Below, piece after piece: positions 1 through 35,675 of a DNA stretch of 35,675 nucleotides. The notes under the pieces are model-generated. The model was not told where the DNA came from. It made no database searches and was given only the letters and a program-made list of their open reading frames with translations. This DNA comes from a virus. Taxonomy: Duplodnaviria > Heunggongvirae > Uroviricota > Caudoviricetes. How positions within the stretch are numbered: position 1 is the stretch's first letter; each line of letters starts with the position of its first letter. The translations under genes and the position numbers were made by a program. The stretch lies in the IMG/VR virus record IMGVR_UViG_2563366934_000005; one strand, 5' to 3'.

Positions 1-1362
1 ATGTTTAAACCGGAACTCCTTTCCCCGGCGGGAACGCTGAAAAATATGCGTTACGCTTTCGCTTATGGCGCAGATGCTGTTTATGCGGGCCAGCCGCGTT
101 ATTCCCTGCGTGTGCGCAACAACGAATTCAACCACGAAAATCTTCAGCTCGGCATCAATGAAGCCCACGCGCTGGGGAAAAAGTTTTATGTCGTGGTCAA
201 CATTGCACCGCACAACGCCAAGCTGAAAACCTTTATCCGTGACCTGAAACCGGTGGTGGAAATGGGGCCGGATGCGCTGATTATGTCCGATCCAGGGCTG
301 ATTATGCTGGTGCGTGAGCACTTCCCTGAAATGCCGATCCACCTTTCGGTGCAGGCTAACGCCGTGAACTGGGCGACGGTGAAATTCTGGCAGCAAATGG
401 GCCTGACCCGCGTGATCCTCTCTCGCGAGCTGTCGCTGGAAGAGATTGAAGAGATCCGCAATCAGGTGCCGGATATGGAGATCGAGATCTTCGTTCACGG
501 CGCGCTGTGCATGGCCTACTCCGGTCGCTGCCTGCTCTCTGGCTATATCAACAAGCGCGACCCGAACCAGGGCACCTGCACCAACGCCTGCCGCTGGGAG
601 TACAACGTCCAGGAAGGGAAAGAAGATGATGTTGGCAACATCGTACACAAGTACGAGCCGATTCCGGTGCAAAATGTTGAGCCGACGCTGGGTATCGGCG
701 CACCAACCGACAAAGTGTTTATGATCGAAGAGGCCCAGCGTCCGGGCGAGTATATGACCGCGTTTGAAGATGAGCACGGCACTTACATCATGAACTCGAA
801 AGATCTGCGCGCCATCGCCCATGTAGAACGCCTGACCAAAATGGGCGTGCATTCGCTGAAAATCGAAGGTCGTACCAAATCTTTCTACTATTGTGCACGC
901 ACCGCACAGGTTTACCGCAAAGCTATCGATGACGCCGCTGCGGGAAAACCGTTCGATACCAGCCTGCTGGAAACTCTGGAAGGTCTGGCGCATCGTGGCT
1001 ATACCGAAGGTTTCCTGCGTCGTCATACTCACGACGATTATCAGAACTACGAATACGGTTATTCAGTTTCTGACCGCCAGCAGTTTGTTGGTGAGTTTAC
1101 CGGTGAGCGCAAGGGGGACCTCGCGGCGGTAGCGGTGAAAAATAAATTCTCCGTTGGCGACAGCCTTGAGCTGATGACGCCGCAAGGCAACATTAATTTT
1201 ACCCTTGAGCACATGGAAAACGCCAAAGGCGAAGCTATGCCGATAGCACCAGGCGATGGTTATACTGTGTGGCTCCCGGTCCCGCAGGATCTTGAGCTCA
1301 ATTACGCGCTGCTGATGCGTAATTTCTCCGGGGAAACCACGCGTAATCCCCACGGTAAGTGA
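1..1362 (+). CDS. yegQ: U32-family peptidase-like protein YegQ (TrhP, tRNA hydroxylation)
   Basis: 453-aa ORF starting at ATG 1 and ending with TGA at 1360-1362. Length and sequence match my recollection of E. coli YegQ. Position immediately upstream of cyaR matches the K-12 gene order. Confidence 0.85.
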   Translation: MFKPELLSPAGTLKNMRYAFAYGADAVYAGQPRYSLRVRNNEFNHENLQLGINEAHALGKKFYVVVNIAPHNAKLKTFIRDLKPVVEMGPDALIMSDPGLIMLVREHFPEMPIHLSVQANAVNWATVKFWQQMGLTRVILSRELSLEEIEEIRNQVPDMEIEIFVHGALCMAYSGRCLLSGYINKRDPNQGTCTNACRWEYNVQEGKEDDVGNIVHKYEPIPVQNVEPTLGIGAPTDKVFMIEEAQRPGEYMTAFEDEHGTYIMNSKDLRAIAHVERLTKMGVHSLKIEGRTKSFYYCARTAQVYRKAIDDAAAGKPFDTSLLETLEGLAHRGYTEGFLRRHTHDDYQNYEYGYSVSDRQQFVGEFTGERKGDLAAVAVKNKFSVGDSLELMTPQGNINFTLEHMENAKGEAMPIAPGDGYTVWLPVPQDLELNYALLMRNFSGETTRNPHGK

Positions 1363-1396
1363 TTAATTTCGATTATTTTTCCCGGATGGAAAATTC

Positions 1397-1440
1397 TTAG
1401 AAACCGATCACATACAGCTGTATTTATTAAGGTTATCATC
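1397..1440 (+). promoter_or_regulatory. cyaR promoter region with candidate class II CRP site
   Basis: Half-site TCACA at about 1408-1412 with a degenerate partner TTAGA 11 nt upstream, centred about 42 nt before the cyaR 5' end. cyaR is known to be CRP-cAMP activated. The -10 element is not clear-cut. Confidence 0.35.
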
Positions 1441-1446
1441 CGTTTC

Positions 1447-1533
1447 GCTGAAAAACATAACCCATAAAATGCTAGCTGTACCAGGAACCACCTCCTTAGC
1501 CTGTGTAATCTCCCTTACACGGGCTTATTTTTT
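1447..1533 (+). ncRNA. cyaR: CyaR (RyeE) Hfq-dependent small RNA
   Basis: 87-nt stretch GCTGAAAAACATAACCCATAAAATGCTAGCTGTACCAGGAACCACCTCCTTAGCC... ending in a stem-loop plus U-run. It matches my recollection of E. coli CyaR in sequence and length, directly downstream of yegQ. Confidence 0.85.
1499..1533 (+). terminator. intrinsic terminator of cyaR (3' part supplied by the att core)
   Basis: 10-bp stem GCCTGTGTAA / TTACACGGGC (one G-U pair) with loop TCTCCC, followed by TTATTTTTT. Confidence 0.7.
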
Positions 1534-1534
1534 A
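1507..1534. repeat. prophage attR core (28-bp direct repeat, identical to 35173-35200)
   Basis: AATCTCCCTTACACGGGCTTATTTTTTA occurs exactly twice in the window, flanking the phage gene block. It is the reverse complement of what I recall as the P2 att core (AAAAAATAAGCCCGTGTAAGGGAGATT). Confidence 0.85.
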
Positions 1535-1600
1535 CGCGTAATTCAATGAAATAAAAGGATTTATTTCTGGTCACGTCCACACATTGACCACATCGACAAA

Positions 1601-1624
1601 AAAGCCCCTCGACTGAGGGGCTTT
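1601..1624 (-). terminator. intrinsic terminator downstream of ogr (bidirectional hairpin)
   Basis: AAAGCCCCTC-GACT-GAGGGGCTTT hairpin. On the minus strand it is followed by TTTTTTGTCG, 10 nt after the ogr stop. Confidence 0.6.
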
Positions 1625-1634
1625 CTGTTTGTAA

Positions 1635-1853
1635 TTACATCCACATAATTTGCTGCCCTGACGGTAACGGGTGCGGCCTTACGGCGTGGACTTCTCCCGG
1701 CTTCACGATGTATCTCTGTACCGACTCATAGGTGATGAACGTGGCGCTGCAATTCACGTTCTGGCACTGGTGATAACGCTCTTTTGTCGTGTCAGTGATA
1801 TAGCGGCTTGTACGCGCATGTGCGGCATGCTGGCATAAAGGACAATGAAACAT
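1635..1853 (-). CDS. ogr: late gene transcriptional activator Ogr (C4 zinc finger)
   Basis: 72-aa product from the ATG at 1853 (MFHCPLCQHAAHARTSRYITDTTKERYHQCQNVNCSATF...). Cx2C...Cx4C zinc-finger pattern and P2 Ogr length. The 93-aa track ORF is an upstream extension. Confidence 0.85.
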   Translation of the reverse strand: MFHCPLCQHAAHARTSRYITDTTKERYHQCQNVNCSATFITYESVQRYIVKPGEVHAVRPHPLPSGQQIMWM

Positions 1854-1934
1854 CGCGAGCACCTCTTCCGGTTTTGTTGATGGTGCCATTTTAGTTAATT
1901 TATCCTTATAAAACAAACAGATAAAATAAAAACA

Positions 1935-3098
1935 TCACTCATCATCTTCTGTTTCGTACTCCACATCAGAAAGCCTGACCTCAAGCTCCAGGGACGTCGT
2001 GAAGCCGCTATTATTCAGAAAATGTGTCACCTTAGTGATTGTCCAGTCCTGCTCGTCTATGACGCGCTTAAAACCTGACACTTTGACCGGCGTTTCCGTG
2101 TAAATATCTGCCCGACCAGTAGCCAGACTGATGGAGAACTCCGCTACACCCCGTTGCAGTTTATCCCACTTCGCCTGAGCGGCGCGCATGGCCTGTGCTT
2201 TCGTGGCATATACCGTGGTCAGTGCAAAAACGTTGTCAGCCTCACCGGCCATGTATTCACCTTCGCGCGCTTCCGGTACTTTTGGCGCTTTCTTCTGCGT
2301 GACTGGTTTCGCTTTCGGGTGCTCCAGTGCGCGCAGGTGTTTCTCTTTCTTTTTGCGTTTCAGTTTTACCTTCTGCTTTTGCGGCTTCGGGTCTTTGGTG
2401 TGTAACCACTTTGCCGTTACGCCTGTGTAGGCTCCGCGGTCAGCAATCGCAAAATGATGACGGTCGCCGTCGCTGCGGGTGATGGTAATCTGCGGGATTT
2501 TTTTACCGCTGGCCGTCACCCCCTGCCCCGCTTTGAGAAACAACAATTTTCCCATTTTTACCGACACCTCACCGCCGTTGCGTTCAGCAAGGCGGGTCAG
2601 GAATTTTGCATCAGACTCCTGCGACTGGTCGATGTGCGGGATTTTAATTCCGGCCAGTGACGGCGCGACACTGGCTTCCAGCCTGTTACGGGAGGCTATT
2701 GCCTCAACAATCGCACCGAGCGTGGTGTCATGCCAGGAGCCTTCACGGCGGGAATTGAGCGTCCCGCGAAAATCTGCACTCCGGGCGCGGATGGTGACCA
2801 CATCCGGCGCGCCCCGGTGTTCAACCTCATCAACGGTAAATTTCCCTTTGCATACCAGGGCAAAACCTTTCCAGCCGATATACACCGTCAGGACAGCGCC
2901 ACGAATCGGCAGCCCGACCTGCCCGTCGGCATCGTTCAGTTCAATATCAAGCTGGTCAGCCTCAAAGCCCCGGTTATCCGTCAGAGTCATGCTCATTAGA
3001 CGGTCGCTGATATTGCCGGTAATATCCCTGCTGTCGAGCATCAGCATGTAATCCGGCGTCAGCGTACTGCCTGCATCAAATGTCAGTGCATCCAGCAT
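1935..3098 (-). CDS. D: tail protein D
   Basis: 387 aa, the P2 gpD length, sitting between ogr and U as in P2. Start ATG overlaps the U stop. Confidence 0.8.
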   Translation of the reverse strand: MLDALTFDAGSTLTPDYMLMLDSRDITGNISDRLMSMTLTDNRGFEADQLDIELNDADGQVGLPIRGAVLTVYIGWKGFALVCKGKFTVDEVEHRGAPDVVTIRARSADFRGTLNSRREGSWHDTTLGAIVEAIASRNRLEASVAPSLAGIKIPHIDQSQESDAKFLTRLAERNGGEVSVKMGKLLFLKAGQGVTASGKKIPQITITRSDGDRHHFAIADRGAYTGVTAKWLHTKDPKPQKQKVKLKRKKKEKHLRALEHPKAKPVTQKKAPKVPEAREGEYMAGEADNVFALTTVYATKAQAMRAAQAKWDKLQRGVAEFSISLATGRADIYTETPVKVSGFKRVIDEQDWTITKVTHFLNNSGFTTSLELEVRLSDVEYETEDDE

Positions 3099-3577
3099 TA
3101 TCCCGCCCCCGTCATACCTGTGAATTTAGTCGCCATACTGCCAGCCTTACCGATGAGCGATTCCGCCTGTTTACCGATATCGCCATAAAGCGCGGCCAGT
3201 GATTCATCAACGCGGGTGAGCGACAGCGTAAAATCAATTTTCCGGGGTGTGCCGTCTGCAAAGAAAATACTCCCTGTTTCACTCACCTTGCTGATGACAT
3301 ACATGCCGTAAATCATGCCAGTGCCATCCAGCAACGGCCACGCCCGGCCTTCCTCTGCCATCAGCCTGAGCGTGGTCATCGTCAGCTTTCCGCCGGTCAG
3401 TTCGGGATAAAGCACACCGGCAAGCGTGATGTTTTCCTCGCCAACACCGAGAAACTGAAAGGCATCCCGTTTACCGATACGGGAATTTGACGGCCAGTGA
3501 TAATCTGATTCACGCTGCATGGTCTGGTGTGGCAGCGTCTGGCGCATAAAAACAAACATACCTAACGCGAGCATCAT
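3098..3577 (-). CDS. U: tail protein U
   Basis: 159 aa, the P2 gpU length, between T and D. Confidence 0.8.
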   Translation of the reverse strand: MMLALGMFVFMRQTLPHQTMQRESDYHWPSNSRIGKRDAFQFLGVGEENITLAGVLYPELTGGKLTMTTLRLMAEEGRAWPLLDGTGMIYGMYVISKVSETGSIFFADGTPRKIDFTLSLTRVDESLAALYGDIGKQAESLIGKAGSMATKFTGMTGAG

Positions 3578-3591
3578 TTTTCGTCACCTCC

Positions 3592-6039
3592 TTAACCGTC
3601 ATGCATCATGCTGGCACGGGCGCGCGCACGTTTATCCCGCTCGTATTTTTCGAGCGCATCCTGTAACTGGCGGTCAAGCTGTGTTCCCGGCGCAGAACCA
3701 CCCGTCAGGTTAATGTGATATTCGTTTTTACTCTGGTCTACATAAGAGCGGCCAGCCGGTGCCGTAACCGGCTGATAAGCCTGATAGCCTGCATAAGAGC
3801 TGGTCGCCGGAATATAACCAACGCTGCCATACGTGGCGGCTTGAGTTCTGGCGGCGGTCTGGTCAAGTGTGTCTGACTCTTTGTTGATAACACCGAGTTT
3901 TTCCAGTACCCAGTCAATACCGCTGCGCAGTTTGTTGAACGCATTAAGCGGCAGCATCAGCGCGTCAGCCAGTGCCTGCCCGAACATGACGCCCGTGTCA
4001 CGGCAACGGTTCAGGGTGTCCTGGGTGGCTTTAACCGGGGCAATCAGGTTTTTAAACCACTGCCACGCGGCCTGTAACTTTTCGCCCAGCCAGTCAAACA
4101 CCGGTTTCAGTGGCGTGAACAGCTCCCCCACCGGCGCAAATGCCGCTTTCAGCCCTTCAACCACACCGCCAAAGAATGCGCTGACAGGCTCCCAGTATTT
4201 ACGGATAAGTAACGCTCCGGCGACAATGGCGGCCACCACGGCCACTACCGGCCAGCTAATCGCCCCGATGGCCGTCATAACGGCACTGCCAACCGTCGTG
4301 AAAATTGCCCCCATTGCGCCTGCTGCAGCAATGATGGCATTGATGCCGGTGATAACCGGCCAGGCTACGAGGCCAATGGCACCGATGACACCAGTCAGCG
4401 CCAGTGCACCACCGACAATGATGCCGATGGTTGACGCCAGTGATTTGTTTTTCTGGATCCAGCCGTCGAGTTTTAACACATACTTTGTGGCCGTCTGCGT
4501 GAGATTACGCAGTGCGCCTTCCTGCTGGTCAAACAGGTCAGTCCCCACCGCCTCATAAGCGGACTGAAACTCCTTAAAGTCACCTCCGAGGTTGTCCTGC
4601 ATGATTTTAACCAGCTCTTCCGTTTTATCGTCCGAGGCTTTCAGCATGGCGGTCAGCTTATCCAGTTTTCCGCTTGCTGCCGCTGCCAGTAAAACGTTCG
4701 CTGATTTCAGGGCTTCCTCACCAAAAATGGTTTTAAGGTATTCCCCCTTCTGAGACGTTCCCAGCTTGTTTTTATCAAAGCTGGCCTGAATCTCTTTCAG
4801 AATGGTAAACAACGGACGCATATTTCCCTTTTTGTCCGAGGTTTTAACGCCAAGCTCTTTGAGTGCTTCCCATGCTTTCCCTGTCGGAGCCTGTAATCGG
4901 GTGACAACGGCACTGCTACCCGTACCCGCCATTGACCCCCTGATGTTATTGTCATGCAGCACACCTGTCATGGCTGCTGCCTGCTCAAGACTTACACCTG
5001 CCGTCTTCGCAACTGGGCCGAGGTAAGTCAGTGCATCACTGAGTCCCTGAAAATCAGCCGCCGACTTATTCATCGTTGCCGACAACACATCACCCACATG
5101 GCTGACATCATCATTTGACAGTTGAAAAGATGCTTTAGTCCCCAGCAACAGTTGCGCGTTTTCTTCCATCGACCGCTGATTCGCCAGTGCCATATTCAGC
5201 GTGACCGGCGTTGCCGCCTGAATAGCCGCAGCATCTCCACCCGCTTTCGCAATGATAATCTGCGCACCGGCTGCATCATCCGCCGAGGCGGCGGTGTTGT
5301 CGCCGAGCTGGCGCGCCTGCTTGCGTAGTGCGGTCATTTCGGCGGAGTCTTTTGCCACTCCGAGCACGGCCTGCAATTCTGAGTTTTTCTGCGCAAACTC
5401 ATAACCGGGCATCAGCAGCTTAACTCCGGCCATCGTTCCCGCCGCCGCAATCCCCACACCGGCAGCGCCCACTGAGGCCATATTTCCGGCCAGTTCCTTT
5501 CCGGCCTGATAACGCTGTTTTACTGCGTTAAGTTTTGCCTGTTGCGCACTGACACGCGCCAGCGCGTCACGCTGACGGTTAAGTTGTGCGGTGGTTTCAC
5601 TGATACGGTTTTTCAGTCCCTGCTCATCATGTGCAAGATTGCGGGTATTAATTCCCACAGCGGCCAGTTCCCGCTGCTGGCGTTTAACGGAATCCGTCAG
5701 GCGGTTATATTTCGCCTGTAAGTCCTCCGCCGCACGCTTTGCGGATTCCAGCACTTTCGCCTGAGCACGGGTCGGACGTTCGGTGTTTTTAAACTGTGTG
5801 GCAAGGGCTTCGGCTTCCTGCCGTGCCTTTTCAAGTGCATGACCAGTCACGGCAAGCTGTGCACTGGTCTTGCGGAATCCCTCAATACGGGATGCGTGAC
5901 CGTTCAGCTCGCGCAGTGATTTTTGTGTTTCCCGGATATCCCCCGACAGCGACTTACTCGCTGTACGGATGGATTTAAACGGGCGGGATGCCTGGTCAAC
6001 AGCCCTGAGCAATACCTGTAATTTTACATTGTTACTCAT
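3592..6039 (-). CDS. T: tail tape measure protein T
   Basis: 815 aa, the P2 gpT length. Coiled-coil-rich N-terminus and Gly/Ala-rich hydrophobic middle segment typical of tape measure proteins. Confidence 0.85.
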   Translation of the reverse strand: MSNNVKLQVLLRAVDQASRPFKSIRTASKSLSGDIRETQKSLRELNGHASRIEGFRKTSAQLAVTGHALEKARQEAEALATQFKNTERPTRAQAKVLESAKRAAEDLQAKYNRLTDSVKRQQRELAAVGINTRNLAHDEQGLKNRISETTAQLNRQRDALARVSAQQAKLNAVKQRYQAGKELAGNMASVGAAGVGIAAAGTMAGVKLLMPGYEFAQKNSELQAVLGVAKDSAEMTALRKQARQLGDNTAASADDAAGAQIIIAKAGGDAAAIQAATPVTLNMALANQRSMEENAQLLLGTKASFQLSNDDVSHVGDVLSATMNKSAADFQGLSDALTYLGPVAKTAGVSLEQAAAMTGVLHDNNIRGSMAGTGSSAVVTRLQAPTGKAWEALKELGVKTSDKKGNMRPLFTILKEIQASFDKNKLGTSQKGEYLKTIFGEEALKSANVLLAAAASGKLDKLTAMLKASDDKTEELVKIMQDNLGGDFKEFQSAYEAVGTDLFDQQEGALRNLTQTATKYVLKLDGWIQKNKSLASTIGIIVGGALALTGVIGAIGLVAWPVITGINAIIAAAGAMGAIFTTVGSAVMTAIGAISWPVVAVVAAIVAGALLIRKYWEPVSAFFGGVVEGLKAAFAPVGELFTPLKPVFDWLGEKLQAAWQWFKNLIAPVKATQDTLNRCRDTGVMFGQALADALMLPLNAFNKLRSGIDWVLEKLGVINKESDTLDQTAARTQAATYGSVGYIPATSSYAGYQAYQPVTAPAGRSYVDQSKNEYHINLTGGSAPGTQLDRQLQDALEKYERDKRARARASMMHDG

Positions 6040-6459
6040 TCGTGTTTCCGCTTCGCCGGAGCGCCTTTTCGCGCCATGTGATGAGTTCGGTCAGGCTCAT
6101 GGGATACAGTTCTGATGGCGGCCAGTGAAATATCACTGCCACATCCGCCATCAGGTCATCGACCGACAGATTTTTCGGAAACGTCACTGTACCGAGTTCG
6201 GCGACAAAAAACCGACCACCTTACCGGCCAGCGCCACAAGGTCAGGCAGTTCCAGTGCGGCGACTTCCTGCTCGGTCAGCATCGGTGCAGTCATGCGCGG
6301 CAGCACCTTAATCAGTGCATCGACTTCGGAGTTCGCGACCGCAGCCAGACTGACACCGCGCAGCGTCCCGGCATTGGGTTTCATCAGCGTGACCTGTTCG
6401 ATGACCTGCTCACCACGCTTGACCGGATTGTCCAGGGTAATCACATTTTCTTTGTTCAT
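6032..6459 (-). CDS. tail assembly chaperone E+E' (programmed -1 frameshift extension)
   Basis: After a -1 slip at G GTT TTT TG, the alternative frame stays open (VAELGTVTFPKNLSVDDLMADVAVIFHWPPSELYPMSLTELITWREKALRRSGNTNE) to a TAA overlapping the T start. Total is about 142 aa, as for P2 E+E'. Confidence 0.6.
6184..6459 (-). CDS. E: tail assembly chaperone E
   Basis: 91 aa, the P2 gpE length, ending ...KVVGFLSPNSVQ. A slippery TTTTTTG lies 6 codons before the stop. Confidence 0.8.
   Translation of the reverse strand: MNKENVITLDNPVKRGEQVIEQVTLMKPNAGTLRGVSLAAVANSEVDALIKVLPRMTAPMLTEQEVAALELPDLVALAGKVVGFLSPNSVQ
6205..6211 (-). other. slippery heptamer TTTTTTG for the E to E+E' frameshift
   Basis: Plus-strand CAAAAAA at about 6205-6211 is the reverse complement of TTTTTTG, in the correct frame context (G GTT TTT TG). 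Confidence 0.6.
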
Positions 6460-6515
6460 GGTTTTCTCACTTCTGAATCAGGGTTAACCGGTCAGCCTGG
6501 CTGACCGGATGAAAA

Positions 6516-7034
6516 TCACAGGCCGATATTGCGGCGGTGTTGCTCCAGCCGGTCGACGCCGTTCACCTTCTCAATCATGTTGATGGTGTCGATTTCGACC
6601 AGCTCCTTACCGTCCAACGTCAGCCGGAAATAGGTGCAGACCACGGAGATTTTCGACTCAGTGTCTTCTCCCTGTTTCCCCTCGCCGGTGTCGATTTCTT
6701 TCTGACGTCCACGCATGACCACCTCGACGGCCACCGTTTCGCCGGTATCGTCGCGCTGGTAAGAGCCAGCAAAACGAATCGGTACGGCATCCACGCCGGT
6801 TGCGGCGTAGAGCTCCCAGATAACCGAATCCGGGAAGCCCCCGAGCGACCACTCCATTGACAGCGCATCGTCATCAAGGCCGAGGTCTACCGGTGCGCTG
6901 CCGTTCATCCCCGCACCGCGATAGTTTTCGAGCTTACGGGTCAGTTTTGGCAGCGTGACGGACTTTGCAACGCCCTGATAGCTGTAGCCGTTCAGAAAGA
7001 CGTTCATTAACTTGAGTTTGCGCGGCATTGCCAT
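6516..7034 (-). CDS. FII: tail tube protein FII
   Basis: 172 aa, the P2 gpFII length, following FI. Confidence 0.85.
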   Translation of the reverse strand: MAMPRKLKLMNVFLNGYSYQGVAKSVTLPKLTRKLENYRGAGMNGSAPVDLGLDDDALSMEWSLGGFPDSVIWELYAATGVDAVPIRFAGSYQRDDTGETVAVEVVMRGRQKEIDTGEGKQGEDTESKISVVCTYFRLTLDGKELVEIDTINMIEKVNGVDRLEQHRRNIGL

Positions 7035-7046
7035 CGCTCAGGCTCC

Positions 7047-8237
7047 TTAATTGCTGTTAACCGAAGTGACCAGATTTGCCAGGTATTTATCGGTAATACG
7101 CTGGCGCAGGGTCAGGTTTTCAAGAGGAGGCACCGGTGTATAGTCGTAGTCGATATACAGTTTTCCGGCCTTGAGGGTTTCCGCATCGTTGGATTCTTCG
7201 CTGAACCAGCAGGTCGCATCCACGATATAGCCGTTTGTTTTCAGCTCACGGAATTTGGCATTGATGCCGTCAACGATGTCGCGAATCAGCGTTGCGGTGA
7301 TGGGCTTGTCCACCGCCCACATGTGCGCCTCAGCCATCGTGTCGGCCAGCACCTGCGCGGTGCGGGTGTAGTTTTCAAAGAGGAACAGCGGGTCATCAGA
7401 GCAGGTACGGTTACCCCAGAAGCGGAAACCGTCACGGCGAATCAGCGTTGTGACGCCTGACTCGTTAAGCAGGTCAGCATCGGTGCCGGACTCCTGCAAA
7501 TCCCAGAATACGGACGCGCTGATGCCGGTAACACCGTTCACCCCGACGTTGGACAGCGTTTTATGCCAGCCCTGCTCCTGGTCGATTTTAGCGCGCAGAC
7601 CCAGCGCACGGGCAGTGGCATACGCGGTGGCGGTGGTACTGGCGACCGTATCCCATGCGAGGAAATCCGGCCAGATGACCATCAGCTCACGCTGGCTGAA
7701 ATTCTGGCGGTAGGCTTTCACCTCGGAAATGGTTTTACAGCCCCATGCGCTGATATACCCGAAAGCGCGCAGCTTCTGACAGACTGATGCCAGTGCAACA
7801 GCCACCTCTTTGGTGTCCAGTCCCGGCACACCGAGAATACGCGGTTTAACGCCGGTTACCGACTCTGCCGCCAGCAGGGCTTTCAGTCCGGTGTACTGAC
7901 CATTTTCGTCGGTGGTGCCGATGATATTGGAAACGGTCTGCGCGAGTTTCGTTTCCTCGTCGTCGCCGGTGCCGTCTTCCACACGCACGACAACGGTGAC
8001 CGGTTTTGACTGGTCAGCGATGGCCTGCAACGACGCCGCCAGCGTGCCTTTTTTACCGGCCTTTGCAATTGCGCTCTGCACGTTGGTAATCAGCACCGGT
8101 TTATTGAGGGGGAAGGTTTCCGCATCCGCATCGCTGGCCGTGCAGACCATGCCGACAATGGCCGTGGATACGGTGGAAATGACGCGGGTGCCGTCGTTAA
8201 TCTCCAGCACCTGCACGCCGTGATGATAGTCACTCAT
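7047..8237 (-). CDS. FI: contractile tail sheath protein FI
   Basis: 396 aa, the P2 gpFI length. GGAG ribosome-binding site upstream of the ATG. Confidence 0.85.
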   Translation of the reverse strand: MSDYHHGVQVLEINDGTRVISTVSTAIVGMVCTASDADAETFPLNKPVLITNVQSAIAKAGKKGTLAASLQAIADQSKPVTVVVRVEDGTGDDEETKLAQTVSNIIGTTDENGQYTGLKALLAAESVTGVKPRILGVPGLDTKEVAVALASVCQKLRAFGYISAWGCKTISEVKAYRQNFSQRELMVIWPDFLAWDTVASTTATAYATARALGLRAKIDQEQGWHKTLSNVGVNGVTGISASVFWDLQESGTDADLLNESGVTTLIRRDGFRFWGNRTCSDDPLFLFENYTRTAQVLADTMAEAHMWAVDKPITATLIRDIVDGINAKFRELKTNGYIVDATCWFSEESNDAETLKAGKLYIDYDYTPVPPLENLTLRQRITDKYLANLVTSVNSN

Positions 8238-8330
8238 CCGTTTAACTCCGTGGTTAATGGGTGCAACTATTTTCTGTTGTGCAGAGCATGAGACGCTATA
8301 TGACCTGGCTGGTCAGTGGATGAAACAACA
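8238..8330 (-). promoter_or_regulatory. candidate late promoter region for the FI-FII-E-T-U-D operon
   Basis: About 90 bp between the upstream terminator hairpin and the FI start, where P2 places its Ogr-dependent late promoter. I could not identify a convincing TGT-N12-ACA element by eye. Confidence 0.3.
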
Positions 8331-8340
8331 GATAAAGAAA

Positions 8341-8361
8341 AGGCGGGCAATTCGCCCGCCT
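8341..8361 (-). terminator. intrinsic terminator closing the Z/fun cargo transcript
   Basis: GC-rich hairpin AGGCGGGC-AATTC-GCCCGCCT followed on the minus strand by TTTCTTTATCTGTTGTTT. Confidence 0.45.
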
Positions 8362-8600
8362 GTCCTGATTTGTACTCACTCATTTTCCGACTGACAATTT
8401 ACATAGCCCAAACGCTATCAATTCTGACAGTCTGCTTTGAGCGAGGAGCAGACCTTCACGCTTTTCGCTGTTGAGTGACATGAATTATTAAAGAGCATTA
8501 TAAAACTTCACTTTTTCTAATTTCAATGCTTTATTAAAGTCAGCGACATTCAGGCTTATCAATTCAATATTAATATACCATCAGCATTATATAAGAGGTA

Positions 8601-9605
8601 TTATGCTAACCATTTTGGATGCTCTTTATAAACATTATTAAACCACTCGGTCATTTCAGGTGAGTTCGTATCCTTTATCCAAGTTAACTCAAAGTCATCT
8701 CCCATAGATGCAAATATTGATTTCAATTGAGTTATGATTAAACCATAGTAAAATCCAAAAGTTTTTTCTTCATCCTCATTGACTAATGATTCAATATGAC
8801 AACTGAGAATAAATCGAACTCGTGCCGCCGTTGAGGGATGTGTCGATTGAAAATGTTCATGGGGTGATAAGCCATCAGAAAGTTTGAAGTAGCACAGTAT
8901 TAATAGCAATGAAAATGCAATTCCGCCTTCCTTGCTGCTATAAAAATCAAGCAAGTTATTAAGATAAGATACCTTCTGATCAAATGCAGACTGTACATGT
9001 TTTTTTACAATATTAAGAGCAAAACCATCTGCAACTAATTCTCTTGCGTGGCTTGATATTAGTTCTGCGCTATTGATTTTTTTATGTCCTAAAACATCAT
9101 CAAAGATAGTGTCAATAGATTGCTTTTTTGCTCGGTCGCCATGTTTATTAATGAAATGGCCTACTTCGTGACTAACTATAAACAGCATTAGACAATCAAG
9201 AATAAACATAAATAAGTGTGATTCGGACTCACTTTCCTCTCTTGTCTCATTGTTAAACCCAACAAATGGATTAGTAACGAGATGCAAGTCATAAAAGTTT
9301 AAATTAGTACTTTTCCCTGTTATCATCCCTGACCGAAAAATCAAGTCAGATAACTTACATAGTCTATCAAATGTACCATAAGACATAAATATTAATTTTT
9401 CATCATAAATAATGCCGCATTGAAAATGTGAGTTGGTTGTAATGCAAAAATCCAGATCTAATTTTCGAACAGAGTCCATGTATTTACTAAAAAACGGCAG
9501 TACGAGACCATTATCTCTATCATTTATAAAATCATAGATAAGCCCCAATTGATTCTTTGAAAGAATTTCATTGATTTCATTAAGTTTTATTTCAAATCTA
9601 TCCAT
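8601..9605 (-). CDS. cargo protein with ImmA/IrrE-like (M78-type) HExxH zinc-metallopeptidase core; function unknown
   Basis: 334-aa ORF with AAGAGG ribosome-binding site 8 nt upstream. HEVGH at residues 146-150 (nt about 9156-9170) and ELVADGFAL at 189-197, fitting the HExxH ... ExxA(N/D)xFA pattern of COG2856 peptidases. Very AT-rich relative to the phage backbone. Confidence 0.55.
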   Translation of the reverse strand: MDRFEIKLNEINEILSKNQLGLIYDFINDRDNGLVLPFFSKYMDSVRKLDLDFCITTNSHFQCGIIYDEKLIFMSYGTFDRLCKLSDLIFRSGMITGKSTNLNFYDLHLVTNPFVGFNNETREESESESHLFMFILDCLMLFIVSHEVGHFINKHGDRAKKQSIDTIFDDVLGHKKINSAELISSHARELVADGFALNIVKKHVQSAFDQKVSYLNNLLDFYSSKEGGIAFSLLLILCYFKLSDGLSPHEHFQSTHPSTAARVRFILSCHIESLVNEDEEKTFGFYYGLIITQLKSIFASMGDDFELTWIKDTNSPEMTEWFNNVYKEHPKWLA

Positions 9606-9921
9606 AATTAGAACCTCTTAATTAAAATTTTAAATAATCCGCTTAAGTAGCTATGGAGATGTAATTCTAATACTCAATCCACTCATTCAATGGAAAGATT
9701 AGCATTACTTTAACCGCACTTTTGGACTTGACTTACTTCCCTTAAAGCTTCTGGGCACTATGTTAGTAATGTCCGCTCTTCGCACGCAGCGGACATTGCT
9801 AATAGCGGTCTATGTGAAACACGGGGAGTAGGTTAGTTTTAGCGTTAAACACAATAAGAGCACGATGAAGTATCAAAAAGGAAGCATTGCATAGATAATT
9901 TAGGCAAAAACAGAGCTTAAA

Positions 9922-10773
9922 TTACATATCATTCGCTATCAATTCGGTTGAGAGAACCCTTGGAATCAAGCTACTTTTTGAACCATACTTTATATACAGA
10001 AAGTCCATCATCTTTTCAACATCACTTTCATGCTCTACAATGACATATTTAATATCCTTATGTGAAAAGGGTAACCTGTCATCATCATAATATTCGTTAT
10101 ATTTTCTCTTGCCATCTTGAGTTGATATATTTTTCGAAGCAGCGATCACTGGTTTTCCAATTGATTTTTCTATATCTGGAACAAATCGCCACTCCCTCTC
10201 ATCTGCAAAAATATAGTTAGGTTTCTCCTGACCATTGCGTCGTTTCAAAGTTGCCTGGTAATTTTTCATATATCGCAAAGGATCTACAATTTTCTTGTAA
10301 CTAAGAATCGCCGAGTCATATTTCCGCTTTGCATTAGTTAATTGAGATGTTGTTCCTGAAGATTTTATTTCGTCCAAATGCTTTAATAACTTATTAACTT
10401 CTGCTTTTAAACGCCTAATCTCTAGATTATAATTATCAAAAACAGAAGAGTGCTTGGACATGTAAATTACTGGATTAAGTCCATTTTCGTTTGCCCAATC
10501 TTTTGATAATCCTATGCCATAATGGCCATAACTTTCAGTATGCTGGGTAAGCTGTGTTAGCCTGATATCACAAAATGAAACCATCGGTATACCGAAATTT
10601 CTATTCGTGCTCTGGCCTTGTATAAACTCTCTAGCGAAAGAAATTCGAAAATAACTTGAGTCAAGTATCTCAAATAAGGTATCTAACTTTTCAGTAAAAT
10701 GAAACAAGGTCGTTGGGTATAAGCTACGCGACATAATGATCATCCATAATATGATGTATAAACTAAGTATCAT
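9922..10773 (-). CDS. hypothetical cargo protein (283-aa ORF; start may be an internal Met)
   Basis: Long AT-rich ORF at the Z/fun position. Conspicuous LFHFT...L..IL N-terminal motif and a basic coiled-coil-like middle. No clear ribosome-binding site at the first ATG; alternative starts at Met11 and Met14. Confidence 0.5.
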   Translation of the reverse strand: MILSLYIILWMIIMSRSLYPTTLFHFTEKLDTLFEILDSSYFRISFAREFIQGQSTNRNFGIPMVSFCDIRLTQLTQHTESYGHYGIGLSKDWANENGLNPVIYMSKHSSVFDNYNLEIRRLKAEVNKLLKHLDEIKSSGTTSQLTNAKRKYDSAILSYKKIVDPLRYMKNYQATLKRRNGQEKPNYIFADEREWRFVPDIEKSIGKPVIAASKNISTQDGKRKYNEYYDDDRLPFSHKDIKYVIVEHESDVEKMMDFLYIKYGSKSSLIPRVLSTELIANDM

Positions 10774-10952
10774 AAATCAAGGTTATCAGTACTTACCATA
10801 CATCAGCAAGCGGAATTAGCGATAGCGGCCTGCTCCTCATTAATCAACACTAAGAGCTGTTAGCTACTTCCGCTCCTGGCACAGAGCGGACTGTCAGATT
10901 AGGCTTTACTCTGTGCCATAGATATGTAAGCTCACACCAGAGTTCATATAAC

Positions 10953-11480
10953 TTATTGCGGCATTTCCGGCCATTCAGGATTTGCAGGATCCACACGGCT
11001 GACCAGAACACTGTAGCGTTCCCATGCTTCCAGTCGGCTACGCTCCTCATCTGTTGCCATGTTCAGCCTGACAGCGCGCTCCAGTGGCAAAATCACGGAT
11101 TCAGCATCTGCAAGAAGTCTGGCTTTCCGGTTTTCTGCCTGCTGCTGCAATTCCTCTGCCGTATAAATGCGTTTAATCACTGTACCGTCCTTAAACATCC
11201 AGTTCCCTGAAATGTCCGCCCGTCGGTTAGCAGTAATATCCGCCACTTCAACAACACTTAATCCATCCGGTCTGATAGCTGTCACATCCTTTTCCACATA
11301 GCGGATGATATTATCTTTGTCGTACGCTATTTTTAGCGTGTCATCAGCAAAATACTTTTGTTCTTCGTACCAGTTCTTACCATCTTCTGAAAAAAACCAG
11401 ACAACATCAAAGTCTTTTGTCAATTGATATTGTTCAACCGTTTTTGGATTACCCGCCGTAATATTTTTTAAATGCTGCAT
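10953..11480 (-). CDS. G: tail fibre assembly protein G
   Basis: 175 aa, the P2 gpG length, immediately downstream of H. Confidence 0.8.
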
Positions 11481-11483
11481 AAA

Positions 11484-13732
11484 TTATACCTGCGCCACGT
11501 TATACCATGTCCCGTTAATGTATTTCTGAACCGGTCTGTAATATACACCACCAATGTTATCGGCAGAGTTTGAGCCGGTATCCTGAACAATAATGCCGGA
11601 ATATACACACCCGGACGGTGCCTGATGTGTCCATGTCATGCCATTGTTCGCAGGTTTGTATGTGGCAGCACCACCAAGCCGGATATCCCGGACATAGCGG
11701 GAATCAAAGTTACCGTAATCCGAGGGATTAACACGCCCCGTAATATTTATGGTTTTATTACTTTGAATGCTACCGGAGACAAAGCGCATAACATGGACGT
11801 TATTAGCATAAACATCCAGATTACCGTCGCCATTTTGTTTAAAGCCCGTGTCATTATCACCCAAAACAATCGAGTTACCGCCAAGAGCACTGGATGTACC
11901 GATGCCCAGTGCACCATTCAATTGACCTCCAGATAATGATAACGCCCCAACATCAGCAGCAGTCGGTTTAATGTGCGAACTGTAAATTACATATACAGTT
12001 CCATCTGTCAGGCCTGTTGGTTTATTCGCTGTATAAGTTGGTGATGTATGAATCGTTACGCTGGCGTTACTGGTATAATCCCACTGAATATTAACACCTG
12101 TGGCGTAATTACCTATTTCAACATAAACATCATAGGTATCACCGGATGTATTCACCCATGCAAAATTAGTAAATCCAACCGAGGTCCGTCGCCATAACGC
12201 ACCAGTAAGACCTTTTGGATTTCCATTTCCCGCACGAAGAACAAGTTCAGATATACCAGCCTGCATAGGGGAGTTAACATTATATCCGGCACCACCAATC
12301 AGACTTATGTAAACCACGGAACTGGCCTGTGACATGGTTACAGTTGCCAGCCTGAACCATCCTGTACCACCACTAAAAGACATGGTTGTTGAATTTGTTG
12401 CTCCAATATTGCGCAGGAATAATCTTTTATCAGGAATATCCGCGCCATTTTGATCTTTCTGAAGACGTTTTTCAGCATTGTCATAGGCAGACTTCACCGC
12501 TTTTGGTGTTGCGGCCAGCGTTTCCGAATCACTGTTGGTGGCGCTACTGAGCTGGACAAGACCTTTTCGCGCTGTGGTGGCGTCCTGTGCGGTATATTTC
12601 CCGTTAGCAAGGTCATACGCTGTCTTAACCGCCTTTGGCGTTGCAGCCAGCGTTTCAGAATCGCTGTTTGTGGCGCTACTGAGCTGGACAAGACCTTTTC
12701 GCGCTGTGGTGGCGTCCTGTGCGGTATATTTCCCGTTAGCAAGGTCATACGCTGTCTTAACCGCCTTTGGCGTTGCAGCCAGCGTTTCAGAATCGCTGTT
12801 TGTGGCGCTACTGAGCTGGACAAGACCTTTTCGCGCTGTGGTGGCATCCTGTGCGGTATATTTCCCGTTAGCGAGGTCATATGCTGCCTTTACCGCCTTT
12901 GGCGTTGCCGCAAGCGTTTCAGAATCACTGTTGGTGGCGCTACTGAGCTGGACAAGACCTTTTCGCGCTGTGGTGGCATCCTGTGCAGTGTATTTCCCGT
13001 TAGCAAGGTCATATGCTGCTTTTACCGCTTTTGGTGTTGCGGCGAGCGTTTCAGACGTGCTGTTGGTGGCACTACTGAGCTGGACAAGACCTTTTCGCGC
13101 TGTGGTAGCGTCCTGTGCGGTATATTTCCCGTTAGCCAGGTCATATCTTTCGGCGTTGCAGCCAGTGTTTCAGACGTGCTGTTGGTCGCACTGCTTAACT
13201 GAGTAAAACCTTTTGCGGTCAGCGAGGCGTCCGGGTGACGTCGTGACTGTTCATGTTCTGCAATTTTGTCATCAACGTAATCCTGCGTCGCCATCACCGT
13301 TGTGGTGTCAATGGTCAGCTCCACTGAGGTCACACTGCTGACGATGATGACCATACGGCAGGTCTGCGAACGCCCTGAGCCTTCGGCAAGAGCTGGCTTA
13401 TAACTTTCGGCCATGTTCGCCACGGCAATTAACGTTCCAGCATCATCGTACAGGCCAAGCTCACGCATCCAGAAACCGCCCACCTCCGGCGGAATAACCA
13501 GCTCTGCGATAATATAATTACTGTTTCGTTTGTCCTGGCTGATTTTGTTCAGCGCATGTCGCCAGACTTCGTGGATAAGCCCGGTCTGTCCGGCATCCGG
13601 GACAGGCAATTTACCACCGCCATCCCCGACGGCCATCGTGGTAATGTTGACCTTCCGCCCTCCCGGCGCGGTTGCCGCTGCCAGCTTTGCTGCACCGGCA
13701 GTGGTGATAACGGTTCTGAATTTTGTGCTCAT
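11484..13732 (-). pseudogene. H: tail fibre protein H, disrupted by a frameshift within its internal repeats
   Basis: The conserved H N-terminus (ORF 13022-13732) runs through the first repeat in frame (..SSATNSTSETLAATPK), then continues out of frame. The in-frame repeats and receptor-binding C-terminus (ORF 11484-12497, open upstream to about 13145) are in another frame. About 13 nt encoding AVKxA is missing at about 13146-13147 relative to the other repeat units. Confidence 0.6.
12497..13215 (-). repeat. tandem 132-bp coding repeats (about 5 units of a 44-aa tail-fibre motif)
   Basis: Near-identical units every 132 bp, starting at about 12541, 12673, 12805, 12937 and 13069. Each encodes AVKAAYDLANGKYTAQDATTARKGLVQLSSATNSDSETLAATPK. 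Confidence 0.85.
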
Positions 13733-13742
13733 TATTCCTCAC

Positions 13743-14273
13743 TTATCCGGGGTAAACCGTAATTACATCGCCGTCGTAAGCCACACAACCGGCGAACAGG
13801 TAGCCGGGAATGTCCCGGGTAATGTTCAGGCCAATAAGGTGGCGGCTTGCAGGTTTGGCATCGGCAATCAGCCGTTCCATTTCCTGATACATTGCCTCCG
13901 TGATGCCGCTTTCCAGTACACCAATATCAAGCCGGAAGGTGCCTGGCGGGTCACTGTTTTCCCACCACTCCGTCACGTTGATGAGATAGCCGAGCGGCTC
14001 CACCACACGCCGGATTGCGCCGATAGTGCCTTTATGACAGTGGATGAAATAGGCATCGCGAATAACGGCGCGTTTGGTCGCTTCCGGCCACTTTTCATCC
14101 CACCTGTCGACCGAAAACGCCCACGCCAGCCACGGCAGCAGATTTCCCGGGCAGGTGTCCGGGTTCCACAGTTCACGAATACTGACCGGCGTTTTTTCAA
14201 TTTCCGCACAGGCTTTTGCGGCAGCAATTTCAAGCGGTGATGAGCCGGTCGGCAGCAGGCGCGAATCACTCAT
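13743..14273 (-). CDS. I: baseplate assembly protein I
   Basis: 176 aa, the P2 gpI length; overlaps the J stop. Confidence 0.8.
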   Translation of the reverse strand: MSDSRLLPTGSSPLEIAAAKACAEIEKTPVSIRELWNPDTCPGNLLPWLAWAFSVDRWDEKWPEATKRAVIRDAYFIHCHKGTIGAIRRVVEPLGYLINVTEWWENSDPPGTFRLDIGVLESGITEAMYQEMERLIADAKPASRHLIGLNITRDIPGYLFAGCVAYDGDVITVYPG

Positions 14274-15174
14274 CCGAGCCTCCGGTCACGACGCGGTATT
14301 CGGTACAGAAAGACGCCTGCGTACTGTTGAGCACAATGTCGGCCAGTGGTGCGGCCAGCTCGACACGCTGCACGCCTTCCACATGCAAAGCGGCATAAAT
14401 GGCAGACAGACGGATGTCGCGCCCCAGCCGGTGCTGCGCCGTGATGTACGCTTCCAGTTTTTTCACGGCAGCAGCGCGGATGGGTTCGCTTTCGGGACCA
14501 GGGTAAAGGTAAAGCGTGGCGTTTATCTGGTATTCAACAATGGCGGCAGACTGCACGGTCACGCGGTCGGCCACCGGCCTGACGTCCTCGCCATTAAGGG
14601 CGTTACGCACCACGGCCAGCAGGTCTTCGGATGCCACACCGTTATTTTCACGTGACAGCACAGAGATGGTGACGCAGGCCGGAGACGGACTGGTGACAGA
14701 AATATCCGCGACACGCCCGTCGGCACTGCGACCATGATACTGATAGGCCCCCACCGACCCGGCGACGCTTAAACCTTCAAACGCCTGCTGAATACGCAGA
14801 CGATAATCAGTATCAGATTCCATCACTGCCGGTGTCGGCGGGATGGTCGAATCGTCTGCCGGGGTGATAATCAGGCGTGTGGTGTTGTAATTGGCACCAA
14901 TCACATCAAGGTCATTACCGGCGGCACAGGCCAGCATTACCGCCCGTGCTGCCTCATTCACACGCTGACGCCAGATAAGCTCACGATAAGCATTTTCCTC
15001 CAGCAGTTTGACGAGAGGCTCGGATTCCAGCGTCAGGGTACGGGCGACCGCCTCCTGCTGGTCTTCCGGGTAAAGGGAAATCAGTGTCGCCTTGCGTTCG
15101 GCAAGAATGGTTTCAAAGTCCAGCTCCTCGACCACATCCGGTGCAGGTAGCTGGTTCAGGTCGATAATCGGCAT
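14266..15174 (-). CDS. J: baseplate assembly protein J
   Basis: 302 aa, the P2 gpJ length. Confidence 0.8.
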   Translation of the reverse strand: MPIIDLNQLPAPDVVEELDFETILAERKATLISLYPEDQQEAVARTLTLESEPLVKLLEENAYRELIWRQRVNEAARAVMLACAAGNDLDVIGANYNTTRLIITPADDSTIPPTPAVMESDTDYRLRIQQAFEGLSVAGSVGAYQYHGRSADGRVADISVTSPSPACVTISVLSRENNGVASEDLLAVVRNALNGEDVRPVADRVTVQSAAIVEYQINATLYLYPGPESEPIRAAAVKKLEAYITAQHRLGRDIRLSAIYAALHVEGVQRVELAAPLADIVLNSTQASFCTEYRVVTGGSDE

Positions 15175-15178
15175 GGTT

Positions 15179-15526
15179 TCAACTCACAGGGATGGTTAAC
15201 GAAAGTGGCTGGCCGGTGTCGTTGTGCTGGCCGGTTAACGTGACCGTCATTCGCCCGTCAAAACTGCGCTCAGTGGTGACGGATGACAGGGTGACGCGGG
15301 GTTCCCATTTCAGCACCGCCATGTAACAGGCGACCTTAATCTGCAACTCAAGCGCCGGGGTCTGCGGCTGGTCAATCATTGATGCCAGCAACGAGCCGTA
15401 ATCACGACGCATCACCCGTGAGCCGACCGGTGTGCGCAGGATATCGCCGATACTCTGGCTGATATGCTCAAGGTCAGTGACAGTCAGGCCATCACTGCGA
15501 TTCATTCCGAGATAACGCGCTGTCAT
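15179..15526 (-). CDS. W: baseplate protein W
   Basis: 115 aa, the P2 gpW length; start overlaps the V stop. Confidence 0.8.
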   Translation of the reverse strand: MTARYLGMNRSDGLTVTDLEHISQSIGDILRTPVGSRVMRRDYGSLLASMIDQPQTPALELQIKVACYMAVLKWEPRVTLSSVTTERSFDGRMTVTLTGQHNDTGQPLSLTIPVS

Positions 15527-16158
15527 AAAGGACTCCCGGTTGTGCCGCCGCTGTCGCCGGGGTGTTTATGGGTATGCAGTACCTTACCGTTTGATGAGAG
15601 TTCACCGCCGGTGTGTTCAATGTTGCCGCGCATCGTCCCGCCCTTCTGCACTTCCAGCGTGCCGGTAATCAGCCTGTTGGTGCAGACCACCTCCGGGGTG
15701 TCCAGGGTGACGCGCGTTGATGCTTTCACCATGACCACCGGCACCGTGGCAGTAACAGAATCAGAAGCCGTCACGCTGGCCGTTTTAATTCCGCTTACCG
15801 TGAGTGCACTGGTTTCGGGTTCATATTCAATCACCGCCCCGTCAGGGAAACGGATATGCAGGGCATCCGCCGACACAGACGGCGAGGGGTTATCGCCGGA
15901 ATAAATCCCCGGCAGAACGAACGCCGTGTCGAGTTCACCGCCCACGGCCAGAATCAGCACCTGTTCTCCCACGGAAGGTGCCCACCATGTGCGCGAACGT
16001 CCTGCGCGATGGGTCAGCCACTGAAGCCAGTCGGTGCACATGCCGCCGGTCTGCACGCGGCAGCGACCGGCGTTAAGGTCGGTTTCGACGATAATGCCGG
16101 TGCGAATCATGTTGCGCAGTGCGCGCGCGAGTTCCTGAATATTTGCGAGAGTGTTCAT
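15523..16158 (-). CDS. V: baseplate spike protein V
   Basis: 211 aa from the ATG at 16158 (MNTLANIQELARALRNM...), the P2 gpV length. The track ORF starts 6 codons upstream at a TTG. Confidence 0.8.
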   Translation of the reverse strand: MNTLANIQELARALRNMIRTGIIVETDLNAGRCRVQTGGMCTDWLQWLTHRAGRSRTWWAPSVGEQVLILAVGGELDTAFVLPGIYSGDNPSPSVSADALHIRFPDGAVIEYEPETSALTVSGIKTASVTASDSVTATVPVVMVKASTRVTLDTPEVVCTNRLITGTLEVQKGGTMRGNIEHTGGELSSNGKVLHTHKHPGDSGGTTGSPL

Positions 16159-16241
16159 GCATGTGAGATTGCACAATATATAAAAGTTATGCTATCTGGA
16201 TTCATTTGTAGAACTACCAGACAACATTCAAGGAGAGCGTA

Positions 16242-17027
16242 ATGGTCAGCTATAATGTGACTAATGTGTGGGGGCTAATCGTTTTTTTCCTTTGTAGCTT
16301 TGCAGTATTAGCATTTTTTAGCTTTGGTAAAAGTAACCTTATGAGGCTTATTGCACATTATTTCAATTTTGGATATTCAGACAAAAAATTAAAAAGACTT
16401 GACCGCGAGTGGCGCGACATTCAACTATTTAAAATAATTAACGGAATCAATGTATCAGGCATTGAAAATGTGAGAATGATACAGCAGGGACTGATTGATG
16501 GAAAACTAAAAACATCGTATTTTTTCCTTACTCGCATCTGGGGTGACATAACAAAACCACCACACATAATTAAAACAATAATTGTAATTCTGGCCAGTAT
16601 TTTTTACATTCTCCTCGCATGTTACATACACAACGAACAATCCGTTATAGTAAGGGATGCCATAGGCATACCATATAAAAACATGATGTACTATGTTTAT
16701 AGTGACAAAGTTCTTTTATCCTTCAAAAATAAAGCAGTTGAATTTAATAAAACTTATAGCCTTGCCGATTGCAAGAGACTGCAAAACGTATTTATAAAAG
16801 ACACACTTCCTGAGATCGCCTGCAATAAGCTCTTACAGCTAAACGAGGAGGACTCCGAATGGTTAAGCCAGGAGATTAAAGATAATAACAGTCACAAAAA
16901 AGCATTATTAATACTATCCCTCGTCTATTTCACTTCAGGTCTGGTTATATTCCTGTCATATACAAAATTCTTTTACGCCAATAAGAAGGTTTTAGAATAC
17001 AAAGCATCAAATAAAAATCACTCATAA
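16242..17027 (+). CDS. AT-rich membrane protein at the P2 orf30 position (3 predicted transmembrane segments), function unknown
   Basis: 261-aa ORF with AGGAG ribosome-binding site. Encoded opposite to the flanking V and S late genes. Hydrophobic segments at about residues 10-28, 112-131 and 222-241. Confidence 0.6.
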   Translation: MVSYNVTNVWGLIVFFLCSFAVLAFFSFGKSNLMRLIAHYFNFGYSDKKLKRLDREWRDIQLFKIINGINVSGIENVRMIQQGLIDGKLKTSYFFLTRIWGDITKPPHIIKTIIVILASIFYILLACYIHNEQSVIVRDAIGIPYKNMMYYVYSDKVLLSFKNKAVEFNKTYSLADCKRLQNVFIKDTLPEIACNKLLQLNEEDSEWLSQEIKDNNSHKKALLILSLVYFTSGLVIFLSYTKFFYANKKVLEYKASNKNHS

Positions 17028-17033
17028 ACCTCT

Positions 17034-17068
17034 AAACATTGAGCGACCAGCATGGCCGCTCAATGTTT
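17034..17068. terminator. bidirectional hairpin between the orf30-position gene and S
   Basis: 12-bp perfect stem AAACATTGAGCG / CGCTCAATGTTT with an 11-nt loop, sitting between convergent stop codons (17027 and 17099). Confidence 0.5.
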
Positions 17069-17098
17069 AATTGCGCATCAGCCTCTGCCTGGATAAAA

Positions 17099-17551
17099 CT
17101 AACGCTCAAGGTGAGCCAGGATAATCTCTTCAATCATCTGCACATCCTCACCGGTAAAGCCGAGCAGAGGACGCGCCGGATAATCAATTTTCTTACCGTC
17201 TTTCCGGGTTTCTTCCGACAGACCGAACTGATGCACACTGGCGATTTTCGGCGACTTCCCGCCGTAAAATTCCATTGATGCCTGTTCCGGGCTGGCGCGG
17301 ATATGCAAAAAACGACTGGTGATAAGTTTCGCAAACATTTTTCGCTTAACACGACCGGTCTTTTTTCTGGCGCTCTGCTGCTGGCGTGGCGCGTAGGGTG
17401 TGCCGTCCGGGGCTTTCTGTGCCATCACCCGACGCTGCTGACTCTGCCGCAGACGCTTCGCCAGCTCTGCACTCAGCCGCCGACGCCCTGACGGTGACAG
17501 CGACTCAATAAGTCCGGTCAGCCGGTCTTCAAAACGCTTAAACTCATTCAT
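17099..17551 (-). CDS. S: tail completion protein S
   Basis: 150 aa, the P2 gpS length. Confidence 0.8.
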   Translation of the reverse strand: MNEFKRFEDRLTGLIESLSPSGRRRLSAELAKRLRQSQQRRVMAQKAPDGTPYAPRQQQSARKKTGRVKRKMFAKLITSRFLHIRASPEQASMEFYGGKSPKIASVHQFGLSEETRKDGKKIDYPARPLLGFTGEDVQMIEEIILAHLER

Positions 17552-18011
17552 CCCACTTACTCACCAGTTCGCCATTGATATAAAGCTCCATCGGGCGGGT
17601 GACCGGCTCCGGCGGCGGGGGTTCCGGGATATTCTTCACATGCAGTGCGCCGTCGACCTCACTGACCAGCGTGCGCTCGGTCAGCATCAGGCTGATGCTG
17701 ACATCAAAGCTGCTGTCATTGTTGATGTCTGCATAAAACGTGAAGCCCTTTTTCTGGCCTTCGTCGGTGGTCATGATGTCGGGCTGATTTTCCCGCAGCC
17801 ACGCCAGTACCGGCACGATGAGCAGGTCAAAATCACCGGTAAAGTCGGTCACAATGACATTGAGCGTGTAACGCTTTTCGAATGACAACGACGCCGCCAG
17901 CGTGGAGGCAATACTCCCGTTATCCACGAATATCCGCAGCATATCGGGGTTAGTTTTCAGCACCGTGACGGCATCAGTCAGCGCCCTGCGCAGGCTGTCG
18001 GGTTTGAGCAT
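17544..18011 (-). CDS. R: tail completion protein R
   Basis: 155 aa, the P2 gpR length. Confidence 0.8.
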   Translation of the reverse strand: MLKPDSLRRALTDAVTVLKTNPDMLRIFVDNGSIASTLAASLSFEKRYTLNVIVTDFTGDFDLLIVPVLAWLRENQPDIMTTDEGQKKGFTFYADINNDSSFDVSISLMLTERTLVSEVDGALHVKNIPEPPPPEPVTRPMELYINGELVSKWDE

Positions 18012-18264
18012 CGTTTTCGTCCTGACAGTGTTTAATCATTTTTACCTGGCTGGCACAGCGTGCCAGCGCGTTCTCAAGCTGCCGGATATCAGCACTTAAA
18101 TCGCCGTTCGTCTGCGGGTCACTGCCCGGCATCGGGCAAAGGCTCACTTTCGGGCAGGCGTTGGCGACAATCACTGGCGTCGGTGCAGGCCGGGCGCTGG
18201 TGCAAGCGGCGCACAGCATCAGGCAGGTCAGCACCGTACCAGCGGCGAAAATCTTCGTTTTCAT
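17974..18264 (-). CDS. lysC: LysC, Rz1-like outer-membrane spanin lipoprotein (embedded out of frame in lysB)
   Basis: 96 aa from the ATG at 18264 (MKTKIFAAGTVLTCLMLCAAC...). Signal peptide with a lipobox Cys and a Pro-rich body. Nested in the +1 frame of lysB and overlapping the R start, as in P2. Confidence 0.65.
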   Translation of the reverse strand: MKTKIFAAGTVLTCLMLCAACTSARPAPTPVIVANACPKVSLCPMPGSDPQTNGDLSADIRQLENALARCASQVKMIKHCQDENDAQTRQPAQGAD

Positions 18265-18544
18265 TGAGTAATCTCGTGATGGTTTTCTCGCGCTGTGCTT
18301 CACGCTTCGCGGCGTTCTCCAGTTCCTGACGCAGAGCCACCTGCGCCAGCTCGTTTTTGTCTGCTCTGGTGAGGGCAACATGAAGCTGATTTTTCAGCAT
18401 GGTGATGGTCACCTGCTGTTCACTGGCGACGTTGTTCACCCTGTCCAGCGAGGCGCGCAGGCTGGCGTTTTCATGCTTCGCCAGAAACAGCCCCGCCACC
18501 GCCAGTGATAACAACACAACCAGCACAATCATCAGTTTTGACAT
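18119..18544 (-). CDS. lysB: LysB, Rz-like inner-membrane spanin
   Basis: 141 aa, the P2 LysB length. N-terminal transmembrane segment followed by a coiled coil. Confidence 0.75.
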   Translation of the reverse strand: MSKLMIVLVVLLSLAVAGLFLAKHENASLRASLDRVNNVASEQQVTITMLKNQLHVALTRADKNELAQVALRQELENAAKREAQREKTITRLLNENEDFRRWYGADLPDAVRRLHQRPACTDASDCRQRLPESEPLPDAGQ

Positions 18545-18957
18545 GGTTCCCGCCCCTCAAAACGCTGACGGCAGGCCGTACGTATCAGCCGGAAAAACAG
18601 TGACGCCACGAGATAAATCAGCGCGGTAAAAATCCATCCGGCGGCGACCAGCGAGATAAATGTCGCCACCATCACTACCAGAGCCACTGACCGCCTGCGC
18701 CACGGCACCGGCTGCAAAAACAGCGCCGTGACAATCTTCACGGCCAGCGATTCCGGCGGCAGCTCCCGCCCGTAGCGTTCCAGTACATACTCAGTGGCAT
18801 ACACGCCGATACCACCGGCAACCACACAGATAACCGTCGCCAGAATCGCCCAGGTGGCGACAAAACTGACGGCCACGCTCTGCGGGTAAATCAGGGACAG
18901 TGCCAGCATCAGCGCCAGCGACACATTCAGCATCAGTGAAAGGGATAATTTCTTCAT
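18532..18957 (-). CDS. lysA: LysA lysis-timing membrane protein
   Basis: 141 aa, the P2 LysA length; multi-pass hydrophobic protein. Confidence 0.7.
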   Translation of the reverse strand: MKKLSLSLMLNVSLALMLALSLIYPQSVAVSFVATWAILATVICVVAGGIGVYATEYVLERYGRELPPESLAVKIVTALFLQPVPWRRRSVALVVMVATFISLVAAGWIFTALIYLVASLFFRLIRTACRQRFEGREPCQN

Positions 18958-18971
18958 GGTGTTTACTCCGT

Positions 18972-19469
18972 TTAAGCCGGTACGCCGCCGGCGGTACGCC
19001 AGACGGTGACCAGTTTTTCCAGTGAATGCTCACGCTGACCGTAACCGGCTCCCGGCAGGGACGCCCAGATATTGCGACAGCGTGAAATGGCGCGCTCAAT
19101 ACGTCCCGCCAGGATGTCATCCAGCGCACCGCGTTCGCGGATCAACTGAATGGCGAGTCTGTCCTGTGACAACGGACTGAAATCCGGCAGGGCAAGCTGT
19201 TTGCGGTAGTGCGGCCAGAACAGGTAAAGCTGCTGATAGCGACCGGAGGCCGTGGACTTTTCACCGCGACGGTTAAACACCTTCGCCGGTCGGCCATGCG
19301 CGAACGGGTGGTCACTGTAGTCGGTGAAGATTTCCGGCTTTCCGTCCAGTCCGGTGACTATCACGTCATAGCCCCGGTTTTTCGTCAGCGGATGATTCGC
19401 CGTCCCTTCGGACACGGCCAGCATGTCGAGAAAGGCGGCGATATTCTGATGCGTGTTAATTACCGGCAT
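18972..19469 (-). CDS. K: endolysin K
   Basis: 165 aa, the P2 gpK length, downstream of the holin. Confidence 0.8.
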   Translation of the reverse strand: MPVINTHQNIAAFLDMLAVSEGTANHPLTKNRGYDVIVTGLDGKPEIFTDYSDHPFAHGRPAKVFNRRGEKSTASGRYQQLYLFWPHYRKQLALPDFSPLSQDRLAIQLIRERGALDDILAGRIERAISRCRNIWASLPGAGYGQREHSLEKLVTVWRTAGGVPA

Positions 19470-19750
19470 TACGGTTTCCCCCTGCCCTTAAAGCGGCGCT
19501 GAATGGCAATCTCAATCACCTGATAACCGGCGATACCCAGCATGGAGCCGATGCCGCACACCGCAGGCAGTGACAGGTCAGGAAACTGCACCAGAACAAC
19601 ACCGGCAACCATCGAGACAAAACCACCGAGCAACATGCGCCCGATAAACAGACGCGGGGTGATGGGTTCACCACCGGCAAGCACCTTGCCGACAACAATC
19701 AGCACCCCAATCATGAAAAGCGACAGGACGCTTTTTTCTTCTGCTGTCAT
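19469..19750 (-). CDS. Y: holin Y
   Basis: 93 aa, the P2 gpY length; hydrophobic transmembrane segments. Confidence 0.8.
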   Translation of the reverse strand: MTAEEKSVLSLFMIGVLIVVGKVLAGGEPITPRLFIGRMLLGGFVSMVAGVVLVQFPDLSLPAVCGIGSMLGIAGYQVIEIAIQRRFKGRGKP

Positions 19751-19753
19751 GCG

Positions 19754-19957
19754 TTACTCCCAAAGATTGACAGTTTCAGCCACGGGCGCGGTCTGAACGT
19801 CGGGCAGTTCGACGGCGGTGCCGTGTGGCAGCACCGCACCCAGTTCAGCCAGTCCCGGATTTGCGGCGAGCACGGTCTCAACCACGCCCTCAGTGCGCCC
19901 GTAATACCGGACACAAATGGCGTCGAGCGTGTCGCCCTGTAGCGCAAAGGTCTTCAT
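19754..19957 (-). CDS. X: tail protein X
   Basis: 67 aa from the ATG at 19957 (MKTFALQGDTLDAICVRYYG...), the P2 gpX length. ATGA start/stop overlap with L. Confidence 0.7.
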   Translation of the reverse strand: MKTFALQGDTLDAICVRYYGRTEGVVETVLAANPGLAELGAVLPHGTAVELPDVQTAPVAETVNLWE

Positions 19958-20466
19958 CAGATTTGACTCACGATGCAGCGCGGCTTGTCCTGGATACGCG
20001 CCACCGCCCAGCGCATATCCCGCCACAGTTCATCAATGGTGCTGTCAATGCTGTCAGCCTTCTTGTCGCCTTTCGCACTGGCATCCACACCGCGATAACG
20101 CTCATAAAGCGACGCGGTCGCCATCGCACACACGGCGCGCTCGTAGTAAAAAACTTTGATACTTTCACCGTCGATGTCGTCCGCCGGAACGTCCGCCAGA
20201 CGCGTAAAACCGGCGGCAATTTTCTGTTCGCGGTACTCGTACAGCTCCGCATTTGTTTCCGCCATGCCTGACTTGATGGCCTCACGCAGACGGGCGGGGG
20301 CGACGGTCTGCTCAAGGCGCATACGTTCCCGGACGCGCTTCGGGTCGATATCGGGAAAAAAGAACGTGTTTTTAATCACCGGCTCGTCGCCTGCCGGTTG
20401 CGGGATGACCACCGTACCCTCACCGGACACGGGAGCCTCCTTTCGCGGAATAATCAGCGTCATCAT
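19957..20466 (-). CDS. L: head completion protein L
   Basis: 169 aa from the ATG at 20466 with a GAGG ribosome-binding site, the P2 gpL length. Confidence 0.75.
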   Translation of the reverse strand: MMTLIIPRKEAPVSGEGTVVIPQPAGDEPVIKNTFFFPDIDPKRVRERMRLEQTVAPARLREAIKSGMAETNAELYEYREQKIAAGFTRLADVPADDIDGESIKVFYYERAVCAMATASLYERYRGVDASAKGDKKADSIDSTIDELWRDMRWAVARIQDKPRCIVSQI

Positions 20467-20565
20467 GACTACCTCTGAAAAGTCGGGCGGTGGACGCCAG
20501 TACAGTGTCAGGTGATTCACCCTCACTGACCGGCGTGCCGCCCTGGCGCGGGGCGCATTCGGTTG

Positions 20566-21309
20566 TTAACTGGCTTTCTTTTTCGGGCGTCCACGTTTTG
20601 CCGGTGTCACGCTCCGGATCTTACGCGGGGCGCGGGTGGCCGCTTTTGGCTGCGGCTCCGGCTTCGGTTTCAGTTCCCGCTCCAGTCGTTCAATCTCTTT
20701 TTTGACGCCTGCCTGACAGTCGAGCTGTGTCGCACGTTGCAGGTGCGCCAGCGCACCGGCGGCATCACCACCGTCACGCAGAAACAGACCGGTGATTTTG
20801 TGCAGCTTTGCGCGCACTTCATCAGGCATGTCAGCCGTGGCGGTCAGTTCAAGGGTCTCCGTCAGCAGGCGGATATCCACAGATTCACCGGCAGCGTGAG
20901 CGCGCATGGCCGCGAGTGCGACCTCCTCGGTGAACATGTACGGCGGGGTGCGGCGGTGTTTACCCGGCATGGTCAGACCGTACTTCAGGGCATAACGGGC
21001 AATCTCCAGCGCACCGGCAATATCGCCGGTATCCAGACGCCACAGCATGACCGTCATCAGAATGTCATCCTGTGCACCTTTGCCCTGCTCCAGCACGCCG
21101 TTCACCCACGGCAACCAGAACGGCAGCAGTTCGCGTTTTTTCGCGGCCTTCAGCTCTTTTGAATAAATCGCTTTCAGTGTGCGCTGGTCTGCGGCGAGCT
21201 TAACCAGCATCTGCTCATAGACAGTTGCATGTCGCAGCGGGGCGGCTTCCCGCTGCGCGGTCATCGCTGCCGAGACCCGCATCATGTGGCGCTGTGCGGG
21301 ACTCGTCAT
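20566..21309 (-). CDS. M: terminase small (endonuclease) subunit M
   Basis: 247 aa, the P2 gpM length. Confidence 0.8.
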   Translation of the reverse strand: MTSPAQRHMMRVSAAMTAQREAAPLRHATVYEQMLVKLAADQRTLKAIYSKELKAAKKRELLPFWLPWVNGVLEQGKGAQDDILMTVMLWRLDTGDIAGALEIARYALKYGLTMPGKHRRTPPYMFTEEVALAAMRAHAAGESVDIRLLTETLELTATADMPDEVRAKLHKITGLFLRDGGDAAGALAHLQRATQLDCQAGVKKEIERLERELKPKPEPQPKAATRAPRKIRSVTPAKRGRPKKKAS

Positions 21310-21312
21310 CGG

Positions 21313-22386
21313 TTACGCTCCCGGCTCTGCGGTCGCCTTAGCCGGTGTGGAGAAATCACCGACCTTAATTTTTTCCACCAGGCAACCGGCGGCGTAGTCT
21401 TCCACCACGTAATCAATGTTCATTGACTCGTAGTTCTCCACGCGGTCGAGTTTCGGGTTTTCCTCAATCACGCGGCGATGGCTGTCATCCATGTAGTAGA
21501 TGGACAGGTTTTCCAGCTTCGTGATGAGCATCGCATCCGCCGGGAAGTACGGGACGCGTACCGCTGGCAGGTTGCCGATGCGTTTCTGGCTGATGATGAC
21601 GTCAGCGGCCAGCATTTCGCTGTTGTCCTGCTCCTTGTTAACGATGGGGAAATACTTGTCCGCCAGTAGCTGACGCCCCACAATCACCACAAGGTCAGGG
21701 TCTTCCTGATACCACGGCTCAATCAGGTTGTTGGTCGCATCCATCACCAGTGCGTCAAGGCTGGCATAATCACCGCCCTTACCCACGCGGATGACCTCAG
21801 ATGTGGTGTGCCCTTCCTCGTCAGTGACCTTGCTCATCACGCGCGCCGGTGCTTCATTGCGGTATTTCTGCAGCCAGCCGACCGCCACATCCTGCAGCAT
21901 CGGATTACTGCTGCGGTCAGAGGTTTCGGCACGCTTCACGCCGTTAAAACCGGCCATGATGAAATCAAGGGACTGGCGTTTGATAATGGCGTTACGGATA
22001 CGGAGCTGGAAATCCTGATAACGCGCCCACAGGTCCAGCGTTTTGTAGCGGATATAAAAATCGAAGTTAATCTGGTCGCATTCGTACTTGTTTGACGCCA
22101 GCTTCGAGAAGTCCTTCGGCTGACGCTCGGTGCCACCGGCGGTGTCGGTGGTGCTGGCGATGGAGCCGGTGACACCAATACCAATTTTTTCCCCTTTCAT
22201 TTCGCTGACCGGCACAATGTTGATGCGGGTCAGAAAATCAGAGGACTCCTGCATGGTGTTCATCAGGGTCTGAGTGACCGACGGTTCAACGGTGAATTTT
22301 TTCGACACATCACCGGCGTCGATGCCGTTCAGTTCGGCAACACGGGACAGGTAGGCATTAAATTTAAAGCGGGTTTCCTGGCGCAT
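21313..22386 (-). CDS. N: major capsid protein N
   Basis: 357 aa, the P2 gpN length. Confidence 0.85.
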   Translation of the reverse strand: MRQETRFKFNAYLSRVAELNGIDAGDVSKKFTVEPSVTQTLMNTMQESSDFLTRINIVPVSEMKGEKIGIGVTGSIASTTDTAGGTERQPKDFSKLASNKYECDQINFDFYIRYKTLDLWARYQDFQLRIRNAIIKRQSLDFIMAGFNGVKRAETSDRSSNPMLQDVAVGWLQKYRNEAPARVMSKVTDEEGHTTSEVIRVGKGGDYASLDALVMDATNNLIEPWYQEDPDLVVIVGRQLLADKYFPIVNKEQDNSEMLAADVIISQKRIGNLPAVRVPYFPADAMLITKLENLSIYYMDDSHRRVIEENPKLDRVENYESMNIDYVVEDYAAGCLVEKIKVGDFSTPAKATAEPGA

Positions 22387-22444
22387 AGTTTTTCCTGAAA
22401 TTAAGGGTTAATCGTGAAGGTTTTCCCGGACTGACTGACGCCGG

Positions 22445-23299
22445 TCAGCAGTTCGTCATCAGGGCGTCACCGCCACCACCGGTGGCCTTGCTGCGGCGCT
22501 GCTGGGTCAGACTTTCGGTGTTGTCGAGACTGTTTTTCAGGCGGGTGAATGCCTGGCTGGTTTCATCCGCCCTGTCAGTCACCTCCTGCTTAAGTGCGGA
22601 AAAGGCGGTTTCCATCTCAGCGAGGCGCTGCTCAGTGGCGCTCAGTTTTTCCTGCACATGTTCAGCAACAGCGGTCACCGCTTCATGCACGTCATTCAGA
22701 CGGGCGTCATCGCTGGCCTGTTTGCGGCCAAAAATGGATTTCACCTTTTCGGTCAGGGCGGTGAACACGGTTTCAGGCAGGTCTTCAAATTCCAGCTCAA
22801 CGGGCGTTGCCACTGAAATAAGGTTCTCAGGGCTTAATTTGAAGCGGTTCAGGGGGTTGTGTTTTGCCGTGCGGCAGAATTCCAGGTATTCCGTACCGAG
22901 GCTTGCCGGGTCATCGGTGACGGCCAGCCCCACCAGATAACATTTGCCGGTGTTGGCAAAGTTCGGCTGAATTTCCATTGAGGTATAGACCTTCTGCGCG
23001 GCCTTGTTCATCGCGATAAGGTCATCGGTCGGGGTGATTTTCGCAAACAGCGCCCATTTGCCTTTCAGCGCCGAATCATCGTCAATCTTTTCGGCCTTCA
23101 GTTCGGCCACATCGCCATAACGCTTAAAAATACCGTCAGGCAGGATGCCGCGCAGATGTTCCAGGTTAATGCGGCAACCATAGACTCGCGGGTCAAAGGT
23201 TTCGGCCATTTCCTGAATATCCTGCGCACTGATGACACGCCCGTCACAGGTGTCACCTTCAACGCCGATACGAAAGAATTTTGAGACTTTTTTTGCCAT
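22445..23299 (-). CDS. O: capsid scaffolding protein O
   Basis: 284 aa from the ATG at 23299 (MAKKVSKFFRIGVEGD...) with an AGGA ribosome-binding site, the P2 gpO length. Confidence 0.8.
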   Translation of the reverse strand: MAKKVSKFFRIGVEGDTCDGRVISAQDIQEMAETFDPRVYGCRINLEHLRGILPDGIFKRYGDVAELKAEKIDDDSALKGKWALFAKITPTDDLIAMNKAAQKVYTSMEIQPNFANTGKCYLVGLAVTDDPASLGTEYLEFCRTAKHNPLNRFKLSPENLISVATPVELEFEDLPETVFTALTEKVKSIFGRKQASDDARLNDVHEAVTAVAEHVQEKLSATEQRLAEMETAFSALKQEVTDRADETSQAFTRLKNSLDNTESLTQQRRSKATGGGGDALMTNC

Positions 23300-23472
23300 T
23301 GTCAGGAGTCCTGAATAGTGATTAGAGGAGTCACATGTCGGCATCAGTTTCCCGACGATGCGCATCCTCCGCCATCAGTCCCGGATGGCTTATCACTGAC
23401 ACAACAGCACCTTAGCGAATCGCGGGACGCGACTCAGTAGCCTTGCCGTGTATTCATCACGGCGAGGTATTC
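23300..23472. promoter_or_regulatory. divergent late promoter region between O and P
   Basis: 173-bp intergenic region between the divergently transcribed O-N-M-L and P-Q operons. In P2 this holds two Ogr-dependent promoters. Exact elements not resolved by eye. Confidence 0.35.
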
Positions 23473-25245
23473 ATGACCATCACCACAGACACCACTCTTT
23501 TACACGACCCGCGTCGTCAGGCGGCGCTGCTGTACTGGCAGGGGTTTTCCGTGCCGCAGATTGCCGCCATGTTGCAGATGAAACGCCCGACGGTGCAGAG
23601 CTGGAAACAGCGCGACGGCTGGGACAGCGTTGCCCCCATCAGCCGTGTCGAAATGAGTCTGGAAGCGCGGCTGACCCAGCTCATCATCAAACCGCAGAAA
23701 ACCGGCGGTGACTTCAAGGAAATTGACCTGCTGGGACGCCAGATTGAACGACTGGCACGGGTAAACCGTTACAGTCAGACCGGCAACGAGGCAGACCTTA
23801 ATCCGAACGTCGCTAACCGCAACAAAGGCGGGCGGCGCAAACCGAAAAAGAATTTTTTCAGTGACGAGGCCATCGAAAAGCTGGAGCAGATTTTCTTTGA
23901 GCAGTCTTTCGAATATCAGCTGCACTGGTATCGCGCCGGGCTTGAGCACCGCATCCGCGATATCCTGAAATCCCGCCAGATTGGCGCGACGTTTTATTTT
24001 TCCCGCGAGGCGCTGCTGCGCGCCCTGAAAACCGGCCATAACCAGATTTTTCTGTCGGCCAGTAAAACGCAGGCGTATGTGTTCCGCGAATACATCATCG
24101 CCTTTGCCCGTCTGGTTGACGTTGACCTGACCGGTGACCCGATTGTCCTGGGCAATAACGGTGCAAAACTGATTTTTCTCGGCACCAACTCCAACACCGC
24201 ACAGAGCCATAACGGCGACCTGTACGTCGATGAGATTTTCTGGATCCCGAATTTTCAGGTACTGCGTAAGGTGGCATCAGGTATGGCCTCACAGAGTCAC
24301 CTGCGTTCGACCTATTTCTCCACCCCGTCCACGCTGGCGCACGACGCCTACCCGTTCTGGTCGGGTGAACTGTATAACCGGGGACGCGCCAGCGCCGCCG
24401 AACGCGTGGAAATCGACGTCAGTCATAACGCCCTTGCCGGTGGGCTTCTCTGTGCGGACGGTCAGTGGCGACAGATTGTCACCATTGAGGACGCCCTGAA
24501 AGGTGGCTGCACGCTGTTCGACATTGAGCAGCTCAAACGCGAAAACAGCGCCGACGATTTTAAAAACCTGTTCATGTGTGAATTTGTTGACGACAAGGCG
24601 TCGGTGTTCCCGTTCGAGGAGCTGCAACGCTGCATGGTCGACACGCTGGAAGAATGGGAAGACTATGCACCCTTTGCCGCCAATCCGTTCGGCTCCCGCC
24701 CGGTATGGATTGGTTACGACCCGTCACACCGTGGCGACAGCGCCGGATGCGTGGTGCTGGCACCGCCGGTGGTGGCCGGTGGCAAATTCAGAATACTTGA
24801 GCGTCACCAGTGGAAAGGCATGGACTTTGCCACCCAGGCTGAATCCATCCGCAAACTCACCGAAAAATATAACGTCGAATACATCGGTATTGATGCCACC
24901 GGCCTCGGTGTCGGCGTGTTCCAGCTCGTGCGCTCGTTCTATCCCGCCGCGCGCGACATCCGCTACACGCCGGAAATGAAAACCGCAATGGTGCTCAAGG
25001 CAAAAGACGTTATCCGCCGTGGCTGTCTGGAATATGACGTCAGCGCCACCGACATCACCAGCTCGTTTATGGCTATCCGCAAGACCATGACCAGCAGTGG
25101 ACGCAGCGCCACCTATGAGGCCAGCCGCAGCGAGGAAGCCAGCCACGCCGACCTCGCCTGGGCGACCATGCACGCCCTGTTAAATGAGCCACTCACCGCC
25201 GGTATCAGCACCCCGCTGACATCCACCATTCTGGAGTTTTACTGA
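23473..25245 (+). CDS. P: terminase large (ATPase) subunit P
   Basis: 590 aa from the ATG at 23473 (MTITTDTTLLHD...), the P2 gpP length. GAGG ribosome-binding site; TGATG overlap with Q. Confidence 0.85.
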   Translation: MTITTDTTLLHDPRRQAALLYWQGFSVPQIAAMLQMKRPTVQSWKQRDGWDSVAPISRVEMSLEARLTQLIIKPQKTGGDFKEIDLLGRQIERLARVNRYSQTGNEADLNPNVANRNKGGRRKPKKNFFSDEAIEKLEQIFFEQSFEYQLHWYRAGLEHRIRDILKSRQIGATFYFSREALLRALKTGHNQIFLSASKTQAYVFREYIIAFARLVDVDLTGDPIVLGNNGAKLIFLGTNSNTAQSHNGDLYVDEIFWIPNFQVLRKVASGMASQSHLRSTYFSTPSTLAHDAYPFWSGELYNRGRASAAERVEIDVSHNALAGGLLCADGQWRQIVTIEDALKGGCTLFDIEQLKRENSADDFKNLFMCEFVDDKASVFPFEELQRCMVDTLEEWEDYAPFAANPFGSRPVWIGYDPSHRGDSAGCVVLAPPVVAGGKFRILERHQWKGMDFATQAESIRKLTEKYNVEYIGIDATGLGVGVFQLVRSFYPAARDIRYTPEMKTAMVLKAKDVIRRGCLEYDVSATDITSSFMAIRKTMTSSGRSATYEASRSEEASHADLAWATMHALLNEPLTAGISTPLTSTILEFY

Positions 25246-26279
25246 TGAGCAAGAAAAAAGGGAAAACACCGCAACCTGCGGCAAAAAAAATGACCGCCAG
25301 CGCCCCGAAAATGGAGGCATTCACCTTTGGTGAGCCGGTGCCGGTACTCGACCGCCGTGACATTCTAGATTACGTCGAGTGCATCAGTAACGGCAGATGG
25401 TATGAGCCGCCGGTCAGCTTTACCGGTCTGGCAAAAAGCCTGCGTGCTGCCGTACATCACAGCTCACCGATTTACGTCAAACGTAATATTCTGGCCTCGA
25501 CATTTATCCCGCATCCGTGGCTTTCCCAGCAGGATTTCAGCCGCTTTGTGCTGGATTTTCTGGTGTTCGGTAATGCGTTTCTGGAAAAGCGTTACAGCAC
25601 TACCGGTAAGGTCATCAGACTGGAAACCTCACCGGCAAAATATACCCGCCGTGGCGTGGAGGAGGATGTTTACTGGTGGGTGCCGTCCTTCAACGAGCCG
25701 ACAGCCTTCGCGCCCGGTTCCGTGTTTCACCTGCTGGAGCCCGATATTAATCAGGAGCTGTACGGCCTGCCGGAATATCTCAGCGCCCTTAACTCTGCCT
25801 GGCTGAATGAATCGGCCACGCTGTTCCGCCGCAAGTATTACGAAAACGGCGCACATGCCGGATACATCATGTACGTCACCGATGCCGTGCAGGATCGCAA
25901 CGATATCGAAATGCTTCGCGAAAACATGGTGAAGTCGAAAGGCCGCAACAACTTTAAAAATCTGTTTCTCTATGCCCCGCAGGGGAAAGCCGACGGCATT
26001 AAAATTATCCCGCTCAGTGAAGTGGCAACGAAGGACGATTTTTTTAATATCAAAAAAGTCAGCGCCGCTGACCTGCTGGACGCACACCGCATCTCCTTTC
26101 AGTTGATGGGCGGCAAGCCGGAGAACGTCGGGTCACTGGGAGATATTGAGAAAGTGGCAAAGGTCTTTGTCCGCAATGAGCTTATCCCGTTACAGGACAG
26201 GATCCGCGAGATAAACGGCTGGCTCGGTCAGGAGGTCATCCGCTTTAAAAACTACTCACTGGACACTGACAACGGCTGA
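25245..26279 (+). CDS. Q: portal protein Q
   Basis: 344 aa, the P2 gpQ length, reading toward cos. Confidence 0.85.
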   Translation: MSKKKGKTPQPAAKKMTASAPKMEAFTFGEPVPVLDRRDILDYVECISNGRWYEPPVSFTGLAKSLRAAVHHSSPIYVKRNILASTFIPHPWLSQQDFSRFVLDFLVFGNAFLEKRYSTTGKVIRLETSPAKYTRRGVEEDVYWWVPSFNEPTAFAPGSVFHLLEPDINQELYGLPEYLSALNSAWLNESATLFRRKYYENGAHAGYIMYVTDAVQDRNDIEMLRENMVKSKGRNNFKNLFLYAPQGKADGIKIIPLSEVATKDDFFNIKKVSAADLLDAHRISFQLMGGKPENVGSLGDIEKVAKVFVRNELIPLQDRIREINGWLGQEVIRFKNYSLDTDNG

Positions 26280-26286
26280 ACATCGC

Positions 26287-26308
26287 CGCCTGCGGGCGGC
26301 TTTTTTAC
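26287..26308 (+). terminator. intrinsic terminator after the P-Q operon
   Basis: GCCGCC-TGCG-GGCGGC hairpin followed by TTTTTT, immediately after the Q stop. Confidence 0.7.
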
Positions 26309-26448
26309 AACCCGCCATCACGCCCTCACACGCTCACCACCGCACAAAACAGCCCGCATACACACCAACGCCCCGGCGCACAATCTAAACGCCATCACGA
26401 CGCGCTCAGACGCTGAAAAAATAAAATCAGCACCACCGCCAGCGCGCA

Positions 26449-26467
26449 GTGCTTTCCCCGCCTCGCC
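26449..26467. other. cos site (19-nt cohesive-end sequence)
   Basis: GTGCTTTCCCCGCCTCGCC is the reverse complement of GGCGAGGCGGGGAAAGCAC, which I recall as the P2 cohesive end. It lies between Q and the old/tin-position cargo, as in P2. Confidence 0.7.
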
Positions 26468-26782
26468 CGCCCGCTTCATGGGGCGGTTTTAATGCAGTTG
26501 CATGATGAAACTGAAATCACATCAGAACTGACCGAAACTGACAAAAAGAATAGTATCTGACACATGCAAAAACACGCACTTAATATACGCCTATCTATAG
26601 CTCCTACAGGATTGTCAAAAAACGACCAACTCGTCATAGCGTAAACACATTTGGCTCAACGAACACTTACGTTATATGCCTCTTGAACATATCAAAGTCT
26701 TAAGGTAGATCTTTACCACTAAGTGGCTATATTAAGCTGCTTTTTTACATACAATAAAAGCTTTATCGTATGAGGCATAAAA

Positions 26783-28999
26783 ATGGAACTTAGATTAAAA
26801 AATGTTACCAGTTATAAGAAAGACGCCTTCACAATACTGAATCTTGAAAAAAGAGTAAACATACTATACGGCCAAAATGGTTGTGGCAAATCTACCATTT
26901 CAAATTATTTCTACGACTCTACACACACAGATTATAACGAGTGTGAATGTACCCTTCTTGACAATTACAAACCTCTTGTTTACAACACTAAATTTATTGA
27001 AGATAATTTCTACAATGCACAGGAACAAAAAGGTGTTTTTACATTAAGTAAAGAAAATGCAGATATTGAAAAACAATTAATTGAAAAAGAAGCAATTAAA
27101 CAGCAACTCACAGAGCAATATAGACAAAAAAAAGGAGTGTTATTGAAATTAGAAGCAGAAATGGAAAAAAAAGAAAATGAATACATCGAATCGATCTGGA
27201 AAAAAACAGAACCAATCAGAAACTCTGTACTAAAAACCTTAATGAAAGGTAAAGTTGGCTATAAAAGACCTTTTTTTGAGATGATAAAATCATCCTCACC
27301 AATCACCTTTATTAATTTAAATGATATAGCAAAAGAATACTCTATACTATTAGAAAATAGAAACAATGAAACCGCATTAATAACTCCTTTACATCCATAT
27401 ATCCCATCAATTGATGATGTAAATACATTAGCAACACCTATAATAGATACAAGCAATAGCTATTTATCAGAAACCATTAATAAACTTCATAATCTTGACT
27501 GGGTAAAAAAAGGTAAAGAACATTATTTAGACGGTTCTACATGTCCGTTTTGTCAGGAAAAAACTATTAGTCACGAATTTTTAAATGCCCTTAAATCAAT
27601 ATTTGACGAAAGTTATTCAAAGAAAGTAAAACAGCTCTCAGATATAAAGTCAGTTTATGAGAAAAATACTATATATCATTTTAACGAAATACAAAACAAT
27701 ATATCATCATGTGCACTAATCAATGAGAAAGATAAAGAGAACATTATTTCCAATATTAAAATATTGCAAAACATTGCAGAAAAAAATTTAATAAACATTA
27801 TTGATAAGATCAACAATCCATCAACATGCGTTACATTAGAAATTGATAAAGAACTAGAAAATCATGTTCAGGAAAGCATAGGCGCTGTTAACAAGAAAAT
27901 AAGAGACATAAATGATAAGGTTAAAAAACTCAAAGAGTATGAGAATAAAATCGGAAAACAAGTTTGGGGGGCTCTCCATGCTTTTTGCAGCGATGATTTA
28001 GAGAATTTATCCAAACACAAAGAAAAATTCTTTGATATCAAAAAGAAAGTTCATGATGAATTAAATAATATTGAGCAACAAGGAAAAGAAAATAATCTCA
28101 CAATAAAAGCATTGCGAGATAAAATATCTAACATTGATTCTACGATAGACTCAATAAACACCCATTTAAAAAATCTAGGGATCTCTGGTTTTTGTATTGA
28201 AAAACATGCAGAAAGAAAAGATATGTACATTATATCTCGACCAGGGCATACAAAAAACCAAAATGTTTATAGATCTCTTAGCGAAGGTGAAAAAACACTA
28301 ATAACGTTTCTTTATTTTTTAGAGTGCTGTAAAGGTAAAACCGATAAAAATGATACCGATAGCAGGGATATTTTTATTGTTATTGACGATCCAATATCTA
28401 GTCTATCGCAAAACTATGTCTACGACATCGCATCAATTATTCATCACCACATTATAAAAAATGAATTAACAAAGAAGGTATTAATCCTTACTCACAATCT
28501 TTATTTCTTTCATGAACTTATTAAGCTATCTCCTAAAAGCAGAGAAGACAAACTATTTAAGAAAAACTATTATCTAGGTAGAGTAACGAAAAATGATTTT
28601 AGTATAATTACTGAAATACAAAAAAACAGCATACAGAATGAATATCAATCTTTGTGGCAAATATTAAAAGATGCAAAAGATGGCAAAGCAAACAAAATCA
28701 TAATACCGAATATTATGAGAAACATACTAGAATATTATTTTGCATTTGTTCATAGAACAGATGCTCTACAAGATGAATTAACAAAGTTGGCACGCGACGA
28801 TAGCAACAGTGATTTCAAAGCATTCTACAGATACATTAACAGAGGTTCTCACTCTGATGCGGTAAATATTACTGATATGGGCGACATAGACCCAGATAAA
28901 TACCTAAAACAATTGAGAACAATATTTTCAGCTACTGGTGACGAAATGCATTATTTAAAAATGATGGACGAACTAGAAGAGGAGAACGTTACCGCTTAG
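26783..28999 (+). CDS. RloC/PrrC-like ABC-type ATPase with CxxC zinc-hook-like insert and C-terminal HEPN-like nuclease motif (putative anticodon nuclease / defence protein)
   Basis: 738-aa AT-rich ORF with GAGG ribosome-binding site. Walker A GQNGCGKST (aa 30-38), signature-like LSEGEK (499-504), Walker B IFIVIDDP (531-538) and H-loop LILTHN. A roughly 400-aa Lys/Glu-rich insert carries CPFC (254-257). C-terminal RNILE (646-650) and RYINRGSH (683-690) fit R-x3-E and R-x6-H. Confidence 0.55.
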   Translation: MELRLKNVTSYKKDAFTILNLEKRVNILYGQNGCGKSTISNYFYDSTHTDYNECECTLLDNYKPLVYNTKFIEDNFYNAQEQKGVFTLSKENADIEKQLIEKEAIKQQLTEQYRQKKGVLLKLEAEMEKKENEYIESIWKKTEPIRNSVLKTLMKGKVGYKRPFFEMIKSSSPITFINLNDIAKEYSILLENRNNETALITPLHPYIPSIDDVNTLATPIIDTSNSYLSETINKLHNLDWVKKGKEHYLDGSTCPFCQEKTISHEFLNALKSIFDESYSKKVKQLSDIKSVYEKNTIYHFNEIQNNISSCALINEKDKENIISNIKILQNIAEKNLINIIDKINNPSTCVTLEIDKELENHVQESIGAVNKKIRDINDKVKKLKEYENKIGKQVWGALHAFCSDDLENLSKHKEKFFDIKKKVHDELNNIEQQGKENNLTIKALRDKISNIDSTIDSINTHLKNLGISGFCIEKHAERKDMYIISRPGHTKNQNVYRSLSEGEKTLITFLYFLECCKGKTDKNDTDSRDIFIVIDDPISSLSQNYVYDIASIIHHHIIKNELTKKVLILTHNLYFFHELIKLSPKSREDKLFKKNYYLGRVTKNDFSIITEIQKNSIQNEYQSLWQILKDAKDGKANKIIIPNIMRNILEYYFAFVHRTDALQDELTKLARDDSNSDFKAFYRYINRGSHSDAVNITDMGDIDPDKYLKQLRTIFSATGDEMHYLKMMDELEEENVTA

Positions 29000-29026
29000 G
29001 CCGCATATTATCGTTTTGGGTAAGAA

Positions 29027-29046
29027 CGACGGTGCTTACGCACCGT
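29027..29046 (+). terminator. weak hairpin downstream of the 738-aa gene
   Basis: GACGGTGC-TTAC-GCACCGTC stem-loop 28 nt after the stop, but no U-tract. Confidence 0.25.
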
Positions 29047-29222
29047 CTCCCAACGCCCAAAGCGGTAGCGGTTGTACTGGCGTACATTCACTAGCTTTAA
29101 CATGAGGCAATCTCCATGCCAGCACTATTGTTGCCAATAGCAGCCTTTATACCCTTTGTACAAAGCTAATACCAAGAGTAATGCAAAGTAGATGTCCCAA
29201 GCGGTAACGGGGCTATTCTATG

Positions 29223-31514
29223 TCAAACACAGAAAAAATCAAAGCGCCCTATGAATCCCCCCCAACCATCAGCGACCGGATACGTGAATTTTTTCCCGTC
29301 ATAATTTACGGTCGCTCCACGCGCCAGCGCCTCAAGCTCCCATCGCTGCGGCATGATACCGTTCTGAGCAAGGTCAACGCGGATACGGGTGATTTGCAAT
29401 CGTTCAGACCTGGTCAGTCTGGCAGATGGTGCAATTTCATGCGGTTTTAACGGGCTTCCGTTTCTTTGCTGACGGTTTGGCGTTCTCAGGTCGTATTTTA
29501 ATGCGCCCCTGAGCGCCCTCACGACCTCCGGTTCATTCCATTCAATAACACCGTCATCAACCAGATTAAGCACTGCTGCGGCGTGCTCAGAAGGTGTGGG
29601 AGCCGGTAACGAAGTATCACCACCGGTGAGCTTTCCACAGTTATTGACAGGACTCCGAGGCGCGGCGATGCCGCTTTTTAAAGTCAAAGGCTCAACGACC
29701 GGAACTTTCGGCACAATGCGCCAGTCCGTCGTTCTGGTGATATGAATATGACGCGCGCCGAGATGCGGCGCGTAAATGCCGACCACTCTCTCGACTTCTT
29801 CCTCGTACTCGTTAACGTCATCCGACGGGCTACGGGCGACTCTGACAGTCTGGCAATCACGCGGAACATTTGCCCCACCCTGCGCGCTGATATACAACGC
29901 AAAATCACCACTGTCTGCGGCGGCACGTGCAGCCTCAACGCGTTCGTCAAACTCATCAGCAATGCTGACGCCGCGAGGCAATTTGCGTAGTTCACGGTAA
30001 GCCCCCATTGTCGGCAGGCCAACCGTTTTAAATTGCGGGATGCGCCACGTTGACGCCCATGCGGTAACAGCCGCAGCAGTATCTTTCAGCGGCCTGCCGG
30101 TATCGTTATCGAGCTGACCATCCAGTGCATAGCCATCGATGTTTTTTGAGATGTATTTCGCGATATACCCCGCAGCACCGCCCCGGTTAAGATGTTTTGC
30201 CTGAAAACGGTTTCGCGCGGCTCCTCTTTCGTCGCCATCCTCTTTGAGCGCATAGCGACGCATGATTTCGATAATCTGGTTACGCTGGCGTGGATTACAA
30301 AAAAGCATCATATGCCAGTGCGGCGTTCCGTCGTGGTGTGGCTCGACGACTCGCAAACCGTAGACCTGTAAATCATTATCCTTGAATGCCGTGCGCATCA
30401 GGCTCCAGATACGACAGAGATAACGCTGCGCATCCTTTGGATTAAATGCCTCATCGTTCCAGCCGTGATTAAGCTGAACGGTTTTACTTTCGCCTTTTCT
30501 GACCTGACGAGTCGGGTGATACTTTGACGGCGCGGTCAGCGTGATAAACATCCCCACATCACCCTCTGCGGCGGCGTAACGCTCAATACCGGCAATGGTG
30601 TTCATCAGCTCCATCCGGCGAATTTCAGGATTAGAAATACTGCCCATCACCTTACTGATAAGGTCGATGCGCTCGCCGGTTTCCCTGTTTTCAAGGTCAC
30701 ACGATTTAAGAAATTCCAGATTTGCCTGGCGGCGCGCACGCACATCACGAATGGCGTGTTTACTGGCATAAGGAGAACGGTCTTTATTGACCTCCCCGAC
30801 AGCTATCAGTAACGCTTCATGCCAGCGCATACGCTGGCCTTTAAGCTGATGAGTCCACCACTCATCGTTAAACAGACGGGCAATGGCAGAATATGCCTGC
30901 CTCGTGGTCATCTGCCCTTTACGGTATTTTTTCCAGTAGAGAGGGGAAATATTGAAAGCACGTGCAGCGCCAGCAACATGACCATAGAGGTGAGCCTGCG
31001 CCTCATCCGTAAACAGCGATTCTTTTTCGCCATGCGCATCCACCCAGGCATCGCTGAGTTCCTCATACATCATGAAAAGCTGCGATGAGATACGGGCAGC
31101 AAACTTTTTCAGCTCCTTGTCATTCATTCCCGGCAGGCGCGCATAGTGGTCACGCTCTGCCAGAAACAGTAACGACGCGTCGGTGTTCATTTCATGGCGC
31201 TGATTCACACGCTCAATGCGCGGCCATAAACGACGCTGAAAAGTGGATGTGAGGAAATAAAACCCGTGTACCGGGCTTTTATTGCGCCGGATGTAGTCAT
31301 AGCGTGAAGTAAACAGCGAGCGCAAAAAGTAAGGCAGGCGGTTAATCGTGGATAAAACACCTTGCACCTGACGCATCTCGTCACGTGTAAGGGGTCTTTC
31401 GCGCCCGACGGCCTCGCGTGGCGCGTTCCATGCATAAGCACCGGTAAACGCCTTACCGGTGCCTGCAGCAAATGCTGAAGGAGGGACAAAACGCCCGGAG
31501 GCTTTAACGGCCAT
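29223..31514 (-). CDS. A: replication initiation protein A (rolling-circle nickase)
   Basis: About 763 aa from the ATG at 31514 (MAVKASGRFVPPSAF...), close to P2 gpA (about 761 aa). The track ORF is extended 14 codons upstream to a TTG. Confidence 0.85.
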   Translation of the reverse strand: MAVKASGRFVPPSAFAAGTGKAFTGAYAWNAPREAVGRERPLTRDEMRQVQGVLSTINRLPYFLRSLFTSRYDYIRRNKSPVHGFYFLTSTFQRRLWPRIERVNQRHEMNTDASLLFLAERDHYARLPGMNDKELKKFAARISSQLFMMYEELSDAWVDAHGEKESLFTDEAQAHLYGHVAGAARAFNISPLYWKKYRKGQMTTRQAYSAIARLFNDEWWTHQLKGQRMRWHEALLIAVGEVNKDRSPYASKHAIRDVRARRQANLEFLKSCDLENRETGERIDLISKVMGSISNPEIRRMELMNTIAGIERYAAAEGDVGMFITLTAPSKYHPTRQVRKGESKTVQLNHGWNDEAFNPKDAQRYLCRIWSLMRTAFKDNDLQVYGLRVVEPHHDGTPHWHMMLFCNPRQRNQIIEIMRRYALKEDGDERGAARNRFQAKHLNRGGAAGYIAKYISKNIDGYALDGQLDNDTGRPLKDTAAAVTAWASTWRIPQFKTVGLPTMGAYRELRKLPRGVSIADEFDERVEAARAAADSGDFALYISAQGGANVPRDCQTVRVARSPSDDVNEYEEEVERVVGIYAPHLGARHIHITRTTDWRIVPKVPVVEPLTLKSGIAAPRSPVNNCGKLTGGDTSLPAPTPSEHAAAVLNLVDDGVIEWNEPEVVRALRGALKYDLRTPNRQQRNGSPLKPHEIAPSARLTRSERLQITRIRVDLAQNGIMPQRWELEALARGATVNYDGKKFTYPVADGWGGFIGRFDFFCV

Positions 31515-31779
31515 ATGAGCCAAAAGCCTCTGAACAACGCCTGCTGAGTTGCTCAACCTGCGCGTTTAAATCAGCAAAAGACTTTGCGCTTCCGGTCAGA
31601 ATATCGTGATGCATCAGGCCGGAAACGAGCTGGCTTAATTTCGGATAATAACCAACCACCGCCAGCCATTCCTGACCGGCGTTTTTACCGCTTTCCGCTC
31701 TCTTTTTCTCGTGGAGAATAAACTGAAAGCTGTCACTGGTAACGACATAACGTTCGCCAATTTCAATACGAATACTCAT
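31504..31779 (-). CDS. small early-operon protein (P2 orf83 position)
   Basis: 91-aa ORF directly upstream of A in the early operon. Confidence 0.5.
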   Translation of the reverse strand: MSIRIEIGERYVVTSDSFQFILHEKKRAESGKNAGQEWLAVVGYYPKLSQLVSGLMHHDILTGSAKSFADLNAQVEQLSRRCSEAFGSYGR

Positions 31780-32000
31780 GCCGTTCTCCGGTAATGTTTG
31801 TTTTTTGCTTCAAAGACTGACTGGCAGGAAACACAACGCGTGGCTGACGGATAAGCCGCACGACGGGCAGCAGGTATTGGCGCGTCACACTCTTCGCAAA
31901 CCAGCGCAGAAGCTCCGCAATGTTTTACCCTTGCCGCGTTAATCTGACGCTCCAGTAATTCAGCCTGTTGTTCCTGAATAAAATCTACGTTGTCCGGCAT
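31776..32000 (-). CDS. TraR/DksA-like C4 zinc-finger protein (P2 orf82 position)
   Basis: 74-aa ORF with CGASALVCEEC ... CVSC (Cx6CxxC ... CxxC) pattern; translationally coupled to its neighbours. Confidence 0.55.
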   Translation of the reverse strand: MPDNVDFIQEQQAELLERQINAARVKHCGASALVCEECDAPIPAARRAAYPSATRCVSCQSVFEAKNKHYRRTA

Positions 32001-32305
32001 TACCAGTTCCTTTTGTCGTTAAGTTTTTTAAATTCATCAGCGCAATAGCTGGCAATTTCTGTCGTTAATTTCGTCAGTTCATCCACGGAGGAGATTTGCT
32101 TGTGAAATACAGCGCGTTTAACAAGTAAATTGACCACATCAGACAGGAGATTTAATTCGTTCTGATAAATCGCGATAACAGACTCAGTTATTTCGCGTTT
32201 TTCTTTATCAAGACCAAGTTGAATAAGAGATAGATCGCCATTTTTCATAACGGTGATTTTTAAGGCGTTATTCAGTAATACAACTGAACGAGAACAGGAC
32301 ATCAA
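32000..32305 (-). CDS. hypothetical early-operon protein (P2 orf81 position)
   Basis: 101-aa ORF with start/stop overlaps to its neighbours. Confidence 0.5.
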
Positions 32306-32559
32306 AGCACCTCCCCGCGAGACAATCCGATATTGTGAAATTTTTCCGACTCCTGACTGAGCAGCTCGACTATCTCTACGCGGGATAACTCCGCCTTTGT
32401 GATGTGGCGAATCATGGCGTCAAGATGAGAAGAAAAGCGCGTCGCTGCGTCGGCCTGTGCTTCGGTTCTGGCCTGTTGCAGCAGTAATGCGTATTTACCG
32501 CACTGATTTTCAGAAACTGTATGCATGACTTTCTCCAGGCAAAAAGAAGCCCCGCACAA
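32302..32559 (-). CDS. hypothetical early-operon protein (P2 orf80 position)
   Basis: 85-aa ORF following B. Confidence 0.5.
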
Positions 32560-32589
32560 TTAAGTGCGTTAAAAACTCTGGTTAATTAC

Positions 32590-33090
32590 TTAATGCAGAT
32601 ATTGCTCTGGTTTTACCGACGTCAGAATTGTCGGTGCATACTCAAACAGGCTGAATAATTCACGTAATGCACGGAATAAGGCATCACGCCAGTAACATGA
32701 TTCTTCATTAATTCGCCAGTATGGCTGGTTGAATTCTTTTTCAGTCAATCCGGCATGCATAAATAAAGTACGGCGCTGACTGACAGTTAAAAAGCTAATA
32801 TATGCATACTCACTTGCACCGACCTGACGGCGTTTTGAGAATGCCCCACGCAGTTCATCAATTGCACAAACCAGCCGTTCACGTTCGACGTCGTTCATTT
32901 CTTCAAAACGCATCGTTGCGTGACGCTGTTTTAACTGCGCATGGAAGCAAACCGTTAGCCGTTCGCGTTCCATCATCTGATTATAATAATCGCATGTCTC
33001 CTGCCAGCGAGGGACGGCCAGATGCTTACCAATTATCCGGCGCATAGCTGCTGGCTGTTTTTCAACGAGATTGAGCGTCATCACTGTCAT
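32590..33090 (-). CDS. B: replication protein B
   Basis: 166 aa, the P2 gpB length, between cox and A. Confidence 0.75.
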   Translation of the reverse strand: MTVMTLNLVEKQPAAMRRIIGKHLAVPRWQETCDYYNQMMERERLTVCFHAQLKQRHATMRFEEMNDVERERLVCAIDELRGAFSKRRQVGASEYAYISFLTVSQRRTLFMHAGLTEKEFNQPYWRINEESCYWRDALFRALRELFSLFEYAPTILTSVKPEQYLH

Positions 33091-33281
33091 TTCCAGACCC
33101 TCCGGCTTTTCAGAAAGGTCAGAGCCTTTTTTAACGGACTCTGTTTTTTGGTGCGGATAATGATTCCCTTACGCCCCTTACCGTGGGTGATGGTGAAGTC
33201 AATCGCCCTGGGGCTTTCGTTACGCAATAACTGAGCAATACAACGAGGCTCATTCATACGGTTCTCCTTAACGTGGTTCAC
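33087..33281 (-). CDS. small hypothetical protein (P2 orf78 position)
   Basis: 64-aa ORF between cox and B, overlapping both. Confidence 0.45.
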   Translation of the reverse strand: MNHVKENRMNEPRCIAQLLRNESPRAIDFTITHGKGRKGIIIRTKKQSPLKKALTFLKSRRVWK

Positions 33282-33543
33282 CGAGACCTAACCACATCAA
33301 CCAGCCGTCACGAATCTCTTTAGGACGGCTTTCATAAGCCAGTTTTAGTCCGTTATTCCATGCCGGAAGGTATACCCAATATTCACCAGCACGCCCCGAT
33401 ACTGACTGAGGGTCAGTAATCTCAATAACTGGTAATTTCCCTTTCTCAATCATGCCCCTTACAGCTCTTGGAGTTTTACCAATGAGTTTTGCAAACTCCT
33501 GATAAGGCACGGCATCAGTCACGCTTACAAGCTGTCTATTCAT
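33268..33543 (-). CDS. cox: Cox excisionase / early-lytic regulator
   Basis: 91 aa, the P2 Cox length; first gene of the early operon, divergent from C. Confidence 0.75.
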   Translation of the reverse strand: MNRQLVSVTDAVPYQEFAKLIGKTPRAVRGMIEKGKLPVIEITDPQSVSGRAGEYWVYLPAWNNGLKLAYESRPKEIRDGWLMWLGLGEPR

Positions 33544-33664
33544 CTGCTACGATTCTCCCTTAGTGCTTCTAATGGCTCCTAATGGCTAATTATTGCCTAA
33601 AAGGATAACTCCAGAAGCGCAACATTTCACACTATCAGCAAGAAATTACGCAATCGGAGTAATT
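33544..33664. promoter_or_regulatory. immunity switch region (Pe/Pc promoters and operators)
   Basis: 121-bp region between cox and C. Contains a 10-bp-period direct repeat, CTAATGGCT at about 33569-33577 and 33579-33587, consistent with P2-type C repressor operators being direct repeats. Confidence 0.5.
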
Positions 33665-33964
33665 ATGTCAATAGACGTTTCGGAGAAGTTGAAGCTAATC
33701 CGTGAATCTGAAAGGTTAAACCGTAAAGAATTCAGTGAATTAACTGGTGTAGCCTACAGCTCACTTTCGAGCTATGAGAGCCGGTCAAAAAACGCTGGAG
33801 TTGAAGCCATAATGAAAGTCTTACAACATCCCAGATTTACTAAATATACTTTGTGGTTCATGACTGATCAGGTAGCTCCAGAAGCCGGGCAAATTGCGCC
33901 CGCTCTCGCACACTTTGGGCAAAACGAAACAACGTCGCCCCACTCCGGTCAAAAGACTGGTTAA
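33665..33964 (+). CDS. C: immunity repressor C
   Basis: 99 aa from the ATG at 33665 (MSIDVSEKLKLIRESERLNRKEF...) with a GGAG ribosome-binding site, the P2 C length. C-terminal ...TKYTLWFMTDQVAPEAGQIAPALAHFGQNETTSPHSGQKTG. Confidence 0.75.
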   Translation: MSIDVSEKLKLIRESERLNRKEFSELTGVAYSSLSSYESRSKNAGVEAIMKVLQHPRFTKYTLWFMTDQVAPEAGQIAPALAHFGQNETTSPHSGQKTG

Positions 33965-34079
33965 CAATTTATCGCGAATATATTCATCACAAGTGCCTAC
34001 TATTGGTGGCTAAATTTCAGCCACCACGAAAAAAGCGATTAGTAGTAGCAAAAAAAAGTACCACTCGGAGGGTTTTCTG

Positions 34080-35093
34080 ATGGCAATCAAAAAACTCGAT
34101 GATGGTCGATATGAAGTGGACATCCGCCCTACTGGACGTAACGGAAAACGCATCCGTAGGAAGTTTGATAAGAAAAGCGAAGCTGTCGCTTTCGAAAAAT
34201 ACACGTTGTACAACCACCACAATAAAGAATGGCTATCAAAACCAACAGACAAACGACGTCTGTCGGAACTGACACAGATCTGGTGGGATTTAAAGGGTAA
34301 ACACGAAGAGCATGGGAAATCTAATCTTGGAAAAATTGAAATCTTCACAAAAATAACGAATGACCCATGCGCATTTCAAATCACGAAATCCCTTATCAGC
34401 CAGTACTGCGCCACCCGAAGAAGTCAGGGTATTAAACCTTCGAGTATCAATCGTGATTTAACATGTATTAGCGGCATGTTTACAGCCCTGATTGAAGCGG
34501 AGTTATTCTTTGGTGAGCACCCTATCAGAGGGACAAAGAGGCTTAAGGAGGAAAAACCAGAAACAGGCTATCTCACACAGGAAGAAATTGCCTTACTGCT
34601 TGCAGCACTTGACGGCGACAACAAAAAGATTGCGATTCTTTGCCTGAGTACAGGAGCACGTTGGGGAGAAGCAGCTCGTTTGAAAGCAGAAAATATCATC
34701 CATAACCGCGTCACGTTTGTTAAAACGAAAACAAACAAACCACGCACCGTCCCGATCTCAGAGGCTGTTGCCAAAATGATCGCGGATAACAAACGAGGTT
34801 TTTTATTCCCTGATGCTGATTACCCTCGCTTCAGAAGAACAATGAAAGCAATAAAACCGGATTTGCCAATGGGGCAAGCCACACATGCACTAAGGCACAG
34901 CTTTGCCACTCATTTCATGATTAATGGAGGAAGTATTATCACGCTACAACGGATACTAGGTCACACGCGGATTGAGCAAACTATGGTTTACGCTCATTTT
35001 GCGCCAGAGTACCTTCAGGACGCCATTTCTCTTAATCCGCTAAGAGGTGGTACTGAGGCCGAGAGTGTCCACACAGTGTCCACAGTAGAGTAA
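34080..35093 (+). CDS. int: tyrosine integrase
   Basis: 337 aa, the P2 Int length. C-terminal catalytic motifs ...HALRHSFATHF...LGHTRIEQTMVYAHF (R, H-x-x-R, Y). Adjacent to attL. Confidence 0.9.
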   Translation: MAIKKLDDGRYEVDIRPTGRNGKRIRRKFDKKSEAVAFEKYTLYNHHNKEWLSKPTDKRRLSELTQIWWDLKGKHEEHGKSNLGKIEIFTKITNDPCAFQITKSLISQYCATRRSQGIKPSSINRDLTCISGMFTALIEAELFFGEHPIRGTKRLKEEKPETGYLTQEEIALLLAALDGDNKKIAILCLSTGARWGEAARLKAENIIHNRVTFVKTKTNKPRTVPISEAVAKMIADNKRGFLFPDADYPRFRRTMKAIKPDLPMGQATHALRHSFATHFMINGGSIITLQRILGHTRIEQTMVYAHFAPEYLQDAISLNPLRGGTEAESVHTVSTVE

Positions 35094-35172
35094 CGTTTAA
35101 GGGCTTTCAGTGGTAATTTATGCCGCTCAAACCCGCATTGTACCGTTGAAAGCCCCTACTGGTGACACCCTA

Positions 35173-35200
35173 AATCTCCCTTACACGGGCTTATTTTTTA
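35173..35200. repeat. prophage attL core (28-bp direct repeat; displaced copy of the cyaR 3' end)
   Basis: Identical to 1507-1534, but it lacks the upstream half of the cyaR terminator stem, so it is a partial cyaR 3' copy. Confidence 0.85.
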
Positions 35201-35357
35201 TGCATAAGCCCTATCCCTGGTCACCGTCTTCCATTGACCACATCGATAGAATCTCCCTTCATAGCACGATGCCTTTCACGTAACGGCATCGTGCTCGCAC
35301 AGGTTCCGGCTAAGCACAACCAGAACGCGCATGTTTGACGCTTACCAAAAAATATTC

Positions 35358-35675
35358 TCACTCTCCACATTTGAATGTCAGACGAGCGACGCCATGTAAT
35401 CCTGCACCTTCTGTCTTCAGGTCAACTATCTGCATTTTTTTGCCCTGAGTAACACAGAAATGGGCTGCATCATTTTTTACTATATTTTCTGCACCAGATA
35501 TTCTGCCCCTGGCTAAAGAAGCTTCGGCTTCGGTGTAGTATTGGTTATCGAGTTTACGCTGAATATTACTTTTATATGCAAGACCAAATTTACCGATACT
35601 TGTCTCATCATTATGCACAGCACAACCAGACACAATAAAAATACTAATTAATGATATAGCAGCTATCTTTTTCAT
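35358..35675 (-). CDS. yegR: host lipoprotein (yegR-like)
   Basis: 105-aa ORF with the ATG at the window edge (35673-35675). Signal peptide MKKIAAISLISIFIVSGC with a lipobox. Length and position downstream of the cyaR locus match my recollection of K-12 yegR. Confidence 0.6.
   Translation of the reverse strand: MKKIAAISLISIFIVSGCAVHNDETSIGKFGLAYKSNIQRKLDNQYYTEAEASLARGRISGAENIVKNDAAHFCVTQGKKMQIVDLKTEGAGLHGVARLTFKCGE

Follow-up and report, generated by a model that had tools for sequence, protein, structure and literature searches.

A P2-type temperate phage has, with a probability of about 0.96, integrated at locI of Escherichia coli, inside the terminator of the small RNA gene cyaR, by Int-mediated site-specific recombination. 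In the window, by which we mean the whole 35,675-nt stretch of DNA analysed, and in its comparison with P2 and E. coli genomes, we observed the sRNA gene, a 28-nt repeat at the two ends of the phage DNA, attB and attP sites rebuilt from the repeat and its flanks, a P2-like Int with a P2-like layout of recombination sites, and a cyaR gene left unchanged. The arrangement proved real; it occurs commonly in E. coli and has been described before, cyaR (also named ryeE) having been published as a P2 target.

The attachment core lies within the CyaR terminator

The host genes, the two cores and the DNA between and beside them are arranged as follows.

1–1362, + strand: yegQ (trhP), host gene upstream of cyaR; a 453-aa ORF, named from the annotation of matching E. 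coli genomes.
1447–1533, + strand: cyaR (ryeE), an sRNA gene of 87 nt; Rfam RF00112 matches at 1445–1530.
1498–1533, + strand: intrinsic terminator of CyaR, from RNA folding and a terminator scan (11 pairs and the tail TATTTTTT).
1507–1534, no strand: attR core (B-O-P junction), one copy of the exact 28-nt repeat; the P2 block 17433–24382 ends at 1507.
1535–35172, no strand: body of the P2-type (Peduovirus) prophage, 33,638 bp, circularly permuted, with cos near 26449–26467, from nucleotide and protein matches to P2.
35173–35200, no strand: attL core (P′-O-B′ junction), the other copy of the repeat and a partial copy of the cyaR 3′ end that lacks the 5′ stem arm; the P2 block 24355–25720 ends at 35200.
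35201–35250, no strand: host flank B′, very probably a decayed IHF/P-arm region of P2 type, from its alignment with 1535–1600; the same flank is present in empty sites.
35358–35675, − strand: yegR, host gene downstream of the site; a 105-aa ORF, annotated as yegR in A31, K-12 and UTI89.

The covariance model of Rfam for CyaR_RyeE (RF00112) is matched over its full length (model positions 1–85 of 85) with 100.7 bits against a gathering score of 47. According to the ORF list and E. coli annotation, the gene lies downstream of yegQ with both on the + strand, the position expected of CyaR, which we take to be an Hfq-dependent sRNA. Folding of the RNA from 1447–1534 reproduced the known CyaR architecture and, together with the terminator scan, placed the 5′ arm of the terminator at 1498–1508, the loop at 1509–1514, the 3′ arm at 1515–1525 and the U-run at 1526–1533, giving the 11-bp stem followed by UAUUUUUU (U-run, Hfq-binding 3′ end) of a rho-independent terminator.

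The window contains exactly two copies of the 28-mer AATCTCCCTTACACGGGCTTATTTTTTA, at 1507–1534 and 35173–35200, and no further ones at up to 3 mismatches; 100 shuffles gave a chance expectation of 0 matches for such a repeat. On the cyaR side, the repeat starts with the final 2 nt of the terminator's 5′ arm and takes in the loop, the entire 3′ arm and the U-run, so that the claim of the preliminary description of this DNA, namely that the core forms the 3′ half of the terminator stem together with the U-run, is borne out by the RNA fold and the terminator scan. Positions 1507–1533 are the 27-nt attP/locI core of P2, annotated as attP at 24356–24382 in the P2 record, and their reverse complement equals the published locI/attP core AAAAAATAAGCCCGTGTAAGGGAGATT, as printed in PMC3931495, which cites Barreiro & Haggard-Ljungquist 1992. 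The ogr-proximal 28 nt should be annotated as sRNA terminator and attR alike.

The int-proximal copy had been described as partial, without the 5′ half of the stem, and this also proved correct: the sequence upstream of 35173–35200 is unrelated to that before 1507–1534, and the terminator scan detected no terminator-like hairpin at this core. The idea that the attL core serves as a terminator for int, with a 5′ arm supplied by the phage, was rejected on the same result.

We found the cyaR 87-mer unchanged in the lysogen analysed here, in K-12 (which carries a remnant) and in A31 and UTI89 (empty sites), and an E. ruysiae lysogen and Enterobacter hormaechei also carry the identical 87-mer. The promoter region of cyaR, a gene expected to be CRP-dependent, shows 100% identity to A31 and 1 SNP relative to K-12. 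As occupied, remnant and empty sites share one cyaR sequence, the gene has not been altered by integration, and the preliminary description's concern that cyaR might differ from its counterpart in prophage-free strains is settled by A31 and UTI89. Thus the core (1507–1534) overlaps the end of cyaR (1447–1533) while the 87-mer is the same in occupied and empty sites, as in gene-restoring integrations.

Rebuilt attB and attP sites show that the repeats are recombination junctions

We rebuilt the bacterial site from the outer flanks and one core (1200–1534 joined to 35201–35675, 810 nt) and the phage site from the inner flanks and one core (34900–35200 joined to 1535–1835, 602 nt). The rebuilt attB was found contiguous and 100% identical in the unoccupied yegQ-cyaR-yegR site of E. 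coli A31, where yegQ lies beside yegR, and 4563 of a set of 5426 complete E. coli genomes match it over at least 80% of its length. P2 carries the rebuilt attP as one continuous stretch (98.0% identity), as do P22H1, P22H4 and 9W (99.2–99.3%, with P22H1 at 99.3%), and the corresponding P2 stretch is annotated with the Int core, the Int P and P′ arms, the IHF and Cox sites and the terminator of ogr and the F operon. Comparison with the whole P2 genome showed two homology blocks that end at window positions 1507 and 35200 and whose overlap in P2 coordinates is exactly the core, 24355–24382. The repeats are recombination junctions, since a natural attB (A31) and a natural attP (P2) are both rebuilt and homology to P2 stops precisely at the borders of the core; this disposes of the other objection foreseen in the preliminary description.

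These data bear on whether the repeat could be a chance or dispersed sequence and the element could have entered by transposition, or by homologous recombination with a resident remnant. Such an entry is extremely improbable, even though the host flank past the core resembles the phage P arm and recombination with ogr-D′ in K-12-type strains could in principle place a P2 genome at this position. The chance expectation of 0 refutes the chance reading, phage homology stops exactly at the core edges, a precise empty site exists, and the similarity in the flank (~65% identity over ~55 nt, minus 16 nt) is too little for efficient RecA recombination; moreover, the homologous-recombination route predicts duplicated ogr or D, or junctions displaced from the core, neither of which is present in the window. 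No observation in the window or its comparisons speaks against integration at locI. Homologous recombination of a larger chromosomal segment, as opposed to a fresh integration, could also have brought the prophage here, and the same junction structure is expected of it.

Int-mediated integration, the reading we prefer, involves sites on both sides of the core. Those of the P′ arm and for Cox were transferred from P2 through an ungapped alignment of 1366 nt.

1532–1565, no strand: IHF site of the P arm, predicted by its position in P2 (P2 IHF 24324–24357, mapped by ungapped alignment).
1569–1596, no strand: Int arm-type sites of the P arm (GTCCACA / GACCACA repeats), mapped from the P2 'Int P arm' at 24293–24320; the arm-site consensus of P2 is tgTGGaCa (PMC3448106).
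1601–1624, − strand: terminator of the ogr transcript and the F operon, convergent with cyaR; P2 annotation 24265–24288, and a hairpin found in the scan.
35059–35085, no strand: Int arm-type sites of the P′ arm (AGTGTCCACA twice), overlapping the 3′ end of int, mapped from the P2 'Int P′ arm' at 24470–24496.
35083–35156, no strand: predicted Cox (excisionase) binding region, mapped from the P2 Cox site at 24399–24472.

In the proposed mechanism, Int, as a heterobivalent tyrosine recombinase, would act with IHF to recombine the 27-nt core within the terminator of cyaR with attP (in the order P′ arm, Cox sites, core, IHF site, P arm), locI being the classical and preferred P2 attachment site of E. 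coli. The attP site carries the same 27–28 nt as the end of cyaR, from the 2 nt of the 5′ arm through the loop and the 3′ arm to the U-run. Because the core holds cyaR from the terminator loop onward, cyaR is rebuilt at attR, and recombination in the core leaves a complete, sequence-identical gene there and a non-functional partial copy at attL. Excision would also require Cox, together with Int and IHF. The cyaR transcript would end within the core, and the ogr/F-operon terminator, which faces cyaR from the − strand, should block antisense late transcription into it. Integration by Int and IHF, and excision by Cox, Int and IHF, are taken from established P2 biology and would operate here by analogy; on the same footing, we infer that CyaR expression and termination are unaffected by the prophage.

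Origin of the core on the cyaR side

The attR and attL cores are identical, and for this reason neither the phage or bacterial origin of individual bases nor the phage share of the cyaR-side core can be read from them. The statement of the preliminary description that the 3′ end of the sRNA comes from the phage therefore goes beyond the sequence, but for the part of the cyaR-side core distal to the crossover it is a reasonable expectation. Tyrosine integrases exchange strands at an overlap of 6–8 bp flanked by inverted core-type sites, and the sole inverted symmetry that we noticed in the core, reading by eye, is CCC-TTACAC-GGG in its middle; a crossover at TTACAC would make about 1522–1534 phage-derived. 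Identical cores permit any crossover position, including one at the extreme right, in which case the cyaR-side core with its 3′ arm and U-run would be wholly bacterial and the phage would add nothing to the sRNA. We consider this unlikely, as the overlap rule of the integrase family and the central symmetry favour an exchange in the middle of the core; the K-12 deletion junction, which also falls in TACAC, is suggestive only.

The difference in T-run length between the two core copies of K-12, six Ts against seven, was also tried as a crossover marker and was rejected, the seventh T lying outside the 27-nt identity, where it is the first base of B′.

A P2-type prophage with different immunity and cargo

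The phage genes that bear on the junctions and on the state of the element are these.

1635–1853, − strand: ogr, late-gene activator; 72/72 aa identical to P2 Ogr.
1935–3098, − strand: gene D (tail), 387 aa, 98.7% identical to P2 gpD.
11484–13732, − strand: tail-fibre gene H, in which a net deletion of 13 nt within a repeat array shifts the frame near 13147.
34080–35093, + strand: int, tyrosine integrase; 337/337 aa identical to P2 Int.

At the nucleotide level, identity to P2 and its relatives is ~96% across 81–86% of a queried 23.5-kb stretch (1535–25000). We searched the window with all 42 P2 proteins by tblastn, and the matches are collinear with the window in the order Q P O N M L X Y K R S V W J I H G FI FII E T U D ogr / int C cox B A. 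Full-length matches with 92–100% amino-acid identity were obtained for Q, P, O, N, M, L, X, Y, K, lysA/B/C, R, S and orf30, and likewise for V, W, J, I, FI, FII, E, T, U, D, B, orf78-83 and A, with G at 75% identity to P2 G; all essential P2 proteins are matched over their full length, except H. As the preliminary description had stated, ogr and D adjoin cyaR, and int lies at the far end beside the partial copy of the core; by P2 convention, attR is the ogr side and attL the int side.

The immunity region (33268–33964) encodes a repressor C with 65% and a Cox with 84% amino-acid identity to P2. With C at only 65% and Cox at 84%, immunity therefore differs from that of P2, and the element is, judged by its sequence, a heteroimmune phage that carries P2's integration module (Int 100% at the amino-acid level, attP region 98% at the nucleotide level).

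Additionally, tblastn with the P2 proteins gave no match in the window for fun(Z), orf91, tin or old. The slot of fun(Z) in P2 (8601–10773 in the window) holds an AbiGi-family gene at 9922–10773 (PADLOC 1.9e-41, Pfam PF10899) and, next to it, a 334-aa ORF at 8601–9605 with a weak Peptidase_M48 match alone; the two are possibly an AbiG-like two-gene abortive-infection pair. The tin/old slot of P2 (26783–28999) holds a gene for a 738-aa AAA_13 ATPase that matches the PADLOC candidate defence family PDC-S06 (1.2e-254). The variable slots of P2-like genomes are the Z region and the TO region (PMC3091744), and these are the slots that the AbiGi-type and PDC-S06/AAA_13 cargo occupy. Defence-type cargo in known P2 variable slots gives this part of the window its annotation value.

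The tail-fibre gene H is frameshifted as assembled

Gene H contains an array of six tandem repeats of 132 bp (44 aa) at 12480–13214, against two in P2 H. The lesion lies near 13147 in the first unit, which reads AAAG-A-TATGACC here and AAAG-CGGTAAAGGCCGCG-TATGACC in P2 and in the other units. As assembled, H consists of a 236-aa ORF and an open frame of 561 aa: residues 1–195 match P2 gpH, the frame then changes inside the repeat array, and the C-terminal 561 codons are open in another frame, with an ending that resembles P2 gpH. The 13-nt deletion was shared by none of the 5426 complete E. coli genomes, in which the best full-length matches spanned 274 nt as compared with 261 here, and it reflects either an inactivating change private to this DNA or a misassembly of the repeat.

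Of the claim that this is the intact prophage corresponding to the K-12 remnant, the shared site and orientation and the presence of a whole element stand, whereas 'intact' does not, H being frameshifted as assembled with the other essential genes at full length. A defective (cryptic) element that is becoming a remnant of the K-12 ogrK-D′ kind, and not an intact, excisable, infectious phage, is a possibility that we rate as less likely than not. It would fit the splitting of H by the net 13-nt deletion and the private nature of this deletion (0/5426), but the remaining essential P2 genes have their full length, Int matches P2 Int at 100%, Cox is retained (84%) and the two att sites are without a flaw. 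Also, the lesion sits in a six-copy array of 132-bp tandem repeats, where assembly errors are frequent, and H is not required for integration or excision. Given the frameshift as assembled, the element may no longer yield infectious particles; the frameshift bears on the word 'intact', not on membership of the P2 group.

The K-12 remnant and the frequency of the junctions

In K-12 (EMG2), the order is yegQ, cyaR, ogrK, a fragment of a D pseudogene and yegR, in the orientation seen in the window, in agreement with the claim that K-12 carries a P2 remnant (the ogrK-D′ fragment between cyaR and yegR) at this locus. The cyaR-side junction of K-12, comprising core, P arm and ogr, matches the window with 98.5% identity over query positions 1300–1700. 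At the far end, D is joined via a shared TACAC into the right part of a second core (...GCTACA|CGGGCTTATTTTTTT-ATGCATAAG...), and this second core copy is followed by the same flank as in the window from 35201 onward. With the same cyaR side and with D fused into the second core, the K-12 remnant therefore reads as such a prophage that has lost everything between a point within D and a point within the attL core.

At the EMG2 fusion (locus L001 4836–4870), GCTACAC of D runs into the middle of the attL core (TTACAC|GGGCTTATTTTTTT), so that the deletion ends within the core, perhaps in the region of the Int crossover.

Among the 5426 complete E. coli genomes, the junction between cyaR and ogr was present in 1165 and the junction of int, core and flank in 820 (~15%), a gap that is consistent with remnant-type sites. 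About 1 in 7 complete E. coli genomes has the same junction as the window.

In Kluyvera intermedia and E. ruysiae, too, the cyaR core holds a P2-like prophage, and another is found at cyaR in a genome labelled E. coli ECDA1023. The cyaR of the latter is Kluyvera-like, and the genome may be mislabelled.

A probable P-arm relic in the host flank

Weaker similarity extends past both cores, between 1535–1600 and 35201–35250. The nominally bacterial flank at 35201–35250 aligns with phage positions 1535–1600, which hold the IHF and Int P-arm sites, with an exact match of CATTGACCACATCGA and the need for a 16-nt gap. We scanned for the 27-nt core in one genome per species and obtained 21 loci. The flank in Escherichia sp. 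MOD1-EC7003 (locus L027 545–660) keeps the 16 nt and is identical to the phage arm at 49 of 72 positions in an ungapped alignment, while none of 100,000 shuffles exceeded 37. In BLAST comparisons, core and flank of MOD1-EC7003 matched P2 24293–24382 (IHF, two Int sites and attP) with 78.3% identity (E = 3e-9) and P22H4 with 80.2% (E = 1e-13). The flank of E. coli and Shigella has a 16-nt deletion relative to the phage arm. One arm-type repeat (TGACCACAT, which follows on the other strand the P2 Int arm-site consensus tgTGGaCa of PMC3448106) is intact in the flank and the second is decayed. Similarity to the P arm was absent from empty cyaR sites with an identical core in Kluyvera spp. and Enterobacter hormaechei, where the flanks are unrelated, and the attL flank of the E. 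ruysiae lysogen is also unrelated to the phage P arm.

From these alignments, the 50–70 nt that adjoin the 3′ end of cyaR in E. coli, in Shigella and in one cryptic lineage of Escherichia very probably descend from the P arm of an ancient prophage of P2 type. Read most simply, this flank would be a relic that a much older prophage left behind and that has been reduced further than the K-12 remnant. Our overall reading, which we favour with some reserve, is that the 'empty' locI of Escherichia is a fossil attR and not a naive attB. If true, the 3′ flank of cyaR has been shaped by phage since before E. coli diversified. It seems improbable that the surviving arm site influences Int binding at attB or attL and so the strong preference of P2 for locI; the relic bears only on the evolution of the attB site and possibly on site preference. 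In the literature searched, we did not find the origin or function of a P-arm relic in the Escherichia attB flank described, and the relic is possibly an undescribed, minor addition to what is known of this locus.

We also considered a second partial core at 35246–35255 (AATCTCCCTT) as the trace of an older attL and rejected it, since the motif is not conserved in other strains (AATCCTCCTT, ATCCCCCTT, ATTCCCCCTT). It can also be aligned to the left arm of the phage's ogr terminator and is more likely a further relic or chance.

Between this flank and yegR, positions 35262–35296 form a perfect 11-bp hairpin (AGCACGATGCC...GGCATCGTGCT) that has no T-run and is conserved in E. coli and Shigella. 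Strains of the UTI89 type have an extra insertion of ~170 bp between the cyaR flank and yegR (locus L004 1988–2155), which is absent from the window, A31 and K-12.

Comparison with known P2 insertions and other RNA-gene targets

The window provides a clean, textbook-quality case of an sRNA terminator used as an att site with the gene unharmed, and it introduces no new principle. Its closest counterpart is P2 at locI of E. coli C (Barreiro & Haggard-Ljungquist 1992, cited in PMC3931495 and PMC3091744), with which it shares the 27-nt core, Int, the layout of arm, IHF and Cox sites, the gene order and the orientation. It differs from P2 in C (65%) and Cox (84%), in the replacement of fun(Z), tin, old and orf91 by AbiGi-like and PDC-S06/AAA_13 genes, and in H, which has six 44-aa repeats and not two, another C-terminal part and the frameshift.

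The locI core and the K-12 remnant date back to Barreiro & Haggard-Ljungquist 1992, as cited in PMC3091744 and PMC3931495. The K-12 ogrK-yegZ (ogr-D′) remnant has the site, the orientation and the attR junction in common with the window, but keeps ogr and the C-terminal part of D alone, whereas the window holds a whole prophage. Insertions in 'cyaR RNA' have been listed for Wphi2 (P2) in strain W, 'ogr-D′' in K-12 and P2*B in strain B (Archer et al. 2011, PMC3032704 Table 2); Wphi2 and P2*B share the target and the phage type with the element described here and differ in strain. Similarly, ryeE of E. coli is named as a previously known phage target by Bobay et al. 2013 (PMC3603311), citing Wassarman et al. 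2001.

Integration at the 3′ end of RNA genes is also known for phage 186 at tRNA-Ile and for Fels-2/SopEPhi at ssrA (PMC3448106), and other sRNA targets are ryeB in Salmonella and rybB in E. coli (PMC3603311, PMC3032704). In these tRNA, tmRNA and sRNA integrations, as in the window, the core repeats the 3′ portion of a structured RNA gene, which therefore remains whole after insertion. In contrast to the tRNA and tmRNA cases, the target here is the terminator of an Hfq-dependent sRNA, which is not tRNA-like, and the core is only 27–28 nt long.

Follow-up and report, generated by a model that had tools for sequence, protein, structure and literature searches.

Two stacked single-gene cassettes, encoding an AbiGi-family protein and an M48/Lit-like metallopeptidase, as candidate anti-phage cargo in the Z/fun hotspot of a P2-like prophage

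Background

The hotspots of P2 are reservoirs of anti-phage systems (PMC9122126), and because they are a proven source of such systems, the uncharacterised cargo found in them is good search ground. In a P2-like prophage of E. coli, contained in a 35,675-nucleotide stretch of viral DNA (IMG/VR record IMGVR_UViG_2563366934_000005; hereafter, the window), the interval that separates tail gene G from FI, known as the Z/fun hotspot, holds a foreign island of 2.7 kb with 33% GC. The locus raises the questions of what the genes of this island encode, whether they form one system or two, and whether they serve phage defence. As described below, the island is candidate anti-phage cargo typical of a known hotspot, not a proven two-part system.

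The island between G and FI

From the start of FI at 8237 to the stop of G at 10953, the interval spans 2715 bp. The features of the interval are as follows.

8341..8361, minus strand: intrinsic terminator ahead of the FI operon; conserved P2 backbone, outside the island
8423..8453: hairpin C, FI-side boundary inverted repeat; GTCTGCT-N10-AGCAGAC, a perfect 7-bp stem
8430..9795, minus strand: extent of the protease cassette, from homology to Enterobacter mori and Pectobacteriaceae loci
8601..9605, minus strand: zinc metallopeptidase gene, M48/Lit-like; 334 aa; phrog_20713; RefSeq name 'M48 family metalloprotease'
9614..9619, minus strand: Shine-Dalgarno sequence AAGAGG of the protease gene, read directly, 8 nt 5' of the ATG at 9605
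9763..9806: hairpin B, at the junction of the two cassettes
9788..10890, minus strand: extent of the AbiGi cassette (gene, flanks, and two half-hairpins), from homology to Klebsiella and Pantoea loci
9922..10734, minus strand: AbiGi-family gene, probably 270 aa; the mechanical open reading frame extends to 10773 (283 aa)
10856..10898: hairpin A, G-side boundary inverted repeat; core TCCGCTC-N8-GAGCGGA, a perfect 7-bp stem

A preliminary description of this DNA had seen foreign, AT-rich cargo in the interval, and the composition bears this out: GC content is 0.32-0.34 over 8501-10500 versus about 0.51-0.59 in the FI-side backbone, while the tail-fibre genes G and H, beyond the opposite edge, are themselves low at 0.43-0.45. 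The island contains two open reading frames of at least 60 residues, both on the minus strand, and the strong ribosome-binding site that had been noted for one of them is indeed present before the protease gene. The site lies between the tail-fibre assembly gene G and the sheath gene FI and has inverted repeats at its edges, as befits the Z/fun hotspot. In its position, its AT richness, and its edge hairpins, the island resembles the Z/fun cargo of other P2-like phages (Nilsson et al. 2004; Rousset et al. 2022); it differs in carrying a stack of two cassettes, between which lies a third copy of the repeat. The two proteins are unlike the Fun-like, HNH, and other cargo sampled at the hotspot, the best E value in a blastp comparison being 2.

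The terminator (8361-8341 on the minus strand) consists of a 9-bp stem with 7 G-C pairs, followed by TTTTCTTT, and has a folding energy of -20.1 kcal/mol (z = -4.5). This hairpin is real, but it had been taken for the island's own terminator; because P2-like phages with other cargo (L024, L025, and L026) share the segment in which it lies (8200-8456) at 95-97% identity, it belongs to the backbone.

The AbiGi-family protein

The product of the G-proximal gene is a full-length member of the AbiGi family. It matches Pfam AbiGi (PF10899) at 7e-31 (108 bits; cut-off 22.4) and the PADLOC AbiGi model at 2e-41 (140 bits) over profile positions 19-259 of 260. These profile and PADLOC searches, which the preliminary description had suggested, uphold its suspicion of an Abi-associated protein; the length of 283 residues that it gave is probably too great. 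All homologues begin with MSRSLYPTT and the RefSeq annotation agrees, so the start of the gene is most likely at 10734, giving 270 residues. Against the NCBIfam AbiGI equivalog NF042957, the score is 58.1 bits, below the cut-off of 300, and thus the protein does not qualify as an orthologue of lactococcal AbiGI. It also differs from the Lactococcus type of AbiG in that, despite membership of the same Pfam/PADLOC family, the AbiGii gene is missing and its close relatives are lone genes; the island contains no AbiGii partner, and the neighbouring gene gives no AbiGii match in PADLOC at E <= 1. Lactococcal AbiGi alone is non-toxic in E. coli (PMC3985639).

In a published survey, lactococcal AbiGi had no structural match of significance (PMC13064643), and a sequence-profile search of the PDB with the protein studied here found nothing. 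Its core is predicted to resemble the fold of DarT, the ssDNA thymidine ADP-ribosyltransferase toxin of DarTG, and it keeps an invariant H...S-x-C...E-x-E set of residues. Sequence identity to DarT is 12-14%. Unlike DarT, the protein has a coiled-coil insertion of roughly 60 residues and a C-terminal alpha/beta domain, and the macrodomain antitoxin of the DarG type is missing.

The 334-residue metallopeptidase

The second protein belongs to a small uncharacterised gluzincin family that is closest to M48 and more distantly related to the Lit peptidase. Three motifs are present: HExxH (H146-E-V-G-H150), ExxAD (E189-L-V-A-D193), and (S/T)HP..R. All three are invariant or nearly so in homologues; the residues of the first two had already been pointed out. 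The score against Pfam M48 (PF01435) is 23.5 bits, above the gathering cut-off of 20.3 by a small margin and over profile positions 134-182 of 186 only, and the three motifs align with the M48 structure 3c37. The predicted fold matches M13 and M48 peptidases; a sequence-profile search of the PDB gave a marginal M48 match along with spurious LRR and GFP matches. A search of viral folds in BFVD returned one uncharacterised Myoviridae protein (2.5e-6) and was otherwise uninformative.

Compared with known M48 peptidases (soluble ones such as PDB 3c37, BepA; also Ste24/HtpX), the protein lacks the membrane spans or TPR domain of HtpX, Ste24, and BepA. Its match to the Pfam model is confined to the C-terminal part, the N-terminal domain is distinct, and the gene is carried on mobile elements rather than being a housekeeping gene. 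The N-terminal domain, of about 120 residues, is family-specific and unrelated to Lit.

Lit, a cell-death peptidase encoded by the E. coli prophage e14, responds to the T4 Gol peptide and cleaves EF-Tu. Like Lit (Peptidase_U49, NF007238), the protease is prophage-borne, encoded by a single gene, soluble, and within about 300-330 residues in size. The motifs occur in the same order, HEISH / EEREAD / NTHPAAYER in Lit and HEVGH / RELVAD / STHPSTAAR in the protease. Matches to Lit are weak but consistent (NCBIfam, 7.8e-5; PADLOC, 0.011), and alignment with K-12 Lit by hhalign gives E = 8e-4 at a probability of 24%. At 22 bits against a cut-off of 274 for the Lit equivalog NF007238, the protease is not an orthologue. 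PF10463.15 (Peptidase_U49) gives no match at E <= 1, while a precomputed match to PF10463.16 at E <= 1e-5 exists for the identical protein; this match is marked 'weak' for several homologues.

At 50% identity, the family has about 130 representatives; no PADLOC model covers it. It is rare; an alignment scan of one genome per species gave no confirmed relative. Its carriers are P2 prophages, P4-like satellites, integron-like gene arrays, and integrase islands.

Proposed function

It is reasonably probable that two single-gene cassettes, independent of each other and stacked at the known Z/fun hotspot, make up the island, with a putative role against phages. The most likely function would be that of two independent single-gene phage-exclusion determinants. 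Several results speak against this explanation: neither protein reaches the curated cut-off of a validated defence family (NCBIfam Lit and AbiGI), the protease family lacks a PADLOC model, its likeness to Lit is weak, lactococcal AbiGi has no structural match in the published survey and is harmless by itself in E. coli, and deposited phage genomes lack both proteins. The AbiGi-family protein may be a self-inhibited ADP-ribosylating effector that is switched on by a phage component, in which case its insertion and C-terminal domain could serve as the regulatory or sensing part; once active, it would shut down the expression of phage genes or be lethal to the cell. The protease may be a soluble zinc endopeptidase that acts in the manner of Lit: expressed from the prophage in a latent state, it would be activated by a protein of the infecting phage, whereupon it would abort the infection by cleaving an essential protein of the host or the phage. 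A more specific proposal, which we put forward tentatively and hold to be somewhat doubtful, is that the 334-residue protein founds a new single-gene family of Lit-like abortive-infection proteases, sensing through an N-terminal domain of its own and differing from Lit in trigger and target, and that lone AbiGi proteins are DarT-like ADP-ribosylating effectors.

Alternatively, the genes could have no part in phage defence, as passenger or lysogenic-conversion cargo (for instance, a protease of housekeeping type and an Abi remnant in decay), or could be silent. H-NS may keep the AT-rich DNA silent, as a preprint argues for immunity loci (bioRxiv 10.64898/2026.09.05.749240), and a scan gave 11 promoter sites where 11.6 were expected from shuffles; since this is no excess, no promoters were assigned. 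Yet both reading frames are intact, and homologues sharing 17-89% identity all keep the catalytic residues. Prophages, satellites, plasmids, integrase islands, and an integron-like gene array also carry members of both families, in the company of known defence genes, and the exact protease sequence is present in 232 blocks of the collection. Cargo of this kind is an unlikely explanation.

Two cassettes and three hairpins

As we read the island, the order of its parts is hairpin A, AbiGi, hairpin B, protease, and hairpin C, each hairpin is a copy of an inverted repeat found at the borders of this hotspot in other P2-like phages, and the cassettes have apparently been swapped via recombination within these repeats. 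The inverted repeats flanking fun, together with their proposed role in phage-bacteria exchange, are credited to Nilsson et al. 2004 by PMC8987985.

The inverted-repeat search shows hairpin A to be akin to hairpins B and C (pairs I1 and I2), with 83% complementarity in the pairing of C with A (I2). These three related copies are the sole perfect hairpins with such a core in the window. Hairpins A and C are backbone, common to phages with HNH, Fun-like, and other cargo, and C falls within the shared 8200-8456 stretch. Backbone homology with other P2-like phages restarts at 10865-10873, within hairpin A, and the AbiGi cassette ceases to match Klebsiella and Pantoea at 10884-10890, within the same hairpin.

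Hairpin B lies in the 316-bp spacer between the genes (9606-9921), as the preliminary description had stated. It reads ATGTCCGCT-N10-AGCGGACAT at 9797-9768, and its stem lengthens to 15 bp over 9763-9802 with 93% complementarity (I5). The folding energy is -22.4 kcal/mol (z = -4.2), and none of 200 shuffles was as stable. The homology of both cassettes breaks at 9788-9795, inside this hairpin, and relatives of it are found 3' of AbiGi in Klebsiella and Pantoea and 5' of the protease gene in Enterobacter. Judging from these alignments, the two genes are separately mobile cassettes with a breakpoint in the spacer hairpin. The length of the spacer is accounted for by the three-hairpin layout, in which a repeat separates the cassettes. 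Neither a known RNA (Rfam, E <= 1) nor a repeat array (Tandem Repeats Finder) was detected in the island, which makes it unlikely that the spacer encodes an RNA antitoxin of the ToxI type.

The hairpins were also considered as integron attC sites. The flanking bases GTTAGTA and GCTAAT bear only a loose likeness to the attC core-site consensus, and the hairpins are far shorter than a typical attC; this assignment was not adopted.

Distribution of the cassettes

Outside E. coli, each cassette is found without the other. The AbiGi cassette is 92% identical to loci of Klebsiella michiganensis (L015/L016) and 88% identical to one of Pantoea agglomerans (L014), where the M48-like neighbour gene is absent. 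The protease cassette is 82% identical to Enterobacter mori loci (L002-L005) over 8472-9795 and 80% identical to Pectobacteriaceae loci (L020/L021) over 8430-9749, with AbiGi absent nearby in both cases. Relatives of the protease gene occur in five settings other than that of the island, none with an adjoining AbiGi gene.

Enterobacter mori chromosome: no AbiGi neighbour
Pantoea locus adjoining P2-type int/CI: no AbiGi neighbour
Vibrio campbellii, short same-strand gene array resembling integron cassettes: no AbiGi neighbour
Pectobacteriaceae integrase island with AAA_21+DUF4276 and RelE/MqsA: no AbiGi neighbour
Providencia P4-like element: no AbiGi neighbour

Close relatives of the AbiGi gene lie in the following places, with neither a protease nor an AbiGii neighbour.

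Klebsiella island with GmrSD and TIR genes: neither neighbour
Pantoea: neither neighbour
Serratia prophage end: neither neighbour
Adjoining a Salmonella relaxase: neither neighbour

Another P2-like prophage of E. coli carries, in the same hotspot, an AbiGi cassette of 43% identity together with a TIR-like cassette, again with hairpins at the borders. Both proteins are absent from 50,697 deposited phage genomes, and the two cassettes occur together in 1 of 5426 complete genomes.

These data bear on the idea that the genes form one two-component system, with the AbiGi protein as sensor or antitoxin and the protease as effector, or the reverse, which would rest on an analogy with AbiGi/AbiGii. 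The genes are adjacent on the same strand, and lactococcal AbiG requires two genes (PMC13064643). Members of both families can have partners: relatives of AbiGi on phage-plasmid-like replicons of ~110 kb are followed 27 bp downstream by a 403-aa gene, and in Pantoea a small TIR-like gene lies 40 bp ahead of the protease homologue. The 403-aa partner is not AbiGii according to PADLOC, and is unrelated to the protease as well. All 24 E. coli contigs read have both cassettes in the same order, as L039 does, and on the E. coli data alone the two may be functionally coupled. However, the E. coli copies are about 99% identical, so their co-occurrence reflects linkage and not repeated independent association. 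At 40-92% identity, the families are never neighbours (none of five protease contexts and none of six AbiGi contexts), the DNA homology of each cassette ends at the hairpin, and the genes stand apart across the 316-bp spacer with its strong hairpin and show no operon-like coupling. A two-component system is improbable. The preliminary description had left the choice between independent morons and a sensor/effector pair; the former is favoured. The co-inheritance that it proposed to check is seen in the E. coli contigs read, and in other genera each gene occurs without the other.

Least of all can be said for the ImmA/IrrE likeness that the preliminary description had seen, here taken as a regulatory protease that would cleave a repressor and so derepress a mobile element or toxin: the HExxH...E pattern is compatible, and weak matches to M78 (3 of 54 members of the wider family, best 5e-4) and to PADLOC capP, an M78-type protease (4 of 54), do occur, but the 334-residue protein itself gives no M78 profile match (Peptidase_M78, COG2856), its predicted structure superposes best on M48-type peptidases, its motifs and fold point to an M48/Lit-like gluzincin, and an Xre/HTH repressor or substrate gene is neither among the island's reading frames nor a conserved neighbour in the protease's other contexts, all of which makes this reading highly improbable.

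Implications

The favoured reading, two independent cassettes, does not overturn current understanding and is unsurprising. The island offers two well-defined candidates with clear catalytic residues. With the protease family, protease-mediated abortive infection could be extended beyond Lit, its long-isolated paradigm, and a lone AbiGi could supply the first biochemical activity for the AbiG family. If lone AbiGi proteins are DarT-like effectors, then the database label 'AbiGi antitoxin' would be wrong and AbiGii would be dispensable in this clade. The three-hairpin layout provides a clean natural example of the stacking and exchange of cassettes among phages, satellites, and chromosomal islands. 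The text and supplements of Rousset et al. 2022 contain no AbiG, M48, or WP_0015447xx entry; they do list one unrelated 'Peptidase + TM' candidate, which comes from the other hotspot.

The cargo island between FI and G

The window was identified as a P2-like prophage. As the preliminary description held, an AT-rich island with two ORFs lies between tail genes FI and G, at the Z/fun hotspot; both ORFs are on the minus strand. The interval spans 2715 bp, with a GC content of 32-34% over 8501-10500; the FI-side backbone is at ~51-59%, whereas the tail-fibre genes G and H, which flank the opposite side, reach just 43-45%.

Features of the FI-G region
8237-7047 (-), FI, tail sheath gene
8361-8341, canonical intrinsic terminator
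8423-8453, hairpin C, inverted repeat
8601-9605 (-), protease ORF, 334 aa
9763-9806, hairpin B (the spacer hairpin), inverted repeat
9922-10773 (-), second ORF (AbiGi), 283 aa as called
10856-10898, hairpin A, inverted repeat
10953, end of G, tail-fibre assembly gene

The protease gene has its own ribosome-binding site, AAGAGG, 8 nt ahead of its ATG, and the 316-bp spacer does contain a strong hairpin (9763-9802, -22.4 kcal/mol, z = -4.2). The terminator that had been assigned to the island is present at 8361-8341, but it falls within 8200-8456, a stretch with 95-97% identity among P2-like phages carrying quite different cargo, and thus belongs to the backbone.

The best σ70-like match of the region, TTGAAA-18-TATAAT (8497-8526(-), 11 of 12 positions), is located past the 3' end of the protease gene and is aimed through hairpin C at the backbone terminator. 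Since this terminator is just ~140-150 nt off, the site could yield a short transcript; it may also be a chance match, because a promoter scan of the region gave no surplus of promoter-like sites over shuffles.

Probable role of the island

The hotspot and its role in defence are already known (PMC9122126; Nilsson 2004, through PMC8987985), as is the AbiGi family, and both genes are named in RefSeq. As far as PADLOC and the literature searched show, neither the M48/Lit-like protease family as a defence candidate, nor the lone-AbiGi clade as a stand-alone unit, nor the stacked AbiGi-protease pair has been described. Neither protein was found in 50,697 deposited phage genomes. The island offers well-defined, testable candidates, with little to surprise a specialist.

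Both genes are probably anti-phage and independent of each other. We infer that they would act as two separate prophage-expressed exclusion or abortive-infection determinants. That the island is instead non-defence cargo seems unlikely.

Two cassettes joined at a hairpin

Hairpins A, B, and C are related, and no other hairpin of the window combines their core with a perfect 7-bp stem. A and C lie inside backbone common to P2-like phages with HNH, Fun-like, or other cargo; PMC8987985 credits Nilsson et al. 2004 with inverted repeats flanking fun and with the proposal that they serve exchange between phages and bacteria. The DNA of the AbiGi cassette (9788-10890) is 88-92% identical to Klebsiella and Pantoea loci, that of the protease cassette (8430/8472-9795) is 80-82% identical to Enterobacter and Pectobacteriaceae loci, and the two homologies meet within the spacer hairpin. 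In non-phage genomes each cassette still carries half-hairpins, and a second E. coli prophage that carries AbiGi has the same layout, hairpin-cassette-hairpin-cassette-hairpin. Hairpin B is therefore a cassette junction, and no regulatory RNA is needed to explain the length of the spacer, where Rfam and tandem-repeat searches found no known RNA and no repeats.

Genomic context likewise says two cassettes, not one system. Protease homologues (48-85% identity) have no AbiGi close by in five places: on the chromosome of Enterobacter mori; in Pantoea, adjoining an integrase of P2 type and CI; in Vibrio campbellii, within a run of short genes on one strand that resembles an integron cassette array; in an integrase island of Pectobacteriaceae that also holds AAA_21+DUF4276 and RelE/MqsA genes; and on a P4-like element of Providencia. 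AbiGi homologues (40-91% identity) occur with neither protease nor AbiGii as neighbour, also in five: a Klebsiella island that contains GmrSD and TIR genes; a Pantoea locus; a Serratia prophage end; a Salmonella site adjoining a relaxase; and the G/FI hotspot of the second E. coli P2-like prophage just mentioned, where the homologue (43% identity) adjoins a TIR-like cassette.

The preliminary description had left open whether the genes were independent morons or a sensor/effector pair. Within E. coli they are always together, in the order G-AbiGi-protease-FI in 24 of 24 contigs read, as a coupled pair would be. However, these copies are ~99% identical, so their co-occurrence reflects linkage rather than repeated association; elsewhere each family is found without the other. 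Coupling is accordingly quite improbable, and the separate contexts and the DNA break in the hairpin argue for independent cassettes. The exact protease sequence occurs in 232 recorded blocks of the collection, and the island in 1 of 5426 complete genomes.

The protease

Peptidase_M48 is the sole Pfam match of the 334-aa protein (23.5 bits; gathering score, 20.3), and RefSeq names it an M48 family metalloprotease. The earlier ImmA/IrrE-like reading does not hold: an ImmA-type regulator is very improbable, since the protein has no M78 match at E <= 1 and ImmA/IrrE structures are absent from its best 60 fold matches. Of 54 family members scanned singly, 8 match M48 and 3 match M78 (weakly). PADLOC has no model covering the family, which is small: a word-indexed search gave 28 clusters, of which those with a stated source are all gammaproteobacterial, and an exhaustive profile search gave 129 representatives at 50% identity.

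The HExxH/ExxAD residues are conserved in homologues; their loss, which the preliminary description would have taken as a refutation, was not seen. Close relatives share H146, E147, H150, N153, H155, G156, R158, S185, H186, E189-LVAD193, H251, F252, T255, H256, P257, and R262. H146, E147, H150, D193, P257, and R262 are invariant across 54 members with identities down to 16%, and H155 and E189 nearly so. The M48-family structure 3c37 aligns with the HExxH and (S/T)HP..R segments. The three motifs recur, in unchanged order, in E. coli K-12 Lit (HEISH, EEREAD, NTHPAAYER), though overall profile similarity to Lit is weak (hhalign E 8e-4, probability 24%). The NCBIfam Lit model scores 22 bits (cut-off 274) and PADLOC Lit gives E 0.011; Pfam PF10463.16 (Peptidase_U49, Lit family), a more recent version with precomputed hits, matches the identical protein. 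Because the sole strongly hydrophobic stretch is the active-site helix and the predicted model is globular, the protease is treated as cytoplasmic.

By analogy with Lit, the protease may stay latent until a protein of the infecting phage binds, perhaps at the family-specific N-terminal domain, and would go on to cleave an essential translation or phage protein. A 2026 survey reports one Lit homologue in one P2-like prophage, possibly this gene (PMC13586616). Supplementary file 3 of PMC9122126 (Rousset et al.) lists a cloned 'Peptidase + TM' candidate (plasmid pFR104, hotspot 2, P2-like prophage of E. coli TA280).

In Pantoea agglomerans (L006 5421-5960, L007 5508-5960), a gene of 150-179 aa lies 40 bp upstream of a protease homologue (62-64% identical) on the same strand. 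Its TIR-like segment matches a PADLOC TIR effector (2.8e-11) and Pfam CAP12-PCTIR_TIR (1.3e-4, under cut-off). This may be a local two-gene arrangement; none was seen elsewhere.

AbiGi

The suspected Abi link of the second protein is borne out: it is a full-length AbiGi family member (Pfam 7e-31, PADLOC 2e-41, phrog_13416). It is not the orthologue of lactococcal AbiGi (58 bits versus an NCBIfam cut-off of 300), and the sole other island gene has no AbiGii match. Its true start is most likely 10734, giving 270 aa, since every homologue opens MSRSLYPTT and the RefSeq annotation agrees. Invariant in 27 relatives (39-89% identity) are H12-F13, S53-F-C55, Y69, G73, G75, Y155, K157, N158, and F176-A-x-E179-x-E181-W-R. 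The very confident predicted model (pLDDT 92) combines an alpha/beta core with a coiled-coil insertion of two helices (97-153); its C-terminal domain is small and also alpha/beta. AbiGi could be a self-inhibited DarT-like ADP-ribosyltransferase turned on by a phage structural protein. According to a review, AbiGi has no significant structural match (PMC13064643), and lactococcal AbiGi and AbiGii are non-toxic in E. coli (PMC3985639); the database label 'antitoxin' is thus by analogy only.

A set of 92 plasmids carries AbiGi relatives (37-38% identical), and many of these plasmids are ~110-kb Klebsiella/E. coli replicons with phage-like genes (cobT, grxA, phoH, DNA ligase). On E. coli plasmid NZ_CP061757.1 (L040 2956-5015), 27 bp separate the AbiGi gene from the gene that follows it, whose 403-aa product PADLOC does not identify as AbiGii; this product gives just a faint HSDR_N (nuclease-like) signal. 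The second E. coli P2-like prophage mentioned above (GCA_012534335.1, L027 3171-5759) has three genes in its G/FI hotspot, running opposite to the tail genes: one of 126 aa, one of 242 aa whose C-terminus is TIR-like, and an AbiGi homologue of 252 aa (43% identical). Its hairpins, which belong to the family of A, B, and C, are at 4798-4819 and 5809-5832; a further one, on the FI side, is imperfect.

Other features of the window

A third AT-rich insertion, a 34% GC islet at ~16000-17000 between baseplate gene V and the tail-completion genes, has an ORF (16242-17027(+)) on the strand opposite to its neighbours; its 261-aa protein has hydrophobic stretches at both ends and no match in Pfam or PADLOC. 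In the tail-fibre region (~12450-13200), a ~43-residue peptide recurs 4-5 times in plus-strand ORF translations, which implies tandem DNA repeats of ~129 bp in the minus-strand tail-fibre gene. The AT-rich block 26500-29000 falls at the old/tin position, the second P2 hotspot, which is situated between portal and replication genes; it carries an intact 738-aa AAA_13 ATPase (26783-28999(+)). The ATPase matches PADLOC candidate family PDC-S06 (1e-254), with a match of its C-terminal part to the anticodon nuclease PrrC (1e-12); in the near-identical prophage of NZ_AP041814.1 the gene is annotated as frameshifted.

Follow-up and report, generated by a model that had tools for sequence, protein, structure and literature searches.

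The tail fibre gene H of a P2-like prophage of Escherichia coli, carried on the 35,675-nt stretch of viral DNA analysed here (hereafter the window), was found to be split into two reading frames by the absence of 13 nt within its repeat array. It is highly probable that this is a real 13-bp deletion of recent origin that has been inherited vertically in one clonal lineage, and that the element is a defective prophage at an early stage.

Genomic context of the prophage

The window was identified as an E. coli P2-like (Peduovirus) prophage, with a chromosomal site that adjoins yegQ/trhP. A 28-nt direct repeat found at both of its ends matches the P2 attP core exactly, both att cores thus being present (Table 1). 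The P2 proteome from the annotation of AF063097.1 was used as a tblastn query against the window, and 39 P2 core genes other than H were recovered as single HSPs that spanned the P2 protein with 65–100% identity (Q, P, O, N, M, L, X, Y, K, lysA/B/C, R, S, orf30; V, W, J, I, G, FI, FII, E, T, U, D, ogr; int, C, cox, orf78, B, orf80-83 and A). The C-terminal shortfall relative to the P2 protein was one residue for Q, one for Y and seven for A. The sole fragmented gene in this comparison was H, situated between the ORFs of the baseplate protein (gene I) and the tail fibre assembly chaperone (gene G) in the V-W-J-I-H-G order of P2. An earlier reading of the sequence, the first-pass annotation, had described the prophage as otherwise intact in appearance, which agrees with the 39 genes matched and with the presence of both att sites.

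Two accessory genes were identified between G and FI, a region corresponding to the Z/fun hotspot of P2. The first belongs to the AbiGi family (Pfam E = 7e-31; PADLOC AbiGi E = 2e-41), and an AbiGii partner for it was not found. The second encodes a protein of 334 aa with an HEVGH zinc-protease motif, which is described by its precomputed annotation as Peptidase_U49 (Lit-like) and which gave only a weak M48 match in the Pfam scan and zero PADLOC matches. At the tin/old hotspot, located between Q and A, an ORF for an AAA_13 ATPase of 738 aa was found, with a PADLOC match to the candidate system PDC-S06 (E = 1e-254) and a weaker PrrC-like match at its C-terminus. The prophage still has three accessory defence-type genes in two classic P2 hotspots, and such hotspots have been described as defence reservoirs (PMC9122126).

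Table 1. Features of the prophage and of its gene H (positions are those of the window).
Feature	Position	Strand	Basis or remark
P2-like prophage	1507..35200		28-nt direct repeat at both ends and P2 homology
28-nt direct repeat (att cores)	1507-1534 and 35173-35200		Exact match to P2 attP core
Accessory region, Z/fun hotspot	8601-10773	-	Two genes, between G and FI
Gene for 334-aa HEVGH protein	8601-9605	-	Second Z/fun gene
AbiGi-family gene	9922-10773	-	Pfam and PADLOC
Gene G, tail fibre assembly chaperone (PF02413), intact	10953..11480	-	Pfam; tblastn 11480-10956
Orphaned H 3' part	11484..13169	-	-1 frame relative to start codon; five repeats and receptor-binding C-terminal domain
Lineage-private substitution, Pro to Ser in TVTM[P/S]QASS	12332	-	C to T; untranslated part of H
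Six 132-nt/44-aa tail fibre repeats (PF03406)	about 12444-13222	-	Diverged first unit included
G_GGA_AAT heptamer	13130-13124	-	Shifted frame, correct phase, 16 nt downstream of junction
Deletion junction	13146..13147	-	Alignment with intact alleles
H 5' fragment, 236 codons	13022..13732	-	Native residues 1-195 (13732-13148), out-of-frame residues 196-236
Gene I, baseplate protein, intact	13743..14273	-	Directly upstream of H; tblastn 14273-13746
Tin/old hotspot, 738-aa AAA_13 ATPase	26783-28999	+	Between Q and A; PADLOC

Anatomy of the lesion in gene H

Six-frame translation gave an H ORF on the minus strand that starts at 13732, with GAGG upstream of its start codon, and runs for 236 codons to a TAA stop (13024-13022), bearing out the frameshift within the repeat array that the first-pass annotation had proposed. 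In-register comparison with the intact relatives L001 (VG35A2) and L002 (GDAR2-2) showed that exactly 13 nt, CGGTTAAGGCCGC, are absent between G13147 and A13146, where a loss of about 13 nt encoding AVKxA had been suspected; the missing bases form part of the codons for Ala-Val-Lys-Ala-Ala (AVKAA). Placement of the deletion is unambiguous and its flanks show no microhomology, the bases across the junction in the deletion allele being GCCGAAAG followed directly by ATATGACC. Microhomology-mediated deletion was rejected, as the 13 nt can be placed in only one way and flanking direct repeats are absent. The deleted segment and the preceding G together make a 4-bp quasi-palindrome (GCGG...CCGC), too weak a feature to support a mechanism.

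The 236-aa product ends with ...LSSATNSTSETLAATPK up to the shift, and after ...LAATPK it reads DMTWLTGNIPHR...QHQKR before its stop, this being the repeat translated out of frame. The position and size of the shift had been given correctly by the earlier reading, with the native residues before it numbering 195 and not 196. These residues share 97% identity with P2 gpH. The 5' fragment contains the complete tail-collar/baseplate-attachment domain PF12571 (residues 1-151, E = 2.8e-59), as well as 26 residues of the first PF03406 repeat. The frame of the 3' part encodes YDLANGKYTAQD..., followed by five more PF03406 repeats (E = 4.6e-100) and the receptor-binding domain. It had previously been described as lacking a start codon throughout, down to 11484. 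It is indeed open from 13169 with no ATG, GTG or TTG before 12497, and at that position a GTG is found. No Shine-Dalgarno-like sequence was found before any of the in-frame starts of the 3' part, unlike the true H start.

PF12571, PF03406 and the synteny of a P2-type H were all identified, and the single ORF of such a gene was not. As judged from its reading frames, H of the window is a pseudogene of the P2-type tail fibre gene family, and its two fragments, both of which have been deposited as hypothetical proteins, should be annotated as one pseudogene.

The repeat array

Tandem repeats were identified with TRF at 12480-13146, with a period of 132 nt, 5.1 copies and 93% matches. Unit 1 (13222-13104) is 119 nt in length through the deletion, with units 2-6 occupying 13103-12444. 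Units 4 (12839-12708) and 5 (12707-12576) are 100% identical, and the left half of unit 1 is diverged, agreeing with the other units at only 51-56 of 76 nt. Upstream of the lesion, units 1 and 2 share an exact match of 20 nt. The array was found to comprise six units in KTE29 and five in the other carriers of the deletion, the copy number in carriers being uncertain because short-read assemblers collapse identical 132-nt tandem units.

Otherwise near-identical intact H alleles were observed to possess 4, 5 or 6 repeats, giving proteins of 665, 709 or 753 aa (L001, L002, P0022). Units have been perfectly copied in independent events, with AVKTA found twice in the window and AVKVA three times in WP_134741835.1. 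As the number of repeats varies and different units have been duplicated or triplicated, the length of the fibre shaft changes by unequal recombination.

Distribution of the deletion allele

An exact-sequence look-up identified the 236-aa frameshift product in KTE29 (ELF86234.1) and GCA_005388985.1 (GDB21386.1), and also in three ENA metagenome assemblies (ERZ27238495, ERZ27237960 and ERZ28586108). The junction was additionally found in GCA_034419955.1 (L012). In total, the deletion allele was present in six assembly records of different projects, these being three E. coli isolates and three metagenome assemblies, the latter of which may go back to a single subject or study. Across 19,605 nt the window and scaffold KB733014.1 of KTE29 (GCA_000352245.1) showed 100% identity, which makes KTE29 or a strain identical to it the source of the window. 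The carriers were compared to the window over as much as 19.7 kb, with the array left out and the yegQ chromosomal flank included, and showed no SNPs for L003-L006 and a single SNP (at 6027) for L012. This near identity, extending into the chromosomal flank, fits clonal descent and not horizontal spread. The junction was not found in one piece in any of 5,426 complete E. coli genomes, nor was it found in IMG/VR, JGI metagenomes or GTDB species representatives; the intact junction was present on 11 IMG/VR contigs.

Intact relatives and ancestry

The H of relatives was found to be a single ORF of 665-753 aa. The H-region query was covered to 80% or more in 59 complete E. coli genomes, and among the best 40 of these the H region was 2282 or 2150 nt in length, a difference of 132 nt that leaves the two forms in frame with each other. 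When H of the window is repaired, one duplicated unit is removed and the Pro to Ser change is reverted, the resulting protein is exactly WP_032308195.1 (VG35A2), an intact H of 709 aa with five units, which was itself identified on 206 contigs, so that this prophage with an intact H is common. An intact 709-aa H was also found in eight of the ten listed places that share the same moron protein (24 contigs read). The nearest intact place (L017) differs from the window by one SNP and the 13 nt in the part upstream of the junction. Relatives with an intact H (L008-L017) occupy the same site and possess the same accessory genes, with some of their backgrounds diverged or their tail genes mosaic.

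The serine at 12332 was seen only alongside the deletion and is present in the carriers, with none of the 163 complete genomes having a matching receptor-binding domain showing the Pro to Ser change. Exact look-up returned neither an intact H with this serine nor an intact six-unit version of the allele, only the five-unit form with proline being found. Among carriers, the extra, perfectly duplicated repeat unit was present in KTE29 only. These observations hint that the substitution and the extra unit may have arisen after the inactivation of H, each as a single event.

A ParE/ParD pair was observed just outside yegQ (~19700-20300 per locus, beyond position 1 of the window) in most of the strains with this prophage (L008-L017). 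It is missing in L010 and L015, and the chromosomal background of the prophage is therefore not always the same. The relatives whose H is intact were also seen to be near-identical to the window in the head/baseplate half, with dense blocks of SNPs in gene T (~3685-5250) and in the sheath/tube region (6100-8300), which points to mosaic recombination between P2-like prophages.

Possible restoration of the fibre

Translation of some functional fibre despite the deletion is unlikely, whether through -1 slippage or through rare unequal recombination or slippage of unit 1 against unit 2, a 119-nt contraction that would remove the lesion and bring back the frame; the lesion would then be leaky or reversible. 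A -1 shift anywhere in 13169-13021 (148 nt) regains the native frame with no stop between, and this segment contains, besides two A_AAG tetramers, one phased heptamer of the X_XXY_YYZ type, G_GGA_AAT. The heptamer is correctly phased within a stop-free stretch, which would favour slippage; it is present in every repeat because each repeat encodes NGKY. The 20-nt stretch that unit 1 shares exactly with unit 2 ahead of the lesion could likewise serve a contraction, and since intact fibres of four, five and six units exist, a contracted fibre would probably work. Against slippage, the 90 nt downstream of the heptamer folded no better than shuffled sequences (z = -0.02), giving no indication of a stimulatory RNA structure, and no Shine-Dalgarno-like stimulator was seen just upstream of it on reading the sequence. 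Shifty heptamers of E. coli without stimulators have been reported to shift at 2-10 times a background of ~0.055% (Sharma et al. 2014, PMC4066793), so that slippage in H would be expected to stay under about 0.5%. Conservation of the two-frame layout is also lacking, relatives having one ORF, and the proteins expected of revertants (709 or 665 aa, carrying Ser or Pro) were absent from a collection of ~15 billion proteins on exact look-up.

Programmed -1 frameshifting was rejected for H. A slippery heptamer was identified, and as both a stimulator and conservation are missing, H cannot be placed in this class. Slightly less probable again than a leaky lesion is that the deletion constitutes a recoverable 'off' state, the array still containing the deleted segment intact in its five other units. 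If this were true, a 119-nt contraction or, more weakly, slippage would regenerate a working fibre, and the lineage would keep a prophage bearing defence genes locked in place with reversion possible at low frequency.

Very improbable is a fibre that functions in two pieces, or an H supplied by a co-resident P2-like prophage, with the element still spreading horizontally. Sequences similar to P2 H occur at a median of two places per E. coli genome having any, and an intact G chaperone has been retained, both of which would allow for such an arrangement. Internal restart of the 3' part was rejected on account of the missing Shine-Dalgarno-like sequence before its in-frame ATG or GTG codons, which also counts against a split fibre. 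The restriction of the allele to one clone, its absence from viral contig collections and the near identity of the carriers along with their chromosomal flank argue against continued horizontal spread. In addition, the docking-domain stub could compete with a fibre supplied in trans.

Finally, it is extremely unlikely that the gap reflects mis-assembled, near-identical 132-nt repeats, with the real gene being a continuous ORF of ~753 aa, as the first-pass annotation had offered as its alternative. The lesion does lie inside a repeat array of the kind poorly resolved by short reads, several carrier contigs (L005, L006) end within the array, and the number of units is not constant between carriers (six versus five). 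However, collapse of an array loses whole 132-nt periods, of which the observed 13 nt is not a multiple, the junction lies in unit 1 with its diverged left half, and the identical junction was recovered in six assembly records of different projects, the contig names of which (k111_*, *-scaffold_*, NCBI WGS) point to more than one assembly pipeline. The assembly of the intact allele on 206 contigs further argues against a sequence-specific artefact. Assembly collapse was accordingly rejected, the artefact reading being largely refuted, and the 13-bp deletion is taken from these sequence comparisons to be genuine. Since collapse is rejected, the other alternative of the earlier reading is favoured, namely that a full-length fibre is probably not made by the prophage.

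Comparison to known systems

H of the window resembles P2 gpH (AF063097.1) and WP_032308195.1 in its position in the operon, its PF12571 domain, its PF03406 repeats and the G chaperone gene next to it. It differs from both in being split by the 13-nt deletion, with no single ORF. Compared to WP_032308195.1 it has one extra repeat unit, and compared to P2 gpH its receptor-binding C-terminus is only 37% identical. Nothing directly relevant to P2 gpH genetics or to frameshifted fibres of P2-like phages was found in the open-access literature.

The closest analogue is the stf gene of phage lambda PaPa, which Hendrix and Duda are said to have found in 1992 to be frameshifted by a small deletion, giving two ORFs that were propagated in the lineage. 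In both cases a small deletion splits a tail fibre gene and the allele is inherited in a lineage; the side fibres of lambda are, however, accessory, with infection occurring via gpJ, whereas a P2-type H is the sole fibre. Similarity is also found with the tail chaperone genes E/E+E' of P2 (AF063097.1), in which two frames of a tail gene overlap with a programmed -1 shift, H likewise having an X_XXY_YYZ heptamer. That arrangement is conserved and functional, whereas the layout of H is derived from a deletion, limited to one clone and without a stimulator. With point-inactivated cryptic prophages the window shares a single lesion in an essential structural gene, an otherwise complete prophage and vertical inheritance. 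No substantive difference from these was identified, the window standing very near the outset of such decay, its H having one lesion and one private SNP.

Predicted effect on the phage

The preferred reading remains a real deletion inherited within one clone. A 13-bp deletion would have arisen in the first 44-aa repeat of H in a P2-like prophage at the yegQ site, and would then have been passed on vertically within one E. coli clone that includes KTE29, two further isolates and the sources of three metagenome assemblies, from gut or elsewhere. Ribosomes that begin at the H start codon would produce a 236-aa stub in which the baseplate-docking domain is kept and the other repeats and the receptor-binding domain are lost, the distal part of H lying in the other frame with no usable start. 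The prophage should still be able to excise, replicate, package its DNA and lyse the cell, yet would be expected to release fibre-less, non-infectious particles.

In P2-type phages, H is the only tail fibre and is essential for adsorption, with H mutants giving non-infectious particles; P2-type prophages are classically not inducible by the SOS response or mitomycin. The GenBank record AF063097.1 names H a probable tail fibre. As H is the sole and essential fibre, a prophage with a split H is predicted to be non-infectious, and the reading frames of the window suggest that infectivity has probably been lost. It may be speculated that the stub could occupy the fibre sites of the baseplate and compete with a fibre supplied in trans.

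Prophages are well known to decay through small indels in their structural genes, and the lesion in H is ordinary prophage decay, leaving current understanding unchanged. A defective prophage is one in which an essential virion function has been lost with other modules retained, and the window corresponds to this, with H split and 39 other P2 genes and both att sites intact. The P2-like prophage of KTE29 seems complete to prophage finders yet is predicted to be non-infectious, and should be scored as defective. The lesion, appearing very recent and restricted to one clone, would illustrate cleanly how the domestication of a prophage begins. P4-type satellites produced with the help of a fibre-less P2 would be expected to be non-infectious as well.

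Two further observations were made on fibre sequences. A different truncated H of 229 aa (EMV21962.1; P0002, E. coli BCE034_MS-14) ends in ...DATTREKALSSSVGHQQL; this looks like an independent frameshift elsewhere in the repeat, and could be an artefact of a contig end or of sequencing. The receptor-binding segment 12290-12375 of the window matches 78 E. coli plasmid places and 89 chromosomal places. It is presumably common to the fibres of P1-like phage-plasmids, which would fit an exchange of fibre modules among unrelated phages.

Follow-up and report, generated by a model that had tools for sequence, protein, structure and literature searches.

Prophage morons commonly encode functions of the envelope type, bor and lom of phage lambda being examples, and gp15 of phage HK97 reportedly blocks DNA entry, an observation attributed to Cumby et al. 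2012. SieA of phage P22 has three predicted transmembrane (TM) segments, and its sequence types, although less than 30% identical, agree in their TM pattern and retain a cytoplasmic motif (PMC10883804). The sieA gene lies antisense beside the ejection-protein genes whose products SieA targets (P22 annotation; PMC10883804). In phage P2, the gene orf30 has been documented for decades together with its position and its AT-rich, foreign character, and its rediscovery is therefore not news in itself. The P2 GenBank annotation reads "Orf30, nonessential," and phage isolates with a naturally empty slot at this site exist. A literature search by gene name, accessions, phrog and Pfam identifiers found no functional study of orf30; likewise, no published phenotype or experiment on Orf30 was found in the literature, with no report in about 30 years. 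Here, we analyzed orf30 in a 35,675-nucleotide stretch of DNA (referred to as the window) from the Caudoviricetes record IMGVR_UViG_2563366934_000005. What appears to be new, judging from sequence comparisons, is that Orf30 belongs to a fast-diverging family whose members fall to 16 to 25% identity and seem to be remotely linked to the Pfam family DUF6216.

Identity and coding capacity of the gene between V and S

A P2-type prophage spans positions ~1507 to 35200 of the window and includes the locus under study. The earlier note on this DNA had described a 261-residue AT-rich open reading frame (ORF) between V and S on the opposite strand, preceded by its own AGGAG ribosome-binding site and sharing the location and orientation of P2 orf30. 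All of these elements were recovered, as listed below.

15523 to 16158, minus strand: baseplate spike gpV, whose gene opens the V late operon; left flank (Pfam Phage_base_V, Phage_spike and Apex; P2 annotation)
16159 to 17098, no strand: whole V-S intergenic block of 940 bp, the swappable module (alignments with the empty-slot relatives L007 and L008)
16231 to 16235, plus strand: Shine-Dalgarno sequence AGGAG, 6 nt before the ATG (sequence)
16242 to 17027, plus strand: orf30 coding sequence, 261 amino acids plus stop (ORF listing, identity to AAD03281, phrog_2407)
17099 to 17551, minus strand: gpS, the tail completion protein, whose gene closes the O late operon; right flank (Phage_tail_S, 4.9e-44; P2 annotation)

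The predicted product is 99.6% identical to P2 Orf30 (AAD03281) over 261/261 residues, with a single amino acid difference, and the DNA identity to P2 orf30 is 99.1%. The phrog_2407 profile was matched over its full length (positions 1 to 261 of 261, E 5.5e-149). On the strength of these alignments, the gene is virtually certain to be orf30 of P2 itself, beyond merely occupying the orf30 position. The prophage that hosts it is unlike P2 at the Z/fun, old/tin and immunity regions, and its two other cargo sites carry an AbiGi homologue (in the Z/fun slot) and PDC-S06.

The ORF opens with ATG, closes with TAA and has a GC content of 0.34, compared to 0.56 to 0.60 in its flanks (0.57 in the surroundings); the GC content at third codon positions is 0.36 for orf30, 0.67 for V and 0.59 for S. 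By our own arithmetic, ~7% of random codons at the base composition of orf30 would be stops, so that 261 stop-free codons would arise by chance with a p of ~1e-9. The reading frame is not due to chance. Six diverged orf30 alleles are collinear with zero indels and dN/dS below 1, the overall value of ~0.46 corresponding to purifying selection. The gene was found in 464 of 5,426 complete E. coli genomes (about 9%), and 461 of these 464 copies are full length. Given this dN/dS, the indel-free alleles and the intact genome copies, orf30 appears to be functional. An AAGGAG-like Shine-Dalgarno sequence also precedes about 9 to 10 of the 12 located members of the wider family.

The V-S interval is a variable cargo site

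Slot loci across prophages were found by anchoring on gpS, the alignment of the divergent family being without a conserved peptide stretch. Homology to the empty-slot relatives ends at the V start codon and the S stop codon; in L007 and L008, S is 99% identical and the gap measures 69 bp. About 15 of 74 P2-like prophages have nothing in the slot, as do at least 9 of the listed P2-like phage records, and orf30 is absent from most close relatives, which are themselves viable phages. In E. coli, orf30 fills 482 of 1,803 P2-type slots (~27%). Its divergent base composition, its clean borders with V and S, and its presence in some close relatives and absence from others are as expected of the moron that had been proposed. 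It is an accessory gene, annotated as nonessential in P2, that fills a variable slot separating the O and V late operons and is read in the opposite direction.

Elsewhere among the 74 P2-like prophages, the slot holds 68 unrelated cargo clusters. These include AriA (PARIS), PtuA (Septu), AbiLi, OLD-like, GmrSD, SIR2, caspase, HigB and RelA/SpoT proteins and toxSAS components, as well as the membrane families 8xMP and ion-channel domain. The earlier idea that this gene is a candidate for superinfection exclusion or abortive infection gains indirect support, since in relatives this site is a hotspot for defence genes. However, methylase, ORF6N and DUF proteins are found there too, and guilt by location is weak for any single gene given that the slot also carries such non-defence cargo.

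A fast-diverging family around Orf30

The Orf30 family has a median identity of 29%, versus 60% for S and 69% for V. In one pair of prophages, S and V are 91% and 95% identical while the Orf30-like proteins share just 46%, and one slot contains two tandem paralogues that are 25.5% identical to each other. The divergence of Orf30 nonetheless correlates with that of S (Mantel rho 0.51, p ~0.0015). Of the 18 members that could be located, 15 occupy the V-S slot and another 2 border a tail cluster. The genomic context was readable for 17, and every one of these is antisense and AT-rich. Family members also survive in the decayed prophage remnants L005 and L099. The architecture, motifs and cysteine pair of Orf30 are kept across genera down to 16 to 20% identity. 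Other membrane-protein cargo of the slot was considered as a remote branch of the family and rejected, the HMM scores dropping from 231 bits directly to noise.

The member P0030 (Sodalis, V-S slot) matches DUF6216 (PF19723) with 28.9 bits against a gathering threshold of 27.3, over positions 10 to 265 of 270, and four further members match it below threshold. The window protein itself gave no match to DUF6216 at E ≤ 0.1 in the Pfam search. The connection thus seems to be a remote one that runs through family members only, not through the window protein. Scans of viral and metagenome collections with P0030, P0038 and P0021 as queries found nothing.

A database check had been proposed to place the protein. 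It returned P2 Orf30 and phrog_2407, whereas no known superinfection exclusion or defence protein was matched by profile searches, hhalign or PADLOC. Searches of the window protein against Pfam, NCBIfam and PADLOC gave nothing besides phrog_2407, including no PADLOC-DB 2.0 match at E ≤ 1; a marginal HamA match (0.0067) was seen in PADLOC-DB 2.0 for 1 of 28 family members. The NCBIfam match "RP671a" was discarded as noise (E 0.018, 15 bits versus a cutoff of 120), and so was a spurious NDH subunit match at E 0.038 in the PDB sequence profile search. No homology to Orf30 was found among solved folds and viral predicted folds. UniRef names the member P0059 (Rahnella) [quoted passage not shown] This SLATT label was not reproducible: P0059 and nine other members gave no NCBIfam match at E ≤ 1, the precomputed Pfam field is empty, and 0 of 28 family members match a SLATT Pfam model at E ≤ 0.01.

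Predicted architecture of Orf30

Hydropathy analysis agreed with the earlier suggestion of three TM segments, revealing three hydrophobic segments at residues ~8 to 28, 108 to 130 and 220 to 241 (Kyte-Doolittle 19-residue maxima of 2.25 to 2.59). The topology was derived from hydropathy and the positive-inside rule alone, and the AF2 model used alongside is of moderate confidence (pLDDT 72 to 77, pTM 0.50 to 0.56). The protein is divided as follows.

16263 to 16325, plus strand: TM1, residues 8 to 28, with the N terminus predicted to be periplasmic; the least constrained part, dN/dS ~1.2 (hydropathy, charge counts)
16326 to 16562, plus strand: loop 1, residues 29 to 107, predicted to form a helical domain in the cytoplasm; conservation across the family is highest here (charge, identity, dN/dS)
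16563 to 16631, plus strand: TM2, residues 108 to 130 (hydropathy; AF2 helix 109 to 134)
16632 to 16898, plus strand: loop 2, residues 131 to 219, a predicted periplasmic four-strand beta-sheet plus helices (AF2, charge)
16899 to 17024, plus strand: TM3 (residues 220 to 241) and a lysine-rich tail (residues 242 to 261), predicted to be cytoplasmic (hydropathy, alignment, charge)

Orf30 is accordingly predicted to be an inner-membrane protein with three TM anchors, its N terminus out and its C terminus in. TM1 was also considered as a lipoprotein signal or a cleavable signal peptide and rejected, as it has no lipobox, C18 is unconserved, the N-region is uncharged and the hydrophobic core extends over 21 residues.

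Loop 1 has a mean pairwise identity of 34% across the family, compared to 14 to 24% elsewhere in the protein, a family-wide net charge of +5 and a dN/dS of 0.34. It bears the motif D.QLF[KR]..NG[IV]NV...DA, and the family alignment shows G29, Q61, G68, D76 and G87 to be invariant or nearly so. Loop 2, with a net charge of -0.4 and a dN/dS of 0.26, is modeled by AF2 as strand over residues 141 to 173 and helix over residues 174 to 200. It contains two conserved cysteines, C177 (25 of 28 members) and C194 (28 of 28), with the motif AC.YL, and this pair probably forms a disulfide bond. In the C-terminal tail, K254 is nearly invariant. Conservation is lowest in the TM segments (14 to 20% identity), which have no conserved polar residues in the family alignment, whereas both loops are constrained; this pattern points to a protein made of TM anchors and soluble working parts.

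Expression signals and the terminator

The following elements surround the ORF within the intergenic block.

16169 to 16198, plus strand: weak, speculative candidate sigma-70 promoter, TTGCAC-N18-TATCTG, with TGc as the last three bases of the spacer (read from the sequence)
16200 to 16227, minus strand: Ogr/delta activator binding site of the late promoter P_V (P2 annotation mapped to the window; sequence)
17034 to 17068, no strand: hairpin with a 12-bp perfect stem flanked by A- and T-runs (P2 annotation, fold energies)

The arms of the hairpin lie at 17034 to 17045 and 17057 to 17068, its 11-nt loop adds 3 more pairs, and its minimum free energy is -22 kcal/mol on the plus strand and -30 kcal/mol on the minus strand. 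The earlier note had read it as separating orf30 from S. The stem is as described; the P2 annotation, however, places the hairpin on the minus strand downstream of S, as the rho-independent terminator that ends the late O operon (9397 to 9433, corresponding to 17033 to 17069 of the window). The hairpin is 94 to 100% conserved among the six orf30 alleles, present in 4 to 5 of 12 family members and absent in 7 to 8 of them. It is plausibly a shared or bidirectional terminator that would also end the orf30 transcript. No RNA element in or around the ORF was retained, the Rfam matches being below threshold and falling on the hairpin only.

The Ogr site lies within the 5′ leader of orf30, centered ~55 nt upstream of the point where V transcription starts (16158), and the spacer bearing P_V is more conserved than the ORF among the six alleles. 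By our own arithmetic, an Ogr-dependent orf30 transcript would have to begin near 16269, within the coding sequence. Late expression under Ogr control was rejected for orf30 on this geometry, which fits V; since the gene is also antisense to the late operons, it does not appear to be a late gene. A consensus scan found no sigma-70 promoter match upstream of orf30, the best scores being no better than those of shuffled sequence. Expression in the lysogen is therefore an assumption, as no convincing sigma-70 promoter was found. AT-rich DNA of the orf30 kind is often silenced by H-NS.

Proposed function and alternatives

Relatives carry anti-phage defence genes at the same site, and on this ground orf30 probably encodes a prophage-expressed envelope defence or exclusion factor. 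We propose, tentatively and at somewhat less than an even chance when function and mechanism are taken jointly, that Orf30 is an inner-membrane exclusion or defence protein expressed in the lysogen. Transcription of the gene would start at a weak promoter within the 83 bp that separate it from V, divergently from the Ogr-dependent P_V, and a bidirectional hairpin would shield it from late transcription. Orf30 would then work at the cell envelope as a defence factor of lysogenic conversion, its most likely mode being to block a periplasmic or inner-membrane step of DNA delivery by heterologous phages, like SieA, Imm or gp15. The soluble loops would make the specific contacts, the TM helices would act as anchors only, and shifts in target specificity could account for the rapid divergence of the family, its allele swapping and the tandem paralogues seen occasionally. 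According to the classical P2 literature (Bertani, Six), superinfecting P2 DNA reportedly still enters P2 lysogens, and exclusion by Orf30 is for this reason unlikely to be aimed at P2 itself. In a broader and comparably tentative version, Orf30 and its DUF6216-related relatives may constitute an unrecognised family of single-protein inner-membrane anti-phage factors (exclusion or abortive) of the S-V slot in Enterobacterales, diversifying by allele swapping and tandem duplication to shift target specificity.

Orf30 could instead be an abortive infection effector that oligomerises, senses phage and depolarises or permeabilises the cell, so that death comes before progeny, as with RexB or effectors of the CBASS/SLATT type. 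This role would suit the membrane-protein product of a single gene within a defence hotspot, and it would also fit the 8xMP and ion-channel cargo of other slots, the SLATT-type UniRef name of P0059 and the AbiGi homologue in the Z/fun slot of the same prophage. However, the P0059 label was not reproduced and no PADLOC effector was matched, the P2 slot has no partner sensor gene, and the TM helices are the fastest-evolving parts and have no conserved polar residues, which is unusual for a pore; we consider this reading unlikely. Unlikelier still is a lysogenic conversion function unrelated to phage, in which Orf30 alters envelope physiology such as stress, bile, colicin or tailocin tolerance, nutrient uptake or the cell surface. 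Functions of this kind are common among prophage morons, the gene is kept in decayed prophage remnants and occurs widely among E. coli of many host origins, and conserved domains on both sides of the membrane are also seen in signalling or adaptor proteins. Defence components nevertheless dominate the recognisable cargo of the slot, and fast divergence, allele swapping and tandem paralogues are more readily explained by an arms race than by a housekeeping benefit. A large survey adds that virulence, resistance and other accessory classes are not known on P2-like elements (PMC13586616), which also speaks against this explanation.

An accessory role in the lytic cycle, whether in lysis timing, in blocking re-adsorption or injection in infected cells, or in helping the tail or baseplate at the membrane, would explain why the family is tightly tied to P2-type tail modules (15 of 18 between V and S), why its divergence tracks the adjacent S gene and why the P_V spacer is more conserved than the ORF. 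Physical linkage alone predicts the correlation with S, though, and the gene is antisense to both late operons, with the Ogr site wrongly placed for its activation. It is moreover annotated as nonessential, missing from most close relatives, which are viable, and retained where tail genes have decayed, making such a role improbable. Finally, orf30 might be silent or selfish cargo, a horizontally acquired AT-rich ORF silenced by H-NS and hitch-hiking in the slot, in keeping with its GC content of 0.34, the lack of a strong promoter or known domain and some 30 years without a reported phenotype. We regard this as very improbable indeed: purifying selection follows the domain structure (dN/dS of 0.26 to 0.34 in the loops), the frame is intact in the six alleles and in nearly all genome copies, the Shine-Dalgarno sequence is conserved, and architecture, motifs and cysteine pair persist across genera at the lowest identities.

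Should Orf30 prove to act in envelope-level defence, old/tin and fun(Z) would be joined by a third proven defence site in P2, and the finding would assign a function to a classic P2 gene listed as "unknown" since the 1990s and to a DUF-type family. The question has become easy to test, with a 940-bp cassette and relatives that have an empty or swapped slot on near-identical backbones. Further handles are the topology model, the two soluble domains, the cysteine pair and the divergent alleles, including a natural tandem pair.

Comparison with known systems

Like P22 SieA, Orf30 is prophage encoded, with three TM segments, here by topology prediction only, and its gene is likewise antisense and adjoins genes of a membrane-penetration apparatus. 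Alignment of the family profile with SieA by hhalign gave a probability of 0.3%. SieA is shorter (162 to 164 residues versus 261) and lacks the periplasmic beta domain of ~90 residues, and its function has been demonstrated, whereas that of Orf30 is a proposal. HK97 gp15 is similarly the membrane-protein product of a moron among tail genes; it differs in its length (62 residues), its sense orientation and its place just upstream of the tape-measure gene, and hhalign gave a probability of 1%. DUF6216 (PF19723) is of about the same length, with a model of 270 positions; no literature on it was found, so this link names the family without explaining its function. To the claudin/TARP/LHFPL-type tetraspan fold, Orf30 bears no more than a resemblance.

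Within P2, the locus agrees with orf30 in its position between S and V, its orientation, the flanking terminator and the P_V activator site. The fun(Z) and old/tin genes of the same phage are non-essential cargo in variable slots, as orf30 is according to its annotation. They differ from orf30 in that anti-phage phenotypes have been demonstrated for fun(Z), old and tin, which have no sequence similarity to Orf30, and the annotations of Fun(Z), Old and Tin give no sign of small three-TM membrane proteins of the kind predicted for Orf30. Nonetheless, fun(Z), a proven anti-T5 gene of lysogenic conversion, shares the same niche: a late-operon terminator, an antisense gene and then the next Ogr-activated promoter.

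Identity of the ORF and organization of its locus

By sequence, the ORF in the V-S slot, the variable site between the late-operon genes V and S, is orf30 of bacteriophage P2 itself: identity is 99.1% to AF063097 over the 1.5-kb region and 99.6% to P2 Orf30 (AAD03281) at the protein level. The P2 orf30 position and orientation claimed in the earlier note are thus correct, and the feature is already known as an annotated P2 reference-genome gene at a known variable site. Orf30 is labeled "nonessential" in the P2 record, the window protein aligns along the whole of phrog_2407 ("unknown function"), and the literature gives Orf30 only as "unknown," with the TO region, Z/fun, and orf30 as the three horizontal-transfer sites of P2-like phages (PMC3091744; PMC6823313). 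No functional study of Orf30 was found in the searchable literature.

Features of the orf30 locus (window coordinates; from the window sequence unless stated)
15523-16158, minus strand: gpV, baseplate spike (orf30 neighbor)
16169-16198, upstream of orf30: only promoter candidate, weak, TTGCAC-N18-TATCTG, last three spacer bases TGc
16200-16227, within the 83-bp spacer upstream of orf30: Ogr activator site of the late P_V promoter (P2 record)
16231-16235, plus strand: Shine-Dalgarno AGGAG, 6 bases 5' of the orf30 ATG
16242-17027, plus strand: orf30 ORF, ATG to TAA, 261 aa
17034-17045 and 17057-17068, folding on both strands: hairpin arms, 12-bp perfect stem (sequence and folding)
17099-17551, minus strand: gpS, tail completion protein (orf30 neighbor)

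The AT-rich ORF opposite V and S, its own AGGAG ribosome-binding site, and the three predicted transmembrane (TM) segments described earlier were all recovered, the last at residues ~8 to 28, 108 to 130, and 220 to 241 in a 19-residue hydropathy scan. The GC content of orf30 is 0.34 versus 0.56 to 0.60 in both flanks, with a GC3 of 0.36 (0.67 in V and 0.59 in S). By our own arithmetic, the chance of a 261-codon open frame at such AT-richness is ~1e-9, and the frame is kept without indels across six diverged alleles. The hairpin is present as the earlier note had it (-22 kcal/mol read on the plus strand, -30 kcal/mol on the minus strand), but it is not specific to orf30, since in the P2 record it is the putative rho-independent terminator that follows S on the minus strand and ends the late O operon. 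With its stem flanked by A- and T-runs, it could plausibly serve both convergent transcripts.

The surrounding P2-type prophage is complete (~1507-35200) and collinear with P2, from which it differs in three regions, i.e., Z/fun, old/tin, and the immunity repressor. The ends of P2 homology coincide with P2 attP (P2 coordinates 24355-24382) and are the prophage junctions, beyond which the window extends into host DNA for ~1.5 kb on the left and 0.5 kb on the right. Both remaining cargo sites of this prophage are occupied as well. At 8452-10869, Z/fun has given way to two ORFs (9922-10773 and 8601-9605, both minus strand): one encodes an AbiGi homologue (PADLOC, 1.9e-41; Pfam AbiGi, 7e-31), and the other, of 334 aa, weakly matches an M48 peptidase. 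Both run in the late-operon sense, unlike fun(Z). At 26467-29253, one gene for an AAA_13 ATPase of 738 aa (ORF 26783-28999, plus strand) stands in place of old/tin; its product matches PDC-S06, a PADLOC candidate system (E = 1e-254), and is PrrC-like in its C-terminal part. No P2 match covers the immunity repressor (C) region (33521-33835), so immunity specificity should differ from that of P2; the flanking int and cox are 96.7 to 98% identical. The tail fiber gene H contains a 132-bp (44-codon) tandem repeat at 12480-13146 (5.1 copies, 93% identity) whose unit is single copy in P2 (P2 coordinates 13252-13461), and distal H and gene G diverge from P2 (78% identity or no match).

The V-S slot is an exchangeable, defense-rich site

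In relatives whose S is 99% identical to that of the window, the S-V gap is only 69 bp, and the alignment of these empty-slot relatives with the window breaks off precisely at the V start codon on one side and the S stop codon on the other. This makes the entire 940-bp block (16159-17098) the unit of exchange, with the terminator and the region of the P_V promoter included. Scanning species-representative genomes with gpS as an anchor, and requiring both S and V, yielded 74 P2-like prophages from many Enterobacterales genera. Approximately 15 of the 74 slots were empty (65 to 124 bp, GC like the flanks), and ~59 held AT-rich inserts of 0.6 to 3.2 kb (GC, 0.30 to 0.48). Cargo ORFs of at least 70 aa, picked in 60 slots, formed 68 unrelated clusters in both orientations. 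Recognizable cargo included PARIS AriA, Septu PtuA, AbiLi, OLD-like, mad3, GmrSD, SIR2, caspase, HigB toxins, and an AbiEii-type ATPase, which makes the slot a defense-rich hotspot in P2-like relatives. In Escherichia sp. MOD1-EC7003 (L009:5034-6134), orf30 is replaced by an antisense gene for a 366-aa RelA/SpoT-domain (toxSAS-like) protein matching PADLOC PDC-S33 and Pfam RelA_SpoT (1.8e-21); with a backbone almost identical to that of the window and S 99% identical, this locus shows the cassette exchanged in nature on one and the same phage.

The Orf30 family was the commonest single cargo (7/60 slots). In complete E. coli genomes, orf30 fills ~27% of P2-type slots (482/1,803 places) and is present in 464 of 5,426 genomes. 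Across the 18 family genes that could be placed, 15 (the window copy, 4 from Serratia, 7 from the species scan, 1 from Sodalis, and 2 in L099) occupy the V-S slot of P2-like prophages; every one of these runs antisense to S and V, and their GC is 0.30 to 0.38. Two near-identical IMG/VR viral contigs (ORFs at L096:243-1568 and 3495-4277) carry an AT-rich, antisense member ~0.9 kb past R, where the P2-type tail cluster ends, next to a GNAT-like gene, and a different 441-aa antisense ORF occupies the slot; these contigs may be tail-only (tailocin-like) or truncated elements. One Enterobacter copy lies at a contig end, where its context is uninformative. Members also persist in two decayed remnants. 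In Serratia rubidaea (L005:7486-10021), only ogr, V, the Orf30-like gene, and a 49-aa S fragment make up the remnant, and the cargo gene has outlived most of its phage. In L099 (5102-6759), where J is truncated and chromosomal chemoreceptor genes are adjacent, the slot holds two tandem paralogues (256 and 252 aa; GC, 0.30 and 0.33) sharing 25.5% identity.

Architecture and selection of the Orf30 family

Only five Orf30 clusters (at least 39% identity) came up in a word-indexed search. When 1.84 billion representatives were searched exhaustively with a profile, the number rose to 44; ~25 of these are full length and share 16 to 31% identity with the window protein. All members share TM1, which is variable, loop 1, TM2, a loop 2 domain, TM3, and a lysine-rich tail. 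Loop 1 is basic, helical, strongly conserved, and ~80 aa long, with conserved glycines and the motif D.QLF[KR]..NG[IV]NV...DA; loop 2 is a ~90-aa domain with a predicted four-strand sheet plus helices, an AC.YL motif, and a cysteine pair (C194 in 28/28 members, C177 in 25/28). From the family-wide net charges (loop 1, +5; loop 2, -0.4; tail, +2.2), the predicted topology is N-out, C-in. Loop 1 would then lie in the cytoplasm and loop 2 in the periplasm, where a disulfide could plausibly form. Two AlphaFold models of moderate confidence (pLDDT, 72 and 77; pTM, 0.50 and 0.56) agree on the secondary structure given above. The Sodalis member P0030 matches Pfam DUF6216 end to end, just over the gathering score, and four further members match it weakly; the window protein itself gave no DUF6216 hit at E<=0.1. 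This would put Orf30, by way of its relatives, in a remote branch of this uncharacterized family. PDB and BFVD held no significant fold match, PDB sequences gave no match, and no PADLOC model was matched by the window protein (E<=1) or its family, apart from a marginal HamA hit (0.0067) in 1 of 28 members. The UniRef name "SLATT" 2TM effector of a Rahnella member (P0059) was not reproduced by NCBIfam, Pfam, or PADLOC.

Over six collinear alleles, dN/dS of orf30 was 0.46 (range, 0.26 to 0.55), with 0.34 in the predicted cytoplasmic loop, 0.26 in the predicted periplasmic domain, 0.63 to 0.70 in TM2 and in TM3 plus tail, and ~1.2 in TM1; values for V and S were ~0.1 to 0.2 and ~0 to 0.06. The two regulatory spacers are 94 to 100% identical among alleles, the ORF 89 to 98%. 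Across genera, median identity is 29% for the Orf30 family, 60% for S, and 69% for V, and family divergence tracks that of the adjacent S (Mantel rho, 0.51; p ~0.0015). In one pair, S and V are 91% and 95% identical and the Orf30-like proteins only 46%, indicating allele replacement or strong diversification. Together, these data show that orf30 is functional and fast-evolving, with constraint in the two soluble domains, not the membrane helices.

Expression signals and proposed function

A Shine-Dalgarno sequence is present in ~9 to 10 of 12 family members. No sigma-70 consensus was matched upstream of orf30, where the best matches did not exceed those in shuffled sequence. The Ogr site is centered ~55 bp from the V transcription start; an orf30 start with this spacing would, by our own arithmetic, fall within the ORF (~16269), and this site therefore does not make orf30 a late gene. 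In the P2 record, V-operon transcription is annotated as beginning with the initial base of the V start codon (window 16158/P2 10308), which would leave V mRNA leaderless. A promoter for orf30 would have to share DNA with the RNA polymerase footprint of P_V. Transcription of orf30 would fall in the lysogen, while P_V is silent, its promoter would be occluded late in infection, and the hairpin would shield it from convergent O-operon transcription.

We tentatively favor Orf30 as a prophage-expressed inner-membrane envelope protector of the lysogen, drawing on the observed identity, accessory status, purifying selection, architecture, and defense-rich slot. It would most likely interfere with heterologous-phage DNA delivery at the periplasm/inner-membrane step. 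A point against this reading is that, in the classical literature, P2 lysogens still receive superinfecting P2 DNA, which makes P2 itself an unlikely target. Since the helices are fast-evolving and poorly conserved and the soluble loops constrained, exclusion by protein contacts is favored over a pore. The lack of homology to any known exclusion protein, including P22 SieA and HK97 gp15, and of promoter evidence weakens this protective reading. An Abi-type membrane effector is unlikely, and a non-defense envelope conversion function slightly more so. A lytic-cycle accessory is less probable again, and silent cargo is highly improbable.

What is added here to the known gene is the remote link to DUF6216, the strong, not absolute, slot fidelity with constant antisense orientation, the tandem divergent paralogues, the precise limits of the cassette, the pattern of selection domain by domain, and the direct demonstration of known defense components in the S-V slot of other genera; taken as a whole, they make the role of orf30 easy to test. 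For the envelope-protector reading, P22 SieA is a close parallel in architecture and gene placement, and P2 fun(Z), whose action against T5 as a conversion gene is proven, occupies the same kind of niche.

What the first reader, a model, noticed from the sequence alone, without database searches (positions are those of the whole stretch)
26783..28999. RloC/PrrC-like ATPase-nuclease occupying the P2 old/tin defence hotspot next to cos
In P2 this position holds the old and tin exclusion genes. Here it holds a single AT-rich 738-aa ORF transcribed toward A. The sequence shows an ABC-type ATPase split by a roughly 400-aa Lys/Glu-rich insert carrying CPFC (aa 254-257), the Rad50-like zinc-hook arrangement that distinguishes RloC from PrrC. 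The C-terminus has RNILE (R-x3-E) and RYINRGSH (R-x6-H), compatible with the catalytic signature of PrrC/RloC anticodon nucleases in the HEPN superfamily. No TOPRIM-like DxD motif is apparent, so it does not look like OLD. The inference is a stand-alone, phage-borne tRNA-cleaving abortive-infection module.
Basis: partly seen in the sequence, partly recalled or inferred. Interest (0 to 1): 0.8.

Follow-up and report, generated by a model that had tools for sequence, protein, structure and literature searches.

The report
Known RloC tRNA nuclease in P2 prophage

Summary
Window 26783-28999 (+) is one intact 738-aa ORF with about 29% G+C in a prophage of about 55%. It lies between the P2 portal gene/cos site and the replication gene A, which is the old/tin hotspot.

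Every sequence feature that defines RloC (Davidov & Kaufmann 2008) is present and conserved in 103 homologues:
- The ABC-ATPase motifs are present.
- A 381-aa helical insert carries an invariant CPFC.
- The motif R646-x3-E650-x39-S689-H690 is present.

The protein aligns end to end with a clade that has the layout of the experimentally characterised Geobacillus RloC (hhalign E 5e-43). It is not OLD (no TOPRIM domain) and not PrrC (it has the insert and no linked restriction-modification locus).

The HEPN assignment of the C-terminal domain rests on motifs and the literature. My fold searches were inconclusive.

It is not new. Table S1 of the founding RloC paper lists the E. coli APEC O1 copy (738 aa, phage neighbours), which is 99.8% identical in DNA and has the same flanking genes. 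Rousset et al. 2022 list this exact protein accession at the P2 hotspot as "AAA_13". PADLOC models it as PDC-S06, and a public source names it "wobble nucleotide-excising tRNase".

The remaining gaps are experimental: phage protection, the trigger and the tRNA targets of this copy.

The parts
26783..28999 (+). rloC-type gene, 738 aa including stop codon. It is the single occupant of the hotspot.
   Evidence: ORF. AAA_13 at E=1e-111 over residues 17-716. PDC-S06 at E=1e-254. The identical E. coli locus is annotated 'AAA family ATPase' WP_001583661.
26783..27046 (+). N-terminal lobe of the ABC-ATPase head (aa 1-88), with Walker A G30-S37 (26870-26893).
   Evidence: G30, G35 and K36 are invariant in 103 homologues. 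The model predicts beta strands and a P-loop helix at pLDDT about 90. Rad50 and SMC N-terminal heads match in PDB profile and fold searches.
27047..28189 (+). Helical insert (aa 89-469) that splits the ATPase head.
   Evidence: Almost all helix in the model: H90-141 and H403-464 are the long arms, with shorter helices between them. A 3.5-residue hydrophobic periodicity is significant for 143-248, 356-401 and 403-464 but not for 89-141 or 276-344. Weak LmuB and JetC coiled-coil matches.
27488..27568 (+). Conserved hook region (aa 236-262), sequence HNLDWVKKGKEHYLDGSTCPFCQEKTI. The CPFC is at aa 254-257 (27542-27553).
   Evidence: C254 and C257 are 103/103, P255 99, F256 101, W240 102 and G244 101. 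It is the most conserved part of the insert (0.60 against about 0.37). It lies in a loop between helices 238-248 and 264-273. Geobacillus RloC has the same motif, EWVREGLGLHKGLECAFC. 222 of 230 long homologues have W[VIL]xxG-x5-14-CxxC.
28190..28615 (+). C-terminal lobe of the ABC-ATPase head (aa 470-611). It holds the signature LSEGE 499-503 (28277-28291), the Walker B/D-loop FIVIDDPISSLS 530-541 (28370-28405) and the H-loop H571 (28493-28495).
   Evidence: L499, S500, E501, G502, E503, D535, D536, P537 and H571 are invariant or nearly so. The PrrC profile matches here.
28616..28996 (+). C-terminal all-helical domain (aa 612-738), the presumed anticodon-nuclease domain. It holds N643-x-M645-R646-x3-E650 (28718-28732 for R646-E650) and R683-x6-H690 (28829-28852).
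   Evidence: N643 and R646 are invariant; E650, S689 and H690 are at least 98% conserved; R683 is 88/103. The domain model has seven helices at pLDDT 79.8. In hhalign, these motifs align with NNMRKFLE and RVINEYSH of the Geobacillus-RloC-like clade. The equivalent residues R692, E696 and H737 are essential in Geobacillus RloC.
26449..26467 (-). P2 cos cohesive-end sequence GGCGAGGCGGGGAAAGCAC, 316 bp upstream of the start codon.
   Evidence: Exact match, 0 expected by chance. The identity of this 19-mer as the P2 cohesive end is from my own knowledge.
26557..26586 (+). Sigma-70-like promoter candidate (CTGACA-18-TAATAT) between cos and the gene. This is a consensus match only.
   Evidence: The number of such sites in the region is no higher than in shuffles, so this is only a candidate.
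25245..26279 (+). Portal gene Q, the left boundary of the hotspot.
29223..31556 (-). Replication endonuclease gene A, convergent with rloC and the right boundary of the hotspot.

Best explanation
The ORF encodes an RloC-family protein: a Rad50-like ABC ATPase whose head is split by a helical insert carrying a CxxC zinc hook, fused to a C-terminal anticodon-nuclease domain. It is carried as a single-gene cargo in the cos-proximal defence hotspot of a P2-like prophage.

The proposed mechanism is taken from Geobacillus and Acinetobacter RloC and is inferred, not shown, for this protein:
1. The lysogen makes the protein at a low level.
2. In the resting dimer, the zinc hooks keep the nuclease silent.
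3. Binding of DNA ends, such as breaks produced during an infection, switches on ATP hydrolysis.
4. ATP hydrolysis releases the nuclease.
5. The R646/E650/H690 site cuts tRNA anticodon loops, possibly excising the wobble nucleotide so that phage tRNA repair enzymes cannot mend the cut.
6. Translation stops and the infection aborts, which protects the lysogen population and with it the prophage.

Shown here: the gene, its position, all family-defining sequence features and their conservation, and end-to-end homology to the Geobacillus-RloC-like clade. Inferred: zinc binding, DNA sensing, tRNA cleavage and phage exclusion.
For: - **Family profiles:** AAA_13 full-length at E=1e-111. PDC-S06 at E=1e-254.
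- **Defining features:** all RloC features are present and conserved across 103 homologues. The E-to-H spacing is 36-45 residues in 97 of 103.
- **Shared hook motif:** WVxxG-x9-10-CxFC is shared with Geobacillus RloC.
- **Profile-profile comparison:** hhalign against a roughly 790-800-aa clade gives probability 100%, E=5e-43 over 690 columns. That clade has the Geobacillus layout: CAFC about 294, R694/E698/H739 against C288/C291 and R692/E696/H737 in Geobacillus.
- **Structure:** the model shows a split head, a helical insert and a helical C-domain at pLDDT 82.5. Rad50 is the top PDB match.
- **Prior listing:** Davidov & Kaufmann Table S1 #51 lists E. coli APEC O1 YP_852004, 738 aa, with neighbours 'phage replication initiation, capsid'. 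The APEC O1 copy is 99.8% identical in DNA and has the same flanks.
- **Public names:** one source names the APEC O1 allele 'wobble nucleotide-excising tRNase'. Streptococcus prophage homologues are annotated 'translation-disabling ACNase'.
- **Mechanism in the literature:** triad mutants abolish the nuclease. Hook mutants activate it and zinc inhibits it. A DNA-dependent ATPase acts as the switch. DNA-break inducers activate RloC in vivo.
- **Hotspot context:**. A 64.7%-identical homologue sits in the same P-Q-[x]-A slot of the P2-like Enterobacter phage ENT4.
Against: - No experiment exists on this protein or its subfamily in the literature I could search. Rousset et al. list it, but it is not in their table of tested systems.
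- The window clade is only about 20% identical to the Geobacillus-like clade.
- The C-domain alone gives weak profile-profile support (probability 27%, P=6.7e-4).
- The C-domain is not recognised by the PrrC profile.
- The model does not show one long Rad50-type antiparallel coiled coil. It shows two long arms plus a cluster of shorter helices around the hook, so the hook geometry may differ.
- The loop after H690 has pLDDT below 50.
Confidence: 0.8

Rival explanations
1. It is a separate prophage-associated ABC-ATPase + HEPN subfamily, the 'APECO1_4465-type' of Anantharaman et al. 2013. It shares RloC's architecture but has its own trigger or RNA target. Examples would be different tRNAs, no wobble excision, or a phage protein or replication intermediate as the signal instead of double-strand ends.
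For: [quoted passage not shown] The window clade is only about 20% identical to the Geobacillus-like clade. PADLOC keeps several separate PDC-S06 models. The insert is predicted to be less coiled-coil-like than Rad50. RloC targets already differ between species, tRNA-Lys for Geobacillus and tRNA-Glu/Gln for Acinetobacter.
Against: The founding RloC paper itself counts the APEC O1 protein as an RloC orthologue. All defining motifs, including the WVxxG...CxFC hook context, are shared. I could not verify that APECO1_4465 (gi 117623091) is this gene.
Confidence: 0.25
2. It is the sensor half of a multi-component system and needs a partner elsewhere. Candidates are a type I restriction-modification enzyme acting in trans, as PrrC needs EcoprrI, or a separate nuclease, as in Lamassu, PARIS or Septu.
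For: There are weak PADLOC matches to LmuB (2e-10), AriA (7e-6) and mad3/mad8. Davidov & Kaufmann note that APEC O1 'encodes type I EcoK like' and discuss regulation by restriction-modification in trans.
Against: No second gene lies between cos and A, and ENT4 has the same single-gene layout. The matches to other systems cover only the shared ABC head. The protein carries its own conserved effector triad. Geobacillus RloC has an internal switch and works without a partner.
Confidence: 0.1
3. The C-terminal domain is not a nuclease. The protein would be a Rad50/SMC-like DNA-binding ATPase that acts on DNA or serves prophage maintenance, and the conserved R/E/H residues would be structural or regulatory.
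For: Fold searches with the C-domain gave no significant HEPN or RNase match. The PrrC profile does not hit the domain alone. The Pfam AAA_13 entry is a generic ATPase description.
Against: N643, R646, E650, S689 and H690 are essentially invariant across phyla, while the surrounding sequence is about 35% conserved. The same three residues are catalytically essential in Geobacillus RloC. No Mre11-like or other partner nuclease is present.
Confidence: 0.05
4. It is an OLD-family (ABC ATPase + TOPRIM) exclusion protein, a diverged allele of P2 old.
For: It has the same genomic slot and orientation as old and an ABC-ATPase N-terminus.
Against: No TOPRIM or OLD profile matches in Pfam, NCBIfam or PADLOC. 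The only DxD triplets are poorly conserved. The whole length is covered by AAA_13 and PDC-S06 models.
Confidence: 0.01

Closest known systems
RloC of Geobacillus kaustophilus HTA426 (Davidov & Kaufmann 2008; Klaiman et al. 2012, 2013)
   Same: The domain order is the same: ABC head N-lobe, helical insert with CxxC, ABC head C-lobe, then a helical nuclease domain. The hook context WVxxG...CxFC is shared. The R-x3-E...SH triad has the same spacing, 39 residues here and 40 in Geobacillus. The size class is the same (738 against 804 aa). Both are single genes without a linked silencer and sit on a mobile element.
   Different: The window clade is about 20% identical to the Geobacillus-like clade. 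The insert is somewhat shorter, and the model shows it as less of a continuous coiled coil. The carrier is a P2-like prophage hotspot rather than an IS4 transposon. There are no biochemical data for this copy.
PrrC anticodon nuclease of E. coli (prr locus)
   Same: Both have an ABC-ATPase head fused to a C-terminal anticodon-nuclease domain with an Arg-x3-Glu...His triad. The PADLOC PrrC profile matches residues 490-730 at E=1e-12.
   Different: PrrC is 341-416 aa with no coiled-coil/zinc-hook insert. It is always embedded in a type Ic restriction-modification locus that silences it. Here the gene has the insert and P2 flanks. The PrrC profile does not recognise the C-domain alone.
P2 Old (ABC ATPase + TOPRIM), the canonical occupant of this hotspot
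   Same: It sits in the same slot next to cos, is a single gene convergent with A, and has an ABC-ATPase sensor. A 2026 preprint reports Old as an abortive tRNase that responds to DNA defects, so the logic of a DNA-state sensor coupled to a tRNA cutter is the same.
   Different: The effector domain is unrelated: TOPRIM in Old, and the PrrC/RloC-type (HEPN-class) domain here. Old has no zinc-hook insert. No sequence relationship exists beyond the ABC head.
Rad50 / SbcC / SMC-head ATPases
   Same: The head fold is the best match in solved structures (7zr1 Rad50 at E=1e-6; SMC heads). Both have a CPxC hook in a helical insert.
   Different: There is no Mre11 or SbcD partner. The insert is much shorter. 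An extra C-terminal nuclease domain is present that Rad50 lacks.
PADLOC candidate system PDC-S06
   Same: The best model, PDLC04886, matches end to end (2-730 against 4-724 of 727) at E=1e-254. The window protein is a member.
   Different: PDC-S06 is a computational 'phage defence candidate' label with no described mechanism. In effect it re-labels RloC-like AAA_13 proteins.

Membership tests
RloC (Davidov & Kaufmann 2008) | ABC-ATPase motifs shared with PrrC (Walker A, signature, Walker B/D-loop, H-loop) | tested here: met
   G30-x4-GKS37, LSEGE 499-503, FIVIDDPISS 530-539 and H571 are all invariant or at least 98% conserved in 103 homologues. AAA_13, SMC_N and AAA_23 match.
RloC (Davidov & Kaufmann 2008) | A largely alpha-helical insert splits the ATPase head and has a central loop carrying CX2C (zinc hook) | tested here: met
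   The insert spans aa 89-469 and is nearly all helix. CPFC 254-257 lies in the loop 249-263. C254 and C257 are 103/103. The hook region is the conservation peak of the insert. The motif context is shared with Geobacillus RloC.
RloC (Davidov & Kaufmann 2008) | C-proximal Arg-X3-Glu-X36-52-His, with Ser often before His | tested here: met
   R646-x3-E650-x39-S689-H690. Conservation is 103, 101, 101 and 102 of 103. The spacing is 36-45 residues in 97 of 103 homologues.
RloC (Davidov & Kaufmann 2008) | Size 658-897 aa | tested here: met
   738 aa. Full-length homologues are 697-796 aa.
RloC (Davidov & Kaufmann 2008) | Detectable end-to-end homology to characterised RloC | tested here: met
   hhalign between the window clade and the clade with the Geobacillus layout gives probability 100%, E=5e-43 over 690 columns. 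The Geobacillus sequence itself could not be fetched; only its hook segment from the paper's supplement was compared. The founding paper lists the APEC O1 orthologue.
RloC (Davidov & Kaufmann 2008) | Anticodon-nuclease activity with wobble-nucleotide excision; zinc-responsive and DNA/ATP-dependent switch | not testable with these tools
   These are biochemical properties, known only for Geobacillus and Acinetobacter RloC.
PrrC | Compact protein (341-416 aa) whose ABC head is not split by a coiled-coil insert | tested here: not met
   738 aa with a 381-aa insert.
PrrC | Gene embedded in a type Ic restriction-modification (hsd/prr) locus that silences it | tested here: not met
   The flanks are the P2 portal gene/cos and replication gene A.
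PrrC | Match to a PrrC profile across the nuclease domain | tested here: inconclusive
   The PADLOC PrrC profile matches 490-730 at E=1e-12 but gives no hit when only residues 612-738 are supplied.
HEPN superfamily (Anantharaman et al. 2013) | Rx4-6H motif | tested here: met
   R683-x6-H690. R683 is 88/103 and H690 is 102/103. The motif aligns with RVINEYSH of the Geobacillus-like clade.
HEPN superfamily (Anantharaman et al. 2013) | All-alpha HEPN fold | tested here: inconclusive
OLD family (P2 old, GajA) | C-terminal TOPRIM nuclease domain with a conserved acidic DxD | tested here: not met
   No TOPRIM or OLD match in Pfam, NCBIfam or PADLOC. DxD at 524-526 and 701-703 is conserved in only about half of the homologues or fewer, 43-50 of 103 per position.
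PADLOC PDC-S06 | Full-length match to a PDC-S06 profile as a single-gene system | tested here: met
   PDLC04886 at E=1.2e-254, residues 2-730 against 4-724 of 727. It is the only gene in the slot.
P2 cos-proximal defence hotspot cargo (Rousset et al. 2022) | Located between gpQ/cos and gpA of a P2-like prophage | tested here: met
   The exact accession WP_001583661 is listed as 'AAA_13' in their Table S5.

The most novel reading that the evidence does not exclude
The prophage-borne clade represented here may be a functionally distinct branch of RloC, possibly the 'APECO1_4465-type' ABC-HEPN group. In this reading it has taken over the role of P2 Old at the same slot. It would be an ABC-ATPase sentinel that reads DNA ends or replication intermediates of a superinfecting phage, perhaps only when RecBCD is blocked, and would answer with tRNA cleavage through a HEPN-class rather than a TOPRIM nuclease. 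That would make the P2 hotspot a place where unrelated nucleases are swapped under one conserved 'DNA-state sensor to tRNA cutter' logic. It would also provide a tractable E. coli model for RloC, whose natural trigger and anti-phage role have never been shown in a native host-phage pair.
Probability: 0.3. Interest if true: 0.5.

Novelty: already known. Interest (0 to 1): 0.2.

Why it matters
As an annotation result it matters little. The family was defined and characterised biochemically in 2008-2013. The APEC O1 copy of this gene is in the founding paper's orthologue table, and the P2 hotspot and this protein's presence in it were catalogued in 2022.

It has some practical value. RefSeq still calls the protein only "AAA family ATPase" and PHROGs lists it as "unknown function", so the RloC label is worth attaching.

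There is also an open experimental question. No RloC has been shown to protect a natural host against a natural phage, and this copy sits in E. coli, in a well-understood prophage, next to a hotspot where old, tin and others have been tested. A lysogen-versus-deletion experiment would be straightforward.

Tried and rejected
- **Solved structures by sequence:** the single protein gave no hits at E<=1. The family profile hit only SMC, Rad50 and AriA heads and coiled coils, and found no RloC or PrrC structure.
- **Model coordinates:** they are not exposed, so I could not measure whether R646, E650 and H690 cluster or where the hook sits relative to the head.
- **PrrC profile on the C-domain alone:** no hit.
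- **Reference sequences:** I tried to obtain Geobacillus RloC and E. coli PrrC for direct alignment. Two homologue searches returned neither by name. As stand-ins I used a clade with the Geobacillus layout and the hook segment printed in the paper's supplement.
- **APECO1_4465:** I tried to establish whether APECO1_4465 / gi 117623091 of the HEPN survey is this gene. The supplement and a literature search did not resolve it. The cluster look-up gave names but no locus tags.
- **Rejected assignments:** OLD/TOPRIM, Lamassu LmuB, PARIS AriA and MADS. Each has only weak head-domain matches against an E=1e-254 full-length PDC-S06 match.
- **Rfam:** nothing in the locus itself; the window's only match is the CyaR sRNA outside the prophage.
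- **Promoter and terminator scans:** the promoter scan gave no more sites than shuffles. No canonical terminator was found downstream.
- **Literature:** I searched for experimental tests of an E. coli or P2 RloC and of PDC-S06 and found none.
Full report
**Observation**

Window 26783-28999 (+) is a single ATG-initiated ORF of 738 codons. A GAGG Shine-Dalgarno lies 7 nt upstream. G+C across the ORF is 0.28-0.31, while both flanks are about 0.55, the usual signature of horizontally acquired cargo.

The ORF is a real gene. Pfam AAA_13 covers residues 17-716 at E=1e-111. The PADLOC candidate-defence model PDC-S06 covers 2-730 at E=1e-254. PHROG 2801 covers 1-737.

**Context**

Upstream lie the P2-type large terminase (23443-25245) and portal (25245-26279) genes. 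Downstream, and convergent, is replication endonuclease A (29223-31556). An identical E. coli locus is annotated this way. The 19-nt P2 cohesive-end sequence, recalled from my own knowledge, occurs once and exactly at 26449-26467.

Rousset et al. 2022 describe the interval between gpA and gpQ next to cos as the P2 hotspot that holds old and tin in the reference phage. No other plausible gene lies between cos and A.

**What the protein is**

I collected 117 homologues and aligned the 103 full-length ones, which range from 65% down to about 20% identity. The conservation is as follows:
- The ABC motifs are invariant or nearly so: G30, G35, K36; LSEGE 499-503; D535-D536-P537; H571.
- C254 and C257 are 103/103, with P255 at 99 and F256 at 101. 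The preceding W240-V-x-x-G244 is also essentially invariant.
- In the C-terminal domain, N643 and R646 are 103/103, E650 is 101, S689 is 101 and H690 is 102.
- The two DxD triplets in the protein are conserved in only about half of the sequences or fewer.

The hook region (236-262) is the conservation peak of an otherwise variable insert (0.60 against about 0.37).

An AlphaFold2 model built on 69 sequences (pLDDT 82.5) shows these elements:
- an N-terminal head lobe (1-88);
- helices 90-248;
- a loop (249-263) carrying the CPFC;
- helices 264-464;
- the second head lobe (471-611);
- an all-helical C-terminal domain (620-727).

Its best matches among solved structures are Rad50 (7zr1, E=1e-6) and SMC heads with coiled coils, followed by Lamassu LmuB and PARIS AriA. 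No RloC or PrrC structure exists in the PDB copy.

**Membership**

Davidov & Kaufmann (2008, PMC2610378) define RloC by four features:
- PrrC-like ABC-ATPase motifs;
- a helical insert with a central CX2C that splits the ATPase as in Rad50;
- a C-proximal Arg-X3-Glu-X36-52-His motif in which Ser often precedes His;
- a size of 658-897 aa.

The window protein meets all four. Its motif is R646-x3-E650-x39-S689-H690, and its size is 738 aa. In Geobacillus RloC the equivalent residues are C288/C291 and R692/E696/H737. Alanine substitutions of the triad abolish the nuclease, and hook mutations hyper-activate it.

The Jpred alignment in the paper's supplement prints the Geobacillus hook segment as EWVREGLGLHKGLECAFCG. 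The window protein reads LDWVKKGKEHYLDGSTCPFCQ. Of the long homologues I retrieved, 222 of 230 carry W[VIL]xxG-x5-14-CxxC.

A second homologue search seeded with the most distant hits returned a large clade of 790-800 aa. It has WVRQGIDKHREKRENCAFC at about 279-297 and R694/E698/H739, which is the Geobacillus layout. Profile-profile alignment of the window clade against that clade is end to end, with probability 100%, E=5e-43 and 690 columns.

With the C-domain alone the statistics are weak (probability 27%, P=6.7e-4). Even so, the alignment places N-x-M-R-x-x-L-E on N-N-M-R-K-F-L-E and R-Y-I-N-R-G-S-H on R-V-I-N-E-Y-S-H.

**Families it does not belong to**

- **PrrC:** it has the insert and is twice PrrC's size. 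It is not in a restriction-modification locus. The PADLOC PrrC profile (E=1e-12 on the whole protein) draws its score from the ABC C-lobe and gives no hit on residues 612-738 alone.
- **OLD family:** no TOPRIM or OLD profile matches.
- **Lamassu, PARIS and MADS:** the weak matches cover only the shared head.

**The HEPN question**

The Rx4-6H motif is present (R683-x6-H690; R683 is 88/103). Anantharaman et al. 2013 assign the PrrC/RloC nuclease domains to HEPN.

**Mechanism (inferred)**

The published work on Geobacillus and Acinetobacter RloC shows the following:
- The ATPase is DNA-dependent and activates the nuclease.
- Hook mutations bypass that requirement.
- Zinc inhibits the nuclease.
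- DNA-break inducers activate RloC in vivo.

Transferred to this locus, the scenario is as follows. The lysogen expresses a silent dimer. DNA ends generated during a superinfection trigger ATP hydrolysis. The R646/E650/H690 site then cuts tRNA anticodon loops, translation stops and the infection aborts. None of these steps has been shown for this protein.

A 2026 preprint reports that P2 Old, the canonical occupant of the slot, is itself an ABC-ATPase-controlled abortive tRNase that responds to DNA defects. If so, the two cargos would follow the same logic with unrelated nuclease domains.

**Novelty**

The finding is correct but already known.
- Table S1 of the founding RloC paper lists [quoted passage not shown]. 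The APEC O1 chromosome has exactly one copy, 99.8% identical in DNA to the window gene, between the portal gene and the replication endonuclease gene.
- Rousset et al. 2022 list the exact accession of the window protein's E. coli twin (WP_001583661) at the P2 hotspot as "AAA_13". It is not among the systems they tested.
- A public source already names the APEC O1 allele "wobble nucleotide-excising tRNase". Streptococcus prophage homologues are deposited as "translation-disabling ACNase".
- The HEPN survey notes a prophage-borne APEC O1 ABC-HEPN protein (APECO1_4465). This may be the same gene, but I could not verify it.

**Distribution**

- The gene is present at 99% identity or more in 44 of 5,426 complete E. 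coli genomes, always on the chromosome.
- A 64.7%-identical homologue occupies the same P-Q-[x]-A slot in the P2-like Enterobacter phage ENT4.
- Only 9 of 50,697 phage records carry any homologue.
- Relatives occur across Pseudomonadota, Bacteroidota, Bacillota, Actinomycetota and Campylobacterota.

I found no experimental test of this E. coli/P2 RloC or of PDC-S06.

**Verdict**

The novelty rating is "already known". The interest score is low (0.2). The residual value is a better annotation than "AAA family ATPase" and an easy experimental system for the still-unproven antiviral role of RloC.

Noticed in passing
window 8300-10900 (ORFs 9922-10773 - and 8601-9605 -): A second AT-rich island (G+C about 0.33) lies between the tail sheath gene (7047-8237) and the tail-fibre assembly gene (10953-11480), which is the position of the P2 Z/fun hotspot. 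It holds an AbiGi-family protein (PADLOC 1.9e-41, Pfam PF10899 7e-31). It also holds a 334-aa protein of PHROG 20713 (unknown function) with only a weak Peptidase_M48 match (5.5e-5). No AbiGii partner was detected.
   Followed up: partly
window 16242-17027 (+): A 261-aa ORF in a third AT-rich patch (G+C about 0.39) is transcribed against the surrounding tail and lysis genes. It has no Pfam or PADLOC match and belongs to PHROG 2407, function unknown. It may be another accessory or moron gene.
   Followed up: partly
window 1-1530: The host flank holds a Peptidase_U32 gene (1-1362, yegQ-like) followed by the CyaR/RyeE sRNA at 1445-1530 (Rfam 100.7 bits). An integrase gene lies at the other end (34080-35093). 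The prophage therefore sits at the yegQ-cyaR site.
   Followed up: partly
L084 4435-6641 (E. coli CP164412.1) and L085: Other E. coli P2-like prophages carry a 53%-identical relative in the same portal-[x]-A slot. There it is split into a 167-aa N-terminal ORF (with Walker A) and a 546-aa ORF in a different frame, so it appears frameshifted. The 546-aa product stands for 1,244 member sequences, more than the 449 in the cluster of the intact window-type protein. This may reflect counter-selection of a toxic gene or clonal spread of a pseudogene.
   Followed up: partly
L083 (Enterobacter phage ENT4, PV844615.1) 3501-5684: This unannotated P2-like phage genome carries a 64.7%-identical RloC homologue in the same terminase-portal-[x]-A arrangement. 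The exact P2 cos 19-mer is absent from the stretch examined.
   Followed up: yes
window 29028-29047: An 8-bp G+C-rich hairpin (GACGGTGC-TTAC-GCACCGTC) lies in the 223-bp gap between the convergent rloC and A genes. It has no T-run on either strand and was not called as a terminator by the scan.
   Followed up: no
window 28850-28876 (aa 690-698): In both structure models, the loop that starts at the presumed catalytic His690 has pLDDT below 50, while the flanking helices are confident. This could be a flexible active-site or substrate-binding loop, or a modelling gap.
   Followed up: no

Follow-up and report, generated by a model that had tools for sequence, protein, structure and literature searches.

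The locus analysed here raised the question of what lies on the bacterial side of a prophage attachment site. A P2-like prophage of 33.6 kb, with ogr at its left end and int at its right end (34080-35093), was found inserted at the small RNA gene cyaR, and the 157 bp following its int-side junction could represent either original host DNA or the remainder of an older element. The window, as it is called below, is the complete analysed stretch of 35,675 bp. Its left end and the two junctions of the prophage displayed the following features:

1-1362: yegQ/trhP, at the left end of the window
1445-1530, plus strand: cyaR small RNA gene (Rfam RF00112, 100.7 bits, E 3e-19)
1507-1534, plus strand: first att core copy, ogr-side junction (attR in P2 convention), AATCTCCCTTACACGGGCTTATTTTTTA
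1535-1566, plus strand: core-proximal part of the ogr-side arm, at the position equivalent to NC_001895 24324-24357, the P2 IHF site
1569-1596, plus strand: Int arm-type site, identical to NC_001895 24293-24320, which the P2 record annotates as protein_bind Int, 'P arm'
1601-1624, minus strand: terminator of the prophage ogr / F operon, identical to the one annotated in P2
35059-35156, plus strand: int-side arm of the prophage, in which the P2 features 'Int P' arm' and 'Cox' recur exactly
35059-35085, plus strand: Int arm repeats of the int-side arm (P2 'Int P' arm')
35083-35156, plus strand: Cox binding region of the int-side arm (P2 'Cox')
35173-35200, plus strand: second att core copy, int-side junction (attL)

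The att core was formed by the terminator and U-tail of cyaR. AATCTCCCTTACACGGGCTTATTTTTTA was present as an exact direct repeat of 28 bp, at 1507-1534 and 35173-35200, which flanked the prophage. The 27-nt core AATCTCCCTTACACGGGCTTATTTTTT of the first copy was the attP annotated in P2 (NC_001895), and the annotated P2 core also displayed an exact copy at 35172-35199. The Int arm-type site at 1569-1596 consisted of the direct repeats CGTCCACA (1574-1581) and TGACCACA (1585-1592), 11 nt apart, the P2 Int arm consensus being tgTGGaCa (PMC3448106). Sequence 1535-1566 was slightly unlike P2 at the IHF position. As judged from these matches, the att region of the window is essentially that of phage P2.

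In the cyaR terminator stem, the 3' half (1519-1525) read ACACGGG in E. coli, as in the P2 core, and ACGCAGG in both E. albertii and Escherichia sp. E1V33 (about 7519-7525 in loci L131 and L132) and in most other genera. The E. coli allele of the terminator might have been donated by an integrating element.

The host side of the int-side junction and its right neighbour, yegR, displayed the following features:

35201-35357, unstranded: flank of 157 bp from the core to the yegR stop codon, left end of an E. coli-specific islet
35201-35216, plus strand: putative relic spacer between core and Int site (17 nt including the C at 35217, versus 33 nt in the phage)
35217-35246, plus strand: putative relic of a P2-type Int arm site, 24/30 identical without gaps to 1567-1596
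35250-35259, plus strand: 10-nt core word AATCTCCCTT, identical to the left end of the core
35263-35295, unstranded: perfect palindrome with an 11-bp stem and an 11-nt loop
35358-35675, minus strand: yegR, encoding a predicted lipoprotein of 105 aa (PF27694), inside the islet

The original prediction had drawn attention to two motifs shared by flank and phage arm, to a third core word and to a palindrome with an 11-bp stem; all four were confirmed where it had placed them. CTGGTCAC was found at 1567-1574 and 35217-35224, and CATTGACCACATCGA at 1582-1596 and 35232-35246, the latter with no further copy in the window. Their spacing had been claimed to differ, which was not the case: the distance from start to start was 15 nt in phage arm and flank alike, and only the distance from core to block differed (33 nt in the phage arm versus 17 nt in the flank). 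Both motifs belonged to one colinear block of 30 nt (1567-1596 and 35217-35246) that was 24/30 identical without gaps; its orientation and its side relative to the att core were the same in both places. The flank as such began at the first base past the 28-bp core and was colinear with the ogr-side arm. In the comparison with known P2 sites that had been proposed, the shared block proved to contain the annotated Int P-arm site. The six differences were confined to the central 7 nt (GTCCACA versus CGTCTTC); the distal repeat TGACCACA (35235-35242) was intact and identical to that of P2, and the proximal repeat was destroyed, reading CGTCTTCC.

A set of 5000 first-order Markov random flanks served as null model, the best ungapped match to the 30-mer being scored in each. 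None of them reached 24/30 and their best match was 21/30; likewise, exact words in common with the 100-nt phage arm reached 15 nt in the flank, versus at most 13 nt in the 5000 random flanks. Since no random flank reached the observed match, the resemblance of the two blocks is best qualified as homology, chance being excluded. A coincidence, or a functional host motif that has nothing to do with phages, deserves hardly any credence and is refuted statistically. Such a motif would agree with the presence of the flank in prophage-free strains and with the block being near-invariant, unlike its neighbours, in 21 flank haplotypes of E. coli, but the match coincided with an annotated Int site at the homologous position and the length of the invariant run was, by estimate, not unusual for the polymorphism density of the flank. 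The flank displayed neither an Rfam family nor a terminator, and its sole promoter-like match, at the yegR stop, was no better than shuffles.

The 157-bp flank was single-copy in 5372 of the 5426 complete E. coli genomes. A synthetic empty-site query, in which cyaR was joined to the flank and a hit was counted when at least 80 % of it was covered in one place, indicated that the flank directly adjoined the cyaR core in 4566 of these 5426 genomes; the site was occupied in ~16 % of them. No islet-free cyaR-yegS junction was encountered among complete E. coli genomes. A single one, FDAARGOS_1077 (H190), had cyaR and the yegS upstream region at most ~700 bp apart, and its islet appears to be shortened by ~300 bp. 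The scar is not strain-specific, being fixed across E. coli. It had been proposed that the same 157 bp in strains that never carried a P2-like element at cyaR would speak against an older prophage. The prophage-free site of strain 55989 indeed carried them, with one mismatch in 647 nt relative to the joined flanks of the window, yet the idea is not refuted thereby, because such strains descend from a lysogenised ancestor; the finding merely dates the scar to before the diversification of the species.

Outgroups were scanned with one genome per species carrying YegQ, which gave 80 non-coli loci among the matches listed, non-coli Escherichia being represented among these matches by only two lineages. 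In 46 of the 80 Enterobacteriaceae species among the matches listed, including Escherichia sp. E1V33, yegS started ~100 nt past cyaR. A YegR homologue near cyaR and the 157-bp flank were both absent from all 80 outgroup loci among the matches listed. Because yegS directly follows cyaR in outgroups, with no yegR between them, the ancestral order is taken to be yegQ-cyaR-yegS.

One outgroup locus was of mixed appearance. In 'Enterobacter hormaechei' B17-3 (L130, 6001-8200), YegQ was 100 % identical to that of the window and cyaR had an E. coli-type core, followed downstream by an Enterobacter-type insert of ~630 bp. Either recombination of the segment or an assembly that is chimeric or mislabelled could account for this.

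The DNA by which E. coli differed from the ancestral order was an islet of ~803 bp (3001-3803 in the 55989 locus, L002), which comprised, besides yegR, the 157-bp flank and an AT-rich stretch of ~330 bp. Its GC content was 0.40, versus 0.50-0.54 in neighbouring genes. A further feature marked the right end of this islet, which lay ~330 bp outside the window:

55989 locus (L002) 3776-3803: degenerate second core AATCCTCCATACTTGAACTGACTTTTTA, 19/28 identical to the core

Besides the true core, AATCCTCCATACTTGAACTGACTTTTTA was the sole match of at least 17/28 on either strand of the 6.1-kb locus, and 19/28 was reached by three of 200,000 shuffles of the 28-mer. It adjoined the exact point where homology with the yegS upstream sequence of E1V33 and E. 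albertii resumed. The 30 nt preceding it resembled the core-proximal int-side arm, in a local alignment of 58 nt that was of modest significance (shuffle p = 0.014). The islet interior displayed no residual phage genes (int, ogr or structural) and no phage similarity, which is to be expected of so old a relic; the islet may stem from a full phage or from a smaller element using a P2-type Int.

The homology of the block could have arisen in the opposite direction, the ogr-side arm having been picked up from the E. coli flank when an ancestral prophage excised aberrantly. The geometry permits this, as int-side host DNA would land on the correct side of the core in a new attP. However, the arm had an architecture of its own, consisting of an AT-rich IHF stretch, two arm repeats 11 nt apart, a sequence ending in CCACATCGA and a terminator. 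This architecture recurred in Wphi and L-413C, two phages with cores unrelated to cyaR, and in cyaR prophages of Citrobacter, Trabulsiella, Scandinavium and other genera whose chromosomes are devoid of the flank. Moreover, the flank was absent from outgroups and lay inside a low-GC islet bounded by a second core, and the host copy had lost one of the two functional repeats. A transfer from host to phage is thus very improbable and can be considered largely refuted. Because the arm is native to phages with unrelated cores and to the cyaR prophages of other genera, descent proceeded from phage to host.

The 157-bp flank is accordingly interpreted as probably being the left end of a fossil integrated P2-like element rather than original host DNA. 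The original prediction, according to which the attB used by the present prophage was itself the junction of an earlier P2-like prophage, thereby gained support from the homology to the P2 P arm, from the outgroup absence and from the second core at the islet boundary, to which the species-wide distribution is added here. An intact core with an arm relic at one end, and a decayed arm with a decayed core at the other, constitute the signature of an old site-specific integration, and one element presumably left both ends.

The following course of events is proposed. A P2-like element with an attP like that of modern P2 would have integrated via Int into the 3' end of cyaR before the diversification of E. 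coli, when cyaR was directly followed by yegS. The product would have been cyaR-core-(ogr-side arm) ... (int-side arm)-core-yegS, nearly all of which would then have been erased by deletions and substitutions. The left remainder would be a shortened arm with one of the two Int arm-type repeats (35217-35246), and the right remainder, outside the window, ~30 nt of core-proximal int-side arm followed by the decayed core. Between these remnants would lie the palindrome, AT-rich DNA and yegR, either as retained cargo or as a later arrival. The left core would have survived intact because it is the cyaR terminator, and for that reason would have stayed a working attB, into which the present 33.6-kb prophage integrated.

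A variant with two nested events was also considered. An older element bearing yegR would have extended from the cyaR core to the degenerate core. Later, another P2-like phage would have inserted into the cyaR core and then been deleted from its ogr-side arm to its int-side core, leaving the arm relic and AATCTCCCTT as a core stump. This core-identical word of 10 nt, present as a third copy in the window (35250-35259, besides the cores at 1507 and 35173), lies 3 nt past the arm relic, and such a word was found in 15 of 5000 random flanks (p ~0.003). The K-12 remnant described below results from a deletion that likewise ends inside a core, and the left relic of the islet in places looks better kept than the right one. 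On the other hand, core similarity at 35250-35259 did not extend past the 10 nt, and the word was polymorphic in E. coli (AATCCTCCTT in K-12, AATCCCCCTT elsewhere), a polymorphism that cannot be polarised without an outgroup. The difference in identity between the left arm (46/64) and the right end (39/58) was not significant. Two nested events are therefore regarded as conceivable but doubtful, and AATCTCCCTT may be the trace of a nested junction or a product of chance.

The palindrome sits where P2-type arms have a terminator hairpin, with a folding energy of -21 to -25 kcal/mol (z ~ -5). It was rejected as an intrinsic terminator, displaying a T-run on neither strand and giving no call in the terminator scan, and also as a structured RNA, since stem substitutions in other haplotypes were uncompensated. 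Core word and palindrome lend little support to an older prophage. Further right in the flank, a weak match of 35305-35353 to phage 186 (E = 0.5) involved a non-coding stretch near cos and was taken as chance.

The spacer between core and Int site was variable. Some E. coli had a version 12 nt longer, owing to an indel at 35210-35216 (L127, L009, L109, L096, L058, L062) for which versions with ctgtaaatacggattgatcc and ccatagagacggattgatcc were observed; the insertion puts the putative relic Int site 29 nt from the core. An equivalence with the phage IHF region, suggested by GGATTnAT before CTGGTCAC in the longer haplotypes, was not retained, as it was not better than shuffles (p ~0.3-0.5). Similarity of the spacer alone to that region was not significant.

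Two further peculiarities were noticed at the right core edge. In some E. coli, the phage-type ACGCGTAA replaced ATGCATAA at 35200-35208, both at int-side junctions and at prophage-free sites (L093, L015, L033, L086; empty sites of strains M217, AR435 and Sanji), two linked changes turning one 6-nt palindrome into the other. This variant looks like the footprint of an earlier integration and excision, or of gene conversion. An inverted repeat at 35187-35211 (GGGCTTAT ... ATAAGCCC, with a spacer of 9 nt), which straddles the core edge and the first flank bases, was present in the E. coli attB and absent from attP; its fold was marginally better than shuffles.

The decay of the Int arm block was uneven, with 23 perfect positions and changes at six of the seven central ones. 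Uniform neutral decay does not predict such a pattern, and one has to assume either that the donor arm was a variant one or that a small event changed several bases; no donor arm clearly nearer to the relic than P2 itself was found among the modern arms compared.

Retention of the block as a working site would be another way to account for its preservation. It seems rather improbable that the relic still binds the N-terminal arm-binding domain of P2-type integrases, and there is similarly little reason to expect that the cyaR attB has become a favoured, self-reinforcing target, with attL acting as a weak attP and excision being altered. In favour of such a function, an intact repeat TGACCACA is present at a distance of 35 nt from the core, E. 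coli genomes hardly vary over the 27 nt surrounding it, and the site is occupied in ~16 % of complete genomes. Selection nevertheless found no statistical support, as the polymorphism density of the flank makes a near-invariant run of 27 nt (21 haplotypes) unremarkable, and E. albertii and other genera were lysogenised at cyaR without any relic. The features of a functional attP-type arm needed for an intasome were also incomplete: one of the two repeats was lost, the spacer measured 17 instead of 33 nt, and the IHF site was gone, no significant similarity to it being left. Each lysogen at this locus thus has an int-side junction composed of int-side arm, core and partial ogr-side arm, that is, a crippled attP-like structure. 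Given the loss of the IHF site and of one repeat, and the altered spacing, this junction is expected to be inert, and the relic Int site with it.

YegR was encountered at the cyaR locus in E. coli and Shigella only. Its distant homologues (47-82 % identity) were located in unrelated chromosomal contexts, one of them flanked by IS, and had nothing but the coding sequence in common. Divergent YegR matches (75-87 % identity) were discarded; those looked up (P0018, P0044) were error-ridden E. coli assemblies of the same locus. A phage origin of YegR was suggested by its strong match to a PHROG family (phrog_21109) and had to be rejected as an artefact of prophage records that include host flank. 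No YegR homologue was found in genuine phage genomes, and the 'phage' records with yegR were limited to a prophage record that also contained yegS and gatR and to a K-12-like fragment. It is because of such over-run records that YegR matches phrog_21109. A deposited partial phage genome, ON470606 ('Escherichia phage vB_EcoM-720R8', L218, 2910-5814), ran 2.8 kb past attL and took in yegR, yegS and gatR. On the comparisons made here, yegR is considered foreign to the locus, and it was probably cargo of the ancient element.

The cryptic P2 remnant located at cyaR in K-12 was reportedly described by Barreiro and Haggard-Ljungquist in 1992. It displayed the order cyaR-core-arm-ogrK-D'-half core-flank, with ACACGGGCTTATTTTTTT as half core, and its ogrK-yegZ segment was annotated as 'cryptic prophage PR-X'. 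The site itself, predicted to be a reused integration hotspot, was already known as such: insertion of P2 at cyaR has been recognised in E. coli W, K-12 and B, and the K-12 remnant has been named ogr-D' (PMC3032704). Like the scar, this remnant involves the same attachment site and the same kind of element, decayed to an att junction and a few hundred bp; its right end keeps the half core, which is followed by the 157-bp flank. It differs in being young, with near-identical ogr and D', in being limited to K-12-type genomes and in sitting atop the older scar. The scar, by contrast, is carried by essentially all E. coli and has no recognisable phage gene; none of the records examined annotated it as phage-derived.

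Further deletion remnants were observed at the locus in E. coli E308 (L129, 2470-3052), where the deletion ran from tail gene J into the flank, and in strain SF10 (H185). In these remnants, the distal flank beside yegR was fused directly to what was left of the baseplate gene J, or to tail gene I.

A parallel outside E. coli was provided by E. albertii NBRC 107761 (L132), which displayed the following feature:

7530-10905 of the E. albertii locus: islet with cdtABC between cyaR and yegS

From left to right, this islet consisted of cyaR with its core, a truncated ogr-side arm, IS fragments and cdtA, cdtB and cdtC (identified with Pfam), followed by 70 nt near-identical to the P2 int-side arm, a second core (23/26) and the ancestral yegS upstream sequence. 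CDT-V and cdt operons are known as morons of P2-like prophages (PMC6823313). The E. albertii islet is comparable to the scar as an arms-only P2-like remnant at the same site, with cargo kept, that adjoins the ancestral yegS upstream region. It is an independent insertion with a known toxin as cargo and much younger, as its int-side arm is near-identical to that of P2 and its second core matches at 23/26. In the E. coli islet decay has gone much further (19/28), and the presumed cargo is the uncharacterised gene yegR.

Five other species, from Pseudescherichia, Enterobacter and other genera, displayed islets of 0.5-2.7 kb between cyaR and yegS (L157, L186, L191, L197, L202). These ended in a second core (18-22/26) located 72-86 nt before the yegS alignment, and two of the five started with a P2-type arm (L191, L202). 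More generally, degraded or 'grounded' prophages have been described at integration hotspots (PMC6379469). Relics at tRNA, tmRNA and sRNA hotspots share with the scar the reuse of one attB, which selection on the RNA gene protects, and decayed elements with degenerate repeats downstream. Unlike them, the scar keeps an identifiable Int arm-type site right beside an active core. The E. coli scar represents the oldest stage of a decay process that is seen elsewhere at every stage.

Globally, no new mechanism emerges from this locus, which is a further example of the well-known prophage relics at RNA-gene hotspots. It bears on the calling of prophage boundaries, since some 'phage' records, and a PHROG family, wrongly take in the flank and yegR. 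If the relic Int site were a working one after all, site preference, excision efficiency or secondary recombination could be influenced, and a past infection would have re-tuned the attB for every later one. Together with the scar, the remnants in K-12, in E308, in E. albertii (cdtABC) and in several genera compose a series in which prophage decay at a single RNA-gene hotspot can be followed step by step, from intact phage through arms plus cargo to a barely recognisable relic. The orphan gene yegR, present species-wide, probably came by, or lies in, an ancient site-specific insertion, and the textbook 'bacterial' attachment site of P2 at cyaR would in E. coli already be a phage scar.
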